The notes under the pieces are model-generated. The model was not told where the DNA came from. It saw only the letters and a program-made list of their open reading frames with translations, and did no database searches. From assembly GCA_021413845.1 (NCBI GenBank), contig JAIOPP010000057.1, positions 81,690-145,689 on the forward strand: DNA of 64,000 nucleotides, given 5' to 3'. This DNA comes from Planctomycetia bacterium (lineage in GTDB: Bacteria > Planctomycetota > Planctomycetia > Pirellulales > PNKZ01). Shown piece after piece: positions 1 through 64,000 of the stretch (the stretch's first letter is position 1; each line of letters opens with the position of its first letter). Both the position numbers and the translations under genes were made by a program.

Positions 1-303
1 CCACACAAGATCATGATCCCCTGTCGACGCGCGCATACGCCCATCGCTTTGACGTATCCCTGCCGAAGCGACGTCGGTGCTGCGAGTCTTTAAGGATTGA
101 AGAATCGCGGTCATCATCAGGGCATCGCTTCTTTCGACGGCGAGGCAGCATTGAATCGCCACGCTTTCGCAGAGCGTCTTGCGAGCCTGTGCCCGCTGCT
201 CGTCAGGGTGTGGAAAGAAGTGTAACGAAAGGCCGATCAACAGCACGCCGACGACTACGCTCGCGAGCGTTAATGTGATGCGGAAAATTGCGTTGATGCG
301 CAT
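1..303 (-). CDS. Partial CDS (N-terminal 101 codons, runs off the window start): membrane-anchored protein of unknown function
   Basis: ATG at 303 on the minus strand. Translation MRINAIFRITLTLASVVVGVLLIGLSLHFFPHPDEQRAQ... has one N-terminal TM helix and stays open to position 1. It is absent from the ORF track because it has no in-window stop. Same strand as, and 87 nt downstream of, the giant protein gene. Confidence 0.45.
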   Translation of the reverse strand, partial: MRINAIFRITLTLASVVVGVLLIGLSLHFFPHPDEQRAQARKTLCESVAIQCCLAVERSDALMMTAILQSLKTRSTDVASAGIRQSDGRMRASTGDHDLVW

Positions 304-390
304 GAAAGGCCTATGGTGCGATGAGCGAACTATTTTTTAAAAAACGAAATTCAATGTAGAGCTTTCAAACTACGAGCCATCTTTCCGGCA

Positions 391-3300
391 TCATCGAGCA
401 CCAAGCGCGCTGCGAGTGTCGAATACGCTGTCGAGTTCGTCGACGTCATGCATGCGCGGGTTGCGACGTCGCTCGTATTCCAATACCGGCAATGGATCGA
501 AGGCCTTCCAGGTCGGCAACGATGATAGCAAGATCGAGGTCAACGATCCGGCCTGAAGCGACCAGACGAGATAGCCGACCGTCAAGGTAGCGGTGATCCC
601 CGCCGTGCCGACGACCAAACACTCCACGGTCGTGTAGGCTTGCTCTTCGATCGTCGCTACGATCGTCTGCCAAGGAATCGACGCCTCTTGCGACGACCAA
701 CCTTCGGAAGTCTTAGCCGCCACCGGCCCTTTCGTCAGCAGCGCGGTTCGCACTCCGTGAGTCGCCTTACTGCCCGCGCTCGAGACACTGCTCCAATCGA
801 CGTTCTCACACCGATCTGCATAGAGCGTGTCGTCATCGATCGATTCGGAGGGGAGTACCGGTGGTCTCTCGTCGTGTGTTATTTTTGACTCTCGATCAAG
901 TAACGATGCCGTGTCGAAGCCTGACATTTGACGTACGTTCTCCAACATGCCGAGCAGCGTCGGGCGTGGAAGAGAAATCGTCGGCCAAAATACAACGTCA
1001 TGCGATGATGTGCCGGGAATCAACGCGACTTCCGAACGGCCGACGCTCGAGCCACCTGCGCCGTGATCATCCATAGTTTCCGGCTGTGGACTCGGGAATA
1101 CTGCCGCTTGCGAGATCGCAATCGTTGTCTGAATGGTTTGCGAACTCATGCCGTCGCGCGGTTCGTCGGTCACAACCAGAGAGACTTCGCCGTTGGTCGC
1201 AATTCCCCGAAAGCGCAGTCCGGCAAGCGCCGCATTGACATTCGTAAGCGTGCCGCTGAACGCCAGTAACGCGCCGCTCGAGCCCGCGCCGTCGACGAAA
1301 GTGAGCCCCGCCGTTTGCGCAAGCGCGACGGTGCCGTTGTGAGCCGTCAAAGTTACGGTCAATCTCGGATCTTCGGCATACGCATCTTCGATGGTGATTC
1401 CGCTTCCCGTAGTCGGAGAAAAAACGGCGAGATAGTTATCGGCACTAAGCGCGATCGGATTTCGCAATTGAATTCGATCCGCGGTGGGTTGCACCACCAC
1501 AGCGACTTGCGCCGCGGCAGTCCGTGCCCCGCCTCCTCCATTTAGCCCGAGATCGTCGACCGACACTGCAAAGCCTGTCGATCCGCGATAACTCTCGTTC
1601 GGGCTAAACTGAAGGCCATCGAGCGCAGAGTTCAAATTGCTCAAGCTGCCGCGAACGGTGATGGCGTCGTCGCTCGTGCCGTCACCGACGACGAAGGTGA
1701 GCCCGGCAGTTTGCGCCAACGTCAATGTGCCGTGGTTCGCGTTGAGCGTAAGCTCGATCGAGCCGGAGCCCGCATCGTTATCGCCGACGACCATGGCCCG
1801 ACCGTTCGCCGTCGAGAAAATCAGCCCGGTTTGAAACGCCGTCGTTTGCGCACCCGGCAGCGTCAAACTCGGCGCGTCGTTCACGGAATCGACGGCTAGA
1901 CTTAGCGTAGCGGTCGTGATTTGTGCCGGCCCCGACCCATTATGCCCAAGATCATCGACCGAGACCTGCAACTGCGCAGCGCCATAGAAGTTCGCCGTAG
2001 GATGGAATGCCGCTCCGTTGAGCGCCGCATTCATTGCAGCGGAAGTGCCTTGAAATATCATCAAGGCATCGTCGGTTCCGTCGCCAACCAAGAACGTCAG
2101 CCCACTGGTTCCGCTCAGCGAGATCGAACCGTTCGTTCCGGCAAGAGTCATTTGCAGCGGCAGCCCGGCAGCGTCGGGATCGGCAACCGCGATTGCATTC
2201 CCTCCCGCCGTGGAAAAGACCAATGCCGTGTCTTCGTTCGTCGCCTGCGCACTCGGCAGCGTGATGATCGCGGGCTCGTTCACGTTCGTTACCGTGACGA
2301 AAATCGTTTGCGTCGTGAAGAACGTCCCATCCGACGCACGGACGATTACCTGATAAACGTCGTCCCCATCCGAATCGGCCGGGGCTTCGAAATCGGGAGC
2401 GACGACGAAGCTTAGCGCACCGGTCGCTCCGTCGATCATAAAGCGTCCGGCATCCGTTCCGCCGCTGATCGAATAGTTGAGCGAGGGGGTCGGCAAATCG
2501 GCATCGGATGCCGCCACCGTAGTTACCGAAGTCGTATTTTCCGCCGCGCTCACGTTTGCTGATGCCCCGCCACCATTGCTCGTCATCGTAGGCGTGTGAT
2601 CGTTTACCGGAGTGACCGTGATCGAGATGTTGCTCGAAGTCGTTTGTGGGCCCCCTGTGCCGCTATAGCCGAGATCGTTGCTTACGACTCCGAGCGTTGC
2701 AGTACCGGCGAAATCGAGCGTCGGCATGAACGTGAGCCCATTCAAGGCCGCATTAATATCGACGATCATGCCCGTGAACGTCATCACGGCATCGGCCGTT
2801 CCGTCGCCGGTCGAGAACGTAAGACCGGATGTGCTGCCGAGCGTCGTCGTTCCGGAAGTTGTCGTAAGGGTCACTCGAATCGGATTCGACGCCGCTCCGG
2901 CATCGGCGATGCCGATCCCATTTCCCATGCCGCTACTAAACACGAGCGGCGTGTCTTCAAGCGTGGCTTGCGTTCCCGGCAGCGTGTGGATCGGAGCTAC
3001 GTTCGTTCCATCGATGAATCGTTGCAGAAATACTCCGTCGGCGTCACCGGCGCCGTTGCCGCTCCAAGCGACGACGAAGCCGTTCGAGCTTTGCATTGCA
3101 ACCGATGGCGACTGTTGCGAACCCGTTATCGTCCGATTGACGAGAGTTTCCGATGAGATGGCAGTCCCTGTCGCGTCGAATTGACGAAAGTAGACGCCGT
3201 CGCCGCCGGCGGCATCCTGATTAGTGCTTGTCCATGCGACGACGAAACTCCCCGAAGCATCCATCGCGATGCGCGATTCACGTTGGTCTCCCGCCGTTGT

Positions 3301-4332
3301 GACGTTCATCGCCGTCTCACCACCGACCTTTGCTCCCGTTGAATCGAACCGTTGTCCGTAGACTCCGTATCCGCTTCCGTCTTGAGCTTGGCTCGACCAT
3401 GTGACGAGGAAGTTTCCGGCACCATCCGTAGCAACCGCCGCTTCGGTCTGATTTCCTGCGGTGGTCGTATTAATTCGGAACTCGGCACCTAAAGGGTTGC
3501 CGGCGGCATCGAAGCGCCGACCGTACACGCCGGTGCCTGAGCCGTCCTGTGCAGCGCTCGTCCAAACGACGATGAAGTTTCCCGCAGCGTCGTAAGCAAC
3601 CGTCGAGAGATTCTGATCGCCGGACATCGCTGTATTGACGAGAAACGCAAGCCCATCCGGGGAACCGTTCGCATGGAACTGTCGCGCGAACACGGCATCG
3701 CCGCTGCCGTCGCCGAAAGCTCTCGTCCACGAAATCGTGAAGTCGCCCGCCGCATTGATCGCGATCGAAGGATCATGGAAGTCTTCCAACAGAGCCAGCG
3801 CGACTTGCTGTTCCGGACCGATCCGGCTTCCCGCGGCATCGTAGCGCTGAAAGTAGATCCCTTCGCCGAGAATCGTGATTCCAAGCACATCGAGGATCGG
3901 GCCCGACCATGCGACGACGAATGTCCCATCGGCCGCCTTGGCAACGGCAGCTTCCGTCTGATCGCCGAGAATCGTCGTGTTTACTTGAAACTCAGCCCCT
4001 TGTTTGTTGCCCGTCGCATCGAACCGTTGTGCGTAGATCCCCGTTCCGGTTCCATCCTGGCTATCGCTTGCCCAAGCGACGACGAAGGCCCCCGTGGGAT
4101 CCGCGGCGACGGCTTGCTGCGTTTCGTTTTGAATCGATTGCACGGACGTCGTCTCCGTGTTCACGAGAACCTCGCCGCCGGCCGGAGTCGCGCTAAACAA
4201 AATGCGATCTTCGTACTCGACGCAATCGAGCCTGCGGATTGTCCCCGGCATCGCGCGAAGAGGCGTTGCACGATCGTGCCGCAGCATTTTGCGCAGTCGA
4301 CTGCCGATGCGGTGAATGATGTGCGAACCCAT
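391..4332 (-). CDS. Giant secreted/surface protein with beta-propeller-like tandem repeats, adhesin-type modules, a cadherin-like domain and a C-terminal hydrophobic anchor
   Basis: 1313-aa ORF. N-terminus has ...RRLDCVEYEDRILFSATP (LEDR-x-L-x-SA type motif). aa ~52-440 hold seven tandem ~50-aa repeats (FVVAW/FIVVW/FLVTW ... DGSG.G(V/I)Y.(Q/R)RFD..G). aa ~447-1075 hold four related ~120-130-aa modules (LPG.QAT.EDT.LVFS ... LNGL.F.P ... VND(A/H)(P/T)). A cadherin-like unit lies at aa ~585-685 (DADLPTPSLNYSISGGTDAGRFMIDGATGALSF...VTNVNEP). Hydrophobic stretch at aa ~1225-1275. Confidence 0.85.
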   Translation of the reverse strand: MGSHIIHRIGSRLRKMLRHDRATPLRAMPGTIRRLDCVEYEDRILFSATPAGGEVLVNTETTSVQSIQNETQQAVAADPTGAFVVAWASDSQDGTGTGIYAQRFDATGNKQGAEFQVNTTILGDQTEAAVAKAADGTFVVAWSGPILDVLGITILGEGIYFQRYDAAGSRIGPEQQVALALLEDFHDPSIAINAAGDFTISWTRAFGDGSGDAVFARQFHANGSPDGLAFLVNTAMSGDQNLSTVAYDAAGNFIVVWTSAAQDGSGTGVYGRRFDAAGNPLGAEFRINTTTAGNQTEAAVATDGAGNFLVTWSSQAQDGSGYGVYGQRFDSTGAKVGGETAMNVTTAGDQRESRIAMDASGSFVVAWTSTNQDAAGGDGVYFRQFDATGTAISSETLVNRTITGSQQSPSVAMQSSNGFVVAWSGNGAGDADGVFLQRFIDGTNVAPIHTLPGTQATLEDTPLVFSSGMGNGIGIADAGAASNPIRVTLTTTSGTTTLGSTSGLTFSTGDGTADAVMTFTGMIVDINAALNGLTFMPTLDFAGTATLGVVSNDLGYSGTGGPQTTSSNISITVTPVNDHTPTMTSNGGGASANVSAAENTTSVTTVAASDADLPTPSLNYSISGGTDAGRFMIDGATGALSFVVAPDFEAPADSDGDDVYQVIVRASDGTFFTTQTIFVTVTNVNEPAIITLPSAQATNEDTALVFSTAGGNAIAVADPDAAGLPLQMTLAGTNGSISLSGTSGLTFLVGDGTDDALMIFQGTSAAMNAALNGAAFHPTANFYGAAQLQVSVDDLGHNGSGPAQITTATLSLAVDSVNDAPSLTLPGAQTTAFQTGLIFSTANGRAMVVGDNDAGSGSIELTLNANHGTLTLAQTAGLTFVVGDGTSDDAITVRGSLSNLNSALDGLQFSPNESYRGSTGFAVSVDDLGLNGGGGARTAAAQVAVVVQPTADRIQLRNPIALSADNYLAVFSPTTGSGITIEDAYAEDPRLTVTLTAHNGTVALAQTAGLTFVDGAGSSGALLAFSGTLTNVNAALAGLRFRGIATNGEVSLVVTDEPRDGMSSQTIQTTIAISQAAVFPSPQPETMDDHGAGGSSVGRSEVALIPGTSSHDVVFWPTISLPRPTLLGMLENVRQMSGFDTASLLDRESKITHDERPPVLPSESIDDDTLYADRCENVDWSSVSSAGSKATHGVRTALLTKGPVAAKTSEGWSSQEASIPWQTIVATIEEQAYTTVECLVVGTAGITATLTVGYLVWSLQAGSLTSILLSSLPTWKAFDPLPVLEYERRRNPRMHDVDELDSVFDTRSALGAR
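1108..2994 (-). repeat. Coding repeats: four ~120-130-codon adhesin-type modules (one cadherin-like insert) inside the giant protein gene
   Basis: Recurring blocks: PLVFSSGMGNGIGIADAG...LNGLTFMP...VNDHTP; ALVFSTAGGNAIAVADPD...LNGAAFHP...VNDAPS; LIFSTANGRAMVVGDND...LDGLQFSP; LAVFSPTTGSGITIEDAY...LAGLRFRG. Coordinates are approximate. Confidence 0.65.
3013..4179 (-). repeat. Coding tandem repeats: about 7 copies of a ~50-codon unit inside the giant protein gene
   Basis: Protein-level periodicity read directly from the translation (units ending FVVAWASD, FVVAWSGP, FTISWTRA, FIVVWTSA, FLVTWSSQ, FVVAWTST, FVVAWSGN). Coordinates are approximate. Confidence 0.7.
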
Positions 4333-4607
4333 GACTGCGCTCCCTGATCGAACTCAACCCGACCGAATGTTCTAAGAAAGAATTAGCTCACGCGATCGGC
4401 GCTTATGTGGAACACCACGCCGGATGATGACAAGCACCACATGGACGGAACCCGCGGAAAGACGGCAGTTACGGATTGCAGTGTCGCGAGTCGACAAGAT
4501 GGATTTACGAAATGCAGCGGTCGATGAGATCGAACGACGCAACGCCCATGCAACGCCGGCATGGTGACGTCGTCTGAAACCCATGCTTTATCAAGCTCGA
4601 TCTCGCG

Positions 4608-6392
4608 ATGCCCTATCTCTTCGCAATTAGAACGATTCAACTGCTCTGCTTTTGCCTCGCGACTGCGAGCGAAGTGCGGGTCGTTGCGCAGTCGATTCGG
4701 CCCCTCCCGCCGATCTCGGCGGAGACGAGTGTCGAAACATTGCAACCTGTTCTTCCAGCCGAGGACTTCAAGCTCGCTCTCGTCGACAACGAGCTCTGGT
4801 GGGACACGGCGCTACTCTCGTCGCTCAACGCCACGGAGTGCCCGCTAGCCATCGGGCTCGAAGCGGTCGTCAATCGCGTGCTGATGTTCTCTCCCCACGT
4901 GCGGATCGTTGCCGACGAGCCAGTGATTCGCGGCGCTCAAGTCACCGATGCCGCGTCGCGCTTCGATCCTCGCGCGTTTCTCGACTCGAAGTTCACCGAC
5001 ACGAGCGATCCGGTCGGCAATTTACTTACCACCGGCGGGGCGAGCCGCTACCTCAACCAAAACTTCGTTTCGTCGGGCGGCTTGCGACAAACGTTCGCTT
5101 CCGGCGCCAAGGCCGAGGTCGCACAGAAATTCGGTTACGAAGACAGCAACTCGCGATTCTTCATTCCACCGAACCAAGGCACCTCGCGCATCACGCTTAC
5201 GATCACGCAACCCCTCTTGAACGGCTCGGGCAAAGCCTACAACCTCAGCTCGATCTACTTAGCGGAGCTCGGCGTCGGCGCAGCCGTCGGTCGGATGCAA
5301 AAGGAATTGCAAGACATCATCATCGAATCGCATCGCGCCTACTGGGATCTGCGCGTGCAACGTGCCGCATTGCTGCAAAGAGCGCGCCTCAAGCAACAAG
5401 CGATCGATGTCGTCGCCGAATTGGAGGCGCGCGTCGATTTCGACGTCGTGCAGAGCCAGATCGTGCGAGCGAGAGCAGCCGCCGCTACGCGCGAGGCCGC
5501 GGTGATCCGTTTCGGAACCAACGTCGCCAACGCCGCGACACGGCTGCGTGCACTGTTGAACGATCCGAACCTACTGAATCCTCCGCAAGAGTTGATTCCG
5601 TTCGATCGCCCGTGGTCGGAGCCTGCTGAGCCGAATGTCGCGCAATCGCTGACGGACGCTTTGCAATATCGACCGGAAATTCAACAAGCATTTATCGAGG
5701 TCCGGGCGGCGAGCATTCAAGCCGATGTTTCGCAAAACGAACTCATGCCGCTCCTTAATCTCGTCTTGGGAACCTACGTTGCCGGACTTCAAGGCAATTC
5801 CGATGTCGGCCAAGCCTGGGTCGATCAATTCAGCGTCGGCCGTCCGACCTATTGGACCGGACTACAATTCGAGTACCCGCTGTTCAATCGAGGCGCTAAT
5901 GCGCGCCTAACGCAGCGCCGCGTGGAACTTCGCCAAGCGACAAACCGCTTGCAAGCCGCCATGCTCAATATACGAAGCGAAACCGAGATCGCGGTGCGAG
6001 AGGTATCGACGCTCTACCGCGAGATGCTCGCGAAACGTGATGCGATTCGAGCCAACGCCGCCGAGATCGACTATCTCACATCGCGACGTAGCCTCATGAT
6101 CGGCGACCCGCAAACGGCCGGCGTCGTGCTCGACGATCTCTTATCGGCCCAAGAACGACGAGCCAACGCTGAGTTCGACTTCGTCGCGGTTCAGGCGGCC
6201 TACAACGTCTCGCTCGTGAACTTGAATCGAGCAACCGGCACCTTACTGCAAACGCAACAAGTCCGCATCGACGACGCTTGCCAAGGGGGCGTCCCGACGT
6301 TGCAAGTCCGCTTGGATAAATCGGAAGCTCACCTTCCTATTGCGGCCCAACTCGGCGACGGCGTGCCCGCCGGCAACGAGGTGCCACGATGA
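4608..6392 (+). CDS. TolC-like outer membrane efflux protein (OEP family)
   Basis: 594-aa ORF with an N-terminal signal-like hydrophobic segment (LLCFCLATASEV). Two OEP-type helical repeats (LTDALQYRPEIQQAFIEVRAASIQADV...; LLSAQERRANAEFDFVAVQAAYNVSLVNLNRATG). Its stop overlaps the next start (ATGA at 6389-6392). Confidence 0.8.
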   Translation: MPYLFAIRTIQLLCFCLATASEVRVVAQSIRPLPPISAETSVETLQPVLPAEDFKLALVDNELWWDTALLSSLNATECPLAIGLEAVVNRVLMFSPHVRIVADEPVIRGAQVTDAASRFDPRAFLDSKFTDTSDPVGNLLTTGGASRYLNQNFVSSGGLRQTFASGAKAEVAQKFGYEDSNSRFFIPPNQGTSRITLTITQPLLNGSGKAYNLSSIYLAELGVGAAVGRMQKELQDIIIESHRAYWDLRVQRAALLQRARLKQQAIDVVAELEARVDFDVVQSQIVRARAAAATREAAVIRFGTNVANAATRLRALLNDPNLLNPPQELIPFDRPWSEPAEPNVAQSLTDALQYRPEIQQAFIEVRAASIQADVSQNELMPLLNLVLGTYVAGLQGNSDVGQAWVDQFSVGRPTYWTGLQFEYPLFNRGANARLTQRRVELRQATNRLQAAMLNIRSETEIAVREVSTLYREMLAKRDAIRANAAEIDYLTSRRSLMIGDPQTAGVVLDDLLSAQERRANAEFDFVAVQAAYNVSLVNLNRATGTLLQTQQVRIDDACQGGVPTLQVRLDKSEAHLPIAAQLGDGVPAGNEVPR

Positions 6393-8179
6393 ACCCGATG
6401 CTGTCATCGACTTCGATGCCTTCGACTTGGTGGAACCGCACGTTTCAGCGACGTCGCCGGCCCGCTTTCGATGTTGCGGAAACACTTCACTCGTTTTCGT
6501 GTGCGGTCGAGCGACACCTCGGCATCACGCCGTTCGATTCCCAGTTGCACGCCGCTACGTTGCTTGCACAAGGTCGTGCCGTCGAGATGCGCACCGGCGA
6601 AGGGAAGACTCTCGCCGTCGCCGCAGCAGCTGCCGCCCGTGCCATTGCGGGCCGAAGCGTGCATGTTGCGACCGTCAACCGCTACCTTGCCGACCGAGAT
6701 TTCCATACGTTCGCGCCGGTCTTGCGTAGCATGGGCTTGAGCGTCGGACTAGTCGACGGCAGAGCGACTTCGGAGATCAAACGGCAAGCCTACGGCTCGC
6801 AAATCGTCTACGCGACGGGCTACGATCTGGGGTTCGACTATCTGCGCGATCAGCAACGTCGTGCGCGGCAAAACTCGTCGCGACTCGGCGATGAGCTTGT
6901 GCGTCGTTTATCCGGGATCGACAACACGCACGATATGCCGATGCCGCTCGACTTCGTCATTATCGACGAAGCCGATTCGGTGTTGCTCGACGAAGCGTCC
7001 GTTCCGCTATTGCTCGCCGAATCGACGAACCAAAATGTCAAAGATGCCGCAGCCACCGAATCGGCCGCACAGTCTTGTCGGGAGCTTAATCTTGGGCGAG
7101 ATTATCTCGTAGATTCGCATAGTCGCGTCATCTCATTAACGATGAATGGCGCCGATACGATCGAACACCGGCTGAGACCACGGCCCGAGCTTTTGCTCCT
7201 CCGGCCGTGGCGGCAGTATGTCGAACATGCGCTTATCGCGCATCTCCTGTTGCAACGCGATGTGGACTATATCGTCTTCGACAATCGGATTCACCTAGTC
7301 GACACGACGACGGGTCGCATCTTCGACGACCGACGCTGGTCCGAGGGACTGCAGCAAGCCGTTGAATGGAAGGAACGTCTCCCGTTTTCGCAGCCGACGA
7401 TCGGATCTGCGAGTATTACGCGTGCCTGTTTTTTTCGCTCTTATCGCACGATGGCGGGAATTTCCGGGACTCTCATCGAAGCGGCCGGTGAACTTCGCTC
7501 GACGTTCGGACTCACGGTCGAAGCGATCCCACCGCGACTTCCTTCGCGTCTTATCGAACTTCCGACTCGCTACTTCGCAACTCCGGAAGCGCGACGTCGC
7601 GCCGTGGCATTAGAGACGGAGGCTATGCAACGACTCGGTCGGCCAGTGCTCGTGGGCTGTCGTACGATCGCGGAAAGCGCCGCAATTGCCGAAGAATTCA
7701 AACGACGACGCATTTCGCATCGGGTACTCGATGGCCGGCAAACCGAAGCGGAAGCGGCGATCATCGCCGAAGCCGGCCGGAGCGGTATTGTTACCATCGC
7801 GACGAACATGGCCGGTCGCGGGACCGATATTCGTCTTGGTAAGAGTGCGAAGGATTGCGGCGGCCTTCATGTCATCGGCATCGAGCGCAACGATTCGGCG
7901 CGCATCGATCGGCAACTACTAGGTCGTGCCGGAAGACAAGGAGATCCCGGCTCGGGCCGCTACTTCGTCGCCGCTTCCGATTCGTTGATCGCAAATGATC
8001 CGAAGCTGATCGCTTCGATGGTTCAATCCGCCGAAGCAAACGGCGAGGCTCACGGCAACTTCGAGCAGCAATGGACCGAATGCAGGCGCGTCGTCGAGCT
8101 CGATGCTCTCAAGCGACGAGCATCTATAGAACAACGGTATTTACGACGAGCGGACTCGACGACCATTCTGCTCGGATAA
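6389..8179 (+). CDS. Truncated SecA-family ATPase (NBD1-PPXD-NBD2 only, 596 aa)
   Basis: SecA signature blocks: FDSQLHAATLLAQGRAVEMRTGEGKTL (Walker A at 6596-6610), SVHVATVNRYLADRD, IVYATGYDLGFDYLRD, IIDEADSVLLDEASVPLLL, DVDYIVFDNRIHLVDTTTGRI...RRWSEGLQQAVEWKE, MAGISGTL, IATNMAGRGTDIRLG, GGLHVIGIERNDSARIDRQLLGRAGRQGDPGSGRYF. The protein ends ~60 aa after the last block, where canonical SecA continues for ~300 aa. Confidence 0.85.
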   Translation: MNPMLSSTSMPSTWWNRTFQRRRRPAFDVAETLHSFSCAVERHLGITPFDSQLHAATLLAQGRAVEMRTGEGKTLAVAAAAAARAIAGRSVHVATVNRYLADRDFHTFAPVLRSMGLSVGLVDGRATSEIKRQAYGSQIVYATGYDLGFDYLRDQQRRARQNSSRLGDELVRRLSGIDNTHDMPMPLDFVIIDEADSVLLDEASVPLLLAESTNQNVKDAAATESAAQSCRELNLGRDYLVDSHSRVISLTMNGADTIEHRLRPRPELLLLRPWRQYVEHALIAHLLLQRDVDYIVFDNRIHLVDTTTGRIFDDRRWSEGLQQAVEWKERLPFSQPTIGSASITRACFFRSYRTMAGISGTLIEAAGELRSTFGLTVEAIPPRLPSRLIELPTRYFATPEARRRAVALETEAMQRLGRPVLVGCRTIAESAAIAEEFKRRRISHRVLDGRQTEAEAAIIAEAGRSGIVTIATNMAGRGTDIRLGKSAKDCGGLHVIGIERNDSARIDRQLLGRAGRQGDPGSGRYFVAASDSLIANDPKLIASMVQSAEANGEAHGNFEQQWTECRRVVELDALKRRASIEQRYLRRADSTTILLG

Positions 8180-8195
8180 GAGGTTTCGTTCAATC

Positions 8196-9065
8196 ATGAT
8201 GAGACTAAGGAAACAAAGCATGTCGCTACGATTCTTCGACACGATTCTCTTGCTACAGTTGGTTGTAGCAGCGCAGGCTCATGCCGAGACGTTCGAGAGT
8301 TTTACGGAACCTTCACGAACGATCGACGTCGCTCCCGCCGAGACGGGAGTCGTCGCCCGCGTCGAAGTTCGCGAGGGAGATCGTGTCCGCAAAGGTCAAG
8401 TACTGGCATCGCTCGACAAGGAAGTTCTGTTGATCGCTCGCGAAATCGCCCAAGCGTCGGTCGATGCGACGGGCCGCAAGGATGCGGCGCGAGCCGAAGC
8501 GGAATTGCGCAAGACTCGACTCGACAAGATTCGTACGCTGCGCAGCTCAGGCCATGCCGCCTCCGAAGAAACGCAACGGGCGGAGATGGAGCACACAGCG
8601 GCAAAGGGACAGCATCAGTCGCTCGAAGAGCAGGCGATCGTCGACCGGCTCGAAGTCCGGAAGATCGACTCGATGATCGAACGGCGACTTGTTCGGAGCC
8701 CGATCGACGGCATCGTCACGCACATTCACTATGATCACGGAGAGTTCGTCACTCCCATCGCGCCGACCATCGTTACGGTCGTACAGCTCGATCCCCTTCG
8801 TGCCGTATTCAATCTACCGCAGTCGGCCGCTCGCGCTTTGAAGCCCGATGCGACGGTTGTGCTGAATTTTCCCGAGGAAGAAGAAGGAGTTCCGGGGAAA
8901 GTGGAATTCATCGCGCCGGTAATCGATGCGGATAGCGGCACCGTGCGTGTGAAAGTCCTTATTGATAACATCGATCAGACACGCCTGGCTGGTCGACGTT
9001 GCACGCTCCGTCTCGACGAAGTGCCGGCGCAACAACCGACCGCACCGCAAATCGCGAATCCTTAA
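8196..9065 (+). CDS. HlyD-family membrane fusion / periplasmic adaptor protein
   Basis: 289 aa with a signal peptide (LLLQLVVAAQAHA). Lipoyl-like hairpin halves (VARVEVREGDRVRKGQVLASLD ... SPIDGIVTHIHYDHGEFV), a central coiled coil, and a beta-barrel segment (GTVRVKVLIDN). 16-nt gap to the upstream gene. Confidence 0.8.
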   Translation: MMRLRKQSMSLRFFDTILLLQLVVAAQAHAETFESFTEPSRTIDVAPAETGVVARVEVREGDRVRKGQVLASLDKEVLLIAREIAQASVDATGRKDAARAEAELRKTRLDKIRTLRSSGHAASEETQRAEMEHTAAKGQHQSLEEQAIVDRLEVRKIDSMIERRLVRSPIDGIVTHIHYDHGEFVTPIAPTIVTVVQLDPLRAVFNLPQSAARALKPDATVVLNFPEEEEGVPGKVEFIAPVIDADSGTVRVKVLIDNIDQTRLAGRRCTLRLDEVPAQQPTAPQIANP

Positions 9066-9081
9066 ACAGACTCAGAACATC

Positions 9082-10461
9082 ATGATTCCGACTTTTATTC
9101 GTTCTGATCGACGCCACGATTCGGCAGTTCAGCAACCGAACGACGACTTACGCCGGAGCCACGACACTTCAGCCGCGCTTTTGGAGCTTGCGAAGCAGTT
9201 CGTTATCGCCACGGACGATGAAACGGCTTGCCGATGCTTGGCGACAGGCTTGAAAGAGCTGGGGAATTTAGAATCCGTAGCGATCGGTTTAATTGCGGGC
9301 TCCCGATGTAGGCTCCGCGCTATCTCCGGCATAGCGACGATCGAGTCGAATGCCCCGAACGTGCGAACTTGGGAAGCGGCACTTACCGAATGCGCTACAA
9401 CAGCCAACTTCAGGCTGGATTCGGCAACCGAGGCAATGACTTCCGTCGACGGAACTCAGGAACGGCCTTGGTGCCTTCCTCTGAAATCCGGCGATGGCCG
9501 TGTTTTCGGTGCGTGTGCGATAGTACTTCCAACGGCACTCGACGACACAGCAAATCGATCGTACCTACGAACGGTCGTCGACGTGCTCGGTCCACTCTTC
9601 GCTACGGCGATGCAGGCGCGCCGCTCTTCGGCGTTGGTTGTCAGCTTGAAACGAATCGGCAATGCCATTTCCGGCCGTCGACGCTGGGCCATCGTCGTTT
9701 GTGCAATGATCGCGACGATGATCACTCCCTTGCCTTTCACCGTCCGTTGCGATTGCGAGCTACAACCCAAGCAACAACGTGTCGTTGCGGCCCCTTTCAA
9801 TGCCGTTTGGCGGCAAAGCCACGTTCGACCGGGCGATTTCGTCACGGAAGGTCAACCGCTCGGTCTTCTCGACTCGTCCGAGTTGCTGAGAGAACTTGCT
9901 GCGGCGACGGCCGATCGAGATCGAGCCGCTAAATCGAGCGACGTGAATGCCGCTGCCGGAAAAACGGCTGCCGCACAAATCGATCGTTTGGAAGTGCGAC
10001 GTGTCGAGGAACGAAGGTCTCTACTCATGCGCCGTCTGGAAAATATCGAATTGAAGAGTCCGATTACGGGAATCGTGATGAGTGGCGAATGGGAACGCGC
10101 GGAAGGGGCCCCGATCAAGCAAGGAACCGTGCTCTATGAGATCGCGCCGCTAGATCGAATCGTCGTCGAGACATTCGTTGCCGAAGGCGAGATCGAACGC
10201 CTGCGGCCGGGCTCCTCGGCTACCGTGGTACTAGATGCTCGGCCTTACGAGAACTATACCGGTACGGTCGAGCGCATCTATCCCCGAGCGGAGATTCACG
10301 ACGACGCGAACGTTTTTATCATCGAAATCACACTGGATAATCCCGACCGCGTCCTGCGACCCGGCATGAAAGGACACGTTTACGTGGAGACGGAAACTCG
10401 TTCGATAGCGAAGCTATTCACCGATCGCTTTTGGCCGACATATGCTTGGATGAGTTGGTAA
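9082..10461 (+). CDS. HlyD-family adaptor with a GAF-like cytoplasmic N-domain and one TM helix
   Basis: Start moved to ATG 9082 because the track start at 8962 overlaps the upstream gene. The N-terminal ~215 aa has a GAF-like pattern (tentative). TM helix WAIVVCAMIATMITPLPF. HlyD motifs follow: RPGDFVTEGQPLGLLD, a coiled coil, SPITGIVMSGEWERAEGAPIKQGTVLYEIAP, RPGMKGHVYVE. Confidence 0.7.
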   Translation: MIPTFIRSDRRHDSAVQQPNDDLRRSHDTSAALLELAKQFVIATDDETACRCLATGLKELGNLESVAIGLIAGSRCRLRAISGIATIESNAPNVRTWEAALTECATTANFRLDSATEAMTSVDGTQERPWCLPLKSGDGRVFGACAIVLPTALDDTANRSYLRTVVDVLGPLFATAMQARRSSALVVSLKRIGNAISGRRRWAIVVCAMIATMITPLPFTVRCDCELQPKQQRVVAAPFNAVWRQSHVRPGDFVTEGQPLGLLDSSELLRELAAATADRDRAAKSSDVNAAAGKTAAAQIDRLEVRRVEERRSLLMRRLENIELKSPITGIVMSGEWERAEGAPIKQGTVLYEIAPLDRIVVETFVAEGEIERLRPGSSATVVLDARPYENYTGTVERIYPRAEIHDDANVFIIEITLDNPDRVLRPGMKGHVYVETETRSIAKLFTDRFWPTYAWMSW

Positions 10462-10462
10462 C

Positions 10463-12664
10463 GTGAGTATGAAAATCGGTTCGCCCTCATCTCCTGCGAC
10501 GCAAACTCACATTCTTCATCCGGAACGGCTCGTCGTCGCCGCTCGTCGCGACTTAAGGGTTTCGACTCGACACGATCGCGGCGAGCTTTTCTACTTCGTC
10601 GAAGATCCGTTACGAAACAAATTCTTCCGCTTAGGAAAAGCGGAGCATGCGCTATTCTTAGCACTGGACGGAACGCGAACGCTGGCCGAAGCCGCGGCCC
10701 ACACGGCATCGGCGTCGGGCTCACAAGCTCTCACGCAAGACGAAGCAGTCTTGCTCGGGGAGTGGCTTGTACGATCAGGCTTGGCATCGAGCGACATCGG
10801 TCTTGCCTCACGTAGTCCGACGATGTCACAAGTCCCGACAAGACATGACCGGTGGAATCTTTGGTCGTTTCGGATCACGCTGGGAAGTCCCGACCGTGCG
10901 CTGGAAACCCTGGACCCGTTCGGTCGATTTCTCTTCGGGCGAACATTTCTCGTGCTCTGGTTCGCGATTCTCGCAGCGGCGCTGCTGCAAGCGTTAACGG
11001 CTTGGCCGATGCTTGCGAAAAACTCGCCCATCGACTGGGGTTGGCAAGGTGCTTTGTCGCTCTTCGCGGCTTGGTGCGGCCTCAAGATTTTGCATGAACT
11101 AGCACACGCGATCGCTTGTCGACGGTTCGGCGGCAACGTCGGCAACGTGGGACTCGCATTCGTGCTGGGAATGCCGTCGCCGTTCGTCGACGTATCGACG
11201 ATCTGCCGCGTGCCCGACAAGTGGAAGCGGATCGTCGTCTCATTGGCAGGGATTTACATCGAGATTTTCGTAGCGGCGCTGGCGATGATCGCCTGGAGTG
11301 CTTTTGAAGATCCCTTAGTAAGGCAAGGAGCACTCGCCGTCGTCTGGGCTGCAGGAATCGGATCGGTGATTTTCAACCTGAATCCGCTCATGCGATTCGA
11401 CGGGTACTTCGCACTCTCGGATGCCATGGAGATGCCTAACCTATCCGCCGTCGGCCAAGAGGAATCATGGCGGCTTCTACGACGTTTCTTGTTCGGTATC
11501 GACGAAGCGGAGATCTCCGCCAAGGGACGTCGCCCCGCCTGGGTTGCCTGGTACGGCATCGCGGCGATGCTGTGGCGCACGTTCGTTCTCGGCTCGTTGT
11601 TGCTACTAGCGATCGCGAAGCTAGGAGCATTCGGAACCATTTTTATTTCGATCCCTCTATTTCTCGCTTGGTTAGCAAAGCGCCGAACTCTCCGCCGTTC
11701 CCTAATCCGAGGTGGAGCAAACGTCGGTAGGAATCGACAACGGCAAGCCGCGACCTGCACGGCACTCGGGCTGCTCTCGGCGATCTTGTTCTACTGCTTA
11801 GATCCAAGCACGAAGGAACTCGCAGCGGTGGTCGACTATGAACCGCTCGAAGTCGTGCGAGCGGGCACAGCCGGATTCGTTCGACAAGTCTTCGTATGTG
11901 ATGGCGAGCAAGTCTTCGCGGGACGTAAGATCGCGGAATTAGACAACGCCGAATTGCTTGCCGAGATCGGTCAAGTCGAACTCGCGATCGAACAATCCAC
12001 GATTCGCTCGCGCATGCATCGGCAAGCTAAAACAACCTCGAAAGAGCAAACGGAGCGATTGCAACGCCAAGTCCTCGAAACGGAGTTGCGGGAGCTTCAT
12101 CACCAAAGAGAAGGCCTGACCATCGTCGCCGCAACGGACGGAACGATCGTCTCGCGAGGCATCGATCGCTATGTGGGGCTACGGTTGGAAAAAGGGGATG
12201 AGATCGCCTCGATCGCCGGCGACTCAGCGAAAACGCTTAAGATTGCCGTGCCGCAACGCTTGGTGACGGCGATCGCGAATGCCGAGGATCGCACTGCGGA
12301 CGTCCTGATTCACGGACATCGAAAACCGGTATCGATTCGTTTGGCGACGTGCGACCCTCAAGCCTCGACGCGCTTGATCCACCCGGCGATGAGCGTGGAA
12401 CATGGTGGCATGCTGAGCATACGCCGGCGGGAAGCGACGCCGGACGAAGCCGGAGAAGGCAAATCAAGGAACCGCCGCGATACGACGATCGCGGAAACAG
12501 TAGAACCTTGTTTTCAGATGACGGCGCGAGCGGATGAAGAAACGCTGCGAGATGTGGCCGCCGGCCGTACGGCAATCGTGAAGGTTCGCATTCCATGGCG
12601 AAGCGCGCTCCACGATTATTGGTCGCGCTCCTCGGCTTGGCTGCATCATCCGCAAGCGGAATGA
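10463..12664 (+). CDS. Fusion protein: PqqD/RRE-like N-domain + M50 (site-2 protease family) membrane metalloprotease core + C-terminal HlyD-like domain
   Basis: 733 aa, starting at GTG 10463 or ATG 10469, 1 nt after the upstream stop. aa ~20-110 read ...LFYFVEDPLRNKFFRLGKAEHALFLALDGTRTLAEAA...LGEWLVRSGLA (PqqD-like, tentative). The polytopic core carries HELAH (11093-11107) and NLNPLMRFDGYF (M50 motifs). The C-terminal ~290 aa has a coiled coil (AELDNAELLAEIGQVELAIEQ) plus beta segments (ATDGTIVSRG), as in HlyD. Confidence 0.75.
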   Translation: MSMKIGSPSSPATQTHILHPERLVVAARRDLRVSTRHDRGELFYFVEDPLRNKFFRLGKAEHALFLALDGTRTLAEAAAHTASASGSQALTQDEAVLLGEWLVRSGLASSDIGLASRSPTMSQVPTRHDRWNLWSFRITLGSPDRALETLDPFGRFLFGRTFLVLWFAILAAALLQALTAWPMLAKNSPIDWGWQGALSLFAAWCGLKILHELAHAIACRRFGGNVGNVGLAFVLGMPSPFVDVSTICRVPDKWKRIVVSLAGIYIEIFVAALAMIAWSAFEDPLVRQGALAVVWAAGIGSVIFNLNPLMRFDGYFALSDAMEMPNLSAVGQEESWRLLRRFLFGIDEAEISAKGRRPAWVAWYGIAAMLWRTFVLGSLLLLAIAKLGAFGTIFISIPLFLAWLAKRRTLRRSLIRGGANVGRNRQRQAATCTALGLLSAILFYCLDPSTKELAAVVDYEPLEVVRAGTAGFVRQVFVCDGEQVFAGRKIAELDNAELLAEIGQVELAIEQSTIRSRMHRQAKTTSKEQTERLQRQVLETELRELHHQREGLTIVAATDGTIVSRGIDRYVGLRLEKGDEIASIAGDSAKTLKIAVPQRLVTAIANAEDRTADVLIHGHRKPVSIRLATCDPQASTRLIHPAMSVEHGGMLSIRRREATPDEAGEGKSRNRRDTTIAETVEPCFQMTARADEETLRDVAAGRTAIVKVRIPWRSALHDYWSRSSAWLHHPQAE

Positions 12665-12697
12665 AGCCCTCCATATATGCCTGACGGCAATAGAGGA

Positions 12698-14776
12698 TCA
12701 TCCACGCTTCGGTCGTGGAATGCGGGTGCCACCGCCGCCCCCTTTGCCTTTTCCTTTGCGACGTCCTTTTCCCTCGCTCGCAGTCTCGGAGATGATCGCA
12801 GCCGGCTTGCCCATATGCCCCTTCATCTTGTCGATCCGGTCTCGAATGTTCGCTGCACGTTCGAAGTCGAGCTCATCGGCGGCGGCAAGCATCTCGGCTT
12901 CCAACTCCGCGATGTATTCTTCCGTAATGTATTGCGTCTCGTCGGTGCGACCTACCGCGGCATTGGCTTCCGCATGCGCCGTCTGGAGCGATTCGATTCC
13001 TTGACGAATCGATTTCCGCACCGTTTCCGGCGTAATGCCGTGGGCGATGTTGTACTCATGCTGGAGCGTTCGGCGGCGCGAGGTTTCTTCGATCGCTCGC
13101 TGCATCGACTCTGTCACCTTATCCGCATACAGCAGCACCTTCGCGTTGACGTTACGTGCCGCACGACCGATCGTTTGCATGAGGCTCGTCTCGCTGCGAA
13201 GAAAACCTTCTTTATCGGCATCGAGAATGGCGACCATCGACACTTCGGGCAAGTCGAGCCCTTCGCGCAACAAATTGACACCGATCAAAGCTTCGAAACG
13301 CCCCTCGCGCAGGTCGCGTAGATGCTCGACACGCTCGAATGCGTCGAGTTCGCTATGCAGCCATTTACACTTAACGCCATGCTCATTGAGGTAGTACGAC
13401 AGGTCTTCCGCCAGACGCTTCGTCAACGTCGTCACAAGCACGCGCTCGTCGACGGCAGACCGTAGCTTGATTTGCTCGAGCAAGTGCGGCACTTGCCCGC
13501 GCGCGGGTAGCACTTCGATGATGGGATCGAGCAAGCCGGTCGGACGAATGACTTGTTCGACGACTTCACCGCCGGTTTTCTGCATTTCGTAAGGGCCGGG
13601 AGTCGCCGAGACGTAAACTCCTTGTCGGAACTTCTGTTCCCATTCTTCGAACTTGAGGGGGCGATTATCGAGGGCGCTCGGCAAACGAAAACCGTGTTCG
13701 ACCAGCGTCGTCTTACGACTTTGATCGCCGGCGAACATGCCCCGAATCTGCGGCACCGTCACGTGCGACTCGTCAACGACGAGGAGAAAATCCTTCGGAA
13801 AGTAATCGAACAACGTTTCGGGTGCGGCGCCGGCAGGCCGGCCCGTTAGGTGTCGGCTGTAGTTCTCGATGCCCGGGCAGTAGCCGACTTCCATCATCAT
13901 CTCGATGTCGAAACGTGCGCGAGCGTTCAGACGCTGCGCTTCGAGGAGCTTCCCCGTGTTGCGAAGCTGCTCGAGCCGCATCTCAAGCTCGGCCTTAATC
14001 CCGTCGATCGCTTGCTCGATCTTCGATTCGGGCAAGACGAAGTGCTTGGCGGGATAGATGAAGATTTCGTTTTGTTGCTGAATCGTCTCGCCGCTCGTGG
14101 GATCGACATACGAGAGCGATTCGACCTCATCTCCCCAGAACTCGATGCGGTAGGCAAACTCTTCGTACGCCGGCCAGAGTTCCACGCAATCGCCTCGAAC
14201 CCGAAACTTCGTTCGCTCGAAAGCGTAGTCGTTGCGCTCGTACTGAATCTCGACGAGCCGACCCAACATTTCATCGCGGTCGACTTGCTGCCCACGCGTG
14301 AGCGAGACCATCATCGCTTTATAATCCTCGGGCGAGCCGAGGCCGTAGATCGACGACACGCTCGACACGATGATCACATCTTTACGACTGACGAGTGCGC
14401 TTGTCGCGGCCAGTCGCAAGCGGTCGATCGCCTGATTGATCGACGCGTCTTTTTCGATGTAGATATCACGCTGCGGGATGTAGGCTTCGGGCTGATAATA
14501 GTCGTAATAGCTGACGAAATAATGAACGGCGTTCTCCGGAAAGAACTCCTTAAATTCGCCGTATAGCTGCGCCGCGAGAGTTTTATTGTGCGAGAGGACG
14601 AGTGTCGGGCGGCTGATCTCTTGAATGACGTTCGCCATCGTGAACGTCTTGCCGGAGCCGGTCACACCCATCAGCACCTGCTCGCGTCGGCCCGCACGTA
14701 GCCCCTCGATAAGCGATGCGATCGCTTGCGGCTGATCACCTGCCGGCTGAAACGGGCTATGCAGTTTGAAGTCCAC
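12698..14776 (-). CDS. uvrB: Excinuclease ABC subunit B
   Basis: [17 protein letters not shown], Walker [54 protein letters not shown], and the C-terminal UVR domain ([21 protein letters not shown]). Start set at GTG 14776, preceded by GGAGAAAG. The track ATG at 14911 would add 45 non-conserved residues. Confidence 0.95.
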
Positions 14777-14961
14777 GAGTGTCTTTCTCCGTAACGTGGC
14801 GCTTGCCGAGGTCTCCGGCGACGACCTCTCTCGACGCAGGCCTTCTCCGTGCCGACCCATCAGCATACGGCATTCGTCGGTGCGGCGCGAAGGGGGAGTT
14901 TCGCGAAGCATTGCGGAAGGAAATTCGCATCGATTCCGCTTTAAGAAATGGCGCGTCGACG

Positions 14962-15402
14962 CTAATCGAATCTTACGTGCGGACGAAGCACTTCCAAGGT
15001 CTTGCGACCGATCCCTTTCACTTGCAGCAGGTCGTCGAACGATCGAAATCTTCCATTTCGTTCGCGGTGTTCGATCAACCGCCGCGCCAGCATCGGGCCG
15101 ACCTGCGGCAACTCGCCGAGTTCGGCGACATCAGCCGTATTGATATCGACGACAAAGCGGACGGCGCGCGGGCTAAGATTGGCCGCAAGCCGCTCGTCGG
15201 CATTCACTAAGTGTCCCGTCGGGCCGCCGGCGCGGAACCAGCGAATGCCCAAGCTTGCGATCGCAACGACGAGTAAAAGCGCCAGAGCCGCTTGATCGCT
15301 GCGGCGCAGGAAACGTCGACCTCGAACTTCGCTTTTTCCTTCGCTCGACATCACGATGACGCTCTCGACATGACGCCTTCCGTTGCTGCGGTTATGATCC
15401 AC
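14962..15402 (-). CDS. ComEA-family helix-hairpin-helix DNA-binding protein
   Basis: N-terminal TM ([14 protein letters not shown]). C-terminal tandem HhH: [53 protein letters not shown]. Confidence 0.75.
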
Positions 15403-15434
15403 GTATTCTATCCGAACAGGAGCGTAAGGAAACG

Positions 15435-16394
15435 ATGCCTCGCAAAGACTACCGCGACGTTCGCTGGGACGCCCAACTCGAAGACGATCTTCGGCAACTC
15501 GTACGTCTCGCCGTGCGCGAAGACCTCGATCGGCATCACGACTGGACGACGGCGCTCTTGGTGGATGAGCAGGCCGTGAGCTTCGCGGCGGTCGTGGCGC
15601 GCAAGCCGGGGATCGTCGCGGGTTTGCCCGGCGCAGCGATTACGCTCGCGGAATACGACCGACGGATCGAATGGCGGCCGCTGGTCGAGGATGGCGCATA
15701 CGTCGTCGCGGGAACGACGCTGGCCGAACTACGTGGCCCCGCGCGCAGTTTGCTTACGGCAGAGCGTCCGATGTTGAACTTGCTCGGCCGCCTTTCCGGA
15801 ATCGCCACGCTGACACGCCGCTACGTCGATGCGGTCGCCGGAACGAAGGCCCGAGTTTACGACACCCGTAAGACGATGCTCGGTTGGCGGCGTGTCGAGA
15901 AGTATGCCGTGCGCATGGGAGGGGGCTGCAATCATCGGGTCGGATTGTACGACGGCATTTTGATTAAAGACAACCATTTGGCTCAAGGAGGAGCGCACGT
16001 CGGAGCAGAGCAGGGGAGCGCACAACGTTACACGCCGGCCGAAGCGGTCGCACGTGCCAAGCAATTCATCACGCAGCGATTGCTTGAGCTACCGCTGGAG
16101 AAAGATTATTGGGAGGCGATGCTCGTAGAAGTCGAAGTCGATAGTCTCGCTCAGCTCGATCTCGTGTTGCCGGAACTGCCCGACATCGTCCTGCTCGATA
16201 ACATGCCGCCGGCCATGCTTGCCGAAGCGGTGCGACGACGCGACGCCGTAGCTCCCTCGGTGGAACTAGAAGCCTCGGGCGGAATCAACCTTGCGACGAT
16301 TCGCGCCGCTGCCGAAACGGGCGTCGAGCGCATCAGCGTCGGCGGACTCACGCATTCGGCCGACTGGTGGGACGTCGGTCTCGACTGGCTGTAG
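15435..16394 (+). CDS. nadC: Nicotinate-nucleotide pyrophosphorylase (carboxylating) / quinolinate phosphoribosyltransferase
   Basis: Blocks LTAERPMLNLLGRLSGIAT, YDTRKTMLGWRRVEKYAVRMGGGCNHRVGLYDGILIKDNH, VEVEVDSL, LLDNM, LEASGGI and ISVGGLTHS. Confidence 0.9.
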   Translation: MPRKDYRDVRWDAQLEDDLRQLVRLAVREDLDRHHDWTTALLVDEQAVSFAAVVARKPGIVAGLPGAAITLAEYDRRIEWRPLVEDGAYVVAGTTLAELRGPARSLLTAERPMLNLLGRLSGIATLTRRYVDAVAGTKARVYDTRKTMLGWRRVEKYAVRMGGGCNHRVGLYDGILIKDNHLAQGGAHVGAEQGSAQRYTPAEAVARAKQFITQRLLELPLEKDYWEAMLVEVEVDSLAQLDLVLPELPDIVLLDNMPPAMLAEAVRRRDAVAPSVELEASGGINLATIRAAAETGVERISVGGLTHSADWWDVGLDWL

Positions 16395-16564
16395 CGATCG
16401 TAGCGATCGAATCGCTCGCAAGCCGCTCGTGCGCATCGAAGCGTACCTACTTCTTCTACCGTCGGGCAGCTTTGCCTAGGCGTTGCTTTTGACATCGCTG
16501 CACCACGACCTAGGTTTGCATGTGTCGGAACCTTGGGGAGGGGACCGATGCACGGCACGGCGAG

Positions 16565-16620
16565 GACGAGCATGACGCTTGAGGGGACCTCGCCGTGCCT
16601 CTTTTATTTCCCGCGTCTGC
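16565..16620 (+). terminator. GC-rich hairpin followed by a T-rich tract (terminator or 5-prime leader structure)
   Basis: Arms gcacggcgagg (16565-16575) and cctcgccgtgc (16598-16608) with a 22-nt loop, then ctcttttatttc. It lies 170 nt after the nadC stop and 32 nt before the first pseudopilin start. Confidence 0.35.
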
Positions 16621-16651
16621 GGAACGCCCGGACGCCGCACGAGAACTTCCC

Positions 16652-17245
16652 ATGCATCCAATCGACCGCAAAACGCGAATCGGCTTCACGCTCATCGAGA
16701 CCGTCACGGCGTTGACGCTCGCTTCGGTCGCCGGTGTAACGATTCTTGCCAGCCTCGCCACGACGACCGGAGCATCGCAAGATTCGCTCGACCGCGTCGT
16801 CGCTCTCGGACTCGCGCAGCAATTGCTCGACGAAGTCTCGGGAATGAAATACGTCGAAGCTCCCGGCGGGGAATACGATACGCCGATGGGGCCCGGCAGC
16901 CCGGAAATCAGTGCCGGAGCACGTAAGCAGTTCGACGACATCGACGACTATAACGGCATCGCGACGACCCCACCGACCGATCGTTGGGGAATACGACTCG
17001 GGACGGACGACGGCAAACAATCGACGCGTAACACCAACTTTCAGATTCCTGCGACGTTTCTCAACGGCTGGAAGCAGCAAGTCGACATCAGCTATGTCAG
17101 CGACTCGAATCTTTCGACCGTGCTCACAAGCGGCTCGTCGAATCATCGCTTGATTCGCGTGCGGATTATCGTTACCGAAACAGACGGCAGCGTCACCACG
17201 CTTGCCGACTTATCAAGGGTGGTTGCCAATGTCCCGGCAGGCTGA
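16652..17245 (+). CDS. Prepilin-type N-terminal cleavage/methylation domain protein (minor pseudopilin)
   Basis: Start set at ATG 16652. N-terminus MHPIDRKTRIGFTLIETVTALTLASVAG carries the class III signal (G|FTLIE plus a hydrophobic helix). Confidence 0.75.
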   Translation: MHPIDRKTRIGFTLIETVTALTLASVAGVTILASLATTTGASQDSLDRVVALGLAQQLLDEVSGMKYVEAPGGEYDTPMGPGSPEISAGARKQFDDIDDYNGIATTPPTDRWGIRLGTDDGKQSTRNTNFQIPATFLNGWKQQVDISYVSDSNLSTVLTSGSSNHRLIRVRIIVTETDGSVTTLADLSRVVANVPAG

Positions 17246-18113
17246 CCCTTCTCGCATCGCGATTCAGTTGCGAATTCGGCCGCGAAACCGAGCGTCGCGA
17301 CGTCGTGCCATGACGTTGCTTGAGTTGATGCTCGCGATGTCGATCTCGGCGATCATGGTAGGCTCGCTTTCCGTCCTGGCGTCGGCGACGAGACAAACGG
17401 CCGAGTTTAATCAAGGCCAGTCCGATTCCGTACAGCATGGACGAGTCGCGATGCAACGGATCTCGCGCGCCGTGGCAGATGCTTATGCCACGGAGACTTA
17501 TCCCGGCGTGGTGGTCGTCGACACGACCGTCGGCTCGTATCGCTATCCGGATACGGTCGTCATCTGGCGACCGGCCGGTGGCGTGCCGGCAAATCCAGCG
17601 GGGCCGCCGCTCATCAAAGAACTCGTCATCTTCAGTCCCGACGCGACCGATCCGGGCCTGCTGCTGGAGATCACCGCTCCGACCGACACGCGCACGATCC
17701 AACTCAACGACGCTTCACTTAACACCACCTCGGGACGTACGACCATCACCGGCATTAAAACGGCCACCACGAGCGTGAAGACTCAGATTACCTCGCGAAT
17801 AAAAACCGCAAGTGCCGCAACAGCCACGGGTGGTAACACGACGAGTTCGTTGCGCGCGGCGATCCGATTCGAATGCGAACTTCATCCTTCCACGGCGGAA
17901 ATGACGTCGTTTCGTGCCGGGTCGACGGCTTGGACGGACCTTTCCTGGCCGCAAAGTATTTACAGCTCCTCGTTCGGATTACGCCAGATTTGGCTACGGA
18001 GCGAGATTCAATTAATGGGACAAGACAAGAGTTTCGACGGCACTTATACCGCCGCGACGGCCGTATTGCCGTTCTTCGGTTCGGCAACCAACTATTACAA
18101 TCTGAACAAATAA
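17229..18113 (+). CDS. Pseudopilin-like protein with a degenerate prepilin signal
   Basis: Start set at ATG 17229. RRRAMTLLELMLAMSISAIMVGSL has the conserved Glu at +5 but A|M instead of G|F. Overlaps the upstream gene end by 17 nt. Confidence 0.65.
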   Translation: MSRQADPSRIAIQLRIRPRNRASRRRAMTLLELMLAMSISAIMVGSLSVLASATRQTAEFNQGQSDSVQHGRVAMQRISRAVADAYATETYPGVVVVDTTVGSYRYPDTVVIWRPAGGVPANPAGPPLIKELVIFSPDATDPGLLLEITAPTDTRTIQLNDASLNTTSGRTTITGIKTATTSVKTQITSRIKTASAATATGGNTTSSLRAAIRFECELHPSTAEMTSFRAGSTAWTDLSWPQSIYSSSFGLRQIWLRSEIQLMGQDKSFDGTYTAATAVLPFFGSATNYYNLNK

Positions 18114-18140
18114 CGGTCTCGCCGACCCTCGGCTACTCGC

Positions 18141-19691
18141 ATGCCTCTCGAACTTTCCAACACGTCGAAACCAGCGGCCTACACGTCCGCTCGCGCGCGC
18201 GGTCGTTCGGTGTCGGGCTCTCGGTCCGGTATTGCGATCGTGCTGGTGCTTGCAATGATCGCGATGACGATGGCCGTCTCTTATTCGATGCTCCGCTCGC
18301 AAACGGCGCAGTTGAAGAGTTCCGCCGGCAGCGAACTGCGCATCGATGCCCGACAAGCGGCCCTGAGCGGACTTTCAGCGGCACTGCGAAAAATGAATCA
18401 AACGAGTTGGAGCGGTGCCGACTCGACCCTCACCGGCACGATCAATTCGAGTCAAACTTATACGGCAACCTACACGACCGGCGACGATAGCCTCGCCGTT
18501 ACCGATGCGCAAGCCGCCGATTGGCCGTATCGCGTAACCATCTTATCGACCGGCTATGCGACCGACACATCCGTTTCGACGGTGCCGACGACTTACAAGG
18601 TTCAAGCGGTCGTGGATTTGGTTCCGAAACAAGTCGCAACCAATCCGACACCATGGGCCGGTATGCAATCGTATGTGCTCTACCAAACCGGCACCGACGA
18701 CTTATCGGTTCAGCTGCCGTTGAAAGTCGATGGACCGGTTCGATTCCAAGGGAGCCTCACGAACTTCTGCACCACGTATCCTTCGCCGACCGCCTGTCGC
18801 GCACAGTATCTCTCCGATCTCAATTTGATGCGCACCAAAGGGTACGGCGATCATCGACCGTTTACCGGACCGATCAGCCTGCCGACGGCATCCACCAGTA
18901 CGACGATTCGCAGCCTGCTGACGAGCAATCTCGGCTTAACGGTTACTAATCTCGCGTCGTCGTCGAGCACGGGCTGGAATGCGCCGAGTTCGATGTCGAC
19001 GTATCAACTCTATCCCGGCGGCAGGGCTTATACGATCCCGACACTGGCGACGACGGTAAGCGGTATTTCGCTACAGCCCGACCCACGCGACAACCCGGCC
19101 GGACTTTTCTTCCGGAACGGAGATGTGACGCTAGGTAACAACACGACGATCGTCGGCACGGTCATCAGCACCGGCAAAGTGAAATTCACCGGGGTAAATG
19201 TCTCCGTACAAGGACCGACCTTGCCTGCGCTCGACGGCTCTTCGACGACGTTCCAACTGCCGGCCGTCATCGCAACGAGCGATATCGTTTTGTCCGACGG
19301 AGCATCGGCCACCGTGCGTGGCACGGTGGCGACGTTTACAAAGTTCAGCGCTTCGGGTGGATCGGAAAGTTCAAAGTTCGATCTGCAAGGAAAGTTGATC
19401 TGCAAGCAACTCGAAGTACTTTCGCGCTCGGAGTGGAATCTAGGAACTTTCTGGTGGTCGCTGGCTTGGGGTTGGTACAACGATCAATTGTCGGACCCCA
19501 ACCCGCAAAAATACTTGCCCGTTTATATGCAAGGCTGGAGCATGCATTATGCGCCGCAAATCACGATCGCCGCCCCGACGACGACTTCCTCGACGCAACA
19601 ATGGTTCACCGCCGGTAGCCCGCTCTATGCCGTGGGCACCGGTGATGTCGGTTTAAGATGGTCCGTAATGCGAATGAAAGAGATCCCTTAA
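18141..19691 (+). CDS. Large GspK/PilX-like minor pseudopilin (putative tip subunit)
   Basis: 516 aa. N-terminus ...RSGIAIVLVLAMIAMTMAVSYSML has a hydrophobic helix without Glu5, as in GspK. The rest is Thr/Ser-rich and predicted beta-rich. Position follows two pseudopilin genes. Confidence 0.55.
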   Translation: MPLELSNTSKPAAYTSARARGRSVSGSRSGIAIVLVLAMIAMTMAVSYSMLRSQTAQLKSSAGSELRIDARQAALSGLSAALRKMNQTSWSGADSTLTGTINSSQTYTATYTTGDDSLAVTDAQAADWPYRVTILSTGYATDTSVSTVPTTYKVQAVVDLVPKQVATNPTPWAGMQSYVLYQTGTDDLSVQLPLKVDGPVRFQGSLTNFCTTYPSPTACRAQYLSDLNLMRTKGYGDHRPFTGPISLPTASTSTTIRSLLTSNLGLTVTNLASSSSTGWNAPSSMSTYQLYPGGRAYTIPTLATTVSGISLQPDPRDNPAGLFFRNGDVTLGNNTTIVGTVISTGKVKFTGVNVSVQGPTLPALDGSSTTFQLPAVIATSDIVLSDGASATVRGTVATFTKFSASGGSESSKFDLQGKLICKQLEVLSRSEWNLGTFWWSLAWGWYNDQLSDPNPQKYLPVYMQGWSMHYAPQITIAAPTTTSSTQQWFTAGSPLYAVGTGDVGLRWSVMRMKEIP

Positions 19692-19706
19692 TCGAAGGAG
19701 CGACGA

Positions 19707-19958
19707 ATGCGTACGCACCCGTTTATTTCCGCCGCGATCCCCAGCACCGCGATTGCAGTCGTTTGTTGCGTGCTAGGCTTTCAACAGACGGGCTCCGCGC
19801 AACCGAAACCTCCGCACGAGCCGTTTGCCAACAGCGTCGCGCAGCAAGCGGAAATGATTCAAGAACTGCGTGAGATTAATCAGCAATTGAAAGAACAGAA
19901 CGCGTTGCTGAAAAGCGGCACGTTGCACGTCGTTATCGACATCGCTAAGAAAAAATAG
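19707..19958 (+). CDS. Small secreted coiled-coil protein, unknown function
   Basis: 83 aa. Signal peptide (AIPSTAIAVVCCVLGFQQTGSA) then a helical segment QQAEMIQELREINQQLKEQNALLK. Sits within the pseudopilin operon. Confidence 0.5.
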   Translation: MRTHPFISAAIPSTAIAVVCCVLGFQQTGSAQPKPPHEPFANSVAQQAEMIQELREINQQLKEQNALLKSGTLHVVIDIAKKK

Positions 19959-19960
19959 CC

Positions 19961-20554
19961 ATGAACTCAGCCGCCCGGACATCTCGATCTGGCTACACGC
20001 TCGTCGAGATTATGATCGCAATCTCGATCATGGGCATTATGGCCGGCGCGGCGATTCCGCTGTTCCAACCTAATGTCGCGGTTCAGCTCGAATCGACGGG
20101 TCGCATCATTGCCGCGGATCTTGCTCAAGTACGTGACTTAGCGGTCTCGAACAACAGCAACTACCGCCTGACGTTCGATCTCGCAGAGAACCGCTACTAT
20201 CTGGAATATTCGGGCACGAACGCCGCACTCGCGACTCTGCCCGCGACGATTTACCGCGACGCATCGAATACCACCACACGCCGATACACCGACCTCGACG
20301 ATCTGCCGCAACTCGGCACAAGCGTTAAACTCTATTCCGTCGTCGCCGCCGCTGCTTCTCCTACAAGCATTACGACCCTTGAGTTCGACGCCTTAGGCGC
20401 GACGGTGCAAACAGCTGAAACGCTTATCTGGCTTTCGACCGGCTCCGGAGACGGAGTTCGCTACGTCTGCATCCATGTCGATCCGATTACCGGACTGGCC
20501 CGAGTCGACGACATAACCGGCATTTATCCGTACGGATCCGGTTCCGGGAGCTAG
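19961..20554 (+). CDS. Prepilin-type N-terminal cleavage/methylation domain protein (GspH/FimT-like pseudopilin)
   Basis: RSGYTLVEIMIAISIMGIMAGAAIPLF is a canonical G|YTLVE signal. 2-nt gap to the upstream gene. Confidence 0.75.
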   Translation: MNSAARTSRSGYTLVEIMIAISIMGIMAGAAIPLFQPNVAVQLESTGRIIAADLAQVRDLAVSNNSNYRLTFDLAENRYYLEYSGTNAALATLPATIYRDASNTTTRRYTDLDDLPQLGTSVKLYSVVAAAASPTSITTLEFDALGATVQTAETLIWLSTGSGDGVRYVCIHVDPITGLARVDDITGIYPYGSGSGS

Positions 20555-20635
20555 AGTTTCGCATTCCTCGCGGTTCGCTCAGGCGGCGGCACGGCAGTAA
20601 TCGCGAATAGGCGGGAGTCGGAAAGGTTCGTTCGT

Positions 20636-21700
20636 ATGGTTTCATTGCAAGGATTTCGACGCGTCGGCCCGATCGGCATCGACTTGGGGAGCCGTTCCAT
20701 CAAGCTCGTGCAGATGAACGGCGATCGTACGCGCATCCTCGAATCGGTTCGCTGGGATCTTCCGATCGAACCGGCCGTCGACGCCGATGAACAACTACGT
20801 CGCTGGACGAAGGCGCTGGTCGATGCGCGCGAAGGCCGCAAGTTTCGCGGGCGCGATGTCGTCGTTTGTTTAGGTGCCCGCGAGCTCGCCGTGCAGAACG
20901 TGCGCGTCACGAAACCGGCTTCCGGAGAATTGGAACCGCTGATTTTGAAAGAAATCGGCGATCGCTTCGCGTATCCGATCGCCGAAAGCGACCTACGGTT
21001 TCTAGAAGCGGCCGACGTTCGACAAGGAGACACGATTCGTCGCGAAGTCATCGTACTCGGTTGCCATCGTCCGCAGTTGAATCGCTTCATGCAGGTGCTC
21101 GACGATTCCGGCCTCAAGCCGGTAGCGGTCGAAGCGGAACCGCAATCCATACTGCGTTGCTACGGCGCTCAATATCGTCGTGATGAGGATCGCGATCAGC
21201 GGGCGATCGTCGTGCATGTCGGCAACACGAACACGGCCGTCGTCATCGCGCAAGGGAATGAAATCCTCTTCATCAAATACATCGAGCTCGGCGGCAAACA
21301 TTTCGACGAAGCCGTGGCCCGGACGCTCAAAATGGAGTTACCTGCGGCTTGGGCCTTGCGTCGTAACAACGGCGATCGACGCACGGAATTGCAGGATGCC
21401 GAGATCGCACGGAGCGTGAACGAATCGATTCGTCCGGTTGTCGATCGACTGGCGAATGAAGTCTCGCTCTGCATTCGATATCACAGCGTGACGTTTCGAG
21501 GCCAACCGTTGGTGCGATTGGTGCTCGGCGGCGGAGAAGCAACGCAAAACCTCGTCGAACGCTTAGCCGCTCGCTTGGATCTGAAGTGCGAACTCGGTGA
21601 TCCGTTCCGCAGCTTTCCGACCGCCGCCGGTGCGAGCACGGGTCGTAAATCGCAATGGGACGTCGCCATCGGCATGGCGATGCGTCGTTTCGACGAATAA
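20636..21700 (+). CDS. pilM: Type IV pilus assembly protein PilM (actin-like ATPase fold)
   Basis: IGIDLGSRSIKLVQM, VAVEAEPQSILR, VVHVGNTNTAVVIAQG and LVLGGGEATQNL are the typical PilM/FtsA-like phosphate and adenosine motifs. Confidence 0.85.
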   Translation: MVSLQGFRRVGPIGIDLGSRSIKLVQMNGDRTRILESVRWDLPIEPAVDADEQLRRWTKALVDAREGRKFRGRDVVVCLGARELAVQNVRVTKPASGELEPLILKEIGDRFAYPIAESDLRFLEAADVRQGDTIRREVIVLGCHRPQLNRFMQVLDDSGLKPVAVEAEPQSILRCYGAQYRRDEDRDQRAIVVHVGNTNTAVVIAQGNEILFIKYIELGGKHFDEAVARTLKMELPAAWALRRNNGDRRTELQDAEIARSVNESIRPVVDRLANEVSLCIRYHSVTFRGQPLVRLVLGGGEATQNLVERLAARLDLKCELGDPFRSFPTAAGASTGRKSQWDVAIGMAMRRFDE

Positions 21701-21711
21701 AGGCGACGCCC

Positions 21712-22533
21712 ATGAAAACAATCGACTTTCTTCCGGAGCGTTATCGCCAAGCGACGAAGCGCAGACGCACTTCGTATTGGCGGCTCGGCGTCACGGTATT
21801 GTTTCTCGTAGCCTTTGCTGCAGCAGCCGGTGGATTGTTCCTGATCGAGCGCGATGTACGAGGCCGGTACGAACAAACCAACGCTCTGCATGCCGCGGCG
21901 CAAGCCCAGCAGATGCTCGTCGCAAACAAACAACTCGAGCTCACGGAGCTGCGCAATCGTGCCGAGTTGGCAACCTTTCTGCGCCACCCTTGGCCTCGTT
22001 CGCGCATCGTGCATGAAGCGCTTGTGAACCTCCCGCAGGAAGTAACGATCGAGCGACTACATCTCCATGTCGCGGAGCGTCCGAAAGTGCGCGTCGCCGA
22101 AGCCGCGGCCGCTGTGGAGAGCACGACGCCAAAAATAGCGAATGCGGAATCGGATCTGACGGCTCTGCGCACGGCGCTCGAGGCCGTCGATCTGCTCGTG
22201 ACCCTCGAAGGGATCACGTTCGATCAACCCGCTCTGCACGTTTATCTTCAAGCGTTGGCGGCGTCGAAATTGTTCGTGAAAGCGGAACTAACGTCGATCG
22301 AAGCAGTTACCGGCGACTCCAGCGGCGGCGAAGTCCGCTTCGCGGTGCGCATCGTCGTTCGACCGGGCTGGGGTATGCCCGGAGGCCCGAGCGCTGAGGA
22401 AGCGCAACCTGCCGATGAAGAAAAGCCGGCTGATCCGGTCGCCGAAAAAGAAAGTGCCTCTAAAGCATGGGTGGCGGATACCGCATTGCTTCAACGGCCG
22501 AACATCGATGCCGGTGGGAGGGTAATACCGTGA
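21712..22533 (+). CDS. PilN-like pilus/secretion alignment protein
   Basis: Start set at ATG 21712. The short cytoplasmic N-terminus MKTIDFLPERYR resembles the PilN INLLP motif. Single TM LGVTVLFLVAFAAAAGGLFLI. Directly downstream of pilM. Confidence 0.65.
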   Translation: MKTIDFLPERYRQATKRRRTSYWRLGVTVLFLVAFAAAAGGLFLIERDVRGRYEQTNALHAAAQAQQMLVANKQLELTELRNRAELATFLRHPWPRSRIVHEALVNLPQEVTIERLHLHVAERPKVRVAEAAAAVESTTPKIANAESDLTALRTALEAVDLLVTLEGITFDQPALHVYLQALAASKLFVKAELTSIEAVTGDSSGGEVRFAVRIVVRPGWGMPGGPSAEEAQPADEEKPADPVAEKESASKAWVADTALLQRPNIDAGGRVIP

Positions 22534-23078
22534 AGAAATCTTTTCTCACCGGTGGCTGGGGAGCGATCGTTCCACTGACGGCCGCATTCGGAGTCTATCT
22601 GTTCTTCGTGTTCCTGCCGGGCATGAAAGATATTCACCGCATGCGCAGCGAAATGGAAACGAAGGAAATCGTCGTTCAAGTAGCCGCTGCGATTCCCGAT
22701 CAATTGAAGCAGATCGATCAGGAATTCGTCGACGCGCACCGCTATTTGGAAAAGTGGCGGGGAGTTTCGAACAAGCCGAGCAATATCGCCGAGTTGTTCG
22801 GGCGGCTTTCGAATATGGCGAAAGCCTCGGGAGTCGCCACGACCACGTTTCGCCCGGAGACCAAACAAGCCTATGCCACGCTAGAACGGATCCCGCTCAC
22901 CCTCGGTTGCCGGGGGACACCGGAGCAGGTGCAAACATTGCTATCGTCGATCGAGTTGCTCAATCAGCGACTCTGGGTCGATGACGTAACGATCGAACGC
23001 AGCCGGCAGGACGGGAAGTCTGTGACGTGCGAGTTAAAACTGGCAATCTTTGCCGATAATTTTGAGATTTCGGATTAG
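22530..23078 (+). CDS. PilO-like alignment protein
   Basis: GTG 22530 overlaps the upstream stop (GTGA). Single TM (GAIVPLTAAFGVYLFFVFLPG), a coiled coil and a C-terminal alpha/beta region. Occupies the positional PilO slot. Confidence 0.6.
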   Translation: MKKSFLTGGWGAIVPLTAAFGVYLFFVFLPGMKDIHRMRSEMETKEIVVQVAAAIPDQLKQIDQEFVDAHRYLEKWRGVSNKPSNIAELFGRLSNMAKASGVATTTFRPETKQAYATLERIPLTLGCRGTPEQVQTLLSSIELLNQRLWVDDVTIERSRQDGKSVTCELKLAIFADNFEISD

Positions 23079-23146
23079 GTCGAGCCTACCAATTACCGAT
23101 ACATGAGGGGCCGGAGTCGGACGATCGCCGTTCGCCGGTATGAACG

Positions 23147-23977
23147 ATGAGTGTCGCCAAGCTATCGAAGCAACTCAAGCGTGAGCTGAAAGCGAACCCG
23201 CAAAAGGCGGGAATGCTCGGCTTGCTCTGCGCCGTGGCTGCTTACTTTTGGGGCCCGCTCGTCTTCAAGTCGGAAGAAACGAAGAAGCCGGCACCTGCCG
23301 TTGGAGCGGCGCCCGTTGCAGCGACTGCAACGGCGCCTACCGGACCGCAGTCGCCGACTGCCGGTACACCACGAATGGAGTGGCGTGTTTTATCGAGTCG
23401 GTTGCAAGCCGATCCGCTGATGCGGAGCGTGCCGGGCAAGTCGGCGAACGATGAATTGCGAAACCCGTTCGGTGCCGCCGTGAAGAAGAAAGAAGAAACG
23501 AGTGAAGACGACGTGGCCGCCTTGCTCGAAGAAGCCGCAGCTGCGGGACTCTTCGACGAGGAAAAACCCGCTCCGTCGATCAAGATGAGTGCCGCCGCTT
23601 TGAACACCTATCCCTTGACGCTGACGAGTACGTTGGTCGGGCCGAGAGCTCGAACCGCGGTTATCAACGGCAAGGCTTACGTGCAAGGAGCGGCGATCGG
23701 ACAAATCAACGAGGTAGAACTGGTTTTGGAAACGGTCGACCCACGCTCTGCAACGGTCGCTTGGAACGGAGCTCGACGCGAGCTACGCATTCCACGCCCG
23801 GGAGAAAGAGTGGCCGGCGACGACTCCGAAACAAATGACGCGAAAACGAAGGCCACGGAAGAAAACGGCGATTCGTCGAGTGAAACGGAAACGAGCGAAG
23901 ATGTGTTTCGCGCCATCCTTTCGAATTCAGGCGTGAAAGATACCGGCTCGAATCAAGTAGTGAATCCGACGCAGTAG
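23147..23977 (+). CDS. PilP/GspC-slot protein (membrane-anchored, unknown function)
   Basis: TM (GMLGLLCAVAAYFWGPLVF). C-proximal beta segment LTLTSTLVGPRARTAVINGKAYVQGAAIG...VLETVDPRSATVAWNG resembles the PilP/GspC secretin-binding HR domain. Acidic tail. Confidence 0.45.
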   Translation: MSVAKLSKQLKRELKANPQKAGMLGLLCAVAAYFWGPLVFKSEETKKPAPAVGAAPVAATATAPTGPQSPTAGTPRMEWRVLSSRLQADPLMRSVPGKSANDELRNPFGAAVKKKEETSEDDVAALLEEAAAAGLFDEEKPAPSIKMSAAALNTYPLTLTSTLVGPRARTAVINGKAYVQGAAIGQINEVELVLETVDPRSATVAWNGARRELRIPRPGERVAGDDSETNDAKTKATEENGDSSSETETSEDVFRAILSNSGVKDTGSNQVVNPTQ

Positions 23978-24018
23978 CGTCGGCATTTTCGAAGCGACAG
24001 CAACGTCAAGGAAGACGT

Positions 24019-26472
24019 ATGAAGACACTACTACGCTTAGCACTGTTGTCGTTGTGCGCCTCGGGCGGCGTATTGATCGCCATCCATCTCGCTACGAAGC
24101 GACCAGCCGAAGTCGCTGCCGTCGCCGCTCCTTCTACGGCGCCTCAGCCGACTGAAAAGCCCACCGACATCGAGACGACGGCACCGAGCGCCTCCGAATC
24201 GCAACGCATCAAGGCCGTGGCCAACGCACAGCGCTTAGCGGCACGCGTTCCACGGTTCGAGTTGATCCAGCCTCGAGTCGCTGCCGAGTATCAGCCCGAG
24301 ACGCGCAACACACGCAATCCGACGGAAGCCCGAGCGCCGCAGTATGTAGCACAAGCTCCGGCGACGGATCCGAACGCCGGCCTTGGTGCCTTGCTTAACG
24401 TACTCCAGCAGAGCCAAGCCAATCCCCAGAACCAAGCCGGCCCGGGCATCTCGCCGACACAGACTCTCGATCTGTTGAAGATGATCCAGAATCGGAGCGA
24501 GCAACACAACCAAGAAATCCAAGCGCTCCAGGCACAAGCCGCAGGGTTGAAACCACCGGCCGCGACTCCGCCTGCCAACGGGCCTGCATTGGGTGCCCCG
24601 ATCGCGCCACCAGCGGCCCCCGCACCGGCACGGCTGGAAGAAGCTTTGCCGACCGATAGCAAAACCGTTGAAAACAAACTCGATGCAACAGGCCGAGCGG
24701 CCGAAATTACCGTCTCGCCAGGTCCGAAGGGGGAGATGGTCGATGCCCCCGGCGCGGTCGCTTCCGAAGGAGACGGCCGGCTCACGATCAATGCCCGCGA
24801 CGTCGACATTCGGATTTTGCTTGAGCAACTTGCCGAACAAGCGGGCCTGAACATCTTGGCCGGTCAAAGCGTGGTTGGTGCGGTGAGTCTTAATCTGCAG
24901 CATGTCGGCGTCGAAGATGCACTCGACGCCATTCTCAAGCTCACTCGCTTCGTTGCTCGCCGCGACGGTGAGTTCTACTACATCGGCACCTCGGAAGATT
25001 TCGTGGCGATGGAGAAGGCGCAAGACCGCATCAGCACGCGCGTCTATCGGCCCAACTATATCAATGCGAAGGAATTGGCGACGGTGCTCACTCCGCTACT
25101 GACTCCGGTCACCGGCAAGATCAGCATCACGGCCCCGGCCCATATCGGCATCGCTTCCGATACCGCACAAGCCGGCGGCGATTCCATGTCGCAACAAGAT
25201 GCCTTGGTCATTCAAGACTACGACAACGTTTTGGGGCAAATCGACCAAGTCGTGAAGGATCTTGATCGTCGGCCCGCTCAGGTTTCGATCGAAGCGATGA
25301 TCGTCAGCGTAACGCTCAACGACGCCAACAGCTTCGGGGTCGACTTCCAAGTGTTGCGCGACAAGCAGAACGTCCGCTTCGGTTGGGGAAGTCCGCGACA
25401 GGCTCCGCTCGAAGGTGGCGGAACGGTCGATCCGACGACCGGCGGCCAAGTCGGCTCGTTCCAGTTCGACACCGGCGGCCTTAAATTCGCGTTTCTCGAC
25501 GACAGCCTCGGCGTGTTTCTTAACGCGCTCGAAACGGTCGGCGATGCCAACGTCATCGCGTCGCCGAAGCTGCTTTGCTTGAATAAGCAGAAAGCGGAAA
25601 TCTTGATCGGCCAAAAGCTCGGCTACATCAGCACCACCGTCACGCAAAACTTCTCCACGCAGAACGTCGAGTTTCTCGAAGTCGGAGCTCAGCTGCGTCT
25701 GCGACCGTTCATCTCCAGCGACGGCCTGATCCGCCTCGAAGTCCATCCGGAACTTTCCGAAGGCTCGGTCGTCGTCAACGGCGGGTTCACGTTGCCGCAA
25801 AAGACGTTGACCGAAGTAACGACCAACGTCATGTGTCCCGACGGTTGCACCGTAATCCTCGGCGGCTTGATGCGCGAGAACCTTCGTTCGACGACGACGC
25901 AAGTGCCGTTCATGGGGAGCTTGCCCGGCGTCGGGCCGTTGTTTCGCAGTAAGACGGAAAACGTCGAACGAGTCGAGATTCTTATCTTGCTTACGCCGCG
26001 CATCGTCAACGACGGGCAAATCGCAGCCGAAGGGGCCAAGTTCGAGGCCGATGCCAAGAACATGGAGACCGCGAAGTTCCATCGCATGACACCGCTCGGC
26101 CAAGCCCACCTAGGTCGCGACTATACCGATCGTGCTCGCACGGCGCTCGCGAACAATAACCGAGCCCTCGCACTCCGCTATGCGAAACTCGCCGTGCACT
26201 ACGATCCGCTCAATCGAGATGCGATCCGTGTGTTGCACGACGTCAACACGGCCGGGGGCGCGACTGCCGTCTCGCAAGGGTTCGGCGTCCAAGCCGTGAT
26301 CGGCGAGGGCGAAGAGCCCGTGATCGACGGTGAGATGCCGGCGTGGATGTTGGAAGATTTAGGTCGTAGCGAAGGTGTCGTCTTGCCCGAGCATCCAGGC
26401 GATCCGGGCGTTCCCGGCCGTCGCACGGATGTCGTTCGTCCCGAGGTGTTTCGAAATGAAAAGCGCAAATAA
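24019..26472 (+). CDS. Secretin (PilQ/GspD family outer membrane channel)
   Basis: Signal/TM segment, P/A/Q-rich linker, STN-like LTINARDVDIRILLEQLAEQAGLNILAG. Secretin core: VSIEAMIVSVTLND, NVIASPKLLCLNKQKAEILIGQ, TVILGGLMRE, VPFMGSLPGVGPLFRSK, ILILLTPRIV. Confidence 0.9.
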   Translation: MKTLLRLALLSLCASGGVLIAIHLATKRPAEVAAVAAPSTAPQPTEKPTDIETTAPSASESQRIKAVANAQRLAARVPRFELIQPRVAAEYQPETRNTRNPTEARAPQYVAQAPATDPNAGLGALLNVLQQSQANPQNQAGPGISPTQTLDLLKMIQNRSEQHNQEIQALQAQAAGLKPPAATPPANGPALGAPIAPPAAPAPARLEEALPTDSKTVENKLDATGRAAEITVSPGPKGEMVDAPGAVASEGDGRLTINARDVDIRILLEQLAEQAGLNILAGQSVVGAVSLNLQHVGVEDALDAILKLTRFVARRDGEFYYIGTSEDFVAMEKAQDRISTRVYRPNYINAKELATVLTPLLTPVTGKISITAPAHIGIASDTAQAGGDSMSQQDALVIQDYDNVLGQIDQVVKDLDRRPAQVSIEAMIVSVTLNDANSFGVDFQVLRDKQNVRFGWGSPRQAPLEGGGTVDPTTGGQVGSFQFDTGGLKFAFLDDSLGVFLNALETVGDANVIASPKLLCLNKQKAEILIGQKLGYISTTVTQNFSTQNVEFLEVGAQLRLRPFISSDGLIRLEVHPELSEGSVVVNGGFTLPQKTLTEVTTNVMCPDGCTVILGGLMRENLRSTTTQVPFMGSLPGVGPLFRSKTENVERVEILILLTPRIVNDGQIAAEGAKFEADAKNMETAKFHRMTPLGQAHLGRDYTDRARTALANNNRALALRYAKLAVHYDPLNRDAIRVLHDVNTAGGATAVSQGFGVQAVIGEGEEPVIDGEMPAWMLEDLGRSEGVVLPEHPGDPGVPGRRTDVVRPEVFRNEKRK

Positions 26473-28228
26473 TCGCTTCGTACGAACCTTTGCCTGCGGT
26501 GCCGTGGCGCTTGTCGTCGGCGGCTGCGCGGTCGGCGGCGTGCCGCTTTTTAAGAAGTCGGAGAAGACCGAAGAGGCGCTTCCCGACGTGCATCCGATTC
26601 GCAAAGAGCGGGCATCGTTGGCAGCGAAGAAGTTCGACGTCGAACGGAACGCCGCCGAATATCAAGCCGCCGCGGCTGAATGGCGCCAGGGGAATTTCAA
26701 AGCTTGCCGCGACGGTATCGACAAGATTCTGTATCGCGATCCGGCGCATCGCGACTCTCTCATTCTGCTCGCCGAGTTGGAACTCGAGCATGACCAGCCG
26801 GAACTCGCCGTCGACATCTTACGGCGCGGAATTGCTGCGCACCCGAAAGATGGAGAAATGAGCTACAAGCTCGGCCTTGCGCTGGAATCGGCCGGAGAAA
26901 GTTCGGAAGCGCTTCATCATTTCCACATGGCGGTTCAACTCGCCCCGCAAGAAAAAAAATTCGCCGATGTCTTCAAACATGCGGAAGAGCACGCCAAACA
27001 ATCAGCCGCTCAGGATGGCGAACAAGTCGCCGACGGCAAAGTAGCCCCGGCGACGCCGGACGACAACGAGACTTCCGACAATTCCGGTAGCGAGCCGACG
27101 ATTCAGCTGACCGCCAACCAATCACCGCTGGAGGTCGATCCGCAAAGCTCGACAAAACCATCGTCGAGCGTGTCGTCGCCGATCGAGTTGGCCGTTGCCG
27201 ACTGGGAAGCGGGACGCAAAGAAGCTTGCGCTAAAACCGTCGGCGAAATCCTCGCCCACGATCCCAAGCACATCGATGCGAACATCTTGCAAGTCGAACT
27301 CGATCTCGACGCCGGCCGCAGCGACGAGGCCCGAGCGCGCATCGAACGACTCGCCATTCGCAATCCGCAAAATGCCCAAGTCCGACGAGCCTGCGCGTTA
27401 GCCTATGAAGCGTTGGGCGACGCGGCACGTGCCGCCACATCGTTTGCAGCGGCGGAAACTCTGGAACTCGGCGCGATCGAAGACGCTCCCAGGGTCGCGA
27501 TCTCGGCTCGTGCAAAACGAATCAAGCCGACTTCCATCGAGCCCGCTTCCATCAAAGTGGTATCGATCTCCGAGACCTTACAGCAAGCGACGCCGATGCC
27601 GACGGAATCGTTGCAATCGGAATCATCGACCATCGAACCGCCGAATCTCCTGGCCGCCGACACCCTCGCACCGGCGCTGCCGATCTTGGGTCTGGAAGTA
27701 GATGAGCCCGAAGCGCCCGTGAAAGCGACCGTTTCCACGGTATCAACGGTTCGCAACTCGGTCGTCGATCGGTTAACCAACACCGGTGCGGTGCCGCGCC
27801 GGAGCGCTCAGCAATTACTCGACAAGGGAGAAGTATTTCTTAAGGCCGGACGCTTCGACGACGCCCAACGAGAACTCTCCGCGGCGATTTCCGCGAATTC
27901 TTGCGTAGTTAAAACCGCATCGGCCGCGGCCCTAGCACCGTTAAGATACGAACAATCGGCGCTCGCGCTCGATCTTGCGCGGGAGGGTGTTAAGAAATTC
28001 CCCGATTCTGCGGGTCTACACCGGATTGAGGGGACCGCGGCGCTCCGCTTGGGGCGGCACCTGGAGGCGGAGGCGGCTTTGCGACAATCGTTGTCTTTGG
28101 ACAACTCGCAAGCACTGACCTATTTTTTGCTGGGCTCCGTCTACGACCGCCTGGGAAACCAAGAGGCGGCGGACCGGCATTTACGCCAAGCGGCGCGACT
28201 TGATCGTCGATACGCTGTGCGAAAATAG
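26456..28228 (+). CDS. TPR-repeat lipoprotein (possible pilotin/PilF-like accessory)
   Basis: Start set at ATG 26456. Lipobox LVVGGC. TPR-like repeats at both ends (AELELEHDQPELAVDILRRGIAAHPKDGEMSYKLGLALESAGESSEALHHFHMAVQLAP; LGSVYDRLGNQEAADRHLRQAARLD). Confidence 0.75.
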   Translation: MKSANNRFVRTFACGAVALVVGGCAVGGVPLFKKSEKTEEALPDVHPIRKERASLAAKKFDVERNAAEYQAAAAEWRQGNFKACRDGIDKILYRDPAHRDSLILLAELELEHDQPELAVDILRRGIAAHPKDGEMSYKLGLALESAGESSEALHHFHMAVQLAPQEKKFADVFKHAEEHAKQSAAQDGEQVADGKVAPATPDDNETSDNSGSEPTIQLTANQSPLEVDPQSSTKPSSSVSSPIELAVADWEAGRKEACAKTVGEILAHDPKHIDANILQVELDLDAGRSDEARARIERLAIRNPQNAQVRRACALAYEALGDAARAATSFAAAETLELGAIEDAPRVAISARAKRIKPTSIEPASIKVVSISETLQQATPMPTESLQSESSTIEPPNLLAADTLAPALPILGLEVDEPEAPVKATVSTVSTVRNSVVDRLTNTGAVPRRSAQQLLDKGEVFLKAGRFDDAQRELSAAISANSCVVKTASAAALAPLRYEQSALALDLAREGVKKFPDSAGLHRIEGTAALRLGRHLEAEAALRQSLSLDNSQALTYFLLGSVYDRLGNQEAADRHLRQAARLDRRYAVRK

Positions 28229-28369
28229 TCGCGACGGAGATTCCCTGCCGAACTCGAAGCGCTTGCTTCCGAAGCTGGGCGATGAACCCGAGGGGTTGAT
28301 CGCTTAAGACTTGGGAACGGAGCGAAACGAGCGGCGGTTTCCAGGGAACCTTCACTACCGTCGTCGACT

Positions 28370-29842
28370 ATGAATAAGAATCGCATCTCGCCGTATGCTT
28401 GGCTTATCGCGTGCTTTACGCTGATTGCATGCCTGACCGTGGCAATGGCATGCACGCTCAGGAATTCGCAAGCAGGCTTGCTCCTCTCGATGATCGCAGT
28501 CATCGCCGCGGCGGCATCGGGCGGCATCTGCATCTGGACGATTCGGCGCATCTGTCGCGAGCAAGCGATCGCCCGCCGCTATCTGGAACTTCTCGTCCAC
28601 AGCGACGATCCGGCTCTGGCCTCGATCATTAATCTGGAAGCGCTGCCGGCCGTCGATGAACATTCGACCTGGATGCGGCCGTTGACGCAGATTCGCGACT
28701 ATCTCGCCTCGTTTCACGAACGCCAAGCCGGTTGGGATGCAACTCGCTCGGCGTTGGAAGTCCGTCTACAACGGACCACGGCGCAGGCCGAACTCATGTC
28801 GACCGTCCTGGCGAATATCGGCGAGCCAGTGTTCGCGATGAACGCCTACGAGGAAATCGAACTCGCCAACGAGCATGCGAAGAAGCTCCTGCATTTATCG
28901 GACGGCGATGAGAAGCGCCCCCTCTCGAAGATCCTGCCGTGCGGCAAGCTCACCTCGATGGTGAACGACGTGCGTCGTCGCAACGTGCCGACGCAACGCT
29001 GCGACGATTTCGAGCTCGACGATGCCGATGGAAACAAACGCTGGTATCGCGCGACCGCCTCGAACTTGCTGGCCGATGTCACGGCAAGCGAACAAGGCTC
29101 GGGCGTCGTCGTATTGCTGCGAGACATCAGCGTGCAGCGAGGCATGCAGCAACAGCACGCCGAGTTCGTTTCGGCCGCCAGCCATGAAATGAAAACACCG
29201 CTCGCCGGCATCAAGGCTTACGTCGAACTCCTTGCCGACGGCGATGCCGAAGACGAAAGCTCGCGCGAAGAATTTCTCGGCGTCATCAACAACCAAGCCG
29301 ATCGCCTGCAACGCTTGATCGAAAACTTGCTGAACATCGCCAGAATCGAAGCAGGGGTCGTGAAGGTCAGCAAGCAAAGCCGGGGAGTGAACGAGATCCT
29401 GAACGAAGCGATCGGCGTCGTACAACCCTCGGCCGATGCAAAGCATATTACGCTGGTCTCCGACCTCAGCCCGTTATATCTCGGAGCGCTCGTCGATCGA
29501 GACATGCTCATGCAAGCGGTAATTAACTTGCTGTCGAACGCCGTGAAGTACACGCCGTGCAAAGGTCGCGTAACGCTCCGCAGCCGACTCGCCGACCAAG
29601 AGATCCATATCGAAGTCGAAGATACCGGCGTCGGCCTGAACGAAGAAGATTGTGTGAAGGTGTTCGATAAGTTCTATCGGGTCGACAAAGACAAAAACAT
29701 GGCCGCAGGGACGGGGCTCGGTCTGCCGCTCGCACGCCATATCGTCGAAGACGTCCATAGCGGGCATCTTACCGTTCGCAGCAAGGTCGGCGTGGGAAGC
29801 ACGTTCAGCATCGCGATTCCGAATGTGGGACGAAGCGTTTAG
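28370..29842 (+). CDS. Sensor histidine kinase (2 TM, PAS-like, HisKA, HATPase_c)
   Basis: H-box SHEMKTPLAGI, N-box LLSNAVKYT, G-boxes EDTGVGL and GTGLGLPL. Confidence 0.9.
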   Translation: MNKNRISPYAWLIACFTLIACLTVAMACTLRNSQAGLLLSMIAVIAAAASGGICIWTIRRICREQAIARRYLELLVHSDDPALASIINLEALPAVDEHSTWMRPLTQIRDYLASFHERQAGWDATRSALEVRLQRTTAQAELMSTVLANIGEPVFAMNAYEEIELANEHAKKLLHLSDGDEKRPLSKILPCGKLTSMVNDVRRRNVPTQRCDDFELDDADGNKRWYRATASNLLADVTASEQGSGVVVLLRDISVQRGMQQQHAEFVSAASHEMKTPLAGIKAYVELLADGDAEDESSREEFLGVINNQADRLQRLIENLLNIARIEAGVVKVSKQSRGVNEILNEAIGVVQPSADAKHITLVSDLSPLYLGALVDRDMLMQAVINLLSNAVKYTPCKGRVTLRSRLADQEIHIEVEDTGVGLNEEDCVKVFDKFYRVDKDKNMAAGTGLGLPLARHIVEDVHSGHLTVRSKVGVGSTFSIAIPNVGRSV

Positions 29843-29881
29843 TTTCCGTTTGCCGAAGCGATCTTCAAGAGGAGATAAGTC

Positions 29882-30262
29882 ATGAGCAGACACGTTTTAC
29901 TTTGCGACGACGAGATCGCGATTATTCGCGCAGCGGAAATCAAACTCACACGTGCCGGCTTTCGCGTCACCTGCTGCTCCGACGGCCAAGAGGCGTTCGA
30001 GACGATTCAACGAGACAAGCCCGACTTGCTGATCTCGGATTGCCAAATGCCTCGCATGGGAGGGCTGGAGCTTATTCGCCGACTGCGAGCAGACGAAGCG
30101 ACGTGCGACTTGCCGATCATGATGCTCACGGGCAAGGGCTACGAATTACCGCGTGAAGAATTGCAGACGAAGTACGGCGTGATCGAAATCATCGCAAAGC
30201 CGTTCAGCCCACGCGACGTATTGAAAATCGTCGAGAACCTTTTCGTTGCGAGCTCGACATGA
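29882..30262 (+). CDS. Single-domain response regulator (CheY-like receiver)
   Basis: LLCDDE ... PDLLISDCQMPRMGGLELIRRLR ... MLTG ... KPF. No output domain. Confidence 0.9.
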   Translation: MSRHVLLCDDEIAIIRAAEIKLTRAGFRVTCCSDGQEAFETIQRDKPDLLISDCQMPRMGGLELIRRLRADEATCDLPIMMLTGKGYELPREELQTKYGVIEIIAKPFSPRDVLKIVENLFVASST

Positions 30263-30585
30263 ACCTTACGACGGAAATTTTCGGCGCTTGCATGGTCGTT
30301 CACGCGCCCCAAGACCTGGGACGCGAGCAAGCCGAACGATTTCAGAACTTCCTGCACTCGCTCGAGCGAATTCAGATCATTCTCGACATCGACGACGTCG
30401 AGCAAATCGACAGCTCCGGGCTCACTGCACTCGTCGAGACGCAGGAGCATCTTCGTACGCTCGGCGGCGACTTGAAGATTGCGACGGACAGCGCCGTGAA
30501 TCGGAAGATATTGGAAATCACGCGTATCGACCGGCAATTGGAAGTCTTCGAGAGCGTGATCGACGCAGTGAAGAGCTACCGCTAA
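30259..30585 (+). CDS. STAS-domain protein (anti-sigma-factor antagonist, SpoIIAA-like)
   Basis: 108 aa. ILDIDDVEQIDSSGLTALV carries the conserved DSSG phospho-serine motif. ATGA overlap with the receiver gene. Confidence 0.85.
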   Translation: MNLTTEIFGACMVVHAPQDLGREQAERFQNFLHSLERIQIILDIDDVEQIDSSGLTALVETQEHLRTLGGDLKIATDSAVNRKILEITRIDRQLEVFESVIDAVKSYR

Positions 30586-30652
30586 CCCCCGATATCGTTC
30601 AGACGCGCCTCGCAACCACGTTCGCACGCTCCACGCTCGCACGGCATAACCT

Positions 30653-32404
30653 ATGAGTTCTTCTCTTCATCCCGGTGCCGCTCCTGTCAAGCTCGGCGAC
30701 TTGCTGCTGCGCCACGGGTATCTGACCGAAGACGGGCTGCGCGCAGCCCTCGATCAGCAGAAGAAGGATGGGCGAGGAAAGTTGCTCGGCGAAATCCTCG
30801 TCGATATCTCGGCTTGCTCGGAAGATCAGATCGCCGAATGCATCGCGGCGGAATACGGAGTGCCGTTTGCGAAGCTCGAGCTTCGACTTTGCGATCAGAA
30901 GATCGTGGAAGTGTTGCCTCGCGAATTCATCGAAAACAACTTGGTGATGCCGCTGTTCGTCGTGCGGAACATCCTCACGCTCGCGCTCTCCGAACCGTCG
31001 AACTTGTTCTTGATTGAAGAAGTCGAGAAGCTGACCGGCTTGCGAGTGCAGACCGTCGTGGCGACGGCGAAAGACATTCGCCGAATGATTACGTCGCTGC
31101 CGAACTCGAAGGTGTTCGTCATCGACGACATCATCGAAGAATCCCAGTCGGGCGACGTCACGCTGATCGAAGACGCCGTCGAAGATATCAGCGATATGGC
31201 CGAAGTGGCCGGTCAATCGCCGGTCATTCGGCTCGTGAACTACGTGATCTACAACGCGGTGAGGGAAGGTGCCAGCGATATTCATATCGAGCCGGCCGAA
31301 AAGTGTGTGCGCGTGCGCTACCGGATCGACGGCCGACTGTATAAGTCGCTCGAAGTGCCGGTGACGCTGCTCAGCGCGCTCACGAGTCGCATCAAAATCA
31401 TGGCGGGGCTCGACATCAGCGAACGTCGGCTTCCGCAAGACGGTCGGATCCACGTCATGCTCGACGGTCGAAAGATCGACTTGCGTTGCAGTACGTTTCC
31501 GATGAATCGAGGCGAAAAGACGGTAATTCGCGTGCTCGATACGCGCAGCGTGTCGCTCGTGCTCGAAGACCTCGGCTTCTCGGAAGACATTCTCTCAGGC
31601 CTGACGCAATTGATCAAAGCGCCGAACGGCATCGGCCTCGTAACCGGCCCGACCGGCAGCGGAAAATCGACGACGCTCTACGCGATGCTGAACAACATCA
31701 GCTCGATGGAGAACAACGTCTGCACGGTCGAAGACCCAATCGAATACAACTTGCCGCTGATCAATCAATTTCAGATTCAAGAGCGCGTCGGGCTGACGTT
31801 CTCGAAGGCCTTGCGTACGCTGTTGCGGCAAGACCCGGATGTGATCATGGTCGGTGAAGTGCGCGACGAGGAAACCGCGCGAACCGCAATTCAAGCCGCC
31901 CTAACGGGCCACTTGGTGTTCAGCACGCTGCATACGAACGATGCCTGCTCGTCGATCACACGGCTCATCAACATGGGGGTCGAATCGTATTTGATCGGTG
32001 CGGCATTAAACATGGTGCTGGCTCAACGGCTGCTCCGGAGAATTTGTCCGAAATGCAAAGCCGCGTACGAGCCGCCTCGCACCATGCGCAAAGCGATCGA
32101 AAAGATGGGCTTCGAGATCGACGAATTTTACAAAGGGGTCGGCTGCAAGAACTGCCGCAACACCGGTTACAGCGGCCGTATCGGCGTGCATGAGTTGCTC
32201 GTGGTCGACGACGAGATTCGCGACATCGTCGTGACGAACCCCACGGTCGCGGCCGTGCAAGCCGCCGCCAACCGCAAGGGCATGGTCACGCTCAAGCAAG
32301 ACGGATTCCGCAAGGTGCGCGAAGGAATTACCACGATCGAAGAGGTGTTGCACATCGCCGGCGATATTCGCGACGCCGGAGAAATCATGAGCGGCACGAC
32401 GTAA
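30653..32404 (+). CDS. Type II/IV secretion ATPase (PilB/GspE family) with an N-terminal T2SSE_N/MshEN-like domain
   Basis: Walker A GPTGSGKST, Asp box, Walker B DPDVIMVGEVRD, His box LTGHLVFSTLHTND, tetracysteine CPKC...CKNC. Confidence 0.95.
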   Translation: MSSSLHPGAAPVKLGDLLLRHGYLTEDGLRAALDQQKKDGRGKLLGEILVDISACSEDQIAECIAAEYGVPFAKLELRLCDQKIVEVLPREFIENNLVMPLFVVRNILTLALSEPSNLFLIEEVEKLTGLRVQTVVATAKDIRRMITSLPNSKVFVIDDIIEESQSGDVTLIEDAVEDISDMAEVAGQSPVIRLVNYVIYNAVREGASDIHIEPAEKCVRVRYRIDGRLYKSLEVPVTLLSALTSRIKIMAGLDISERRLPQDGRIHVMLDGRKIDLRCSTFPMNRGEKTVIRVLDTRSVSLVLEDLGFSEDILSGLTQLIKAPNGIGLVTGPTGSGKSTTLYAMLNNISSMENNVCTVEDPIEYNLPLINQFQIQERVGLTFSKALRTLLRQDPDVIMVGEVRDEETARTAIQAALTGHLVFSTLHTNDACSSITRLINMGVESYLIGAALNMVLAQRLLRRICPKCKAAYEPPRTMRKAIEKMGFEIDEFYKGVGCKNCRNTGYSGRIGVHELLVVDDEIRDIVVTNPTVAAVQAAANRKGMVTLKQDGFRKVREGITTIEEVLHIAGDIRDAGEIMSGTT

Positions 32405-32455
32405 TCATCGCGGGGCGTGTGAAGATTTTCAGAGTGCTGGTTTCGGAGATGGCTC

Positions 32456-33652
32456 GTGTCGGCTGCAACATTTGAATACCGCGTTCGCGATGCCCTCGGC
32501 AAAGAGCACGAAGGGACCGTCGACGCGCAGAATCAAGAAGACGCCGTGCAGATTTTGCGACGCGACGGTTTTCAAGTGATCGAGATCGAGGAAGGTGGCG
32601 GCGGAGGTATCCTCGCGCCGGGCATCAAGCGCACCGACATCATCTATCTCACGTGCCAACTCGCGATCATGGTCGACACCGGCATCACGCTATCGACCGC
32701 ACTGCAAGGAATTCTCGAGCAAGAGAAAAACCTGACGCTGCGTAAAATTCTCGTCGAGATGCGTAAGTCGGTCGAATCCGGCGGTGACTTCTCCGAGGCA
32801 CTCGCGAAGCATCCCAAGTATTTCGACAAGACGTACGTCTCGATGATCAAAGTCGGCGAGGCGACCGGAACGCTGGCCGAAATGCTCGAACGGGTCGCGC
32901 TCTATCTTCGCAAAGAGATGGAGATGCGCAGCAAAGTAAAGTCGGCGATGGCATATCCCGCCATCATGGCGTTCATTGCGATCAGCGTGACGATCTTTTT
33001 GTTGACCTACATCTTGCCGCAGTTCTCGCCGCTGTTCGCGAAGAAGGGAATGAAGCTTCCCGGACCGACGAAGATCAGCATGGCTCTTTCCGACGCGCTA
33101 ATTCACCATTGGTATTGGTGGATCGCCGGGATCGTCGGACTTATCGTCTGCTACGTGTGGGGACGACGCACGCCGCAAGGCCGCAAGATTTGGGACTCGT
33201 TCGTCATCAGTGCGCCGCTCATCGGTAGCGTGACGCGAAAAGTCGTCATCAGCCGGTCGTTGCGAACGCTCGGCACCATGCTCAACAGCGGGCTCTCGAT
33301 GCTCGAGGCACTCAAGCTCACGGCCGAAGTTTCAGGCAATTACTACTACGAACAACTCTGGCTGAAGGTGCTCGACGAAGTAACGCAAGGAAACGAGATC
33401 TGCGAATCGCTTCGGACTAGCAGCCTCTTCCCGCCGATGATCGTGCAAATGATCTCGGCCGGCGAGCAAACGGCGCAACTCGGCCAGGTGCTCGAAAAGG
33501 TGAGCAACTACTACGATCATGAAGTGGAATCGTCGATCAAGACGGCCACCGGCATGATCGAGCCGATTCTCATCAGCGTCATGGGGGTCGTCGTCGGCAC
33601 GATCGGCCTGGCGCTCTTGCTCCCTGTCTTCTCGCTAAGCAAGGCGCCGTAA
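32456..33652 (+). CDS. Type II/IV secretion platform protein (PilC/GspF family)
   Basis: 398 aa. Two T2SSF-type repeats (GITLSTALQGI...; GLSMLEALKLTAEV...), three TM helices, and a C-terminal EPILISVMGVVVGTIGLALLLP. Confidence 0.9.
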   Translation: MSAATFEYRVRDALGKEHEGTVDAQNQEDAVQILRRDGFQVIEIEEGGGGGILAPGIKRTDIIYLTCQLAIMVDTGITLSTALQGILEQEKNLTLRKILVEMRKSVESGGDFSEALAKHPKYFDKTYVSMIKVGEATGTLAEMLERVALYLRKEMEMRSKVKSAMAYPAIMAFIAISVTIFLLTYILPQFSPLFAKKGMKLPGPTKISMALSDALIHHWYWWIAGIVGLIVCYVWGRRTPQGRKIWDSFVISAPLIGSVTRKVVISRSLRTLGTMLNSGLSMLEALKLTAEVSGNYYYEQLWLKVLDEVTQGNEICESLRTSSLFPPMIVQMISAGEQTAQLGQVLEKVSNYYDHEVESSIKTATGMIEPILISVMGVVVGTIGLALLLPVFSLSKAP

Positions 33653-33689
33653 TCGAACGCGGCGAACGCGTTTGGAGATGATCTCTGCT

Positions 33690-33731
33690 TTCAAGTGCGA
33701 CGGCTAGCGCATGCGATGCCGCGCACTTGAA
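33690..33731. terminator. Strong hairpin between the convergent pilC/gspF-like and rpsU genes
   Basis: Arms ttcaagtgcg (33690-33699) and cgcacttgaa (33722-33731), extendable to ~14 bp with one bulge. Only a weak T tract, so termination is inferred mainly from its position between convergent genes. Confidence 0.4.
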
Positions 33732-33751
33732 TTCTCGATACCGGACGCTGC

Positions 33752-33940
33752 TTATCCGGTGATCGCACGACGCGCACGTCGTTCCGAACGGAGGCGGGCA
33801 CGGCGACGTGTCTCGCTCGGCTTCTCGTAATATTCCTTACGGCGCATTTCCTTCTTGATCCCGCTGCGCTCTACCAACTTACGGAAACGACGGACCGCTT
33901 CCTGGATCGATTCTTTGTCCCGAACAGTCAGCTTTACCAC
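33752..33940 (-). CDS. rpsU: 30S ribosomal protein S21
   Basis: (M)[57 protein letters not shown]. Start set at GTG 33940, preceded by AAGGAGGA. The track start at 33976 adds 12 unlikely residues. Confidence 0.9.
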
Positions 33941-34358
33941 AAATCCTCCTTTGCCTCGGATCGAAACGCCACCCACACTCGACTAGGAACGATTCTAGTA
34001 TGTGTCGGTAAACACCTTATGTAAAAACAAGATCAGCCGAAAGAACTCGCCAGTCTATCGCTTCGGCAGTTCCGTGTCCACCGCTTAGAGAATGCCCCGG
34101 CGAACCCCGAAAAAGAGACGTTCTCGGTCCGAGCAGGGGGTGCCAAGCTCCCTAGGTCGGAATTCTGCATTGCCGGCTGCCGGCATGACGCGGCGTCGAG
34201 CCCCCGACGGGCCGAACGCCGGAGACGAGAAACAGGGCGAAGAATCCGCAATATCCGGTCGATGGTTTTCAGAGAGACCCCGCGCGGAGTGTCGCACTTC
34301 CTGCTGATCGGCAGGTCATGCGACGCTCTTCCATCATCGCCTTGGCAGAGGTTCCCTC

Positions 34359-34658
34359 GTGACGCAAGAATCGAACTCCGCGAATCTTCTGGCCGACTTA
34401 GAAACACGCCAAGACGAATTATTGCGACTACTCGATGAACTTGAGCAGCGGACGAAGCAGGCCTTGGCAAACCTGCTGGCTCCCGCCAAGCCGGCGATCG
34501 CATCAGGTACGCTGCAACATGTCGCGCAGCAGCTCGTCGCCCCGCCACTCGGCAAAGGCGATGTCGCGGCGACGGAACCGCGCGTAGTCGTCGCGGAAAA
34601 CGCGGCCTCGAAAGAAGAGCCGAAGATCGCGCGCTCGCGGCGGAAAAAAGCGGCTTAA
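34359..34658 (+). CDS. Hypothetical coiled-coil protein with a basic C-terminus
   Basis: 99-aa ORF with a GTG start and GAGG ~11 nt upstream. Codon usage resembles neighbouring genes. Preferred over the overlapping Arg-rich 217-aa minus-strand ORF. Confidence 0.45.
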   Translation: MTQESNSANLLADLETRQDELLRLLDELEQRTKQALANLLAPAKPAIASGTLQHVAQQLVAPPLGKGDVAATEPRVVVAENAASKEEPKIARSRRKKAA

Positions 34659-34944
34659 CGGCCGCGAGCGTTTGCCGAGCATTCATCCGGTGGCGCGCGG
34701 CTACTCATCGCCCGCTTTTTGACCTGAAAATTTGCGGTAGCATCCGCAGCGCTCGGTCTTCTTTCAGGTTCGTAAGACTGTCGCCGTTTTCGAGGTTACT
34801 AAGCGTTAACGTCGCTGGATTGCGCTTTCGGCGTTCTGCTTCTAGCGGGAAGCTAAAGCGTGTGCCGCCGAATACCGCGCCGCACCGTGAAGGCCGCGAT
34901 TATCGCCTCACGAAAAGATGGATTCGCAAAAGGAACAGCGTCCC

Positions 34945-35253
34945 ATGAAAAGTCGCATCGTTTGCTCGCTCATCGTCTCGGCCATCGCGCTCTCGCTCAT
35001 TGCACCGCAAGCCGCGGAAGCTCGCGGGCGCGGGGCGCCAAGCCCGTTCGTGATGACCCCCGACGGCCTAATTCCGAAGTCGGTTTTCTATCAAGACATG
35101 ATCCTGATGCCGGGCACGCTCGAAGCCTACCGCCGACAAGAACAGCAATACTACGACCGGATGAACAAGAATAAGAACAACACGGATGCGACGAGAACGA
35201 CGGGCGTCAGGAATACGGCCGTGAAGCCGACGATCACGAAGAAGAAAAAGTAG
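34945..35253 (+). CDS. Small secreted protein, unknown function
   Basis: Start set at ATG 34945. Signal peptide MKSRIVCSLIVSAIALSLIAPQAAEA. Lys/Thr-rich C-terminus. Followed by a perfect terminator. Confidence 0.55.
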   Translation: MKSRIVCSLIVSAIALSLIAPQAAEARGRGAPSPFVMTPDGLIPKSVFYQDMILMPGTLEAYRRQEQQYYDRMNKNKNNTDATRTTGVRNTAVKPTITKKKK

Positions 35254-35286
35254 CCGCCGACTTCGATACGAAGTATTCGGTAAATG

Positions 35287-35330
35287 AAACAGGGTGCGCG
35301 ACTTGAATGTCGCGCACCCTGTTTTCGTTT
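35287..35330. terminator. Bidirectional rho-independent terminator
   Basis: Perfect 16-bp stem aaacagggtgcgcgac / gtcgcgcaccctgttt with the 6-nt loop ttgaat. T-rich runs flank it on both strands. Located between convergent genes. Confidence 0.8.
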
Positions 35331-35363
35331 AACGAACCAAAGCACTTTGCTTAGGTGTTGAGC

Positions 35364-35588
35364 TTAGCTGCCGGTTCCGGTCGCCGAAGGAGCGACGGCG
35401 GCAGGCTTCGTGGTCTCGGTCTTGACTTCCGTCTTCGAAGAGCCGCCGTCCGGCGTGCTCGTCGAGGTCTTGGTTTCGGTCGTCTTCGTGGTCGCGCTGG
35501 CGGCCGTACCGGTCGGCTTTCCAGCCTTGTCGTCGCAACCGGTGAACCCGAGGCACAGCAACGCGGCGAGTAGAGCAAACTTCTTCAT
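35364..35588 (-). CDS. Small lipoprotein, Thr/Ser/Lys-rich low complexity
   Basis: MKKFALLAALLCLGFTGC lipobox. AAGGA RBS upstream. Confidence 0.7.
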   Translation of the reverse strand: MKKFALLAALLCLGFTGCDDKAGKPTGTAASATTKTTETKTSTSTPDGGSSKTEVKTETTKPAAVAPSATGTGS

Positions 35589-35838
35589 CTTAAAATCCTT
35601 TTCGAAAAGAGTGGGCGATGCGACGGCTGAAATCGTTTTCTTGAAGTCGAGAAAGATCTACACGATGGAGTGCGTCAAAGCGCCGTAACCGTGTTCATCG
35701 CTCGAGGTCGAAGATCCGTCGATCTAGAATTAAGAGCCGAGATGGCCCCGGTTTTATTCCCTGATAAAAAAACAGCGGGGGATGAAGCTGAAATGCTGCA
35801 TCCCCCGCGTGTATGAAATCAACGGCGACTTCCAACGA

Positions 35839-35961
35839 CTAGTGCTTAGCAGCGGCCGAACCGGCGCTACCACCAGCAGCCGAACCGGTCGGCCTGGCAG
35901 GCTCGCTGCAACCGGCGACACCGAGACAAACCAACAACGCAATCATGGCAAGCTTCTTCAT
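35839..35961 (-). CDS. Very small lipoprotein (40 aa), paralog of the neighbouring lipoprotein; below the ORF-track size cut-off
   Basis: My own translation: MKKLAMIALLVCLGVAGCSEPARPTGSAAGGSAGSAAAKH, stop TAG at 35839-35841. Lipobox LGVAGC. AAAGG lies ~9 nt upstream of the ATG. Confidence 0.55.
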   Translation of the reverse strand: MKKLAMIALLVCLGVAGCSEPARPTGSAAGGSAGSAAAKH

Positions 35962-36241
35962 AGTAATTAACCTTTCGCCTAATCGACCCTACGGCTCTGC
36001 TCGCCCGACAGGTCCATCCTGCTAGCGGAAGCCGTAATACATGATCCCCGAGGTACGGGGAATTATTCCCTGAAGAATCAAAATAAATTATGATGCGTAG
36101 CGAACGTATTAAAGACCGCCAAGCAATGGGCATCAGTCTAGCGATGCCGGCACCCCGCGCAAAGTATGGGGAGTCGATTCCTCCCGAAATTCTTCCTTAT
36201 CCAGTCTGCCAATATGATTTCGTTCGATTATTCCGGCTTAC

Positions 36242-36267
36242 GGAATAACCGAGCCCGCTCGAGTCTC
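36242..36267 (+). promoter_or_regulatory. Candidate ECF-type (autoregulated) promoter GGAAT-N16-GTCTC
   Basis: GGAAT at 36242-36246 and GTCTC at 36263-36267 with a 16-nt spacer, ~20 nt upstream of the ECF sigma start. Pattern match only. Confidence 0.25.
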
Positions 36268-36287
36268 TTACCTTAGGGATCGCCATT

Positions 36288-36866
36288 TTGGACGGTTCGA
36301 CGAGCGCCGATATCACGCGTCTGGTCGCGGAACATCATGCGGCGGTCTACCGCGCGGCTTTTCGACTTTCAGGGTCGACTGCCGATGCGGAAGACCTAAC
36401 GCAGCAGACGTTCCTCACGGCTCACCGCAGCCTAGGGCAGCTTCGCGACCAGCGAGCCGCTCTCGGTTGGTTGATGGCGATTCTTCGCAGCTGTTTTTTG
36501 AAGGCGTATCGCAAACGTCGTCCCCTTTCGGCCGACCATTGCGATCTGGATCTCGAGCTTTGCGCGGCAAGCATTCCGCCGGAGAGCGAGATCGATGCCG
36601 AGCAATTGCAAAATGCGCTCAACGAACTTTCCGCCGACGCGCGTTTGATGCTGACGATGTTCTACTTCGAGGATCTTTCCTATCGCGAGATTGCAGCAGC
36701 GACCGACACGCCGATCGGCACCGTCATGAGTCGGCTCTCCCGAGCGAAAGAGCAACTGCGGCGAAAACTGAGCGAGAAAGAAACCACCGAACGAAGCAAC
36801 TTGAAAGCAAGCGAACCCCGGCTCCCCGATCGCTTTGTGGAAGACGAACTGACGACCCGACGATAG
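36288..36866 (+). CDS. ECF-family RNA polymerase sigma factor
   Basis: Region 2 (AEDLTQQTFLTAHRSLGQLRD) and region 4 HTH (LSYREIAAATDTPIGTVMSRLSRAKEQLRRKL). TTG start. Confidence 0.9.
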   Translation: MDGSTSADITRLVAEHHAAVYRAAFRLSGSTADAEDLTQQTFLTAHRSLGQLRDQRAALGWLMAILRSCFLKAYRKRRPLSADHCDLDLELCAASIPPESEIDAEQLQNALNELSADARLMLTMFYFEDLSYREIAAATDTPIGTVMSRLSRAKEQLRRKLSEKETTERSNLKASEPRLPDRFVEDELTTRR

Positions 36867-36936
36867 CGACCCAACGATGGCGAACTAAGCGACGATCTCC
36901 AGAGCGCGCGATACTTAAGGCAACGCGAAGGGCACG

Positions 36937-37869
36937 ATGGCTGACCGACCCGAACAATCCGCTTCCGATACGCCGCTGACGTCGGCACCATCGTTGTCGC
37001 CGGCCGCCGCTTACCTAGCGTTAGATGCTTGTCGTCCCGGCTCCGAAGATCTTGATCGCGAGCTACCGCCGGAAACTTCCGCAGCGGTGCGAGCCGCGAT
37101 GCGAGCGGACGAACAGCTAGCCGCGCAATACCGTTCGCTGCAGCAATTCGACCACGTCGTCGCTACCGCATTCAGCGCCGTCTCCGTTCCCACGAATTTG
37201 TTGAACCGGCTCACCGCCGCAATCGCGCAGCAGCAAGCCGAGCAAGAGTTCGAGCAGGTCGCCGCGCGTAGTACCGCTGAAATCGGTGCTGGGGAAATTG
37301 CCGCACCGCTAGAACTTGCCGAGAACGGCGACCGGCAACTTTCGCGACGTCGTTGGCTACGAATTGCCGGCGGCGCCCTCGCGTCGACCGCGGCCGGACT
37401 AAGTTTCTTGTGGTGGCGGCAAGCGACGGAGCGGCCCGACCTCACGCTGGAAGATGTACTCGATCAGACGCTTGCCTACCATCAATCGAGCGACGCACAG
37501 CCCCGCGAGGCCGTTCCCGTTTCTCGTGTTCCCGCTCCGGCCGAATTTCCGATGAGCCGATTGCTCGTCGGTCTTAGAAGCGTGCAGCGGTGGCGGAAGC
37601 TTGACGGCCGTTTCCTGGGCCGCGCCGGTGTCGCTTACGAACTGGCGGGCCCGAATGAAAAGTCGGCGACGCTCTACGTCTTGGCTGCGGAAGGCCGACG
37701 CGGCTCGCCCGACATCCCGTCTCTTCCGGATCAGCCGTTAAACCCTATCACGACCGGCGGCTTCACGTTGGCCGGCTGGCGCGAAGCGGAGCGGATCCAA
37801 CTGCTGGTCGTCGAAGGAGACGCGGAACGCTACCGCGGCTTCCTCACGCATCCCCGCGACGTCGCCTAA
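36937..37869 (+). CDS. Putative anti-sigma factor (single-pass membrane protein)
   Basis: Immediately downstream of the ECF sigma gene. Cytoplasmic N-domain, TM WLRIAGGALASTAAGLSFLWW, and a periplasmic C-domain. No recognisable zinc-binding HxxxCxxC motif. Confidence 0.55.
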   Translation: MADRPEQSASDTPLTSAPSLSPAAAYLALDACRPGSEDLDRELPPETSAAVRAAMRADEQLAAQYRSLQQFDHVVATAFSAVSVPTNLLNRLTAAIAQQQAEQEFEQVAARSTAEIGAGEIAAPLELAENGDRQLSRRRWLRIAGGALASTAAGLSFLWWRQATERPDLTLEDVLDQTLAYHQSSDAQPREAVPVSRVPAPAEFPMSRLLVGLRSVQRWRKLDGRFLGRAGVAYELAGPNEKSATLYVLAAEGRRGSPDIPSLPDQPLNPITTGGFTLAGWREAERIQLLVVEGDAERYRGFLTHPRDVA

Positions 37870-37912
37870 CGTAGCAAGCACGCTTCGCGCGTGCCCGCGG
37901 CTTAGTTGCACG

Positions 37913-37945
37913 GCCTTGCCGGCAAGGCTCGCGTCTTCGTTACTT
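37913..37945 (+). terminator. Hairpin (gccttgcc/ggcaaggc) plus a T-rich tail after the anti-sigma gene
   Basis: 16-nt palindrome at 37913-37928 followed by tcgcgtcttcgttactt. A second small hairpin (gcacgc ttcgc gcgtgc) lies at ~37877-37893. Confidence 0.35.
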
Positions 37946-38080
37946 CCGGTATAAACGGAAAAGTTTCTCAACCCTGTCGGGTGCGCCGGCCGAATCGGAT
38001 TGTAGGCGCGAGTATCCCGTCGACCGACGGCCGCGCCGAAAGAGCTTTACGTCGGCAGGTCGATCTCGGGGGAAACTCAG

Positions 38081-38824
38081 ATGAAAGTCGTCTACTCGTT
38101 GTTCGCGTCGCTTGTCGTCGGTGCGATCGTGCTTCCGATGTCGCTGGCGCAAACCCCAAACACGACACCTCTCCGCTATCCTTCGATGGCGCAGTCGACG
38201 ATCGAGGTGAAGACGGCCCGCTCGGCCGCTCCCACGCCGACCCCAAAGCCTGCGAGCACGGGAACGGCGAGTAAGGGCACTCTACCTACTGGGACGCCGA
38301 CCACGATCACTGCGCCGAGCATCCCGGTAGTGAGCACCCCGGCACCAAGTTCTCCGACTCCGAGCACTCCGGTAAGTAATTCACGGATCGTAACCGAGAC
38401 GCGCCCAACGACGACGCTTCCGACGAACACTTACACGCTTCCACCACACGAGACGGCCACGACGCCGATCGTCCTCGGGCCGACACAGCATGTGCCGTTG
38501 TCGCTCGGGGCGCTGACGCCGACCCCTGAGATGTGGTTCTACGAACAAATGCGGCAAGATTATAACAATCCGCAACTACAGGTACGCCGCAACTCCGAGC
38601 GAGCCGCCGCAGAGCGCAAGGCGCGTATCGCTTCCTGCGAATGGTACGGCGTAAGCCCTTCGCGTCCGATGGCGTATACGACGCCGCACATGTACCACTA
38701 CTCGCCGACCTGGGCTTCGAATTCGCGCCGCCCTTATTACTGGGGCGGCACGCCGACGACGGCCATCTCGATCGATGCTCGGCAAGTTCCGGCCATGGGC
38801 GTTTCCGGAATCGGTACTTGGTAG
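38081..38824 (+). CDS. Secreted Thr/Pro-rich protein, unknown function
   Basis: Signal peptide MKVVYSLFASLVVGAIVLPMSLA. Long T/P/S low-complexity region. Tyr/Trp-rich C-terminal domain. Confidence 0.6.
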   Translation: MKVVYSLFASLVVGAIVLPMSLAQTPNTTPLRYPSMAQSTIEVKTARSAAPTPTPKPASTGTASKGTLPTGTPTTITAPSIPVVSTPAPSSPTPSTPVSNSRIVTETRPTTTLPTNTYTLPPHETATTPIVLGPTQHVPLSLGALTPTPEMWFYEQMRQDYNNPQLQVRRNSERAAAERKARIASCEWYGVSPSRPMAYTTPHMYHYSPTWASNSRRPYYWGGTPTTAISIDARQVPAMGVSGIGTW

Positions 38825-38912
38825 AGTCGTCGGGAGTTGCCGGCCGAGCGTCGGTAGTTCATCTTAAGCGTTTCCGCTTCGGCGATTCTTTTCGCCGCAT
38901 CGCAACGTCGAG

Positions 38913-40121
38913 ATGATTATGCCGCCGCTAGAATTCTCCGCTCGTCGCTACGACACGCTTGAGTTCGTCACCGTCTCGATCGATCGAGGCCGCATCAGCC
39001 GCGTTCGTCCGCTCACTGTCGAGCAAATTGCGAACCTCGGGCCGCGAGCCGCACGATTGCCGTGGGTCGCTCCCGGGTTCGTCGACGTGCAGGTGAACGG
39101 TTGGGGAGGGCAAGAGTTCAGCTCTTTCGAGCTCACTCCGGAGCGTGTTGCCGCAGTCACGCGCGAGCATTATCCGTTCGGCGTTACGGGCTACTGCCCG
39201 ACACTCACGACGCAAAGCTACGCTTGCCTCGCGCATGGGCTAAGCACGATCCATTCCGCCTGCGAAACGATTCCGGAAGTGGCTCGGTACGTCGTCGGCA
39301 TCCATCTCGAAGGGCCGTTCTTCTGTACCGAAGACGGCCCGCGCGGCGCGCATCCGAAGGAACATTGCCGCGATCCCGACTTCGACGCTTTTCGTCGGCT
39401 GCAAGATGCGGCCGGCGGGCGGATTCGGATTCTCACGATGTCGTGCGAGTTCCCCGACTCGGCAGAGTTCATCGCGCGCGTAAGCGAGACCGGCGTTTGC
39501 GTGGCGATCGGCCATACGGGCGCCGATGGGGCGCAGATCCGCGCCGCCGTCGATGCGGGAGCGAAGCTCAGCACGCATCTCGGAAACGGCGCACATCGCA
39601 TGCTCCGACGACATCCCAACTATCTCTGGGACCAACTCGCGGAAGATCGCCTGACGGCGAGCCTTATCGTCGATGGGCATCACCTGCCGGGCGAGGTCGT
39701 GAAGTCGATGGTGCGCGCGAAGACGCCCGAGCGCGTCATTCTTGTCAGCGACGTTTCAGGGCTCGCAGGGCTTCCAGCCGGTCGCTACCAATCAAGCGGC
39801 TGCGAGCTTGAGATTCTCGCCGACGGCCGGCTCGTCATCGCCGGGCAAGATCAACTACTGGCCGGCGCATCGCTTCCGATCGGGTTCGGCATTGCGAACG
39901 TCATGCGGTTCGCAGGAGTAGATCTGCAGACGGCGGTGACGATGGCCTCGACAGGTCCGGCCCGCCTCATCGACGCTCCGCACGGCGGACTGCGCCCCGG
40001 CGATCGAGCCGATCTCGCGCTCTTCACGTTGGACGGCGGAAGCACGACCGGAGCAAACCTTTCGCTTAAGGTGCAAGCGACGATCGCCGGCGGAGAGCTT
40101 CTCTTCGGCTCAGTAAGCTGA
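38913..40121 (+). CDS. nagA: N-acetylglucosamine-6-phosphate deacetylase-like amidohydrolase
   Basis: GFVDVQVNGWGG, GIHLEGPF, AIGHTGA, HLGNG, DGHH and the LVSD blocks typical of NagA. Confidence 0.8.
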   Translation: MIMPPLEFSARRYDTLEFVTVSIDRGRISRVRPLTVEQIANLGPRAARLPWVAPGFVDVQVNGWGGQEFSSFELTPERVAAVTREHYPFGVTGYCPTLTTQSYACLAHGLSTIHSACETIPEVARYVVGIHLEGPFFCTEDGPRGAHPKEHCRDPDFDAFRRLQDAAGGRIRILTMSCEFPDSAEFIARVSETGVCVAIGHTGADGAQIRAAVDAGAKLSTHLGNGAHRMLRRHPNYLWDQLAEDRLTASLIVDGHHLPGEVVKSMVRAKTPERVILVSDVSGLAGLPAGRYQSSGCELEILADGRLVIAGQDQLLAGASLPIGFGIANVMRFAGVDLQTAVTMASTGPARLIDAPHGGLRPGDRADLALFTLDGGSTTGANLSLKVQATIAGGELLFGSVS

Positions 40122-40274
40122 AAACTCAGTAAACGAAAAAACTGCTCGAACCTGCTCTTGGCCTCGTCGTGATCTATTGCAACTTCGTTCTTGAAAACGA
40201 TGACGCAAGTTCAGCGAACGAAATCCTATGAGCGATTCGAGCAGCCTATTTCTATAAAATTGTAAACTGCGACC

Positions 40275-40547
40275 TTAGTTTGCAACTTCTACACGGTCGA
40301 TCAGCCGAACGACTCCGGCGACCCGCTTGCAGCGTTGTTGCGAAAGTTGCTTTTCGTAATAAGTCCGCACGGTGCCGCGGAGCGTGACGATTCCATCGAC
40401 CGCATCGACTCGCAATTGGCGAAGCCCCGGCATATTGCTATCGGTGAGAAACGAGACGACTCGACGTCGCAGATCGACGTCACGATCCGATTCGTTTGCT
40501 GCTACGGCAATCACCCCGGCGATCGAACTGCTGTCTGATGAAACCAC
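40275..40547 (-). CDS. BON-domain protein
   Basis: DVDLRRRVVSFLTDSNMPGLRQLRVDAVDGIVTLRGTVRTYYEKQLSQQRCKRVAGVVRLIDRVEV matches the BON pattern (G.V.L.G.V....k..a......v.GV..V.n.i.v). Confidence 0.7.
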   Translation of the reverse strand: MVSSDSSSIAGVIAVAANESDRDVDLRRRVVSFLTDSNMPGLRQLRVDAVDGIVTLRGTVRTYYEKQLSQQRCKRVAGVVRLIDRVEVAN

Positions 40548-40952
40548 TTTTCACACTCCCTAATTCTCGAAGAACCGAACGGTCCCGGCGTCGGTGCCGC
40601 AGACGCGAGCCCTAGTCAAATGCAAAGTGCATACCAAGCCGAGAGGGCAAGCGGTGTTTTCCATCCAGGCCTTTTAAGCCCTATTCGCATCGCAAGCCGA
40701 GCGAACATCTTAGGAACCGATTGTTGAATTCACCTTAGGAAATGAATAGTTCTTGGTGACATGGGTTTGCGCCATTCCAGTGCATCGGCCGCCTGAGCGC
40801 GAGGCAGCCGGCATTGAAAGAGGGTCTGCCGTAAAACCTTACGCAGACGAAACATTTCACGTCGTCTTCGTCGCCACTACCGAGGACGACTTCACCGATC
40901 GACGATTAACCATCGCCGGCTTGAAATCGACCACCGTGCGTCGGGAAAATTC

Positions 40953-42332
40953 TTAGGAGCCGCTCCACGAAAAACCCAGTCCCGACTCGGTGAGACACGA
41001 CGTACCGACCATCCCGTCGGTGACCTTGAACATCGACGGATAGCGATCGCGCCACCCTTCGTTGGCCTTAGGGCAGTATTGCCGGCCGTTCCCCTCGATC
41101 GCTTGCACGGATGGAATACGTGCCGAGAGGCTCGCCGAGTGCAAGAACGAAGCGCCGGGACAAGAGAGATCTTGCACGCAAAGAAACATCCCGTATTTCT
41201 GCGCAGCCGCTCCCATGAGCAGAGCTTCGGTATGCCCCTTACACGCCTTGAGCGCCACGCCGGAATAGCCGAGTTCGCGACAGAGCATCAAGCTTTCGAG
41301 ATCGAGTAGCGACTCATCGATGACGACCGGCTTGATCTTCGCGGCCGCGTGCATCTTATTTTCGGGATGCGCCTTAAGATCGCGGTGCGTCGGTTGCTCG
41401 ATGTAATGCACTCGACGAAAAGCTGCCGGCGACTCCGCTTCGACTCGCGCCAGGAAGTCGAGAATGTATTGCACGTTGCCGCACTTTTCGTTGAAATCTA
41501 AAGAATAATGCCAAGTATCGCAGCCCCGTGCCGCTTGTGCCGGAGTTGAGACCTTCTCGACTTCAACGACTCGCCTTACGTCCCAATCCAAGTCGTCGCC
41601 GTTGAGCTTGATCTTTAAGTGCGTCAACCCGTTGAACGCGATCCACTCCGGCAACGAGTTCGGCAAGCCGTCGTCGAGGCGATTCACGACGTCGGAATCG
41701 GCCAACGGATCCAACGCGCCGACCAAGTGATACAGCGGCATCTGCGGTTTCGGCGTGCGCAGCGTATAGCGATCGAGATACTCGCCGGCGAATTCAGGCG
41801 TGAGATAATGCGCCAAGTCGTGCGACATGAACTCAGGCCCAAGCAGGTTATAGGAATTCGCGCCGAGCGTGCGGCCTTGTGCATCGTGGATCGCCGCTTC
41901 GAGCGGACTTGCGGCGACGAGTTGCGCAAGGCGAGGCATCGGTGCAGCGAGTCCGAGATCTTTGACGACCTCTACGGCGATCTTTGCATGCAACTCACTA
42001 AGAGCGACCGTGATATCGAGCGGATGGCCGAATTCGCGATAACCGCCGGCCTGCTTCGCGAACCGCTCCGCGAATTCGACGAGCGCCCGTTCGGTGTCCG
42101 GTGCCGGAACCGCGCCGGGCCAAGCCCATACGTTTCCCATCGGCATGGAGCCGAACCCTCGACCGCGCTTACCGGCTCGCGTCTCGACATCGACGAACGT
42201 GTGGAATAATGTCACGTCGGTAACGACTCGTCCGCCGAATTTGATCGGCGAACGATACGCAAATCGCTCTACCTTCGTCTCGAGGGAAAGTAGGCGAATA
42301 TCGGCAGGCTTCGACACGGTTGCACTCCGCAC
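40953..42332 (-). CDS. Enolase-superfamily enzyme (mandelate racemase / muconate lactonizing enzyme-like)
   Basis: Catalytic/metal ligand blocks in order: LKIKLNG (KxK), SLDFNE (Asp), YIEQP (Glu), VVIDES (Asp/Glu), ALKACKGH (Lys). Substrate specificity unknown. Confidence 0.75.
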   Translation of the reverse strand: MRSATVSKPADIRLLSLETKVERFAYRSPIKFGGRVVTDVTLFHTFVDVETRAGKRGRGFGSMPMGNVWAWPGAVPAPDTERALVEFAERFAKQAGGYREFGHPLDITVALSELHAKIAVEVVKDLGLAAPMPRLAQLVAASPLEAAIHDAQGRTLGANSYNLLGPEFMSHDLAHYLTPEFAGEYLDRYTLRTPKPQMPLYHLVGALDPLADSDVVNRLDDGLPNSLPEWIAFNGLTHLKIKLNGDDLDWDVRRVVEVEKVSTPAQAARGCDTWHYSLDFNEKCGNVQYILDFLARVEAESPAAFRRVHYIEQPTHRDLKAHPENKMHAAAKIKPVVIDESLLDLESLMLCRELGYSGVALKACKGHTEALLMGAAAQKYGMFLCVQDLSCPGASFLHSASLSARIPSVQAIEGNGRQYCPKANEGWRDRYPSMFKVTDGMVGTSCLTESGLGFSWSGS

Positions 42333-42468
42333 TCGGAAAAAGACGACGACTCGGAGCGTCGTCGAAAAGTGCGACGCTTAAGAGGCGCGAATTCTAGCCG
42401 ATCGCAGAGGCCGGCGAAACCGGCGATGCCGCGCCCTTGTTAAAACGTAAAGGGAGCGAACGATTCGC

Positions 42469-43101
42469 TTAAACTAGATTTTTGCGCACGGCCCAAACCG
42501 CAGCTTGCGTCCGATCGTTCACGCCGATCTTGCGCAGGATGTGCTGCACGTGTTCCTTCACGGTCTCGTAGCTGATCCCGAGCGCTTGGCCGATTTCTTT
42601 GTTCGTGAGGCCATGCGCCAATTGCCGAAGCACTTCCGATTCGCGTTGCGTCAGCGGCACTTCGATTTCGCCAGCCATACGCGGCGTCGCAAGCGCGCCG
42701 GTAACTCGGCGCAACTCTTCGCGCGTCCAAACGTCTTCGCCGGCGGCAGTCTTGCGAATGGCCGCGATCAGGTCGTGACGTGAGGTTGATTTCAAGAGAT
42801 ACCCGTTCGCTCCCAATGCCACGGCCCGAGCCACATAGGTCGGATTATCATAGGTCGAGAGCATCACGATCTTCACTTGCGAGTCGTCGATCCGCAGCCG
42901 GCTCAGCACGGTGAGCCCGTCCATTTCCGGAATGCGGACGTCGAGCAACACGACGTTCGGCTTCCATTTCTTCACCGCGGCGATCGCTTGTTCGCCGGTG
43001 CCGACATCGGCGACGACGGAGATATCCGATTGGGATAACAAGCCGGCGATTCCTAAACGAACCACTTCGTGGTCATCGACGATGAGAACTTTGATGCTCA
43101 T
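42469..43101 (-). CDS. NarL/FixJ-family response regulator (receiver + LuxR-type HTH)
   Basis: VLIVDDHEVVR, VVLLDVRIPEMDG, and the HTH LTQRESEVLRQLAHGLTNKEIGQALGISYETVKEHVQHILRKIG. Confidence 0.92.
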   Translation of the reverse strand: MSIKVLIVDDHEVVRLGIAGLLSQSDISVVADVGTGEQAIAAVKKWKPNVVLLDVRIPEMDGLTVLSRLRIDDSQVKIVMLSTYDNPTYVARAVALGANGYLLKSTSRHDLIAAIRKTAAGEDVWTREELRRVTGALATPRMAGEIEVPLTQRESEVLRQLAHGLTNKEIGQALGISYETVKEHVQHILRKIGVNDRTQAAVWAVRKNLV

Positions 43102-43103
43102 GA

Positions 43104-44369
43104 TTACGTTTCGTTGGTGTCATACGGCGTGGGGTTGGTCGGCAACACGATGTCGATCGACGTCCCCCGTCCCGTCTCGCTCTCGATGCGAATCGTTCCG
43201 TTCAATAGTCGCGTTCGTTCTTCGATTCCTCGCAGACCGTAGCGTTTCGCCTTCCGGTTCCCGATTTCGAAACCGCAACCCCAGTCGCGAACCGTCAAAC
43301 TCAACTGCTGATCTCGTTGTTCGAGCTTCACCGCGGCTCGCTTCGTCGCCGCGTGTCGCACGACGTTGTTCAGAGCTTCCTGCACGATGCGGAAAATCGT
43401 CGATTCGACCACCGCCGGGAAACGACGGGCTTCGAGTTGATGCGTGAATTCGATCTCTAGACCGTCCTTGGCCTCGTGATTCGCGACCAAATAGTCGATC
43501 GCACCGACGACCCCCAACTCATCGATCACGGGAGGGCTTAAGCCGCCTACGAGACGTCGGGCTTCTTCAAGAGCGTCGCGCAATAGCTGCGTGGCGGTTG
43601 TTACGTCTTCGTGTTTCGCGTCGGCTTGAGCGACGTCGCGGGCGTTGCAAGCTTCGAGCCGCAAGAGCGCTCCGGTCATGAGTTGCACGATGCCGTCGTG
43701 CAGATCGTAGGCCGTGAGTGTTCGATCGCGATCTTGCACGGCGATGAGGTGGCGTAAATAAAGCCGTTCGGCAGCCAACGTTTGTTGCATCTGCTTCGTC
43801 GCCGTGTTGTCGCGAAACAACACGACTCCACCAGCCAAGCCGCCTCGTTCATCCTTCACGGGCGCGGCAGTTACCTTGAGCCAGCGCCCTTCGGGAATGC
43901 TTTCATTTCGGACGATCATCTCGACATCGCGCGAACGGAAGCCCCACATAGCGCGGATGAGCGGAAGTTCGTCGTGCGGAAACTGCGTCTGACCGTCGGG
44001 TAGGAAAAGGCCGTAGGCCTCGGAAAGGTCGGGGACTTGTCCTTCGGCAATTCCTCGGCCGAGAATCTGCTCGCCCGCCGGATTGAATTGCGTGAAACGA
44101 CCCGTTTGATCGACTGCCGCAAGTCCATCGGCTAGACTGTCGAGGATCGATTGAAGCAGGTCTGCTTTTCGTTGCAGGGCTGCCGAAGAATGCGAATCGT
44201 CGGCTTGCTTCGCGTCGCTAAGCTGCTTTATTTCGCTCGAAACGGACGCCGTGCCGATGGGCGGAGAATGAAGCTTCGTAGAATCGGTGGGCAACGTGCT
44301 ACTCACGCTCGCGCTCCGCACGATCGAAGATTTCGACAGGTCGTTCGTTCCGTTGGCAGGCATGGGCAA
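43104..44369 (-). CDS. Sensor histidine kinase (PAS + HisKA_3 + HATPase_c)
   Basis: PAS-like region, H-box AYDLHDGIVQLM, N-box EALNNVVRHA, G-box VRDWGCGF. 2-nt gap to the downstream response regulator. Confidence 0.9.
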   Translation of the reverse strand: MPMPANGTNDLSKSSIVRSASVSSTLPTDSTKLHSPPIGTASVSSEIKQLSDAKQADDSHSSAALQRKADLLQSILDSLADGLAAVDQTGRFTQFNPAGEQILGRGIAEGQVPDLSEAYGLFLPDGQTQFPHDELPLIRAMWGFRSRDVEMIVRNESIPEGRWLKVTAAPVKDERGGLAGGVVLFRDNTATKQMQQTLAAERLYLRHLIAVQDRDRTLTAYDLHDGIVQLMTGALLRLEACNARDVAQADAKHEDVTTATQLLRDALEEARRLVGGLSPPVIDELGVVGAIDYLVANHEAKDGLEIEFTHQLEARRFPAVVESTIFRIVQEALNNVVRHAATKRAAVKLEQRDQQLSLTVRDWGCGFEIGNRKAKRYGLRGIEERTRLLNGTIRIESETGRGTSIDIVLPTNPTPYDTNET

Positions 44370-44675
44370 GCCGTGCTAGACGACGATGTCATTGGTAGTG
44401 CCTTGTGCGACATCGCCCTCGCCGAAAAGTGCAGTAAACAGCAATGGTATAAAAACACTACGCCTTGTTGCTGCTATTGAACCCAAGTGAACGCATTTTA
44501 GGCCGCTCAAATAGGTTATGATTTAGCAATAATTCAACGCCCTATAAAAGTGGATTTCCCCATATCTCGCGGGATAGGATCGATCTCTTCTACTCCCCCG
44601 GTCAGATTATAGCCCATTGGTATATCGATGCACTCCCTCACTTAGAGGGGAACACCCCGTCAAGTCCGGAGAACG

Positions 44676-45125
44676 ATGAATAAGGCATTCGTTAAAGAGG
44701 CAGAAGGAAATGGGGGGCGTTGTCCTCGCTGCGGAAGCTTGGGGTTAGGTGTGCCCGCAGTTACCCTCGCGGCATTCGTTCAGACTGAAAGGCGACATGA
44801 AATCTCCGAAACAGCCTACTTCTGCGAGTTTCCGCGCTGCGAAGTGATCTATTTCGATGACTTCGAGCGATTCCTCGTCTCAACCGATTTACTGCGCTCG
44901 GTGTGGCCGAAAGACTCCGACGCCCCGCTCTGTGGCTGCTTCGGACTTAGCGCCGACGACGTGGCCGACGACGTCCGCGAAGGGACCGTTGCTCGAGTGA
45001 AAGCCGCTGTTGCCAAAGCGAATTCAGCGAATACGCACTGCCTCACCATGTCGGCCAAAGGGCGAAATTGCGCTGCCGACATCCAGCGTTATTACTTCAA
45101 GCTTCGCTCGCAGTTCGGCTCGTAA
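44676..45125 (+). CDS. Cys-rich metal-binding protein (CopZ N-terminal zinc/Fe-S domain-like; tentative)
   Basis: CPRCGS ... YFCEFPRCEVIYFDD ... LCGCFGLSADDV ... HCLTMSAKGRNCAADI. The Cys spacing recalls the putative iron-sulfur metallochaperone / zf-CopZ family, from memory and not searched. Confidence 0.45.
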   Translation: MNKAFVKEAEGNGGRCPRCGSLGLGVPAVTLAAFVQTERRHEISETAYFCEFPRCEVIYFDDFERFLVSTDLLRSVWPKDSDAPLCGCFGLSADDVADDVREGTVARVKAAVAKANSANTHCLTMSAKGRNCAADIQRYYFKLRSQFGS

Positions 45126-45260
45126 GCCAACCTCCAAGGCGAAAGCAACGATCCCGTTTCGTCAGACGCAAGTCTTACGATAGAATGTGGATAGAGTGCG
45201 TAATGGTCACGTCTTAGTCATCCGTGCCGTTCACACAATCCACTAGGTACCGAGGCGCTT

Positions 45261-45533
45261 ATGTCGCAAGCCATCGTCAATCCGGCCGATGTTCGCCGGT
45301 TTGCCAATAACTTGAAGGTGTTCTGTAGCGAACTCCAATCGCAAACCTCGTTGCTGCGAGCACAAATGGGCAGCCTCGGGCAAACGTGGCGCGACCAGGA
45401 GCACGAAAAGTTCGTGCAGGAATTCGATCAGACGATGCAGGTCGTCGGACGTTTCCTCGAGTCTTCGAGTCAACACATTCCGTTTTTGCTCCGCAAAGCC
45501 GAGCGCGTCGAAGAATATCTCCAACAGCGGTAG
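45261..45533 (+). CDS. WXG100-like small helical protein (W43-R-D45 variant)
   Basis: 90 aa. MSQAIVNPADVRRFANNLKVF...LGQTWRDQEHEKFVQEF... has a WXG100-like N-terminal pattern and a central Trp at the same position as ESAT-6 W43. Predicted helix-turn-helix. GAGG RBS. Confidence 0.6.
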   Translation: MSQAIVNPADVRRFANNLKVFCSELQSQTSLLRAQMGSLGQTWRDQEHEKFVQEFDQTMQVVGRFLESSSQHIPFLLRKAERVEEYLQQR

Positions 45534-45542
45534 ACGCGCAGC

Positions 45543-46175
45543 ATGGATTCACAGGCACGCGTCGGCTCGGTCGACGCCTTTCGAGATTTTCGGGCCGTCT
45601 ATTCCAAGTTCGGCGATGCCGCGCGCAATGCGCTTCTCGCGGCCGAGTTGGAAATTCGTCGCATGCTCGACTGGCTTGAGAAGGATCAAGTCGGCTATTG
45701 GAAAAACGAGATTCGGCGACGCGAAGAAAAGGTCAACGAAGCCCATGGGGCGCTGCATCGTAAACGCATCACCGCCACGTTCGGCAACGTAGCTTCCGAC
45801 TCGGAAGAAATATTGATGCTGCGTCGCGCGCAAGCCAAGCTCGCTGAGGCCCAAGAGAAATTGAAACTCGTCAAGCAGTGGTACATCACGGTCGAGCAAG
45901 AAGTTCAGGAATACCGTGGCCCCGTCGCCCAATTGAATAACCTGCTCGACTCGAGCGTGCCGGCCGCGCTGTCGTCGCTCGATCGGATGACCGACATCAT
46001 CGAGTCGTATCTCGCGATCGCAACGCCGGGCGCGAGCGTCACCGGCCTCTCACTGACCGGCTCGGAAACGACATCGGCGAACCTTTCTACGGGACCGACC
46101 GCGAAAAACGCAGAGACGTCGGCGACCGAAGGCGTCGCTCCGATAGCTCGCGATGCAGGAGCACAAGCACCGTGA
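45543..46175 (+). CDS. Hypothetical all-helical protein (210 aa) in the WXG100/FtsK-like operon
   Basis: 9-nt gap upstream and a GTGA overlap downstream. Coiled-coil-like sequence (EIRRREEKVNEAHGAL, RRAQAKLAEAQEKLKLVKQW). Disordered Thr/Ala-rich tail. Confidence 0.6.
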   Translation: MDSQARVGSVDAFRDFRAVYSKFGDAARNALLAAELEIRRMLDWLEKDQVGYWKNEIRRREEKVNEAHGALHRKRITATFGNVASDSEEILMLRRAQAKLAEAQEKLKLVKQWYITVEQEVQEYRGPVAQLNNLLDSSVPAALSSLDRMTDIIESYLAIATPGASVTGLSLTGSETTSANLSTGPTAKNAETSATEGVAPIARDAGAQAP

Positions 46176-46405
46176 AACAGGGAGATCTTACCCCCGTCGT
46201 CGGATCGCTTCGCTTCGCGATCAAAGACTTACGCGCCAAATGGGACGAGACGAAAGAGATCTGGAGCGACGACGTCGCCCGACGCTTCGAGGAAACGCAT
46301 GTTGCGCCGCTCGACGAGCCGGTCGAAACGGCATTGAAGGCGATCGAGCGGCTCGGGCTGACCCTCGTAAAAGCGTACGACGCTTGCTCGCCCGATCGAC
46401 AATGA
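46172..46405 (+). CDS. Second WXG100-like small helical protein (W31-S-D33)
   Basis: 77 aa. ...TKEIWSDDVARRFEETH... shares W-x-D-x5-F-x-E with the 90-aa protein. The GTG start overlaps the upstream stop. Confidence 0.55.
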   Translation: MKQGDLTPVVGSLRFAIKDLRAKWDETKEIWSDDVARRFEETHVAPLDEPVETALKAIERLGLTLVKAYDACSPDRQ

Positions 46406-46422
46406 CCGAAGCTCGAACCTGA

Positions 46423-49400
46423 ATGAGACAACCTGAGGAATTCATGGCGGAACCCGAACTCGTTCAGCAGCAAAACGCGGTGTTGCGCGATCTCGTCGGC
46501 ATGGTCGAACGTCGCAAGGCTGCCGGCGAAGAAGCCGAAGCACGTTATCAACAACGACTCTCCGAAGCGCGGCTCGCGCACGAAGCAGCGGGAAATCGGG
46601 CTCACGACGAATTCGGGAAGAAGCGGGCAGTCTTGGATCGTGAGTTCGCAGAGGTTCGCGAAGCGGTCAACGGCCGACTCCGGCTCGAATACGAATCATG
46701 CGAACGCGAGTATCACACGTCGACCCGCGACGTTAACGATGCCTACTCGGGAGAAATGCGCTCGGCCAAACACAACCATGAGCAGGCCCGCTGGGAAGGC
46801 AATACGGTCTACGATGCGAAGAAGCATGTCCCTCGACGCGAATTCAAAGAACGTGAGAAGCAGATCAAGCTCAAGTCCGAGCGGATCGCGGAACTCGAAA
46901 CGGCCTTCTTCGAACGACTGATCGAGTTGCGTCGGCCGCTGCCGAGCCGCGTCGTCGACGACGAACGACCGATCGAAGAGATGGATCCGGGAGAACCGCT
47001 GGAAGAACCGGCCAAGCAATGGCAAGAGCACGCTCAAACGGCCGAAGCGCTGTTGGGAAAATTGCGAACGAAGTTCGTACCGTCGCTCTTTCGAGGCATT
47101 GCGCCGTTGTGGGTTGCGGCATTCCCAGCGGCACTGGTAGCCGTGCCGGTAGGGTTTGCCGTCGAGTGGAAGGACCCCTTACCGATCGGGATCGCAGCCG
47201 GATGCGGATTGCTGGCGGGGATCGGCCTTTGCATTTGGTTGTGGAAGCTCGGCAAGAAACAAGTCGTGCAACTGCACGCGGGGTTTCTCAAGACGATGAT
47301 CGCCGTCGAAGAACTTCGGCGCCGCTGGCTCTGCCAAGAATTAAATCGCACCAGGAAAATGCAAGCCGAAATCAAGAAGCGTCACGACGACGATCTGGCG
47401 CAAGCCGACTTCGATTTCAAGACTCGCGAGCAAGTCTCCGTGGAGACTCGCGATCGGAAGCGTGCGGCGTTGGAACAGAAGTATGTGCCGCAACTAGCAC
47501 AGATGCGGGAGTTGCACGAAGGGCATGTCCGCAACGCGCAGGTCAACTTTCCGCAGCGTGCCGCCGATCTGGAAACGGCACGAGAGAAAGCCCTGGTCGC
47601 GGCCGACGACGACTTGCAGCAAGCGAAGAACGACGCCCAGGAACTACTCGATCAAGATTGGCAACGGATTTCCGCGCTCTGGCATACCGGCGTCGAACGC
47701 ATTCGCTCGGAGACCGAAGAGATCGGCCGCGTTTGTCGCGGCTTGTTCCCGACATGGAACGATAAGAGTTGGGACAAATGGGAACCGGGCGAGGGGATCG
47801 CTCCGGTTTTGCAATTCGGTAAGTTCGATGTCACGCTCGATCGTCTTCCGGGCGGAGAGCTACCGGTCGATCGACTCGGCAATCGCAATCCGCCGCGTTA
47901 TACGTTGCCGGCGATGTTGTCGTTTCCCGAACGCTGCTCGATGCTCATCAAGACGAGCGGCTCCGGCCGCGCCGAGGCGGTGCAAACGCTGCAAACCGTG
48001 ATGATGCGATTCCTCACGTCGTTGCCGGCCGGAAAAGTTCGCTTCACGATCATCGATCCCGTCGGGCTCGGACAAAACTTCGCCGGCTTCATGCATCTCG
48101 CCGACTTCGACGAGAAGCTCGTCGGTAGCCGCATCTGGACGGAGCCGCAGTTCATCGAACAGCGACTCGCCGACCTCACTTCGCACATGGCGAACGTGAT
48201 TCAGAAATACTTACGCAACGAATTCGACACCATCGAAGACTACAATCGCCATGCGGGCGAAGTCGCCGAACCGTATCGCATTCTCGTCGTCGCCAACTTT
48301 CCGTTCAACTTTACGGACAATGCCGCGCGGCATTTGATGTCGATCATTTCCAGCGGCGCTCGGTGCGGCGTTTACACGCTGATGAGCGTCGACATGAAGC
48401 AGCGACTCCCGCACGGCTTCAATCTCTCGGATCTCGAGCAAAACGCGGTAAAGCTCGTCTGGAAAGACCAACGCTTCGTCTGCAAAGACGGCGACTGGGA
48501 ACATCTTCCGCTGCTGCTCGATGCGCCTCCGTCGCAAGACCGGTTCACGCAACTGTTGCAACGGGTCGGCGAACGTGCCAAAGCCGGCAGCCGCGTCGAG
48601 GTGCCGTTCGAATTCATCGCCCCACGCGACAACGATTGGTGGTCGAAGCAAAGCGGTTCGGAGATCGATGTCCCTCTCGGCCGTGCCGGAGCGACGAAGC
48701 GCCAACACTTGCAACTCGGCCACGGCACATCGCAACACGTCCTCATCGCCGGTAAGACGGGCTCCGGTAAGTCGACGATGATGCATGCGCTCATTACGAA
48801 CGTAGCGCTCTATTATAGCCCGCTCGAAGTCGAGCTTTACCTGATCGACTTCAAGAAAGGGGTCGAGTTCAAAACTTATGCGACGCATGATCTGCCGCAT
48901 GCCCGCGTCGTCGCGATCGAGAGCGAGCGCGAGTTCGGCCTGAGCGTACTGCAACGACTCGATGTCGAACTCAAGCTGCGCGGCGATCTGTTTCGCGATC
49001 TGAACGTGCAAGATGTGAAATCCTACCGTGAAGCGACCGGGAAGCATCTGCCGCGCATGCTATTGATCATCGATGAATTCCAAGAGTTTTTCATCGAAGA
49101 CGACAAGATCGCTCAAGAAACGTCGTTGCTGCTCGATCGCTTGGTGCGGCAAGGTCGTGCGTTCGGCGTGCATGTGCATCTCGGCACGCAAACGCTCGGC
49201 GGAGCCTATAGCCTCGCCCGCACGACGCTCGGCCAAATGGCGATCCGCATCGCGCTGCAATGCAGCGAAGCCGACTCGCACTTGATTTTGAGCGAAGACA
49301 ATCCGGCGGCCAGACTTCTCACGCGTCCCGGCGAAGCGATCTACAACGACGCCAACGGGCGCGTCGAAGGGAACCATCTGTTTCAAGTCGTTTGGCTGAC

Positions 49401-50397
49401 GGATGACAAACGAGAAGATTACCTCAAACGGATCCGCGCGCTTGCCGAACAGCGCAACGTGCTTCCGGCAACGCCGCAGATCGTGTTCGAAGGAAATGTG
49501 CCGGCGAATATCGAGAAAAACCATCTACTCACGGCCGCGCTCGATGCGCCTCGTTGGGCCGAGCAACTCACTGCGGCCCACGCTTGGCTCGGCGAAGCGA
49601 TCGCGATTAAAGATCCGACGATGATCACGTTCCGCCGACAAGGGGGCAGCAACGCACTTATCTTGGGTCAGCAAGGCGAAGCGGCTTTGGCGATGGAAGT
49701 CGTGGCGCTTACGAGCCTCGCGGCGCAGCACTCGGCCGATACTCAGCGCGGGGCTTCGTTCTACGTGCTCGACGGTTCGCCGCCGGATGCGATGCACGCC
49801 GGCTACTGGCAACGAGCAAGCGCGACCTTTCCGCATCGCTGCCAAGTCGGCGGCTTGCGCGATACCGGCCGGCTGGTCGGTGAGATTTCCCAAGAACTCA
49901 CGAAGCGCCAGGCCGATGGAGCGGTCGGCGTCGGCGAAATCTACCTCGTCGTCCACGATCTCCAGCGCTTCCGCGATCTGCGTAAAGCGGAAGATGATTT
50001 CGGCTTCGGTCGCGGCGAAGAGAAACCGAATCCCGGCAAGCAGCTTGCCAATATTCTCCGTGAAGGGCCGTCGCTCGGGATCCACACGATCATTTGGTGC
50101 GACTCGCTGAACAACTTCCAACGGACCTTCGATCGGGCCGCGATGCGCGAGTTCGAAGTCCGCATTCTGTTCCAAATGAGCCAAGCCGATTCCGCCAACC
50201 TCATCGACTCTCCCGCAGCCGGCCGGCTCGGGCCGAACCGGGCGTTGCTCTACAGCGAAGAGCAAGGGAGGCTCGAGAAGTTCCGGCCGTACAACGTGCC
50301 CGACGACGAATGGCTGAAGACCACCGGAGCGCGACTGCTCGCGAAGCGTGACGAAGCACCGGCCGGCGCCGCTCCGGCAGATGCTGCAACTACTTAG
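46423..50397 (+). CDS. FtsK/SpoIIIE-family membrane ATPase with three P-loop domains (EssC/EccC-like)
   Basis: 1324 aa. ~225-aa coiled-coil N-region and two TM helices (aa ~226-247 and 253-274). Domain 1 is degenerate (IKTSGSGRAE). Domain 2 is canonical (Walker A GKTGSGKST at 48751-48777, Walker B LLIIDEF at ~49060, GRAFGVHVHLGTQ, RIALQCSEADS). Domain 3 is degenerate (ILGQQGEAAL, LVVHDLQRF). An alternative start is ATG 46444, preceded by GAGGA. Confidence 0.9.
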   Translation: MRQPEEFMAEPELVQQQNAVLRDLVGMVERRKAAGEEAEARYQQRLSEARLAHEAAGNRAHDEFGKKRAVLDREFAEVREAVNGRLRLEYESCEREYHTSTRDVNDAYSGEMRSAKHNHEQARWEGNTVYDAKKHVPRREFKEREKQIKLKSERIAELETAFFERLIELRRPLPSRVVDDERPIEEMDPGEPLEEPAKQWQEHAQTAEALLGKLRTKFVPSLFRGIAPLWVAAFPAALVAVPVGFAVEWKDPLPIGIAAGCGLLAGIGLCIWLWKLGKKQVVQLHAGFLKTMIAVEELRRRWLCQELNRTRKMQAEIKKRHDDDLAQADFDFKTREQVSVETRDRKRAALEQKYVPQLAQMRELHEGHVRNAQVNFPQRAADLETAREKALVAADDDLQQAKNDAQELLDQDWQRISALWHTGVERIRSETEEIGRVCRGLFPTWNDKSWDKWEPGEGIAPVLQFGKFDVTLDRLPGGELPVDRLGNRNPPRYTLPAMLSFPERCSMLIKTSGSGRAEAVQTLQTVMMRFLTSLPAGKVRFTIIDPVGLGQNFAGFMHLADFDEKLVGSRIWTEPQFIEQRLADLTSHMANVIQKYLRNEFDTIEDYNRHAGEVAEPYRILVVANFPFNFTDNAARHLMSIISSGARCGVYTLMSVDMKQRLPHGFNLSDLEQNAVKLVWKDQRFVCKDGDWEHLPLLLDAPPSQDRFTQLLQRVGERAKAGSRVEVPFEFIAPRDNDWWSKQSGSEIDVPLGRAGATKRQHLQLGHGTSQHVLIAGKTGSGKSTMMHALITNVALYYSPLEVELYLIDFKKGVEFKTYATHDLPHARVVAIESEREFGLSVLQRLDVELKLRGDLFRDLNVQDVKSYREATGKHLPRMLLIIDEFQEFFIEDDKIAQETSLLLDRLVRQGRAFGVHVHLGTQTLGGAYSLARTTLGQMAIRIALQCSEADSHLILSEDNPAARLLTRPGEAIYNDANGRVEGNHLFQVVWLTDDKREDYLKRIRALAEQRNVLPATPQIVFEGNVPANIEKNHLLTAALDAPRWAEQLTAAHAWLGEAIAIKDPTMITFRRQGGSNALILGQQGEAALAMEVVALTSLAAQHSADTQRGASFYVLDGSPPDAMHAGYWQRASATFPHRCQVGGLRDTGRLVGEISQELTKRQADGAVGVGEIYLVVHDLQRFRDLRKAEDDFGFGRGEEKPNPGKQLANILREGPSLGIHTIIWCDSLNNFQRTFDRAAMREFEVRILFQMSQADSANLIDSPAAGRLGPNRALLYSEEQGRLEKFRPYNVPDDEWLKTTGARLLAKRDEAPAGAAPADAATT

Positions 50398-50433
50398 CCC
50401 CGTGTCGTTGACGCCCCGTTCGCCGGAGCAAGT

Positions 50434-52077
50434 ATGAAACCGTTCTCATCGTGCGTCGCCGTGCTCTTAGCAATCGCCGCGATGCCGGCCCTTGCGCAAG
50501 GCCAAGCGAAACCTGTCCCGAACGCCGCGGGACTACCGCTTCATGCCGATGTCCTCTTCGCAGGAGCGACGATCTACGACGGCACCGGTGGCGCGGGGTT
50601 CGTCGGCAACGTCGCGATTCGCGGCGGCGAAATCATCGCCGTCGGCGATACGAGCGCGGTCACGGTCGTCGAGCAGAAGATCGATTGCCGGGGCCTCGCC
50701 ATTGCGCCGGGCTTCATCGATTTGCACACGCATAGCGATGGCCCCATCGTTGCTCCGACGACGCGTGCCAACGTCAATTACCTGACTCAAGGCTGCACCA
50801 CGATCGTGACCGGCAACTGCGGCTTCGGGCGACTCGATGTCGCAGCGTATCTCAAACAAATCGACGAGGCGGGAGCGGGCACGAACGTCGCCCATCTACT
50901 TCCCCACGGCACGGTGCGCGATAACGTTTTAGGGAAAACGGCTCGCGATCCGACGCCGGCAGAAGTCGAGAAGATGTGCGGCCTCGCAAACCAAGCGATG
51001 CGCGACGGAGCCTGGGGCATGGCGACCGGGCTCATCTATGTGCCGGCGACTTACTCGAAGACCGACGAGATCGTGGCGGTAGCGAAGGTCGTCTCGGCAC
51101 ATGGCGGTATCTATGCGAGCCATATTCGGAACGAAGCGAAACAACTTCTGACGGCGATCGAAGAGGCGCTCGAGATCGGACGCCGCGGCGACCTACCGGT
51201 GCATATCTCGCACTTCAAAGCCAACGGCCACGAGGCTTGGGGAACGCTGCATCTCGCCGCCGAACTGATCGAGAAAGAACGCAAGGCCGGCCGGAAAGTA
51301 ACCGCCGATCAGTATCCCTACACGGCATCGTCCACGAGCCTGGAAGCGACGCTCCTGCCGGCTTGGAGCCGAGAAGGGGGGCGAACTTCGATCGAAGCAC
51401 GCATCGCCGACCCTGTGCAGCGAGCGAAAATTCGACGCGAAGTCGAGTTGGAACTAGCTGGTCGAACGCGCGTGCAAATCGCGGGCTACGGACCGCGGCG
51501 CGACTGGGTCGGCAAGAGCATCGACGAGATCGGAGCGATGGAAAAGCGCGAACCGGTCGAGATCGTGCTGGAAATGGAAGCCAACGGCGGAGCGCGCGTC
51601 GTGAGCTTCGGCATGAACGAAGACGACGTGCGCCTCGCGATGCGCTTACCGTGGGTTGCTACGGCCTCGGACGGCAGCGCGAAGATGCCCGACGCCGACA
51701 TGCCGCACCCGCGCAGCTTCGGCACGTTCACCCGCAAGCTCGGAGCCTATGCCGTGCGCGAGAAAGTCATCTCGGTAGCACAAGCCGTGCGCAGTTCGTC
51801 AGGTCTTCCCGCCGATATCTTGGGGCTGAAAGATCGGGGCTATCTCAAACCTGGGCAAGCGGCCGACATCGCCGTATTCGACCCTCAGCAGGTGATCGAC
51901 CGGGCAACGTTCGAGAAGCCGTATCTCTATTCGACGGGAATGCGATATGTCTACGTGAACGGCAAGCCGGCGATCTACGAAGGAACGCCGACAGGGGTGC
52001 TGGCCGGGAAGTCGCTGCGGCACGATTCACGAAAGAGGGGAGGGGGCGAGAGCCAGGGTTCGGAGAAGAAGCCTTAA
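50434..52077 (+). CDS. N-acyl-D-amino-acid deacylase (D-aminoacylase) family amidohydrolase, secreted
   Basis: Signal peptide MKPFSSCVAVLLAIAAMPALAQG. Blocks APGFIDLHTHSD, ASHIRNE, VHISHFK, WVATASDG and SFGTF are typical of the family. Confidence 0.85.
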   Translation: MKPFSSCVAVLLAIAAMPALAQGQAKPVPNAAGLPLHADVLFAGATIYDGTGGAGFVGNVAIRGGEIIAVGDTSAVTVVEQKIDCRGLAIAPGFIDLHTHSDGPIVAPTTRANVNYLTQGCTTIVTGNCGFGRLDVAAYLKQIDEAGAGTNVAHLLPHGTVRDNVLGKTARDPTPAEVEKMCGLANQAMRDGAWGMATGLIYVPATYSKTDEIVAVAKVVSAHGGIYASHIRNEAKQLLTAIEEALEIGRRGDLPVHISHFKANGHEAWGTLHLAAELIEKERKAGRKVTADQYPYTASSTSLEATLLPAWSREGGRTSIEARIADPVQRAKIRREVELELAGRTRVQIAGYGPRRDWVGKSIDEIGAMEKREPVEIVLEMEANGGARVVSFGMNEDDVRLAMRLPWVATASDGSAKMPDADMPHPRSFGTFTRKLGAYAVREKVISVAQAVRSSSGLPADILGLKDRGYLKPGQAADIAVFDPQQVIDRATFEKPYLYSTGMRYVYVNGKPAIYEGTPTGVLAGKSLRHDSRKRGGGESQGSEKKP

Positions 52078-52096
52078 TCGGTTCGCCGGCGCGCGA

Positions 52097-53527
52097 TCAG
52101 ATGTCGTCTCCTTGAATGTAGATCTCTTCCTTGAAATACCGCGACCAAACGGAAAACGCCACCGCCACGACGAGCATCAGCGTCGTGAACAGCGCGAAGT
52201 ATTGGATGTCGGTGATCTTGCTGTTACCGTCTTCATCACTGATCGCGTGGTTGATGTACGCCGTGAGCACGTTTCCGAGTGAAACGCTCAGCAGATAGAA
52301 CGCCATCACGAGCGACTTCATCCGTCGCGGTGCCTGCATGTAGGAATACTCCAGGCCGGTGATGGAGACCATCACTTCGCCGGCTGTGATGATCGCATAG
52401 GCCAAGATCTGCCACAGCGCCGTCGGCTTCACGCCCACCGCTCGCCCATCGACGATCTTCATCTCGATCAACAGCGACACGCCGAATGCGGCCGCCGTGA
52501 ACAGGAAGCCGATGCCGATCTTGCGGAGCGGCGTCAACCGAAACCAGCGATTCAGCGTGGGATAGACGACGTAGTTGAACAGCGGAATGAAGATCATCAC
52601 CAAGAGCGGATTCACCGCTTGCAATTGAGCGGGCAAAAGATCGAGCCCGAAGATATGACAGTCGAGCTCCTTCGCTTGCTGTACCCACGAGGAGCCGTGC
52701 TGATCGTAGAGCGTCCAAAAGAAGAGGATGAAGAAGTACAACGGCAACAGTCGCAAAAACGTTCGGCGCCCTTCCGGGCCAGTCACTTCCTTGAGAAACG
52801 ACGCGCCGCCCGGCGGGATGTGGGCATACTTATGACGCCCGAGCCAGAAGACGATCGTTGCGATGAACATCAGCACGCCCGGCAGCCCGAAAGCGTAAGC
52901 GGCGCTGGAATGCGATTCGGGAATCAAGTCGGCGAAGATCCATTTGCGAGCCAAAATCATCGGCGTTAGGAGCGAGGAGAAGAGGGCGCCGAAGTTGATC
53001 GAGAAGTAGAACCAACCGTAGACTCGCTCGAGCAGGTGCTTGTTGAGAGGACCGAACTGATCGCCGACGTGCGCCGAAACGCACGGCTTGATGCCGCCGG
53101 TGCCGATGGCGACGAGTCCGAGGCCGACGAACAGCCCGAGCCGCGTTTCATCGAGCGCGAGTGCCAGATGCCCGAAGCAATAGACGAGCGAGAGCCAGAT
53201 GATCGTGCGATACTTGCCCCAAAGATAATCCGCGAAGAACGCGCCGATGATCGGGAAGGCATAGGCGCTCGCTTCGAAGATATGAAAGTAGAAGTTCGCG
53301 TCGGCGTCTTTCATCCCGCGAGGCTGCCCGGCCCCCATGATCAGGTAGTCGGTCATGAAGACCATCAGGATGGCTTTCATACCGTAGAAGCTAAACCGTT
53401 CGGCCGCTTCGTTGCCGACGATATACGGAATGCCGGGCGGCATCGTGGAGATCGGTTCCGGCGCCGTGCGGTAGCCGGCGTGCATATCGGCGGCAACACC
53501 GGAAGAAGCGGGGGGGGAGTCAGGCAT
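52097..53527 (-). CDS. Proton-dependent oligopeptide transporter (POT/PTR2 family)
   Basis: NEAAERFSFYGMKAILMVFM (the ExxERFxYYG-type motif), GAFFADYLWGKYRTI, GTGGIKPCVSAHVGDQF, and multiple TM helices. Confidence 0.9.
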   Translation of the reverse strand: MPDSPPASSGVAADMHAGYRTAPEPISTMPPGIPYIVGNEAAERFSFYGMKAILMVFMTDYLIMGAGQPRGMKDADANFYFHIFEASAYAFPIIGAFFADYLWGKYRTIIWLSLVYCFGHLALALDETRLGLFVGLGLVAIGTGGIKPCVSAHVGDQFGPLNKHLLERVYGWFYFSINFGALFSSLLTPMILARKWIFADLIPESHSSAAYAFGLPGVLMFIATIVFWLGRHKYAHIPPGGASFLKEVTGPEGRRTFLRLLPLYFFILFFWTLYDQHGSSWVQQAKELDCHIFGLDLLPAQLQAVNPLLVMIFIPLFNYVVYPTLNRWFRLTPLRKIGIGFLFTAAAFGVSLLIEMKIVDGRAVGVKPTALWQILAYAIITAGEVMVSITGLEYSYMQAPRRMKSLVMAFYLLSVSLGNVLTAYINHAISDEDGNSKITDIQYFALFTTLMLVVAVAFSVWSRYFKEEIYIQGDDI

Positions 53528-53736
53528 AGCGGGGGCTCTGGCAAGCGATGGGAGGTCGGAGCGACGGCCAGTTTATCCGATCTACAATTGCGCCCCAACT
53601 GCAAGGTGCATATTCTCTCCGCCGTATTCACGTCGTCACGCATGATCGAATAGACTACTGGTCGCCTCGGCCGATCGCCGGGCCTTTCCCAAGTTCCGTT
53701 TCTGCGATCGAACATTTTCGCTGCTACCGGTCACCG

Positions 53737-55125
53737 ATGATCGACTTTTTCGAATTCAGCCGTGAAATGCTTTGCTTAGCCAACCAGCAAGGCTATTTCA
53801 CGCGCGTGAATTCGGCCTGGACTCGAACTCTGGGCTGGTCGGCCGATGCGCTCACGAGCCGGCCTTATCTCGATTTCGTGCATCCCGATGACCTGAGCGC
53901 CACGATCCGAGAAGCCGCGTTGCTGAGAAACGCAAACCATGAAACGATCTGGTTCGAGAATCGCTATCGCTGCCTCGACGGTTCGTATCGCTGGCTGAGT
54001 TGGCGCGTCACGGTAGTGCCCGAAACGCATCAATTGGTCTGCTCCGCGCGCGACATCACCGAACGTCGTACGGCTCAAGAAGCCTTGCGCGAAATGGCAG
54101 AGCGCTTTCGAGTCTTCATGGACAATAGCCCGACGACGGCCTGGGCCAAAGACGAAGAGGGCCGCATCGTCTTTCTCAACCGCGCGGCGGAAACGATGTT
54201 CCACTTTACCGGCCGCGACGACTGGTACGGCAAGACCGACTTCGACTTCTGGCCGCGTGAGGTGGCGGAAAAACTGCAAGAGAACGATCGTAAGGTCTTA
54301 GCAAGCAACGAATCGTTTCGGTTCTTCGAAGACACAGTCTCGACGGACGGGCGACTTTATCGTTGGGTGACGGTTTTGTTTCCTTACCGCGATCGACTGG
54401 AGCGGAAGTTCGTCGGCGGAATCGCAATCGATATTTCCGAGCTAAAACAAGCGGAAGAAGCACTGAAGCAAGAACGAGATCTGTTGCGCAATCTACTTGA
54501 GTTGCAAGAGCGCGAGAAACAACATCTTTGTCACGAATTTCACGACGGGCTGATCCAATATGCGGTGGGCGCATTGATGTCGCTGGAAGGCTCGACGCGT
54601 AATCGGCCCGTCGACGACCGTACGCACGAGATCGCCGCGGCGATCGTCAACTTGCGCAAGGGAATCGAAGACGGCAGACGAGCGATTCGCGGAATCCGTC
54701 CGTCCGTGCTCGACGACTCGAACCTGGATGCCGCGCTCGAAGACTTGATCGATCAATTCAAGGGCTCGGGCATCATGATCAAAGTCGATTGCGATCCTCG
54801 CATCGGCTCGCTGTCGAAGTCGCTGCAGACGACCCTTTACCGCGTCGTGCAGGAAGCATTGAATAACGCTCGAAAATACAGCGGCACCGATGTGGTCCGT
54901 ATCGAGTTGAAGAAAGCGGACTCCGAACTGCATTTAGAGATCCGCGATTTCGGCTGCGGCTTCGAGGTCGGGCCTGCGCGTAAACGAGGCTTCGGACTAT
55001 TGGGCATGACCGAACGTGTGCGCCTCCAAGGGGGCGACATGACGATCACCAGCGAGTTAGCGGTGGGCACAAAGATCGTCGCCCGACTACCGATCCCGAT
55101 GTGCGAACCTGAAACGACGAGTTGA
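53737..55125 (+). CDS. Orphan sensor histidine kinase (2 PAS + HisKA_3 + HATPase_c)
   Basis: Start set at ATG 53737; the track start at 53548 would leave only 20 nt of divergent intergenic space. H-box CHEFHDGLIQYA, N-box EALNNARKYS, G-box IRDFGCGF. Confidence 0.85.
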   Translation: MIDFFEFSREMLCLANQQGYFTRVNSAWTRTLGWSADALTSRPYLDFVHPDDLSATIREAALLRNANHETIWFENRYRCLDGSYRWLSWRVTVVPETHQLVCSARDITERRTAQEALREMAERFRVFMDNSPTTAWAKDEEGRIVFLNRAAETMFHFTGRDDWYGKTDFDFWPREVAEKLQENDRKVLASNESFRFFEDTVSTDGRLYRWVTVLFPYRDRLERKFVGGIAIDISELKQAEEALKQERDLLRNLLELQEREKQHLCHEFHDGLIQYAVGALMSLEGSTRNRPVDDRTHEIAAAIVNLRKGIEDGRRAIRGIRPSVLDDSNLDAALEDLIDQFKGSGIMIKVDCDPRIGSLSKSLQTTLYRVVQEALNNARKYSGTDVVRIELKKADSELHLEIRDFGCGFEVGPARKRGFGLLGMTERVRLQGGDMTITSELAVGTKIVARLPIPMCEPETTS

Positions 55126-55169
55126 ATGGATTCCGGTGCTGAACGGATTAGCTCGCCGTGAAGCTTGCG

Positions 55170-55622
55170 CTATTGCGTCAGCAAGTTCGCGTCGTCGATC
55201 CAAACGCCGCCGGTCGCTGGATGGTAGAGCCAGCCGGCATCGTCGGCCCCGCCGGCAGCGGTCGGCGGATTCGCATTGGCCGTCGTGACCTTAGCGCTGC
55301 CGGTCAGCGGATTCACCGGCAGGGTTTGCATATAGGGCCCGTATGGGAAGGCCGAGGTCGTGCCGATCGTGCCTGCAGCGTTTGACTTGAGGGCAAGATC
55401 GCCGAGATTCGTCGGCAGCTTGCCGCTGTGATGAAGCTTGTAGAGTTCGATCTGCGATCGCAGCATCTTCAGGTTGAACTTCGCTCCGTTCGTCTTCGCA
55501 TCCTTCGTCGAATCGGTGAACTGCGGCAGAATCACTCCGGCCAAGATCGCCACGATGACGACGACGATCATCACTTCGACGAGTGTGAAACCGCGTCGGA
55601 TCGTTAACACACGTCGACTCAT
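55170..55622 (-). CDS. GspG/PulG-like major pseudopilin (prepilin-type N-terminal methylation domain)
   Basis: RRGFTLVEVMIVVVIVAILAGVILPQFTDSTKDAK...LRSQIELYKL is a canonical G|FTLVE signal with a GspG-like N-terminal half. 150 aa. Confidence 0.85.
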   Translation of the reverse strand: MSRRVLTIRRGFTLVEVMIVVVIVAILAGVILPQFTDSTKDAKTNGAKFNLKMLRSQIELYKLHHSGKLPTNLGDLALKSNAAGTIGTTSAFPYGPYMQTLPVNPLTGSAKVTTANANPPTAAGGADDAGWLYHPATGGVWIDDANLLTQ

Positions 55623-55955
55623 TTACGTTCGGCCTCGGCGAGATCGGCTCTTCACTGCGCGCAAGTTCGACTCACTTTGAACCTTAGCTCGTACTCCTTG
55701 GGTTGAGTTGTCGTTTTCCCCCAAATAGGGTTAAACGCAGCTTGTTTGGGTTCAAAAAGTAATCGATTGCATGGCAAATATCGGTTTCGCCGGCGACGAA
55801 TATGCTGAAAATCAGCTTGAAAATGGCCGGAAGTCCTTTTTGAAATGGGTGCGTCGGGGCGTTGCGAGGTTAAAATCTCGGCGGCCTGCCCGAATGCATC
55901 CCTTGCCCGCCTCCCGCTTCATCCCAAGAAGCCTCGCCTAGGAATTACCGCCCCG

Positions 55956-57560
55956 ATGGAAAACGCCGTCAGCTTCGCCCGGTTTCGTATCTCCGCGATC
56001 GTCGCCCTTGCCATGTTCGCAGGGGTCGTCTCGCTCTCGGCAGACGAACTCCAAGACCTCCAGGCGAAAGCGGAGAAGGGGGATGCCGCGGCTCAATACG
56101 AGTTGGCAGGGCGCTACGCCGGCGGTAAAGGGATCGAAAAGGATGAGCAAGCTGCGCTCAAGTGGTATCTCAAAGCCGCAGAGCGCGATTACGTTCCGGC
56201 TTACATCAGTCTGGGTTCGATTTACTCCCACGGGTTCGGCGTCAAGCAAGATTGGGCCGAGTCGATCCGCTGGTTTCGCAAAGGGGCTCTAGCCGGAAAT
56301 CGGATCGCACAGCACAACCTCGGGCTCGACTACAACTATGCGCACGGTGTCGAGCAAGATTTCGCCGAAGCTGCACATTGGTTTCGCTTAGGTGCCGAAC
56401 AAGGGCAACCGCGCTGCCAATATAATCTCGGCCAACTCTACGAAGCAGGTCAAGGGATGCCTGCGAGCAAACTGGAAGCGTTCATCCTCTATAGCCTCGC
56501 TTCGGCCCACGATAACCAAAACCACATTTTCGGCGAGCCGAAGGCGAAAGAGATCGTCGCGAAGCGCGAAGCAATCGTAAAAACCCTTACGCCCGCAGAG
56601 CTGGAAACCGCACGTCAACGGATCGCGACGTTTCAAGCCAGCGTGCCGGTGCATCCTCGACGATTCGGCGCTCCCGACGGCAACATCGGCACGACGCGCG
56701 GCTGGTACATTTGGCGCAGCTTTAATCCCGACACATGGGAAGCCGAAGTCACCCACGATCGCCCGCAAGACTCGGGCACACCCGAGGTTTTTAAGGTTCG
56801 GATGTTGCCGTGGGCGACGACCTATCGTTATCTCGCTTATGGTGCGGGCCCCGAAGGATTGCTTCCCGGCGAACGCGTGAACATCTTCTTCAATCCCGAC
56901 GAACATCACAAACGCGGCTACCTCGTTCACTTTCAGGATGAAATTTGCCAGATGAAAGGGCACGGCCACTCATGGGAAGTTTGCAAACTCACGGCCGGCG
57001 GTTTCACGGCCCGTGTCGTCGCCGGCGATAAACCGATGGACGATCAGGAGCGCGAATTCGCCTTCGATCCCGAATGCCGTGTCTGGTCGAAGGGCGAGCT
57101 CGTGCCCAAGGCGAAGTTAGCGCAAGGAGATCACGTTTACATGACCTGGTGCGTCCGCGACGGCAAACAAGTCGTGAAGCTGCTGAGCGACGAAACGAGC
57201 CTGGAAGCGATCAAGAAATTAGAGTCGGAGCGGCTCGCCAAGACGATCGCCGCGGAAGGACTTGCCGGCCGCTTAGAGAGCGTCGACGGCGACCGAATTC
57301 ACTTCATGATCTTCGCCGAACATTGGTCGCAATCGCAGCAGCTTAAAGAGGGATCGCGCGTACGCATCAGCGGAACCGGCAAGGGATTCCATCCCGAAGG
57401 GCCGACGGTCGAAGCGACCGTCACGTTCCGCAAGAACCGAGGCACCTATGGCTCCGGCGTAACGGACTTGCTACTAAAACCAACACGCACGGAAGACCTA
57501 CCGCAATTTCGTGCTCTCCTCAACTCGCCCGTGCTGCGGGTGATTCGCGTCGAGCCATGA
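55956..57560 (+). CDS. Sel1-repeat protein with an uncharacterised C-terminal domain
   Basis: Start set at ATG 55956. Signal/anchor ISAIVALAMFAGVVSLSA. At least 5 Sel1 repeats (GDAAAQYELAGRYAGGKGIEKDEQAALKWYLKAAE ... NRIAQHNLGLDYNYAHGVEQDFAEAAHWFRLGAEQG ...). Confidence 0.75.
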   Translation: MENAVSFARFRISAIVALAMFAGVVSLSADELQDLQAKAEKGDAAAQYELAGRYAGGKGIEKDEQAALKWYLKAAERDYVPAYISLGSIYSHGFGVKQDWAESIRWFRKGALAGNRIAQHNLGLDYNYAHGVEQDFAEAAHWFRLGAEQGQPRCQYNLGQLYEAGQGMPASKLEAFILYSLASAHDNQNHIFGEPKAKEIVAKREAIVKTLTPAELETARQRIATFQASVPVHPRRFGAPDGNIGTTRGWYIWRSFNPDTWEAEVTHDRPQDSGTPEVFKVRMLPWATTYRYLAYGAGPEGLLPGERVNIFFNPDEHHKRGYLVHFQDEICQMKGHGHSWEVCKLTAGGFTARVVAGDKPMDDQEREFAFDPECRVWSKGELVPKAKLAQGDHVYMTWCVRDGKQVVKLLSDETSLEAIKKLESERLAKTIAAEGLAGRLESVDGDRIHFMIFAEHWSQSQQLKEGSRVRISGTGKGFHPEGPTVEATVTFRKNRGTYGSGVTDLLLKPTRTEDLPQFRALLNSPVLRVIRVEP

Positions 57561-57586
57561 ACGACGCGCGAAAGTGAACAGGGCGA

Positions 57587-58801
57587 CTACTTCCCTTTTT
57601 TCTCGGAGGAATGCTCTGTAGCGCGCTCCGCAGTTTCGGAAGTCAACCCATTGAAGGTCTTGATAAAGTCCGCAAGCGGCATGGTGAACCGGCCCCCTTT
57701 TGTGGGATAGCCGTTCTCTAGGCCGGGCGTTCCTTGGGGCTCGAAATGATTGCACCACGGGTTCCACACCTCGACGGTTTGCGACGCGTGATCGTAATCC
57801 AACACGGCTAACACATGGTCGCTCGGAATGCCGGCGGGCAAGTGCTTCGGCGATAGCGTGCCGGTCGTAGTGATGTGCTTCGCGCGCTGCGCCGTAGTCA
57901 GAATCTCCGCGACTTCCTTCATCAAATGTGCGACCTCGCTCTTCGTCGGCGGCTCTTCCGGATTTTTTCGAAACAAGGTGAGCTTCGCCCGATGGCCGGT
58001 GAGAATGGGTATGACGTCGCGCGAATGTCCTCCCCGACTCAATACGTCGAGCGACAATTCATCGGGCCGACTTCGCTTGTGTGATGCAGCCCAACGGCGG
58101 CTGAAGGCTTGCTCCAGAATGTTCAGCCAGAGCCCTTGATCGCCGGCAGTCGAACCGAGCAGGACTTGCGCGTCGGTGAGATGACGGGCTTCGACCGTCT
58201 CGCCGTCGCCGAACTCCACGCGATAGGAACCATCTGCCGAAAGTGAAACGATACTCCGAATATGGTCGGGCCGGCGATGCACCGCAGAGCCGATCGTCGC
58301 CAGGAAGAAGCAGTCGCCCAAGCGACCTTGCTTAAACCCTTCGAGACTCGGCGCACCGGACGAGAATGCGGTCGTCGGTCGTTCGCGGACATGCTCGATA
58401 AAGCCGGCATACCAAATCCGAAAATTAGGGACGGCCGTTTCTTTATCGCGACGTCCCTCAGCGTGCTCCGCCGTTTTGCGAAGCAGGAAATCAAGCGTCA
58501 AAGGAGGCCAAGTCGGCGTTCCTGCCGCATTCTTAACCCGGCGCTGGTACAGATGAATCGCCGCCAAGGCGGCAGCATCGGCACCGCGAGTCGTCAGATC
58601 GATCAGCGCGGGATTGATCTCGTCGGCTTCTAGCTTGTCGTTCCGATTACGATCCCAGTGCGCGAATTTGCTTTGAACCGTTTCATCGAACGTCGGACTA
58701 CCGGATGGCTCGGCGGCAAGTAGCGCAGTCGCCATGAGCATCAACGATGCCGTTAAAGCTTGCGTCGTTGCAATCGCGCTCCGCTTGATTACCGTCGACA
58801 T
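57587..58801 (-). CDS. Calpain-like cysteine protease (peptidase C2-like) with an EF-hand-like loop, secreted
   Basis: Signal peptide (LTASLMLMATALLAA). EF-hand-like loop DRNRNDKLEADE. Catalytic blocks QGRLGDCFFLATIGSA (Cys), SDHVLAVLDYD (His) and VEVWNPW (Asn). Confidence 0.7.
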   Translation of the reverse strand: MSTVIKRSAIATTQALTASLMLMATALLAAEPSGSPTFDETVQSKFAHWDRNRNDKLEADEINPALIDLTTRGADAAALAAIHLYQRRVKNAAGTPTWPPLTLDFLLRKTAEHAEGRRDKETAVPNFRIWYAGFIEHVRERPTTAFSSGAPSLEGFKQGRLGDCFFLATIGSAVHRRPDHIRSIVSLSADGSYRVEFGDGETVEARHLTDAQVLLGSTAGDQGLWLNILEQAFSRRWAASHKRSRPDELSLDVLSRGGHSRDVIPILTGHRAKLTLFRKNPEEPPTKSEVAHLMKEVAEILTTAQRAKHITTTGTLSPKHLPAGIPSDHVLAVLDYDHASQTVEVWNPWCNHFEPQGTPGLENGYPTKGGRFTMPLADFIKTFNGLTSETAERATEHSSEKKGK

Positions 58802-58922
58802 CGAAAAGGCCTCGGATGGGGGTTGGGGCTCTTTTCGATTTTGATTACCTAGATTTTGAAATCAACCCCGAGCCTAGCGCTATCCGCCGCGGGAATCGCT
58901 AAAGCATGCGAGTTCGGCGAAG

Positions 58923-60701
58923 TTACCGGCTTCGCTTCGTCACCGTTACGCTTTGGATATAGTACTTGTTGTACTTGTCGCCGTCGGATTCAAGGTTGAA
59001 GTTGAAGCCCCAGTAGTTCACGAATTGGGCGTCGTCGAGTTTCCACGTAATCGTGTGCCATTGCTTATTATCAGGCACGGTATACCAGCCGCCGGCGGTC
59101 TTGAAGCCGGTCGTCGATTCGTAGACGAGCTTGAAGCCTGAGTTCTCGTTCGCCGGATTGCGGCGGACGACGGCCGTGATCTCAAGCGGCACTACGTCAT
59201 GGCTTAAGAAGTTGGGATCGACCGTAAAGACGTTGCCGCCGGGTACGTTTCCGGCCCGAGCCGAGCCGCCGTAGGCGATCACGGCGGCGGCGACATCGGC
59301 ACCGGAACCGGTGTGCAATCCTCGCTCGACCATCGTCTCGCCGAACGTGATCGAAACGGATTCGGCGTTCGTGTAGTCGCCGCCCCAAGGAAACGGCTTG
59401 GCCAGGTTCGATTGCGCTTGATCGACGAGCGACTGCGGCACGTCCAGCACGAGGATCGGGGCGACCGTCAACTCATAGCTGCGTGCCTCTACGAGGTTAC
59501 TCGTCGTCGGATTGACGATCCGCACCTCTCGTTCGAACTCGACGCGCTCCGGTTTCCCGGGCCGCGACCAAGTCGCGAGAAACTTTCCGTCGACACCTTG
59601 AAAGACGAAGCCGTAGTGCCGATCGTTGAGGAGCACCCAACCCAAATACTTCGGGCGATTCCCGAAGTAGCGAATCATCTGCTGCATCGCGGTGTACGCC
59701 GGTCGGGGCGTACCGTGGACGTCGATCAATCCCATCGGGCCGCTGTCGCCGTCGCGCCCTTCGAACCATTGGATACACGCGACGCCTTGCGCAATTCCCA
59801 TCACGTAGGCCTTGATGAGAGCATGTGCTTGGTTGTCGGCACCTTTAGCGGCGTCGGAGCCGAGTTCCGTGAAGATGATCGGTACGCCGGCCTTCGCAGG
59901 GTTGCGCGCCGCGAGCATTTTGCGCACAGTCGGCACGATATGCATGTACACGGCTTCCGAACCCCTGTTATCGGAGATGCCGTTGAGAACTTCATACGGA
60001 TGCAACACGATGTAGTCGAAATGGTCTTTCGCGCCGGCTTCGATCGCTTGCTCCAAGTAGTTCACATGCGCACTCTTGGCGGCCAAGCCGATTAGGTTGC
60101 CGGGATCGATCGCCTTGGCGGCGTCGTACGCGCTGACGACGATCTTCGCATAGTCAGCCGGCGTTTGATCGCGGCCGGTGCCGTTCGGCGGCTCATTCCA
60201 AATTTCAAAGTGCTTCGCCTTTCCCTTCACATGCGCAGCGACTTGCGAAACGTAGTTCGACCAAGCCTTCAAGTTGTTCACGGGCAACGTGCCCGGTGCA
60301 TCGAGCCGGTTCCACTTGGGGCTGCCGTGCATGAGCAAACCGAACTGATATTTTTGATCGGCGAGGTACTGTATCTGTCGATCGAACTCGTCCCAGGTCC
60401 ACTTTCCTTCCTCGGGCTCCAATGCCCCCCAAGCCGCTTGCGGCGAACGATAAACGCTCAAGCCGATCGCAGACATTTGCGGGATCCAAGTCGCATTGTC
60501 GGCCAGCGAGCGATTGCGAACATGACAGCCGCCGACACCGAAAGGGCTCGGAAATGCCTCAGCACTGGATGTCGACTCTTGCGGCGCTACGGCAGCCGCA
60601 ACCGTCGCCAATAGAAATATCCCGACGAATCCGACGAACGGAATGGTCTTGAAAGATCGAACGCTTCGGATCAAGCATGCCGAACGGCAACGGTACATCA
60701 T
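58923..60701 (-). CDS. Glycoside hydrolase, clan GH-A TIM-barrel type (family not assignable by eye) with a C-terminal beta domain
   Basis: Signal/anchor. HFEIWNEPPNG (acid/base Glu in the NEP motif) and PIIFTELGSD (nucleophile Glu). About 200 aa of C-terminal extension. Confidence 0.65.
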   Translation of the reverse strand: MMYRCRSACLIRSVRSFKTIPFVGFVGIFLLATVAAAVAPQESTSSAEAFPSPFGVGGCHVRNRSLADNATWIPQMSAIGLSVYRSPQAAWGALEPEEGKWTWDEFDRQIQYLADQKYQFGLLMHGSPKWNRLDAPGTLPVNNLKAWSNYVSQVAAHVKGKAKHFEIWNEPPNGTGRDQTPADYAKIVVSAYDAAKAIDPGNLIGLAAKSAHVNYLEQAIEAGAKDHFDYIVLHPYEVLNGISDNRGSEAVYMHIVPTVRKMLAARNPAKAGVPIIFTELGSDAAKGADNQAHALIKAYVMGIAQGVACIQWFEGRDGDSGPMGLIDVHGTPRPAYTAMQQMIRYFGNRPKYLGWVLLNDRHYGFVFQGVDGKFLATWSRPGKPERVEFEREVRIVNPTTSNLVEARSYELTVAPILVLDVPQSLVDQAQSNLAKPFPWGGDYTNAESVSITFGETMVERGLHTGSGADVAAAVIAYGGSARAGNVPGGNVFTVDPNFLSHDVVPLEITAVVRRNPANENSGFKLVYESTTGFKTAGGWYTVPDNKQWHTITWKLDDAQFVNYWGFNFNLESDGDKYNKYYIQSVTVTKRSR

Positions 60702-60891
60702 CGGAGTTCACACAGTACGAGATTGGTTCTGGAAATCTGCCTTCCGCTCTAAATACCGGCGAGGAAGTTATGCGGACGACCGGGGAGCAATCAGGCACGC
60801 TCTGGTGCCTCAGCCCAATAAAAAAAGTCAGCGATGAACAGCGTAGAACACGCTAGAACATCGCTGACCGTAACTCCGAGCGTCGTAGAAG

Positions 60892-60965
60892 TGGGCGACA
60901 CAGGACTCGAACCTGTGACCCCTACCGTGTGAGGATAGTGCTCTAACCAACTGAGCTAGTCGCCC
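60892..60965 (-). tRNA. tRNA-Val (anticodon CAC)
   Basis: Manual fold of the reverse complement: GGGCGAC-TA-GCTC-AGTTGGTTA-GAGC-A-CTATC-CTCACAC-GGTAG-GGGTC-ACAGG-TTCGAGT-CCTGT-GTCGCCC-A. 74 nt. U33 and A37 are present and the T-loop is TTCGAGT. CCA is not encoded. Confidence 0.9.
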
Positions 60966-61067
60966 GAACGCTTCGGGTTCGCGACGACTCGGAGCCTTTA
61001 CTTTCGCCATCGTCAACCGGCGAAGCATCGCCGGAGCGAAAGTTATACGAAAACCGGCGGCGTTCGA

Positions 61068-61334
61068 CTAGGCCGCGCCTTCGGCCGGAGGTGGCTCGAA
61101 TTTCGGCGTCGAAACTTCTTCGCGGTCTTCGATGCTACGAGCTACGCGCGACGACGACGAACTGCTGCTCACGCGCGATGCACTGTTCACTTCTTCGTCG
61201 ATGCCGTGCATGCCCTTCTTGAACTCATTGAAGCCCTTGCCGACCGACTTGGCGACTTCCGGCAGCCGATTGCCGAACAGCAGGATAGCGAGCACGCCGA
61301 TAATGACCATTTCCATCGGACCGAGGCCAAACAT
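61068..61334 (-). CDS. tatA: Twin-arginine translocase subunit TatA/E
   Basis: Start set at ATG 61334, preceded by GAGGAG. MFGLGPMEMVIIGVLAILLFGNRLPEVAKSVGKGFNEFKKG, then a Ser-rich acidic tail. Confidence 0.85.
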   Translation of the reverse strand: MFGLGPMEMVIIGVLAILLFGNRLPEVAKSVGKGFNEFKKGMHGIDEEVNSASRVSSSSSSSRVARSIEDREEVSTPKFEPPPAEGAA

Positions 61335-61410
61335 GAGAAACTCCTCTGCGAATCTTTGCACTAAGCGTTGAGTAGGTACGATGCGCGAGCTTACGCGCTA
61401 AGGTATATAA

Positions 61411-61617
61411 CTAATTCTTCGGCGGCACGGTTCCCTTTTCGGAATCGTCTTCGATTCCGGAAACGCCCCGCTTGAATTCGACGATGCTCTTGCCGAAAGA
61501 TCGCGCTAAGCCCGGCAGGCGGTTCCCGAACAAGAGAAGCACGACCAGCGCAACGACCGCTAGTTCGAGAGGACCGACGCCGATGATCGCCAGAAGCGGG
61601 CTCATGATACGACTCAA
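61411..61617 (-). CDS. tatA: Second TatA/E-family paralog
   Basis: ...GVGPLELAVVALVVLLLFGNRLPGLARSFGKSIVEFKRG. The start is ATG 61617 or ATG 61605. Confidence 0.8.
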   Translation of the reverse strand: MSRIMSPLLAIIGVGPLELAVVALVVLLLFGNRLPGLARSFGKSIVEFKRGVSGIEDDSEKGTVPPKN

Positions 61618-62236
61618 TTAAAAGTGATCGAACGAGGAGGAAGAGTCGCCGACGCCGGAGGTCGAAAAGCGAGGCAACGGTGGGACGTCGGAACGATGCC
61701 GCATGCCGCCGAACTGAGAACAATCGACGCAACCGCCGGCAAAACTCCGACAACTCGATTTTACCGCCGCGAGAAAGGCAGTCAATGAGATTCCCGGCCC
61801 AATACACGTTCGCCGACCATCCGTAAGACGTTACCGATGCCACGCTTACGCTGCGAAAAGCTCGTCGCGACCGCGATTACCGGAACATCCCGTCCGGCAA
61901 GTTCGGCCTCGCAAGGCGGCCTTGGCTCTTTTACACGCTTCTCGAAGGCCGATCCAGGCATTTCAGCGAGACACATCGGCTTGTGTTGCGCTCCATCGAA
62001 ACTTCGACACGCCCGCTCCCGTCGTGCGTGTCAACGCAATCGATCGGGTAGATGCCGCAGTACGTTGCCAAGTTCGAATGCGTCGTGCGACTCGAAGTCA
62101 AGCGCATTTCTTAGCCCCTCAAATTGCACTCCGTTCGCCACTGGCGACGCCGGTTGCGCGGCTCGTATAATCGAGGCTTCGTTCACGTCCTTCGCCGACA
62201 TTCTGCGCGGCGACCGCTGGCCCAGAAGGATTTGCA

Positions 62237-62644
62237 ATGCCCGTGCTCATGGAGTTGTCGCGGATCATCATCAGTGAGATCAACGACCAACAGGTGATCT
62301 ACCTAAAAGAGGTCGATGGCGAGCGGTCGTTTCCGATTCTGATCGGCATTTTCGAAGCGACGAGCATCGACCGTTGCGTGAAAGGGGTTTCTAAGCCGAG
62401 GCCGCTGACCCACGACTTGGTCGTCAACGCCGTTCAAAATCTCGGCGGAGAGTTCGAGAGCGTACACATCACGGAATTGAAAGATCACACCTACTACGCC
62501 CGACTTCGCGTAAAGCAAGAAGGGGAGTTCGTCGAGATCGACAGCCGCCCCAGCGATGCGATCGCCGTGGCCGTGACGTGCGTACCTCCGTTGCCGATCT
62601 ACGTTTCCGAAGACGTCTTGAACGAAGTGCTAGGCGAGACGTAA
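62237..62644 (+). CDS. Bifunctional nuclease (BFN/DUF151) family protein
   Basis: VIYLKEVDGERSFPILIGIFEATSI ... RPLTHDL ... HITELKDHTYYARL ... IDSRPSDAIAVAV is the characteristic DUF151 pattern. Confidence 0.85.
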   Translation: MPVLMELSRIIISEINDQQVIYLKEVDGERSFPILIGIFEATSIDRCVKGVSKPRPLTHDLVVNAVQNLGGEFESVHITELKDHTYYARLRVKQEGEFVEIDSRPSDAIAVAVTCVPPLPIYVSEDVLNEVLGET

Positions 62645-62850
62645 GCCAGACTGCCCGGCGAGACGTTTTGTTTACGAACCTGGTCGTTGATCGACCAGGT
62701 TCTTCGACACGCTGCGACACCGGAATAACCGGAACGCGCCGTTTAATCGCGAAAATTCCTCGGTTGCCGAGATCGACTCTGGCCGGATGCCGGGGCGCGA
62801 ACTATTCTTGAACGCAATGTCGCTGAACACGCGGCTGAGGATGCGTTGCC

Positions 62851-64000
62851 ATGAATCATCGAGCCATCGTCGCGTTTGCAGGCCTTCTCGTCGGGGCGGC
62901 GACCGTGTTCGCTCTTGCTTATTACGGCAAGCTTCCAGGCATCAAAACGTCGACGACCGTCGCTTCCACGACGGACAACTATGTCGACGATGCCGGCAAC
63001 TCTTCAGCCAAGGTCCCTCTTACGCGCGTCGTGGCGCTGGCCCGACTGGAACCTGCAGACGGCACGCTCGAACTCGGCGGCGTGCCCGGCGATCGGATCG
63101 AAAAAGTTGCCGTGAAGCCGGGACAGAGCGTGCGCCGCGACGAAGAACTGGTCGTCTTGGAGAGTCGCAAGTTGCGGCAACTCGAACTCGAAGCCGCGCA
63201 ATCGCAACTCGCCGAAGCGGTCGAGCGGCTTCGCACCGAACAAAACTACGGCGACACGCTCGTTCGTGAAGCCGAGGCCGGTCTTGAAGAAGTTAAGCTC
63301 GACGACCTCGAGGTCGCTGCGCAAGAAACGCGAATCAAATCGTTGCAGTTGCAGGCCGAAGCGGCCGAGCGAAGTCTCGCCCGCACGTCGAAGCTCAGTG
63401 AAGCGGTATCGTCGCCGCAGCAACTCGATCAGGTCCGACTCGCGCGCGATCAAGCGGCCGCGGAATTCGCCGCCGCGCAAGACCAGATCAAGAAACTCAA
63501 AGCCGGTCGCGACCTCAAGCATCGCATCGCGAAATTGAAGCAAGAGGAAGCGATCGCAGGCCGAGGCAAGATCGATGCCGCCGTGCCGTTGGAATCGCTC
63601 CGCAAAGGAGTCGCCGCCGCGACGGAACGACTCAAGCAAAGCACGCTTCGCGCGCCGACCGACGGCTACGTCTTGGAAGTCCTCGGCGACGAAGGCGACG
63701 CAGTCGGCCCGACGCCGATCGTCCGCATGGGTAACGTGGCGCGCATGGTTGCGGTCGCCGAAGTCTATGAGACGCAAGCCCACTCGGTAGTGAAAGGGCA
63801 ACCCAGCGAGCTTACGGCCGACGCACTTCCCGCAAAGCTGGTCGGCAATGTCGATCGGGTCGGAACGGTCGTCGGCAAGAATCGGCTGCTCAGCGTCGAT
63901 CCGACGCATGGCGCCGATTCGCACGTCGTCGAAGTTCGCATCGCGCTCGATGAGGCTTCCTCGCGCGCGGCCGCGGTGTTCGTCGGTATGCAAGTTACTG
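62851..64000 (+). CDS. Partial CDS (383 codons, runs off the window end): HlyD/DevB-type membrane fusion protein
   Basis: My own translation from ATG 62851: MNHRAIVAFAGLLVGAATVFALAYY...RVVALARLEPADGTLELGGVPGDRIEKVAVKPGQSVRRDEELVVLES... a long coiled coil ...STLRAPTDGYVLEVLGDEGDAVGPTPIVRMGN...VVEVRIALDE. It is not in the ORF track because it has no stop. Confidence 0.8.
   Translation, partial: MNHRAIVAFAGLLVGAATVFALAYYGKLPGIKTSTTVASTTDNYVDDAGNSSAKVPLTRVVALARLEPADGTLELGGVPGDRIEKVAVKPGQSVRRDEELVVLESRKLRQLELEAAQSQLAEAVERLRTEQNYGDTLVREAEAGLEEVKLDDLEVAAQETRIKSLQLQAEAAERSLARTSKLSEAVSSPQQLDQVRLARDQAAAEFAAAQDQIKKLKAGRDLKHRIAKLKQEEAIAGRGKIDAAVPLESLRKGVAAATERLKQSTLRAPTDGYVLEVLGDEGDAVGPTPIVRMGNVARMVAVAEVYETQAHSVVKGQPSELTADALPAKLVGNVDRVGTVVGKNRLLSVDPTHGADSHVVEVRIALDEASSRAAAVFVGMQVT

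Follow-up and report, generated by a model that had tools for sequence, protein, structure and literature searches.

A phylum-wide four-gene module of Planctomycetota that pairs WXG100-like proteins with an EssC/EccC-like ATPase

Within a 64,000-nucleotide stretch of planctomycete DNA (the window), we found four co-directional genes, g1 to g4, of which g1, coding for a WXG100 protein, and g4, coding for a multi-domain FtsK/SpoIIIE ATPase, are homologous to the conserved core of the type VII secretion systems (T7SSs). This homology had been claimed in the first-pass annotation and is backed by the scores: g1 reaches 32 bits against the Pfam WXG100 cutoff of 27.3, and g4 is best matched by EssC/EccC models and structures. 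The synteny of the four genes is phylum-wide and their inheritance largely vertical. On balance, we lean towards the reading that they form a single operon encoding the planctomycete version of a divergent T7SS-like system.

Gene organization of the locus

The four genes are tightly packed on the forward strand, just as they had been delineated at first pass (Table 1). Both the 9-nt gap between g1 and g2 and the GTGA, in which the stop codon of g2 overlaps the GTG start of g3, can be seen directly in the sequence. The length given for g4 calls for a correction: it holds if counted from the first ATG, but the true start is probably the second ATG at 46444, which yields 1317 aa, because the database copy has this length, the homologues align from residue 8 onward and a GAGGAA lies just upstream of it. 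The GC content of the module is about that of its surroundings. Pfam scans of the window detected no other ESX or Ess component, in agreement with the earlier remark that EccB/D/E, MycP, EsaA, EssA and EssB are not visible there.

Table 1. Genes of the module and predicted features of g4
Feature	Coordinates	Strand	Description
g1	45261-45533	+	90 aa; predicted WXG100 family
g2	45543-46175	+	210 aa; predicted alpha-hairpin and disordered tail
g3	46172-46405	+	77 aa; putative divergent WXG100-like protein
g4	46423-50397	+	1324 aa counted from the first ATG; predicted EssC/EccC/YueA-like ATPase
g4 N-terminal cytoplasmic region	46423-47067	+	aa 1-215; charged, coiled-coil-like, weakly conserved (alignment)
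g4 transmembrane hairpin	47098-47244	+	TM1 aa 226-247, 7-residue loop EWKDPLP, TM2 aa 255-274
g4 domain Da	47755-48657	+	aa 445-745; degenerate FtsK-like, at the EccC DUF position; highly conserved
g4 domain Db	48655-49512	+	aa 745-1030; sole catalytically intact FtsK/SpoIIIE domain (motifs)
Db Walker A	48751-48777	+	aa 777-785; GKTGSGKST
Db Walker B	49060-49086	+	LLIIDEFQE
g4 domain Dc	49510-50394	+	aa 1030-1324; degenerate FtsK-like, at the EccC D3 position; pseudo-Walker A ILGQQGEAAL

Anatomy and affinities of the ATPase

Judging from its profile matches, g4 is an EssC/EccC/YueA-like member of the FtsK/SpoIIIE family. It is recovered by the Pfam FtsK_SpoIIIE model at 1.5e-33 and, among the NCBIfam models, scores 110 bits with EssC, 97 with EccCa and 87 with EccCb, as against 24 with FtsK, the EssC/EccC scores themselves being far below the model cutoffs (110 versus 778). 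In the PDB, its leading matches, at 99, 75 and 73 bits, are T. curvata EccC, YukB and EccC5, with FtsK and coupling proteins trailing at 33-35 bits. With the EssC/EccC models and structures scoring far higher, the ATPase does not group with FtsK or the conjugative translocases, in agreement with the first-pass annotation.

To elaborate, the N-terminal region of g4 has no match in Pfam or NCBIfam and contains no known domain. The protein is anchored in the membrane by the two transmembrane (TM) helices that had been recognized at first pass (Kyte-Doolittle hydropathy windows above 2.1), two hydrophobic segments being the modal count in the family (47 of 72 members). The TM hairpin is followed by three mutually homologous domains (hhalign: Dc versus Db, 97% probability, E 1.5e-10; Da versus Dc, 92%, E 5.6e-7). 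The original description of three FtsK/SpoIIIE P-loop domains thus stands as to the domains, but a P-loop and a Walker B are present only in the middle one. Da, which weakly matches the Geobacillus EssC fragment 5fv0 (E 0.4), has a pseudo-Walker A (KTSGSGRAEA) and a pseudo-Walker B (YRILVVANFP) that lack the catalytic Lys or acidic residue. Exactly one Walker A is likewise found in 70 of the 72 family members. The counterparts of Db in the alignments are D1 of YukB and EccC5 and, in T. curvata EccC, both D1 and D2; the alignment with the NCBIfam EccCb model extends to aa 1281 of g4. The succession of two TM segments and three FtsK-like domains is the EssC/EccC topology, and hence supports a T7-like reading.

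The small helical proteins

Profile comparisons place g1 in the WXG100 family, specifically its HP0062 (W-x-D) subtype. The g1 family profile retrieves HP0062 (E 5e-12), B. anthracis EsxB (4e-9) and S. aureus EsxA (4e-4) from the PDB. The central W43-R-D45, correctly singled out at first pass, lies at the predicted hairpin bend, with W43 and D45 invariant across 55 homologues. HP0062 of Helicobacter pylori (PDB 3FX7, 2GTS) is the closest solved relative over the full length: it comes from a Gram-negative bacterium, has W-R-D at the same bend and is encoded in a cluster with an FtsK/SpoIIIE protein; its structure is a helical hairpin that forms a homodimer, and its function is unknown. Homologues of g1 are 46-90% identical, nearly all of 90 aa, with a strongly conserved C-terminus (EEYLQQR) and an invariant C-terminal tail (…RKAERIEEYLQQR); at a median identity of 56% versus 45% for the g4 motor, g1 is the more conserved of the two.

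The evidence that g3 is a divergent WXG100-like protein is weaker, with sub-threshold similarity. As stated at first pass, it has a W-x-D (W31-S-D33), both of whose defining residues are invariant in 64 homologues. The g3 family profile aligns this motif on the W-x-G of S. aureus EsxA (2vs0; E 7.6e-5) and matches the g1 family (hhalign, E 1e-4), and the g3 HMM picks up g1 of the window (E 2e-4). Individually, 16 of the 64 members match Pfam WXG100, below threshold; both small proteins can accordingly be related to WXG100 profiles, g1 above the Pfam cutoff and g3 by way of its family. The W-x-D-x5-F-x-E they were said to share is present in both as far as W-x-D-x5-F, but the trailing F-x-E, while fitting g3 and the g1 family consensus, fails in g1 of the window (F51-V-Q-E). 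Cys72, near the C-terminus of g3, is conserved in 56 of 64 members. The helical hairpin anticipated for g3 was not recovered: its AlphaFold2 monomer is a single helix (7-72).

AlphaFold2 models g2 as a long antiparallel alpha-hairpin (helices 2-78 and 87-159; mean pLDDT 81, above 90 across the hairpin) followed by a disordered tail (aa 164-210) rich in Ala, Pro, Ser and Thr. It has no match in Pfam, NCBIfam or the PDB sequences and falls in no known family; Foldseek returned generic coiled coils only, and LXG (PF04740) and WXG models alike match none of 62 members. The family comprises 1961 clusters, and in the best-scoring 150 of these the hairpin is N-terminal and the architecture nearly uniform. 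Planctomycetia copies of g2 are free of toxin, immunity and cargo domains, and no immunity gene follows them; g2 of Phycisphaerae carries an Imm33-like domain. One g2 homologue has a phosphodiesterase domain of the alkaline-phosphatase superfamily, whose members usually act outside the cytoplasm, and this domain counts on the side of export. A signal peptide or hydrophobic segment is absent from g1, g2 and g3; therefore, any export of these proteins would need a dedicated route.

Distribution and inheritance

The ATPase is encoded in at least 585 species genomes, and every named genome among its best 80 relatives is from Planctomycetota, bearing out the initial impression of a planctomycete-like host. 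The order g1-g2-g3-g4 is kept in about 53 of the 61 loci with enough upstream DNA to be informative, and the modal spacings are the same as here (9-nt gap, 4-nt overlap); such order, with spacing of the translationally coupled type, suggests that the four genes work as a unit. Across 83 loci no fifth gene family recurs beside the ATPase. The module is thus aptly described as minimal or stripped-down: four genes, no more, are conserved, and accessory components are missing. The ATPase phylogeny agrees with taxonomy within Planctomycetota, and ordinary, variable chromosomal genes flank the module; mobile-element genes are absent from these flanks, in line with the first-pass view of the module. 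Among 2.9 million viral contigs a single one carries a relative, and that a distant one; PADLOC gave generic P-loop matches only.

Outside the phylum, plasmid-borne relatives are found in Rhodococcus, Deinococcus, Caballeronia and Helicobacter. The ATPases of the Caballeronia, Helicobacter, Deinococcus and Saccharomonospora relatives have no TM segment; therefore, the ancestral activity of the family need not be membrane translocation. The cluster on Helicobacter plasmid pNHP190012_1 differs from the planctomycete one in its TM-less ATPase of 823 aa and in the occupant of the g2 position, which combines a coiled-coil N-terminus with a WHH nuclease toxin domain and is followed by a SUKH immunity gene. 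Such a toxin-immunity pair is a hallmark of exported toxins and links the wider family to protein export. Genes of the kind typical for conflict systems (CARF, VWA, PP2C and kinase) surround the Caballeronia copy.

Relationship to known systems

The module is not new to the literature: in footnote 6 to their Table 1, Zhang et al. 2012 already recorded the same variant, naming planctomycetes, as WXG proteins that occur solo together with a YueA-like ATPase of a distinct kind, in which the middle one of three FtsK domains alone is active. They classed this pairing as a version of the T7SS and called the systems mobile. The ATPase anatomy is identical to that of g4 and the WXG partner likewise stands alone, whereas the planctomycete module tracks taxonomy amid ordinary chromosomal genes. 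Absent from the footnote are g2, g3, the TM anchor and the organization as a four-gene operon, and the relatives that we examined outside Planctomycetota are without the anchor. Pairs of WXG100 and FtsK/SpoIIIE proteins in Gram-negatives are also mentioned in reviews.

The canonical T7SSs comprise T7SSa (ESX: EccB, C, D, E, MycP, EsxA/B), T7SSb (EssC/YukB, EsaA, EssA, EssB, EsaB, EsxA) and subtypes c-j (Garrett et al. 2024). With these the module has in common a WXG100 protein and a multi-domain FtsK/SpoIIIE ATPase that sits in the membrane, its two TM helices preceding the ATPase domains, of which the active one is nearest to D1 of EssC/EccC. In contrast, g4 has a DUF-like and two further domains instead of a DUF and three, a single nucleotide site, and a coiled-coil N-terminus in place of FHA domains; accessory membrane or ubiquitin-like components are lacking; the small proteins have W-x-D rather than W-x-G and no YxxxD/E motif; and the host has a diderm envelope, whereas Garrett et al. 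2024 surveyed Actinomycetota and Bacillota only. The LXG toxin/Lap complexes of T7SSb, in which a long helical domain at the N-terminus reportedly packs with small WXG100-like partners to give a composite export signal, offer a functional analogy only: g2, g1 and g3 have the right shapes, but g2 does not match LXG and in Planctomycetia lacks a toxin domain. FtsK/SpoIIIE translocases and conjugative coupling ATPases have the P-loop fold and PF01580 in common with g4, but differ in having a single motor with a gamma domain, four TM helices and no linkage to WXG100 genes, and g4 scores much lower against them.

Functional interpretation

Briefly, we advance the following mechanism. By analogy to EssC/EccC, g4 would be a hexamer held in the cytoplasmic membrane by its hairpins, with Db as the one working ATPase domain between the degenerate Da, at the position of the EccC DUF, and Dc, at that of the substrate-binding D3. 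The putative WXG100 hairpin of g1, homodimeric in the solved relative HP0062, might combine with g2 and g3 in a cytoplasmic helical-bundle complex, and Dc would serve as the docking site for the C-terminal tail of g1. ATP hydrolysis in Db could then drive the folded complex into the periplasm by way of a pore whose wall would consist of the hexamer's 12 TM helices.

The T7-like exporter at the inner membrane proposed at first pass is thus sound as to its T7SS core homology, but export is purely inferred, and the ATPases of the closest outside relatives are TM-less. Other observations also count against it. To our knowledge, all structurally characterized T7SSs need accessory membrane partners, and EccB/D/E, MycP, EsaA, EssA, EssB and EsaB/YukD are neither nearby nor conserved (window scans, 83 loci). 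No outer-membrane component is linked to the module in the 83 loci, the periplasmic loop of g4 has only 7 residues, a single ATPase site is intact and the g3 monomer model is not a hairpin. Further, g1 is more conserved than the motor and g2 of Planctomycetia is devoid of a cargo domain, so that the two resemble components of a machine more than effectors.

These features leave room for a housekeeping machine at the membrane that does not export, in which the ATPase assembles, remodels or recycles a g1-g2-g3 scaffold at the cytoplasmic face, possibly in envelope or membrane organization, budding or division; Planctomycetota lack much of the canonical division machinery. We regard this as unlikely. 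The phylum-wide, largely vertical inheritance, the stronger constraint on g1, with its length fixed at 90 aa, and the want of a toxin, immunity or cargo domain in Planctomycetia g2 and of a channel or outer-membrane partner would suit it, as would the soluble ATPases of the non-planctomycete relatives, which cannot alone be translocons. However, every characterized system of a WXG100 protein and an EssC/EccC-type ATPase is a protein exporter, no scaffold or division role is known for WXG100 proteins, the conserved TM hairpin and EssC-like topology suit a translocon, and the Helicobacter relative has its toxin-immunity pair.

That same pair, along with the other plasmid relatives, the flanks of the Caballeronia copy, the Imm33-like domain of Phycisphaerae g2 and the mobility ascribed to these systems by Zhang et al. 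2012, would fit a mobile inter-bacterial conflict or defense cassette that delivers or controls a toxin, g2 being the effector. For the planctomycete module we hold this to be distinctly improbable: its ATPase tree tracks taxonomy, its flanks are ordinary and variable, its GC content is that of its surroundings, the viral and PADLOC searches gave a lone distant relative and generic matches, and Planctomycetia g2 has neither toxin domain nor following immunity gene, with its best 150 relatives nearly uniform. Finally, that g4 is a DNA translocase for FtsK-like segregation or conjugative coupling, with the small genes as unrelated passengers, is suggested by its FtsK_SpoIIIE Pfam domain and the source label 'DNA segregation ATPase FtsK/SpoIIIE' on homologues, but is highly improbable given an FtsK model score so far under its cutoff of 1566 and a quarter of those of the EssC/EccC models, PDB matches of 1e-7 to 1e-8 for FtsK and coupling proteins versus 1e-20 to 1e-27 for EccC/YukB, no gamma-domain (KOPS-reading) match in Pfam and NCBIfam scans, three tandem domains with one active, strict synteny with WXG100 genes and no relaxase or mating-pair genes found nearby.

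Thus, with T7-like export as the favored reading of its function, the module is a real, uncharacterized and phylum-wide member of a previously noted T7SS variant.

The four-gene module and its setting

The module is built of four co-directional genes, g1 to g4 (window 45261-50397), packed with 9 nt between g1 and g2 and a GTGA shared by the g2 stop and the g3 start. The first-pass annotation had described this arrangement, and both the ORF list and a reading of the raw sequence bear it out. For g4, the second ATG, at 46444, giving a protein of 1317 aa, is more likely to be the start than the first, since the database copy is 1317 aa, the homologues align from residue 8 and GAGGAA lies just upstream. 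About 75 nt ahead of g1 there is a promoter-like site (45159-45186), which was set aside because such sites occur at chance level (1 found, 1.7 expected).

The GC content of the module (0.55-0.60) matches that of its flanks, where the genes include those for amidohydrolases, a two-component system, a CopZ-like protein and a POT transporter; Pfam scans found no T7SS-related or mobile-element genes among them. None of EccB/D/E, MycP, EsaA, EssA, EssB or EsaB/YukD is encoded within the 64-kb window, which upholds the earlier impression that no other ESX or Ess component is visible there. The CopZ-like gene, directly upstream of g1, combines a zinc-binding domain with a putative 2Fe-2S domain (zf_CopZ, 1.6e-12; NCBIfam CopZ_Nterm_CC, 8.6e-17, under its cutoff); its place beside the module is not conserved in the relatives' loci. 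The exact g3 sequence of the window was absent from the proteins returned by a protein-collection search, its best match being 95% identical, unlike the g2 and g4 of the window, which that search did return; as a small overlapping gene with a GTG start, g3 may have been overlooked by the source's gene caller.

Coordinates of the module genes (from the ORF list), of other window features and of the related loci discussed in the text
Feature	Sequence	Coordinates	Strand	Description
g1	window	45261-45533	+	90 aa
g2	window	45543-46175	+	210 aa
g3	window	46172-46405	+	77 aa, GTG start
g4	window	46423-50397	+	1324 aa from first ATG
CopZ-like gene	window	44676-45125	+	directly upstream of g1
SecA paralogue/type I-like export cluster	window	4608-12664	+	the five genes that follow
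TolC-like gene	window	4608-6392	+	outer-membrane efflux protein
Short SecA-like ATPase	window	6389-8179	+	596 aa; SecA_DEAD, preprotein cross-linking and P-loop domains
HlyD-type genes (two)	window	8196-9065, 8962-10461	+	membrane-fusion proteins
733-aa protein	window	10463-12664	+	no Pfam match
Type IV pilus or type II secretion-like cluster	window	20636-33652	+	PilM, secretin (24019-26472), TPR protein, histidine kinase, T2SSE ATPase, T2SSF platform protein
Calpain-family gene	window	57587-58801	-	Peptidase_C2, signal-peptide-like N-terminus
L009	Phycisphaerae locus	8548-9612		g2 with C-terminal Imm33-like domain
L086	Helicobacter sp. NHP19-012 plasmid	4758-9160		g1-type WXG100 (89 aa), 340-aa toxin, SUKH-1, 77-aa protein, ATPase
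L085	Caballeronia sp. SBC2 plasmid pSBC2-5	3657-16307		WXG100, 436-aa coiled-coil protein, two small proteins, soluble 927-aa ATPase
L087	Rhodococcus plasmid	5495-10925		ATPase of 1322 aa with TerD-like N-terminus, in a Ter (tellurite-resistance-type) cluster
L083	Saccharomonospora cyanea chromosome	7474-11124		soluble 920-aa ATPase flanked by helical proteins of 86, 81 and 122 aa without family

An EssC/EccC-like ATPase with a single active domain

The catalytic core of g4 scores 110 bits against the NCBIfam model of EssC, 97 against EccCa and 87 against EccCb, as opposed to 24 against FtsK, all four values lying far below the respective equivalog cutoffs (778, 509, 347 and 1566). Its best solved relatives are the T. 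curvata EccC, the B. subtilis YukB and EccC5 (1e-27 to 1e-19); the coupling proteins and FtsK of the PDB are matched at 1e-8 to 1e-7, with the FtsK matches reaching 1e-7 over the P-loop core only. By both sets of scores, the ATPase is nearer to EssC/EccC than to chromosomal FtsK or the conjugative translocases, and it does not match the FtsK equivalog, with its single alpha/beta motor and gamma domain.

In overall anatomy, g4 is a membrane-bound ATPase, again closest to EssC/EccC, in which a pair of TM helices precedes the tandem FtsK/SpoIIIE domains. A coiled-coil-like N-terminal region of ~220 aa leads into a TM hairpin, whose helices hydropathy places at aa 226-247 and aa 255-274, joined by a loop of 7 residues; therefore, the N-terminal region and the ATPase domains are both cytoplasmic, as in EssC/EccC. 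Internal profile-profile comparison with hhalign resolves three homologous FtsK-like domains, namely Da (445-745), Db (745-1030) and Dc (1030-1324), the last matching Db with 97% probability (E 1.5e-10) and Da with 92% (E 5.6e-7). The homology of Da and Dc rests on this internal comparison, the profile searches of PDB sequences being uninformative: the best hit of Da is an EssC fragment at E ~0.4, and Dc has no match. Walker A (GKTGSGKST) and Walker B (DEFQE) motifs are present in Db only, while Da and Dc are degenerate, and exactly one Walker A is found in 70 of the 72 family members. Hence, the "three P-loop domains" of the first-pass annotation should be read as a single active domain with a dead one on either side. 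Accordingly, g4 departs from the canonical EssC/EccC architecture (DUF plus D1-D3, with an equivalog-level match) in having three P-loop-like domains of which one carries the Walker motifs.

The WXG100-like proteins g1 and g3

The ATPase gene is accompanied by a small WXG100 protein, the other core element of a T7SS. On its own, g1 passes the Pfam WXG100 cutoff (PF06013: 32 bits, cutoff 27.3) and stays below that of NCBIfam TIGR03930 (26 bits, cutoff 44.85); the profile built from 55 homologues gives full-length matches to solved WXG100 structures: H. pylori HP0062 (E 5e-12), B. anthracis EsxB (4e-9), S. agalactiae SAG1039 (3e-5) and S. aureus EsxA (4e-4). Together with the EssC/EccC-like g4, this bears out the T7SS-related identity first proposed for the module.

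In place of the canonical W-x-G at the hairpin bend, g1 has W43-R-D45 and g3 W31-S-D33, and the Asp of this W-x-D is invariant in both families. HP0062, a hairpin homodimer whose gene clusters with that of an FtsK/SpoIIIE protein, likewise has "WRD" at the bend; thus, the W-R-D of g1 is a subfamily signature and not an accident. Other invariant positions of the g1 family are W43, E47, F51, F55 and Y86, in addition to D45, and the C-terminal EEYLQQR is almost fixed across the homologues. The YxxxD/E export motif is absent from this C-terminus, which ends ...E-E-Y86-L-Q-Q-R90: position +4 from the invariant Tyr86 is Arg or the protein end. A [DE]-x-Y-L C-terminus is conserved in the distant relatives as well.

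The similarity of g3 to WXG100 proteins emerges at the level of its family. The protein alone has no Pfam match, and WXG100 is the commonest individual Pfam match among the family members (16/64, all sub-threshold). A profile of the 64 members finds S. aureus EsxA (E 7.6e-5), placing the W-x-D over W-x-G, hhalign joins the g3 and g1 families at E 1e-4, and the g3 HMM retrieves g1 from among 371 window ORFs at E 2e-4. The AlphaFold2 monomer of g3 is one continuous helix (residues 7-72, pLDDT 89), and therefore a WXG100-like hairpin fold, as had been supposed for this protein too, is not confirmed. A Cys 3-6 residues from the g3 C-terminus is kept in 56/64 homologues (Cys72 in the window, codon at 46385-46387), and 53/56 g1 proteins have no Cys. 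Pairing of this residue with a Cys in the g2 loop was considered and rejected, as the two show no covariation. No signal peptide or hydrophobic segment was found in g1, g2 or g3.

The helical hairpin protein g2

In the high-confidence model of g2, helices 2-78 and 87-159 pair as a long antiparallel hairpin, and the tail beyond them is disordered. We found no sequence relative or specific fold relative of this protein: Foldseek against the PDB returned generic antiparallel coiled coils (Smc arms, EmrA, PI3K iSH2), all of them weaker than E 0.001, and MHC class I matches of the g2 profile to PDB sequences were discarded as spurious. An exhaustive HMMER search gathered 1961 clusters of g2 relatives. 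Among the best 150 of these, the hairpin is N-terminal and two forms occur: one of 150-260 aa, in whose tail Ala, Pro, Ser and Thr abound, and one of ~350 aa with an Imm33-like domain. A conserved C-terminal Pro was rejected as a feature of the family, the 20/62 members that end in Pro reflecting the Pro-rich tail.

Among the fetched loci, the longer form occurs in the Phycisphaerae clade (L009, L034, L042, L066, L074 and L075), where the C-terminal Imm33-like domain (PF24719) scores above its cutoff in 5/6. Immunity proteins of polymorphic toxins are known to have this fold, yet the Phycisphaerae module has no toxin gene. A further relative from the exhaustive search, the 674-aa P0216, joins a g2-type N-terminal hairpin to a type I phosphodiesterase/nucleotide pyrophosphatase domain of the alkaline-phosphatase superfamily; either a cargo fusion or an error of gene calling could account for it.

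With respect to the LXG-type toxin pattern, in which an LXG or WXG N-terminus precedes a toxin domain and an immunity gene follows, none of 62 g2 members matches LXG or WXG100, nor is there an immunity gene between g2 and g3; g2 itself does not show the pattern. A toxin with its immunity gene is found only for the g2-slot protein of a Helicobacter plasmid (WHH and SUKH).

Distribution and descent in Planctomycetota

Relatives of the ATPase are present in at least 585 genomes in a scan of one genome per species. Among the best 80, which align at 42-75% identity over their full length, all named records are Planctomycetota and include Pirellulales, Gemmatales, Isosphaerales, Planctomycetales, Phycisphaerae and Tepidisphaerales. 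The order g1-g2-g3-g4 is kept in ~53 of the 61 loci whose upstream sequence extends to 1.4 kb or more, the modal spacings being those of the window (9-nt gap, 4-nt overlap), and g1 was found in 55 of the fetched loci. All-against-all ORF clustering yielded no other recurrent family in more than ~10 of 83 loci; the module is exactly g1-g4.

A neighbour-joining tree of the ATPase, the single tree method used, with taxon labels as given in the source records, groups Phycisphaerae, Gemmatales, Isosphaerales and Thermoguttaceae separately, which argues for mainly vertical descent of the planctomycete ATPase. Embedding in mobile elements, which would have spoken against the first interpretation, was not found in the planctomycete relatives: the tree follows taxonomy, and the flanks are ordinary and variable. 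Viral contigs held one distant low-GC relative only, with no g1 nearby. PADLOC returned generic FtsK/HerA P-loop matches (SspH, mad8) and made no defence-system assignment.

A small ATPase clade (L028, L037, L039, L041 and L070) has no adjacent small genes and no g1-g3 upstream. Two of its loci, L037 and L070, share transketolase and GNAT genes upstream of the ATPase in place of g1-g3. The former, labelled "Candidatus Kuenenia stuttgartiensis", is nearly the same as the latter, a Planctomyces sp. SH-PL62 MAG contig; its label or binning is suspect, and the presence of the ATPase in Brocadiia is unproven.

Relatives outside the phylum

Co-linear three-domain ATPases were recovered by tblastn from plasmids of Rhodococcus, Deinococcus, Caballeronia and Helicobacter, and a protein search added one from Saccharomonospora. 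A g1-type W-x-D WXG100 protein is encoded in all four plasmid clusters (81, 55, 42 and 27 bits). These non-planctomycete ATPases have no TM segment, save the TerD-fused one of Rhodococcus, in whose cluster small genes, a g1-type WXG100 among them, lie downstream of the ATPase. In Deinococcus, a separate gene immediately upstream encodes a coiled-coil protein with a C-terminal TM helix. The small helical proteins of Saccharomonospora have no meaningful match to the g1, g2 or g3 profiles.

In the Helicobacter locus, the g2-slot protein has a coiled-coil N-terminus and a WHH/colicin-DNase toxin domain, and is followed by a SUKH immunity gene (both above their Pfam cutoffs), and the ATPase is soluble, with three domains in 823 aa. 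This is a toxin/immunity pair inside a T7SS-like neighbourhood of an epsilonproteobacterium; in Zhang et al. 2012, the neighbourhoods of this kind come only from Firmicutes, Actinobacteria and Chloroflexi. The Caballeronia core is flanked by two VWA proteins, a DUF1887 CARF protein, a PP2C phosphatase, a Ser/Thr kinase and an AAA protein, surroundings which look like an intracellular signalling or conflict-system context. The Helicobacter pair and the Caballeronia flanks therefore tie the wider family to toxin and conflict biology. In contrast, the planctomycete clade has a membrane anchor, no toxin and a core-genome-like behaviour.

Relation to earlier descriptions

WXG100 proteins of Gram-negative bacteria reportedly figure in the work of Sutcliffe, 2011, and Unnikrishnan, 2017. 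T7SS are regarded as belonging to Actinomycetota and Bacillota, and their structural models all include lineage-specific membrane partners; a 2024 survey of subtypes a-j covers those two phyla only, and a 2023 review mentions a few Gram-negative WXG100 proteins encoded beside an FtsK/SpoIIIE protein as functionally unconfirmed. The closest prior description is a footnote (Zhang et al. 2012, Table 1, footnote 6), whose anatomy is exactly that derived here: g4 shares the domain anatomy of its three-domain YueA-like ATPase variant, and the planctomycete module shares the stand-alone WXG protein that goes with the ATPase. That variant was called mobile, whereas the planctomycete clade does not look mobile, plasmid copies existing in other phyla. 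The module is thus a member of a variant already noted in print and not a new kind. In the papers accessible, we found nothing else on the planctomycete variant, and did not meet g2, g3, the planctomycete-specific TM anchor, the strict four-gene operon or the vertical pattern.

Other features of the window

Three further features concern export or proteolysis. An unusual cluster contains a SecA paralogue, oddly placed inside type I-like export genes. A second cluster is of the type IV pilus or type II secretion kind. In one relative, L001, tad/Flp pilus genes and a secretin lie just downstream of the module; secretin linkage is not conserved across the loci. The third feature is a calpain-family homologue. 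Bacterial calpains are rare, a 2015 report recording them from a single planctomycete, and WXG100-calpain fusions exist in other phyla. This homologue, 7 kb downstream, was rejected as a partner of the module: its N-terminus resembles a signal peptide, and the protein is not similar to g1, g2 or g3.

Possible function and significance

Starting from the observed homology, anatomy and synteny, we lean towards a stripped-down T7SS-like exporter, for which we infer the assembly, docking, translocation and destination as follows. A g4 hexamer in the inner membrane would recognise a cytoplasmic helical bundle of g1, g2 and g3, probably through the invariant C-terminal tail of g1 on the degenerate Dc domain; the docking of EsxB on D3 of EccC offers an analogue. 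The single active domain, Db, would then push the bundle into the periplasm. A bolder version, which we regard as possible though somewhat doubtful, is a phylum-wide, vertically inherited minimal translocon: one ATPase hexamer, each protomer having a single active site and the whole 12 TM helices, would be both motor and channel, and would export the folded g1-g2-g3 bundle to an unusually large periplasm, as a housekeeping device and not a weapon. If true, neither EccB/D/E nor EsaA/EssA/EssB would be indispensable to the T7SS core, which could also function in a diderm whose outer membrane is conventional.

The chief rival to the exporter reading is a housekeeping function at the membrane that involves no export. 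We consider it unlikely, although several observations suit it: the unusually strong conservation of g1; the want of a cargo, channel or outer-membrane partner; and the soluble ATPases of the relatives. A mobile conflict cassette is less probable still, since it suits the non-planctomycete relatives, with their plasmids and toxin, but not the planctomycete clade. A DNA translocase is highly improbable, being contradicted by both scores and architecture.

The interest of the module lies in its phylum-wide conservation and minimal make-up, and in the test that it affords of a WXG100 and EssC-like core alone in a diderm: here is a four-gene version strictly conserved across a diderm phylum, in which the ATPase is the sole membrane protein and has one live catalytic site. 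Because some planctomycetes are genetically tractable, the export and non-export outcomes are both testable. If no export takes place, a second function, one other than secretion, exists for the pairing of WXG100 with an EssC-like ATPase, and this would change the annotation of such gene pairs in Gram-negative genomes. If protein is exported, the module would define the minimal working T7SS core and provide a simple model for folded bundles crossing a membrane; for planctomycete biology, it would mean a dedicated route and three abundant, conserved helical proteins.
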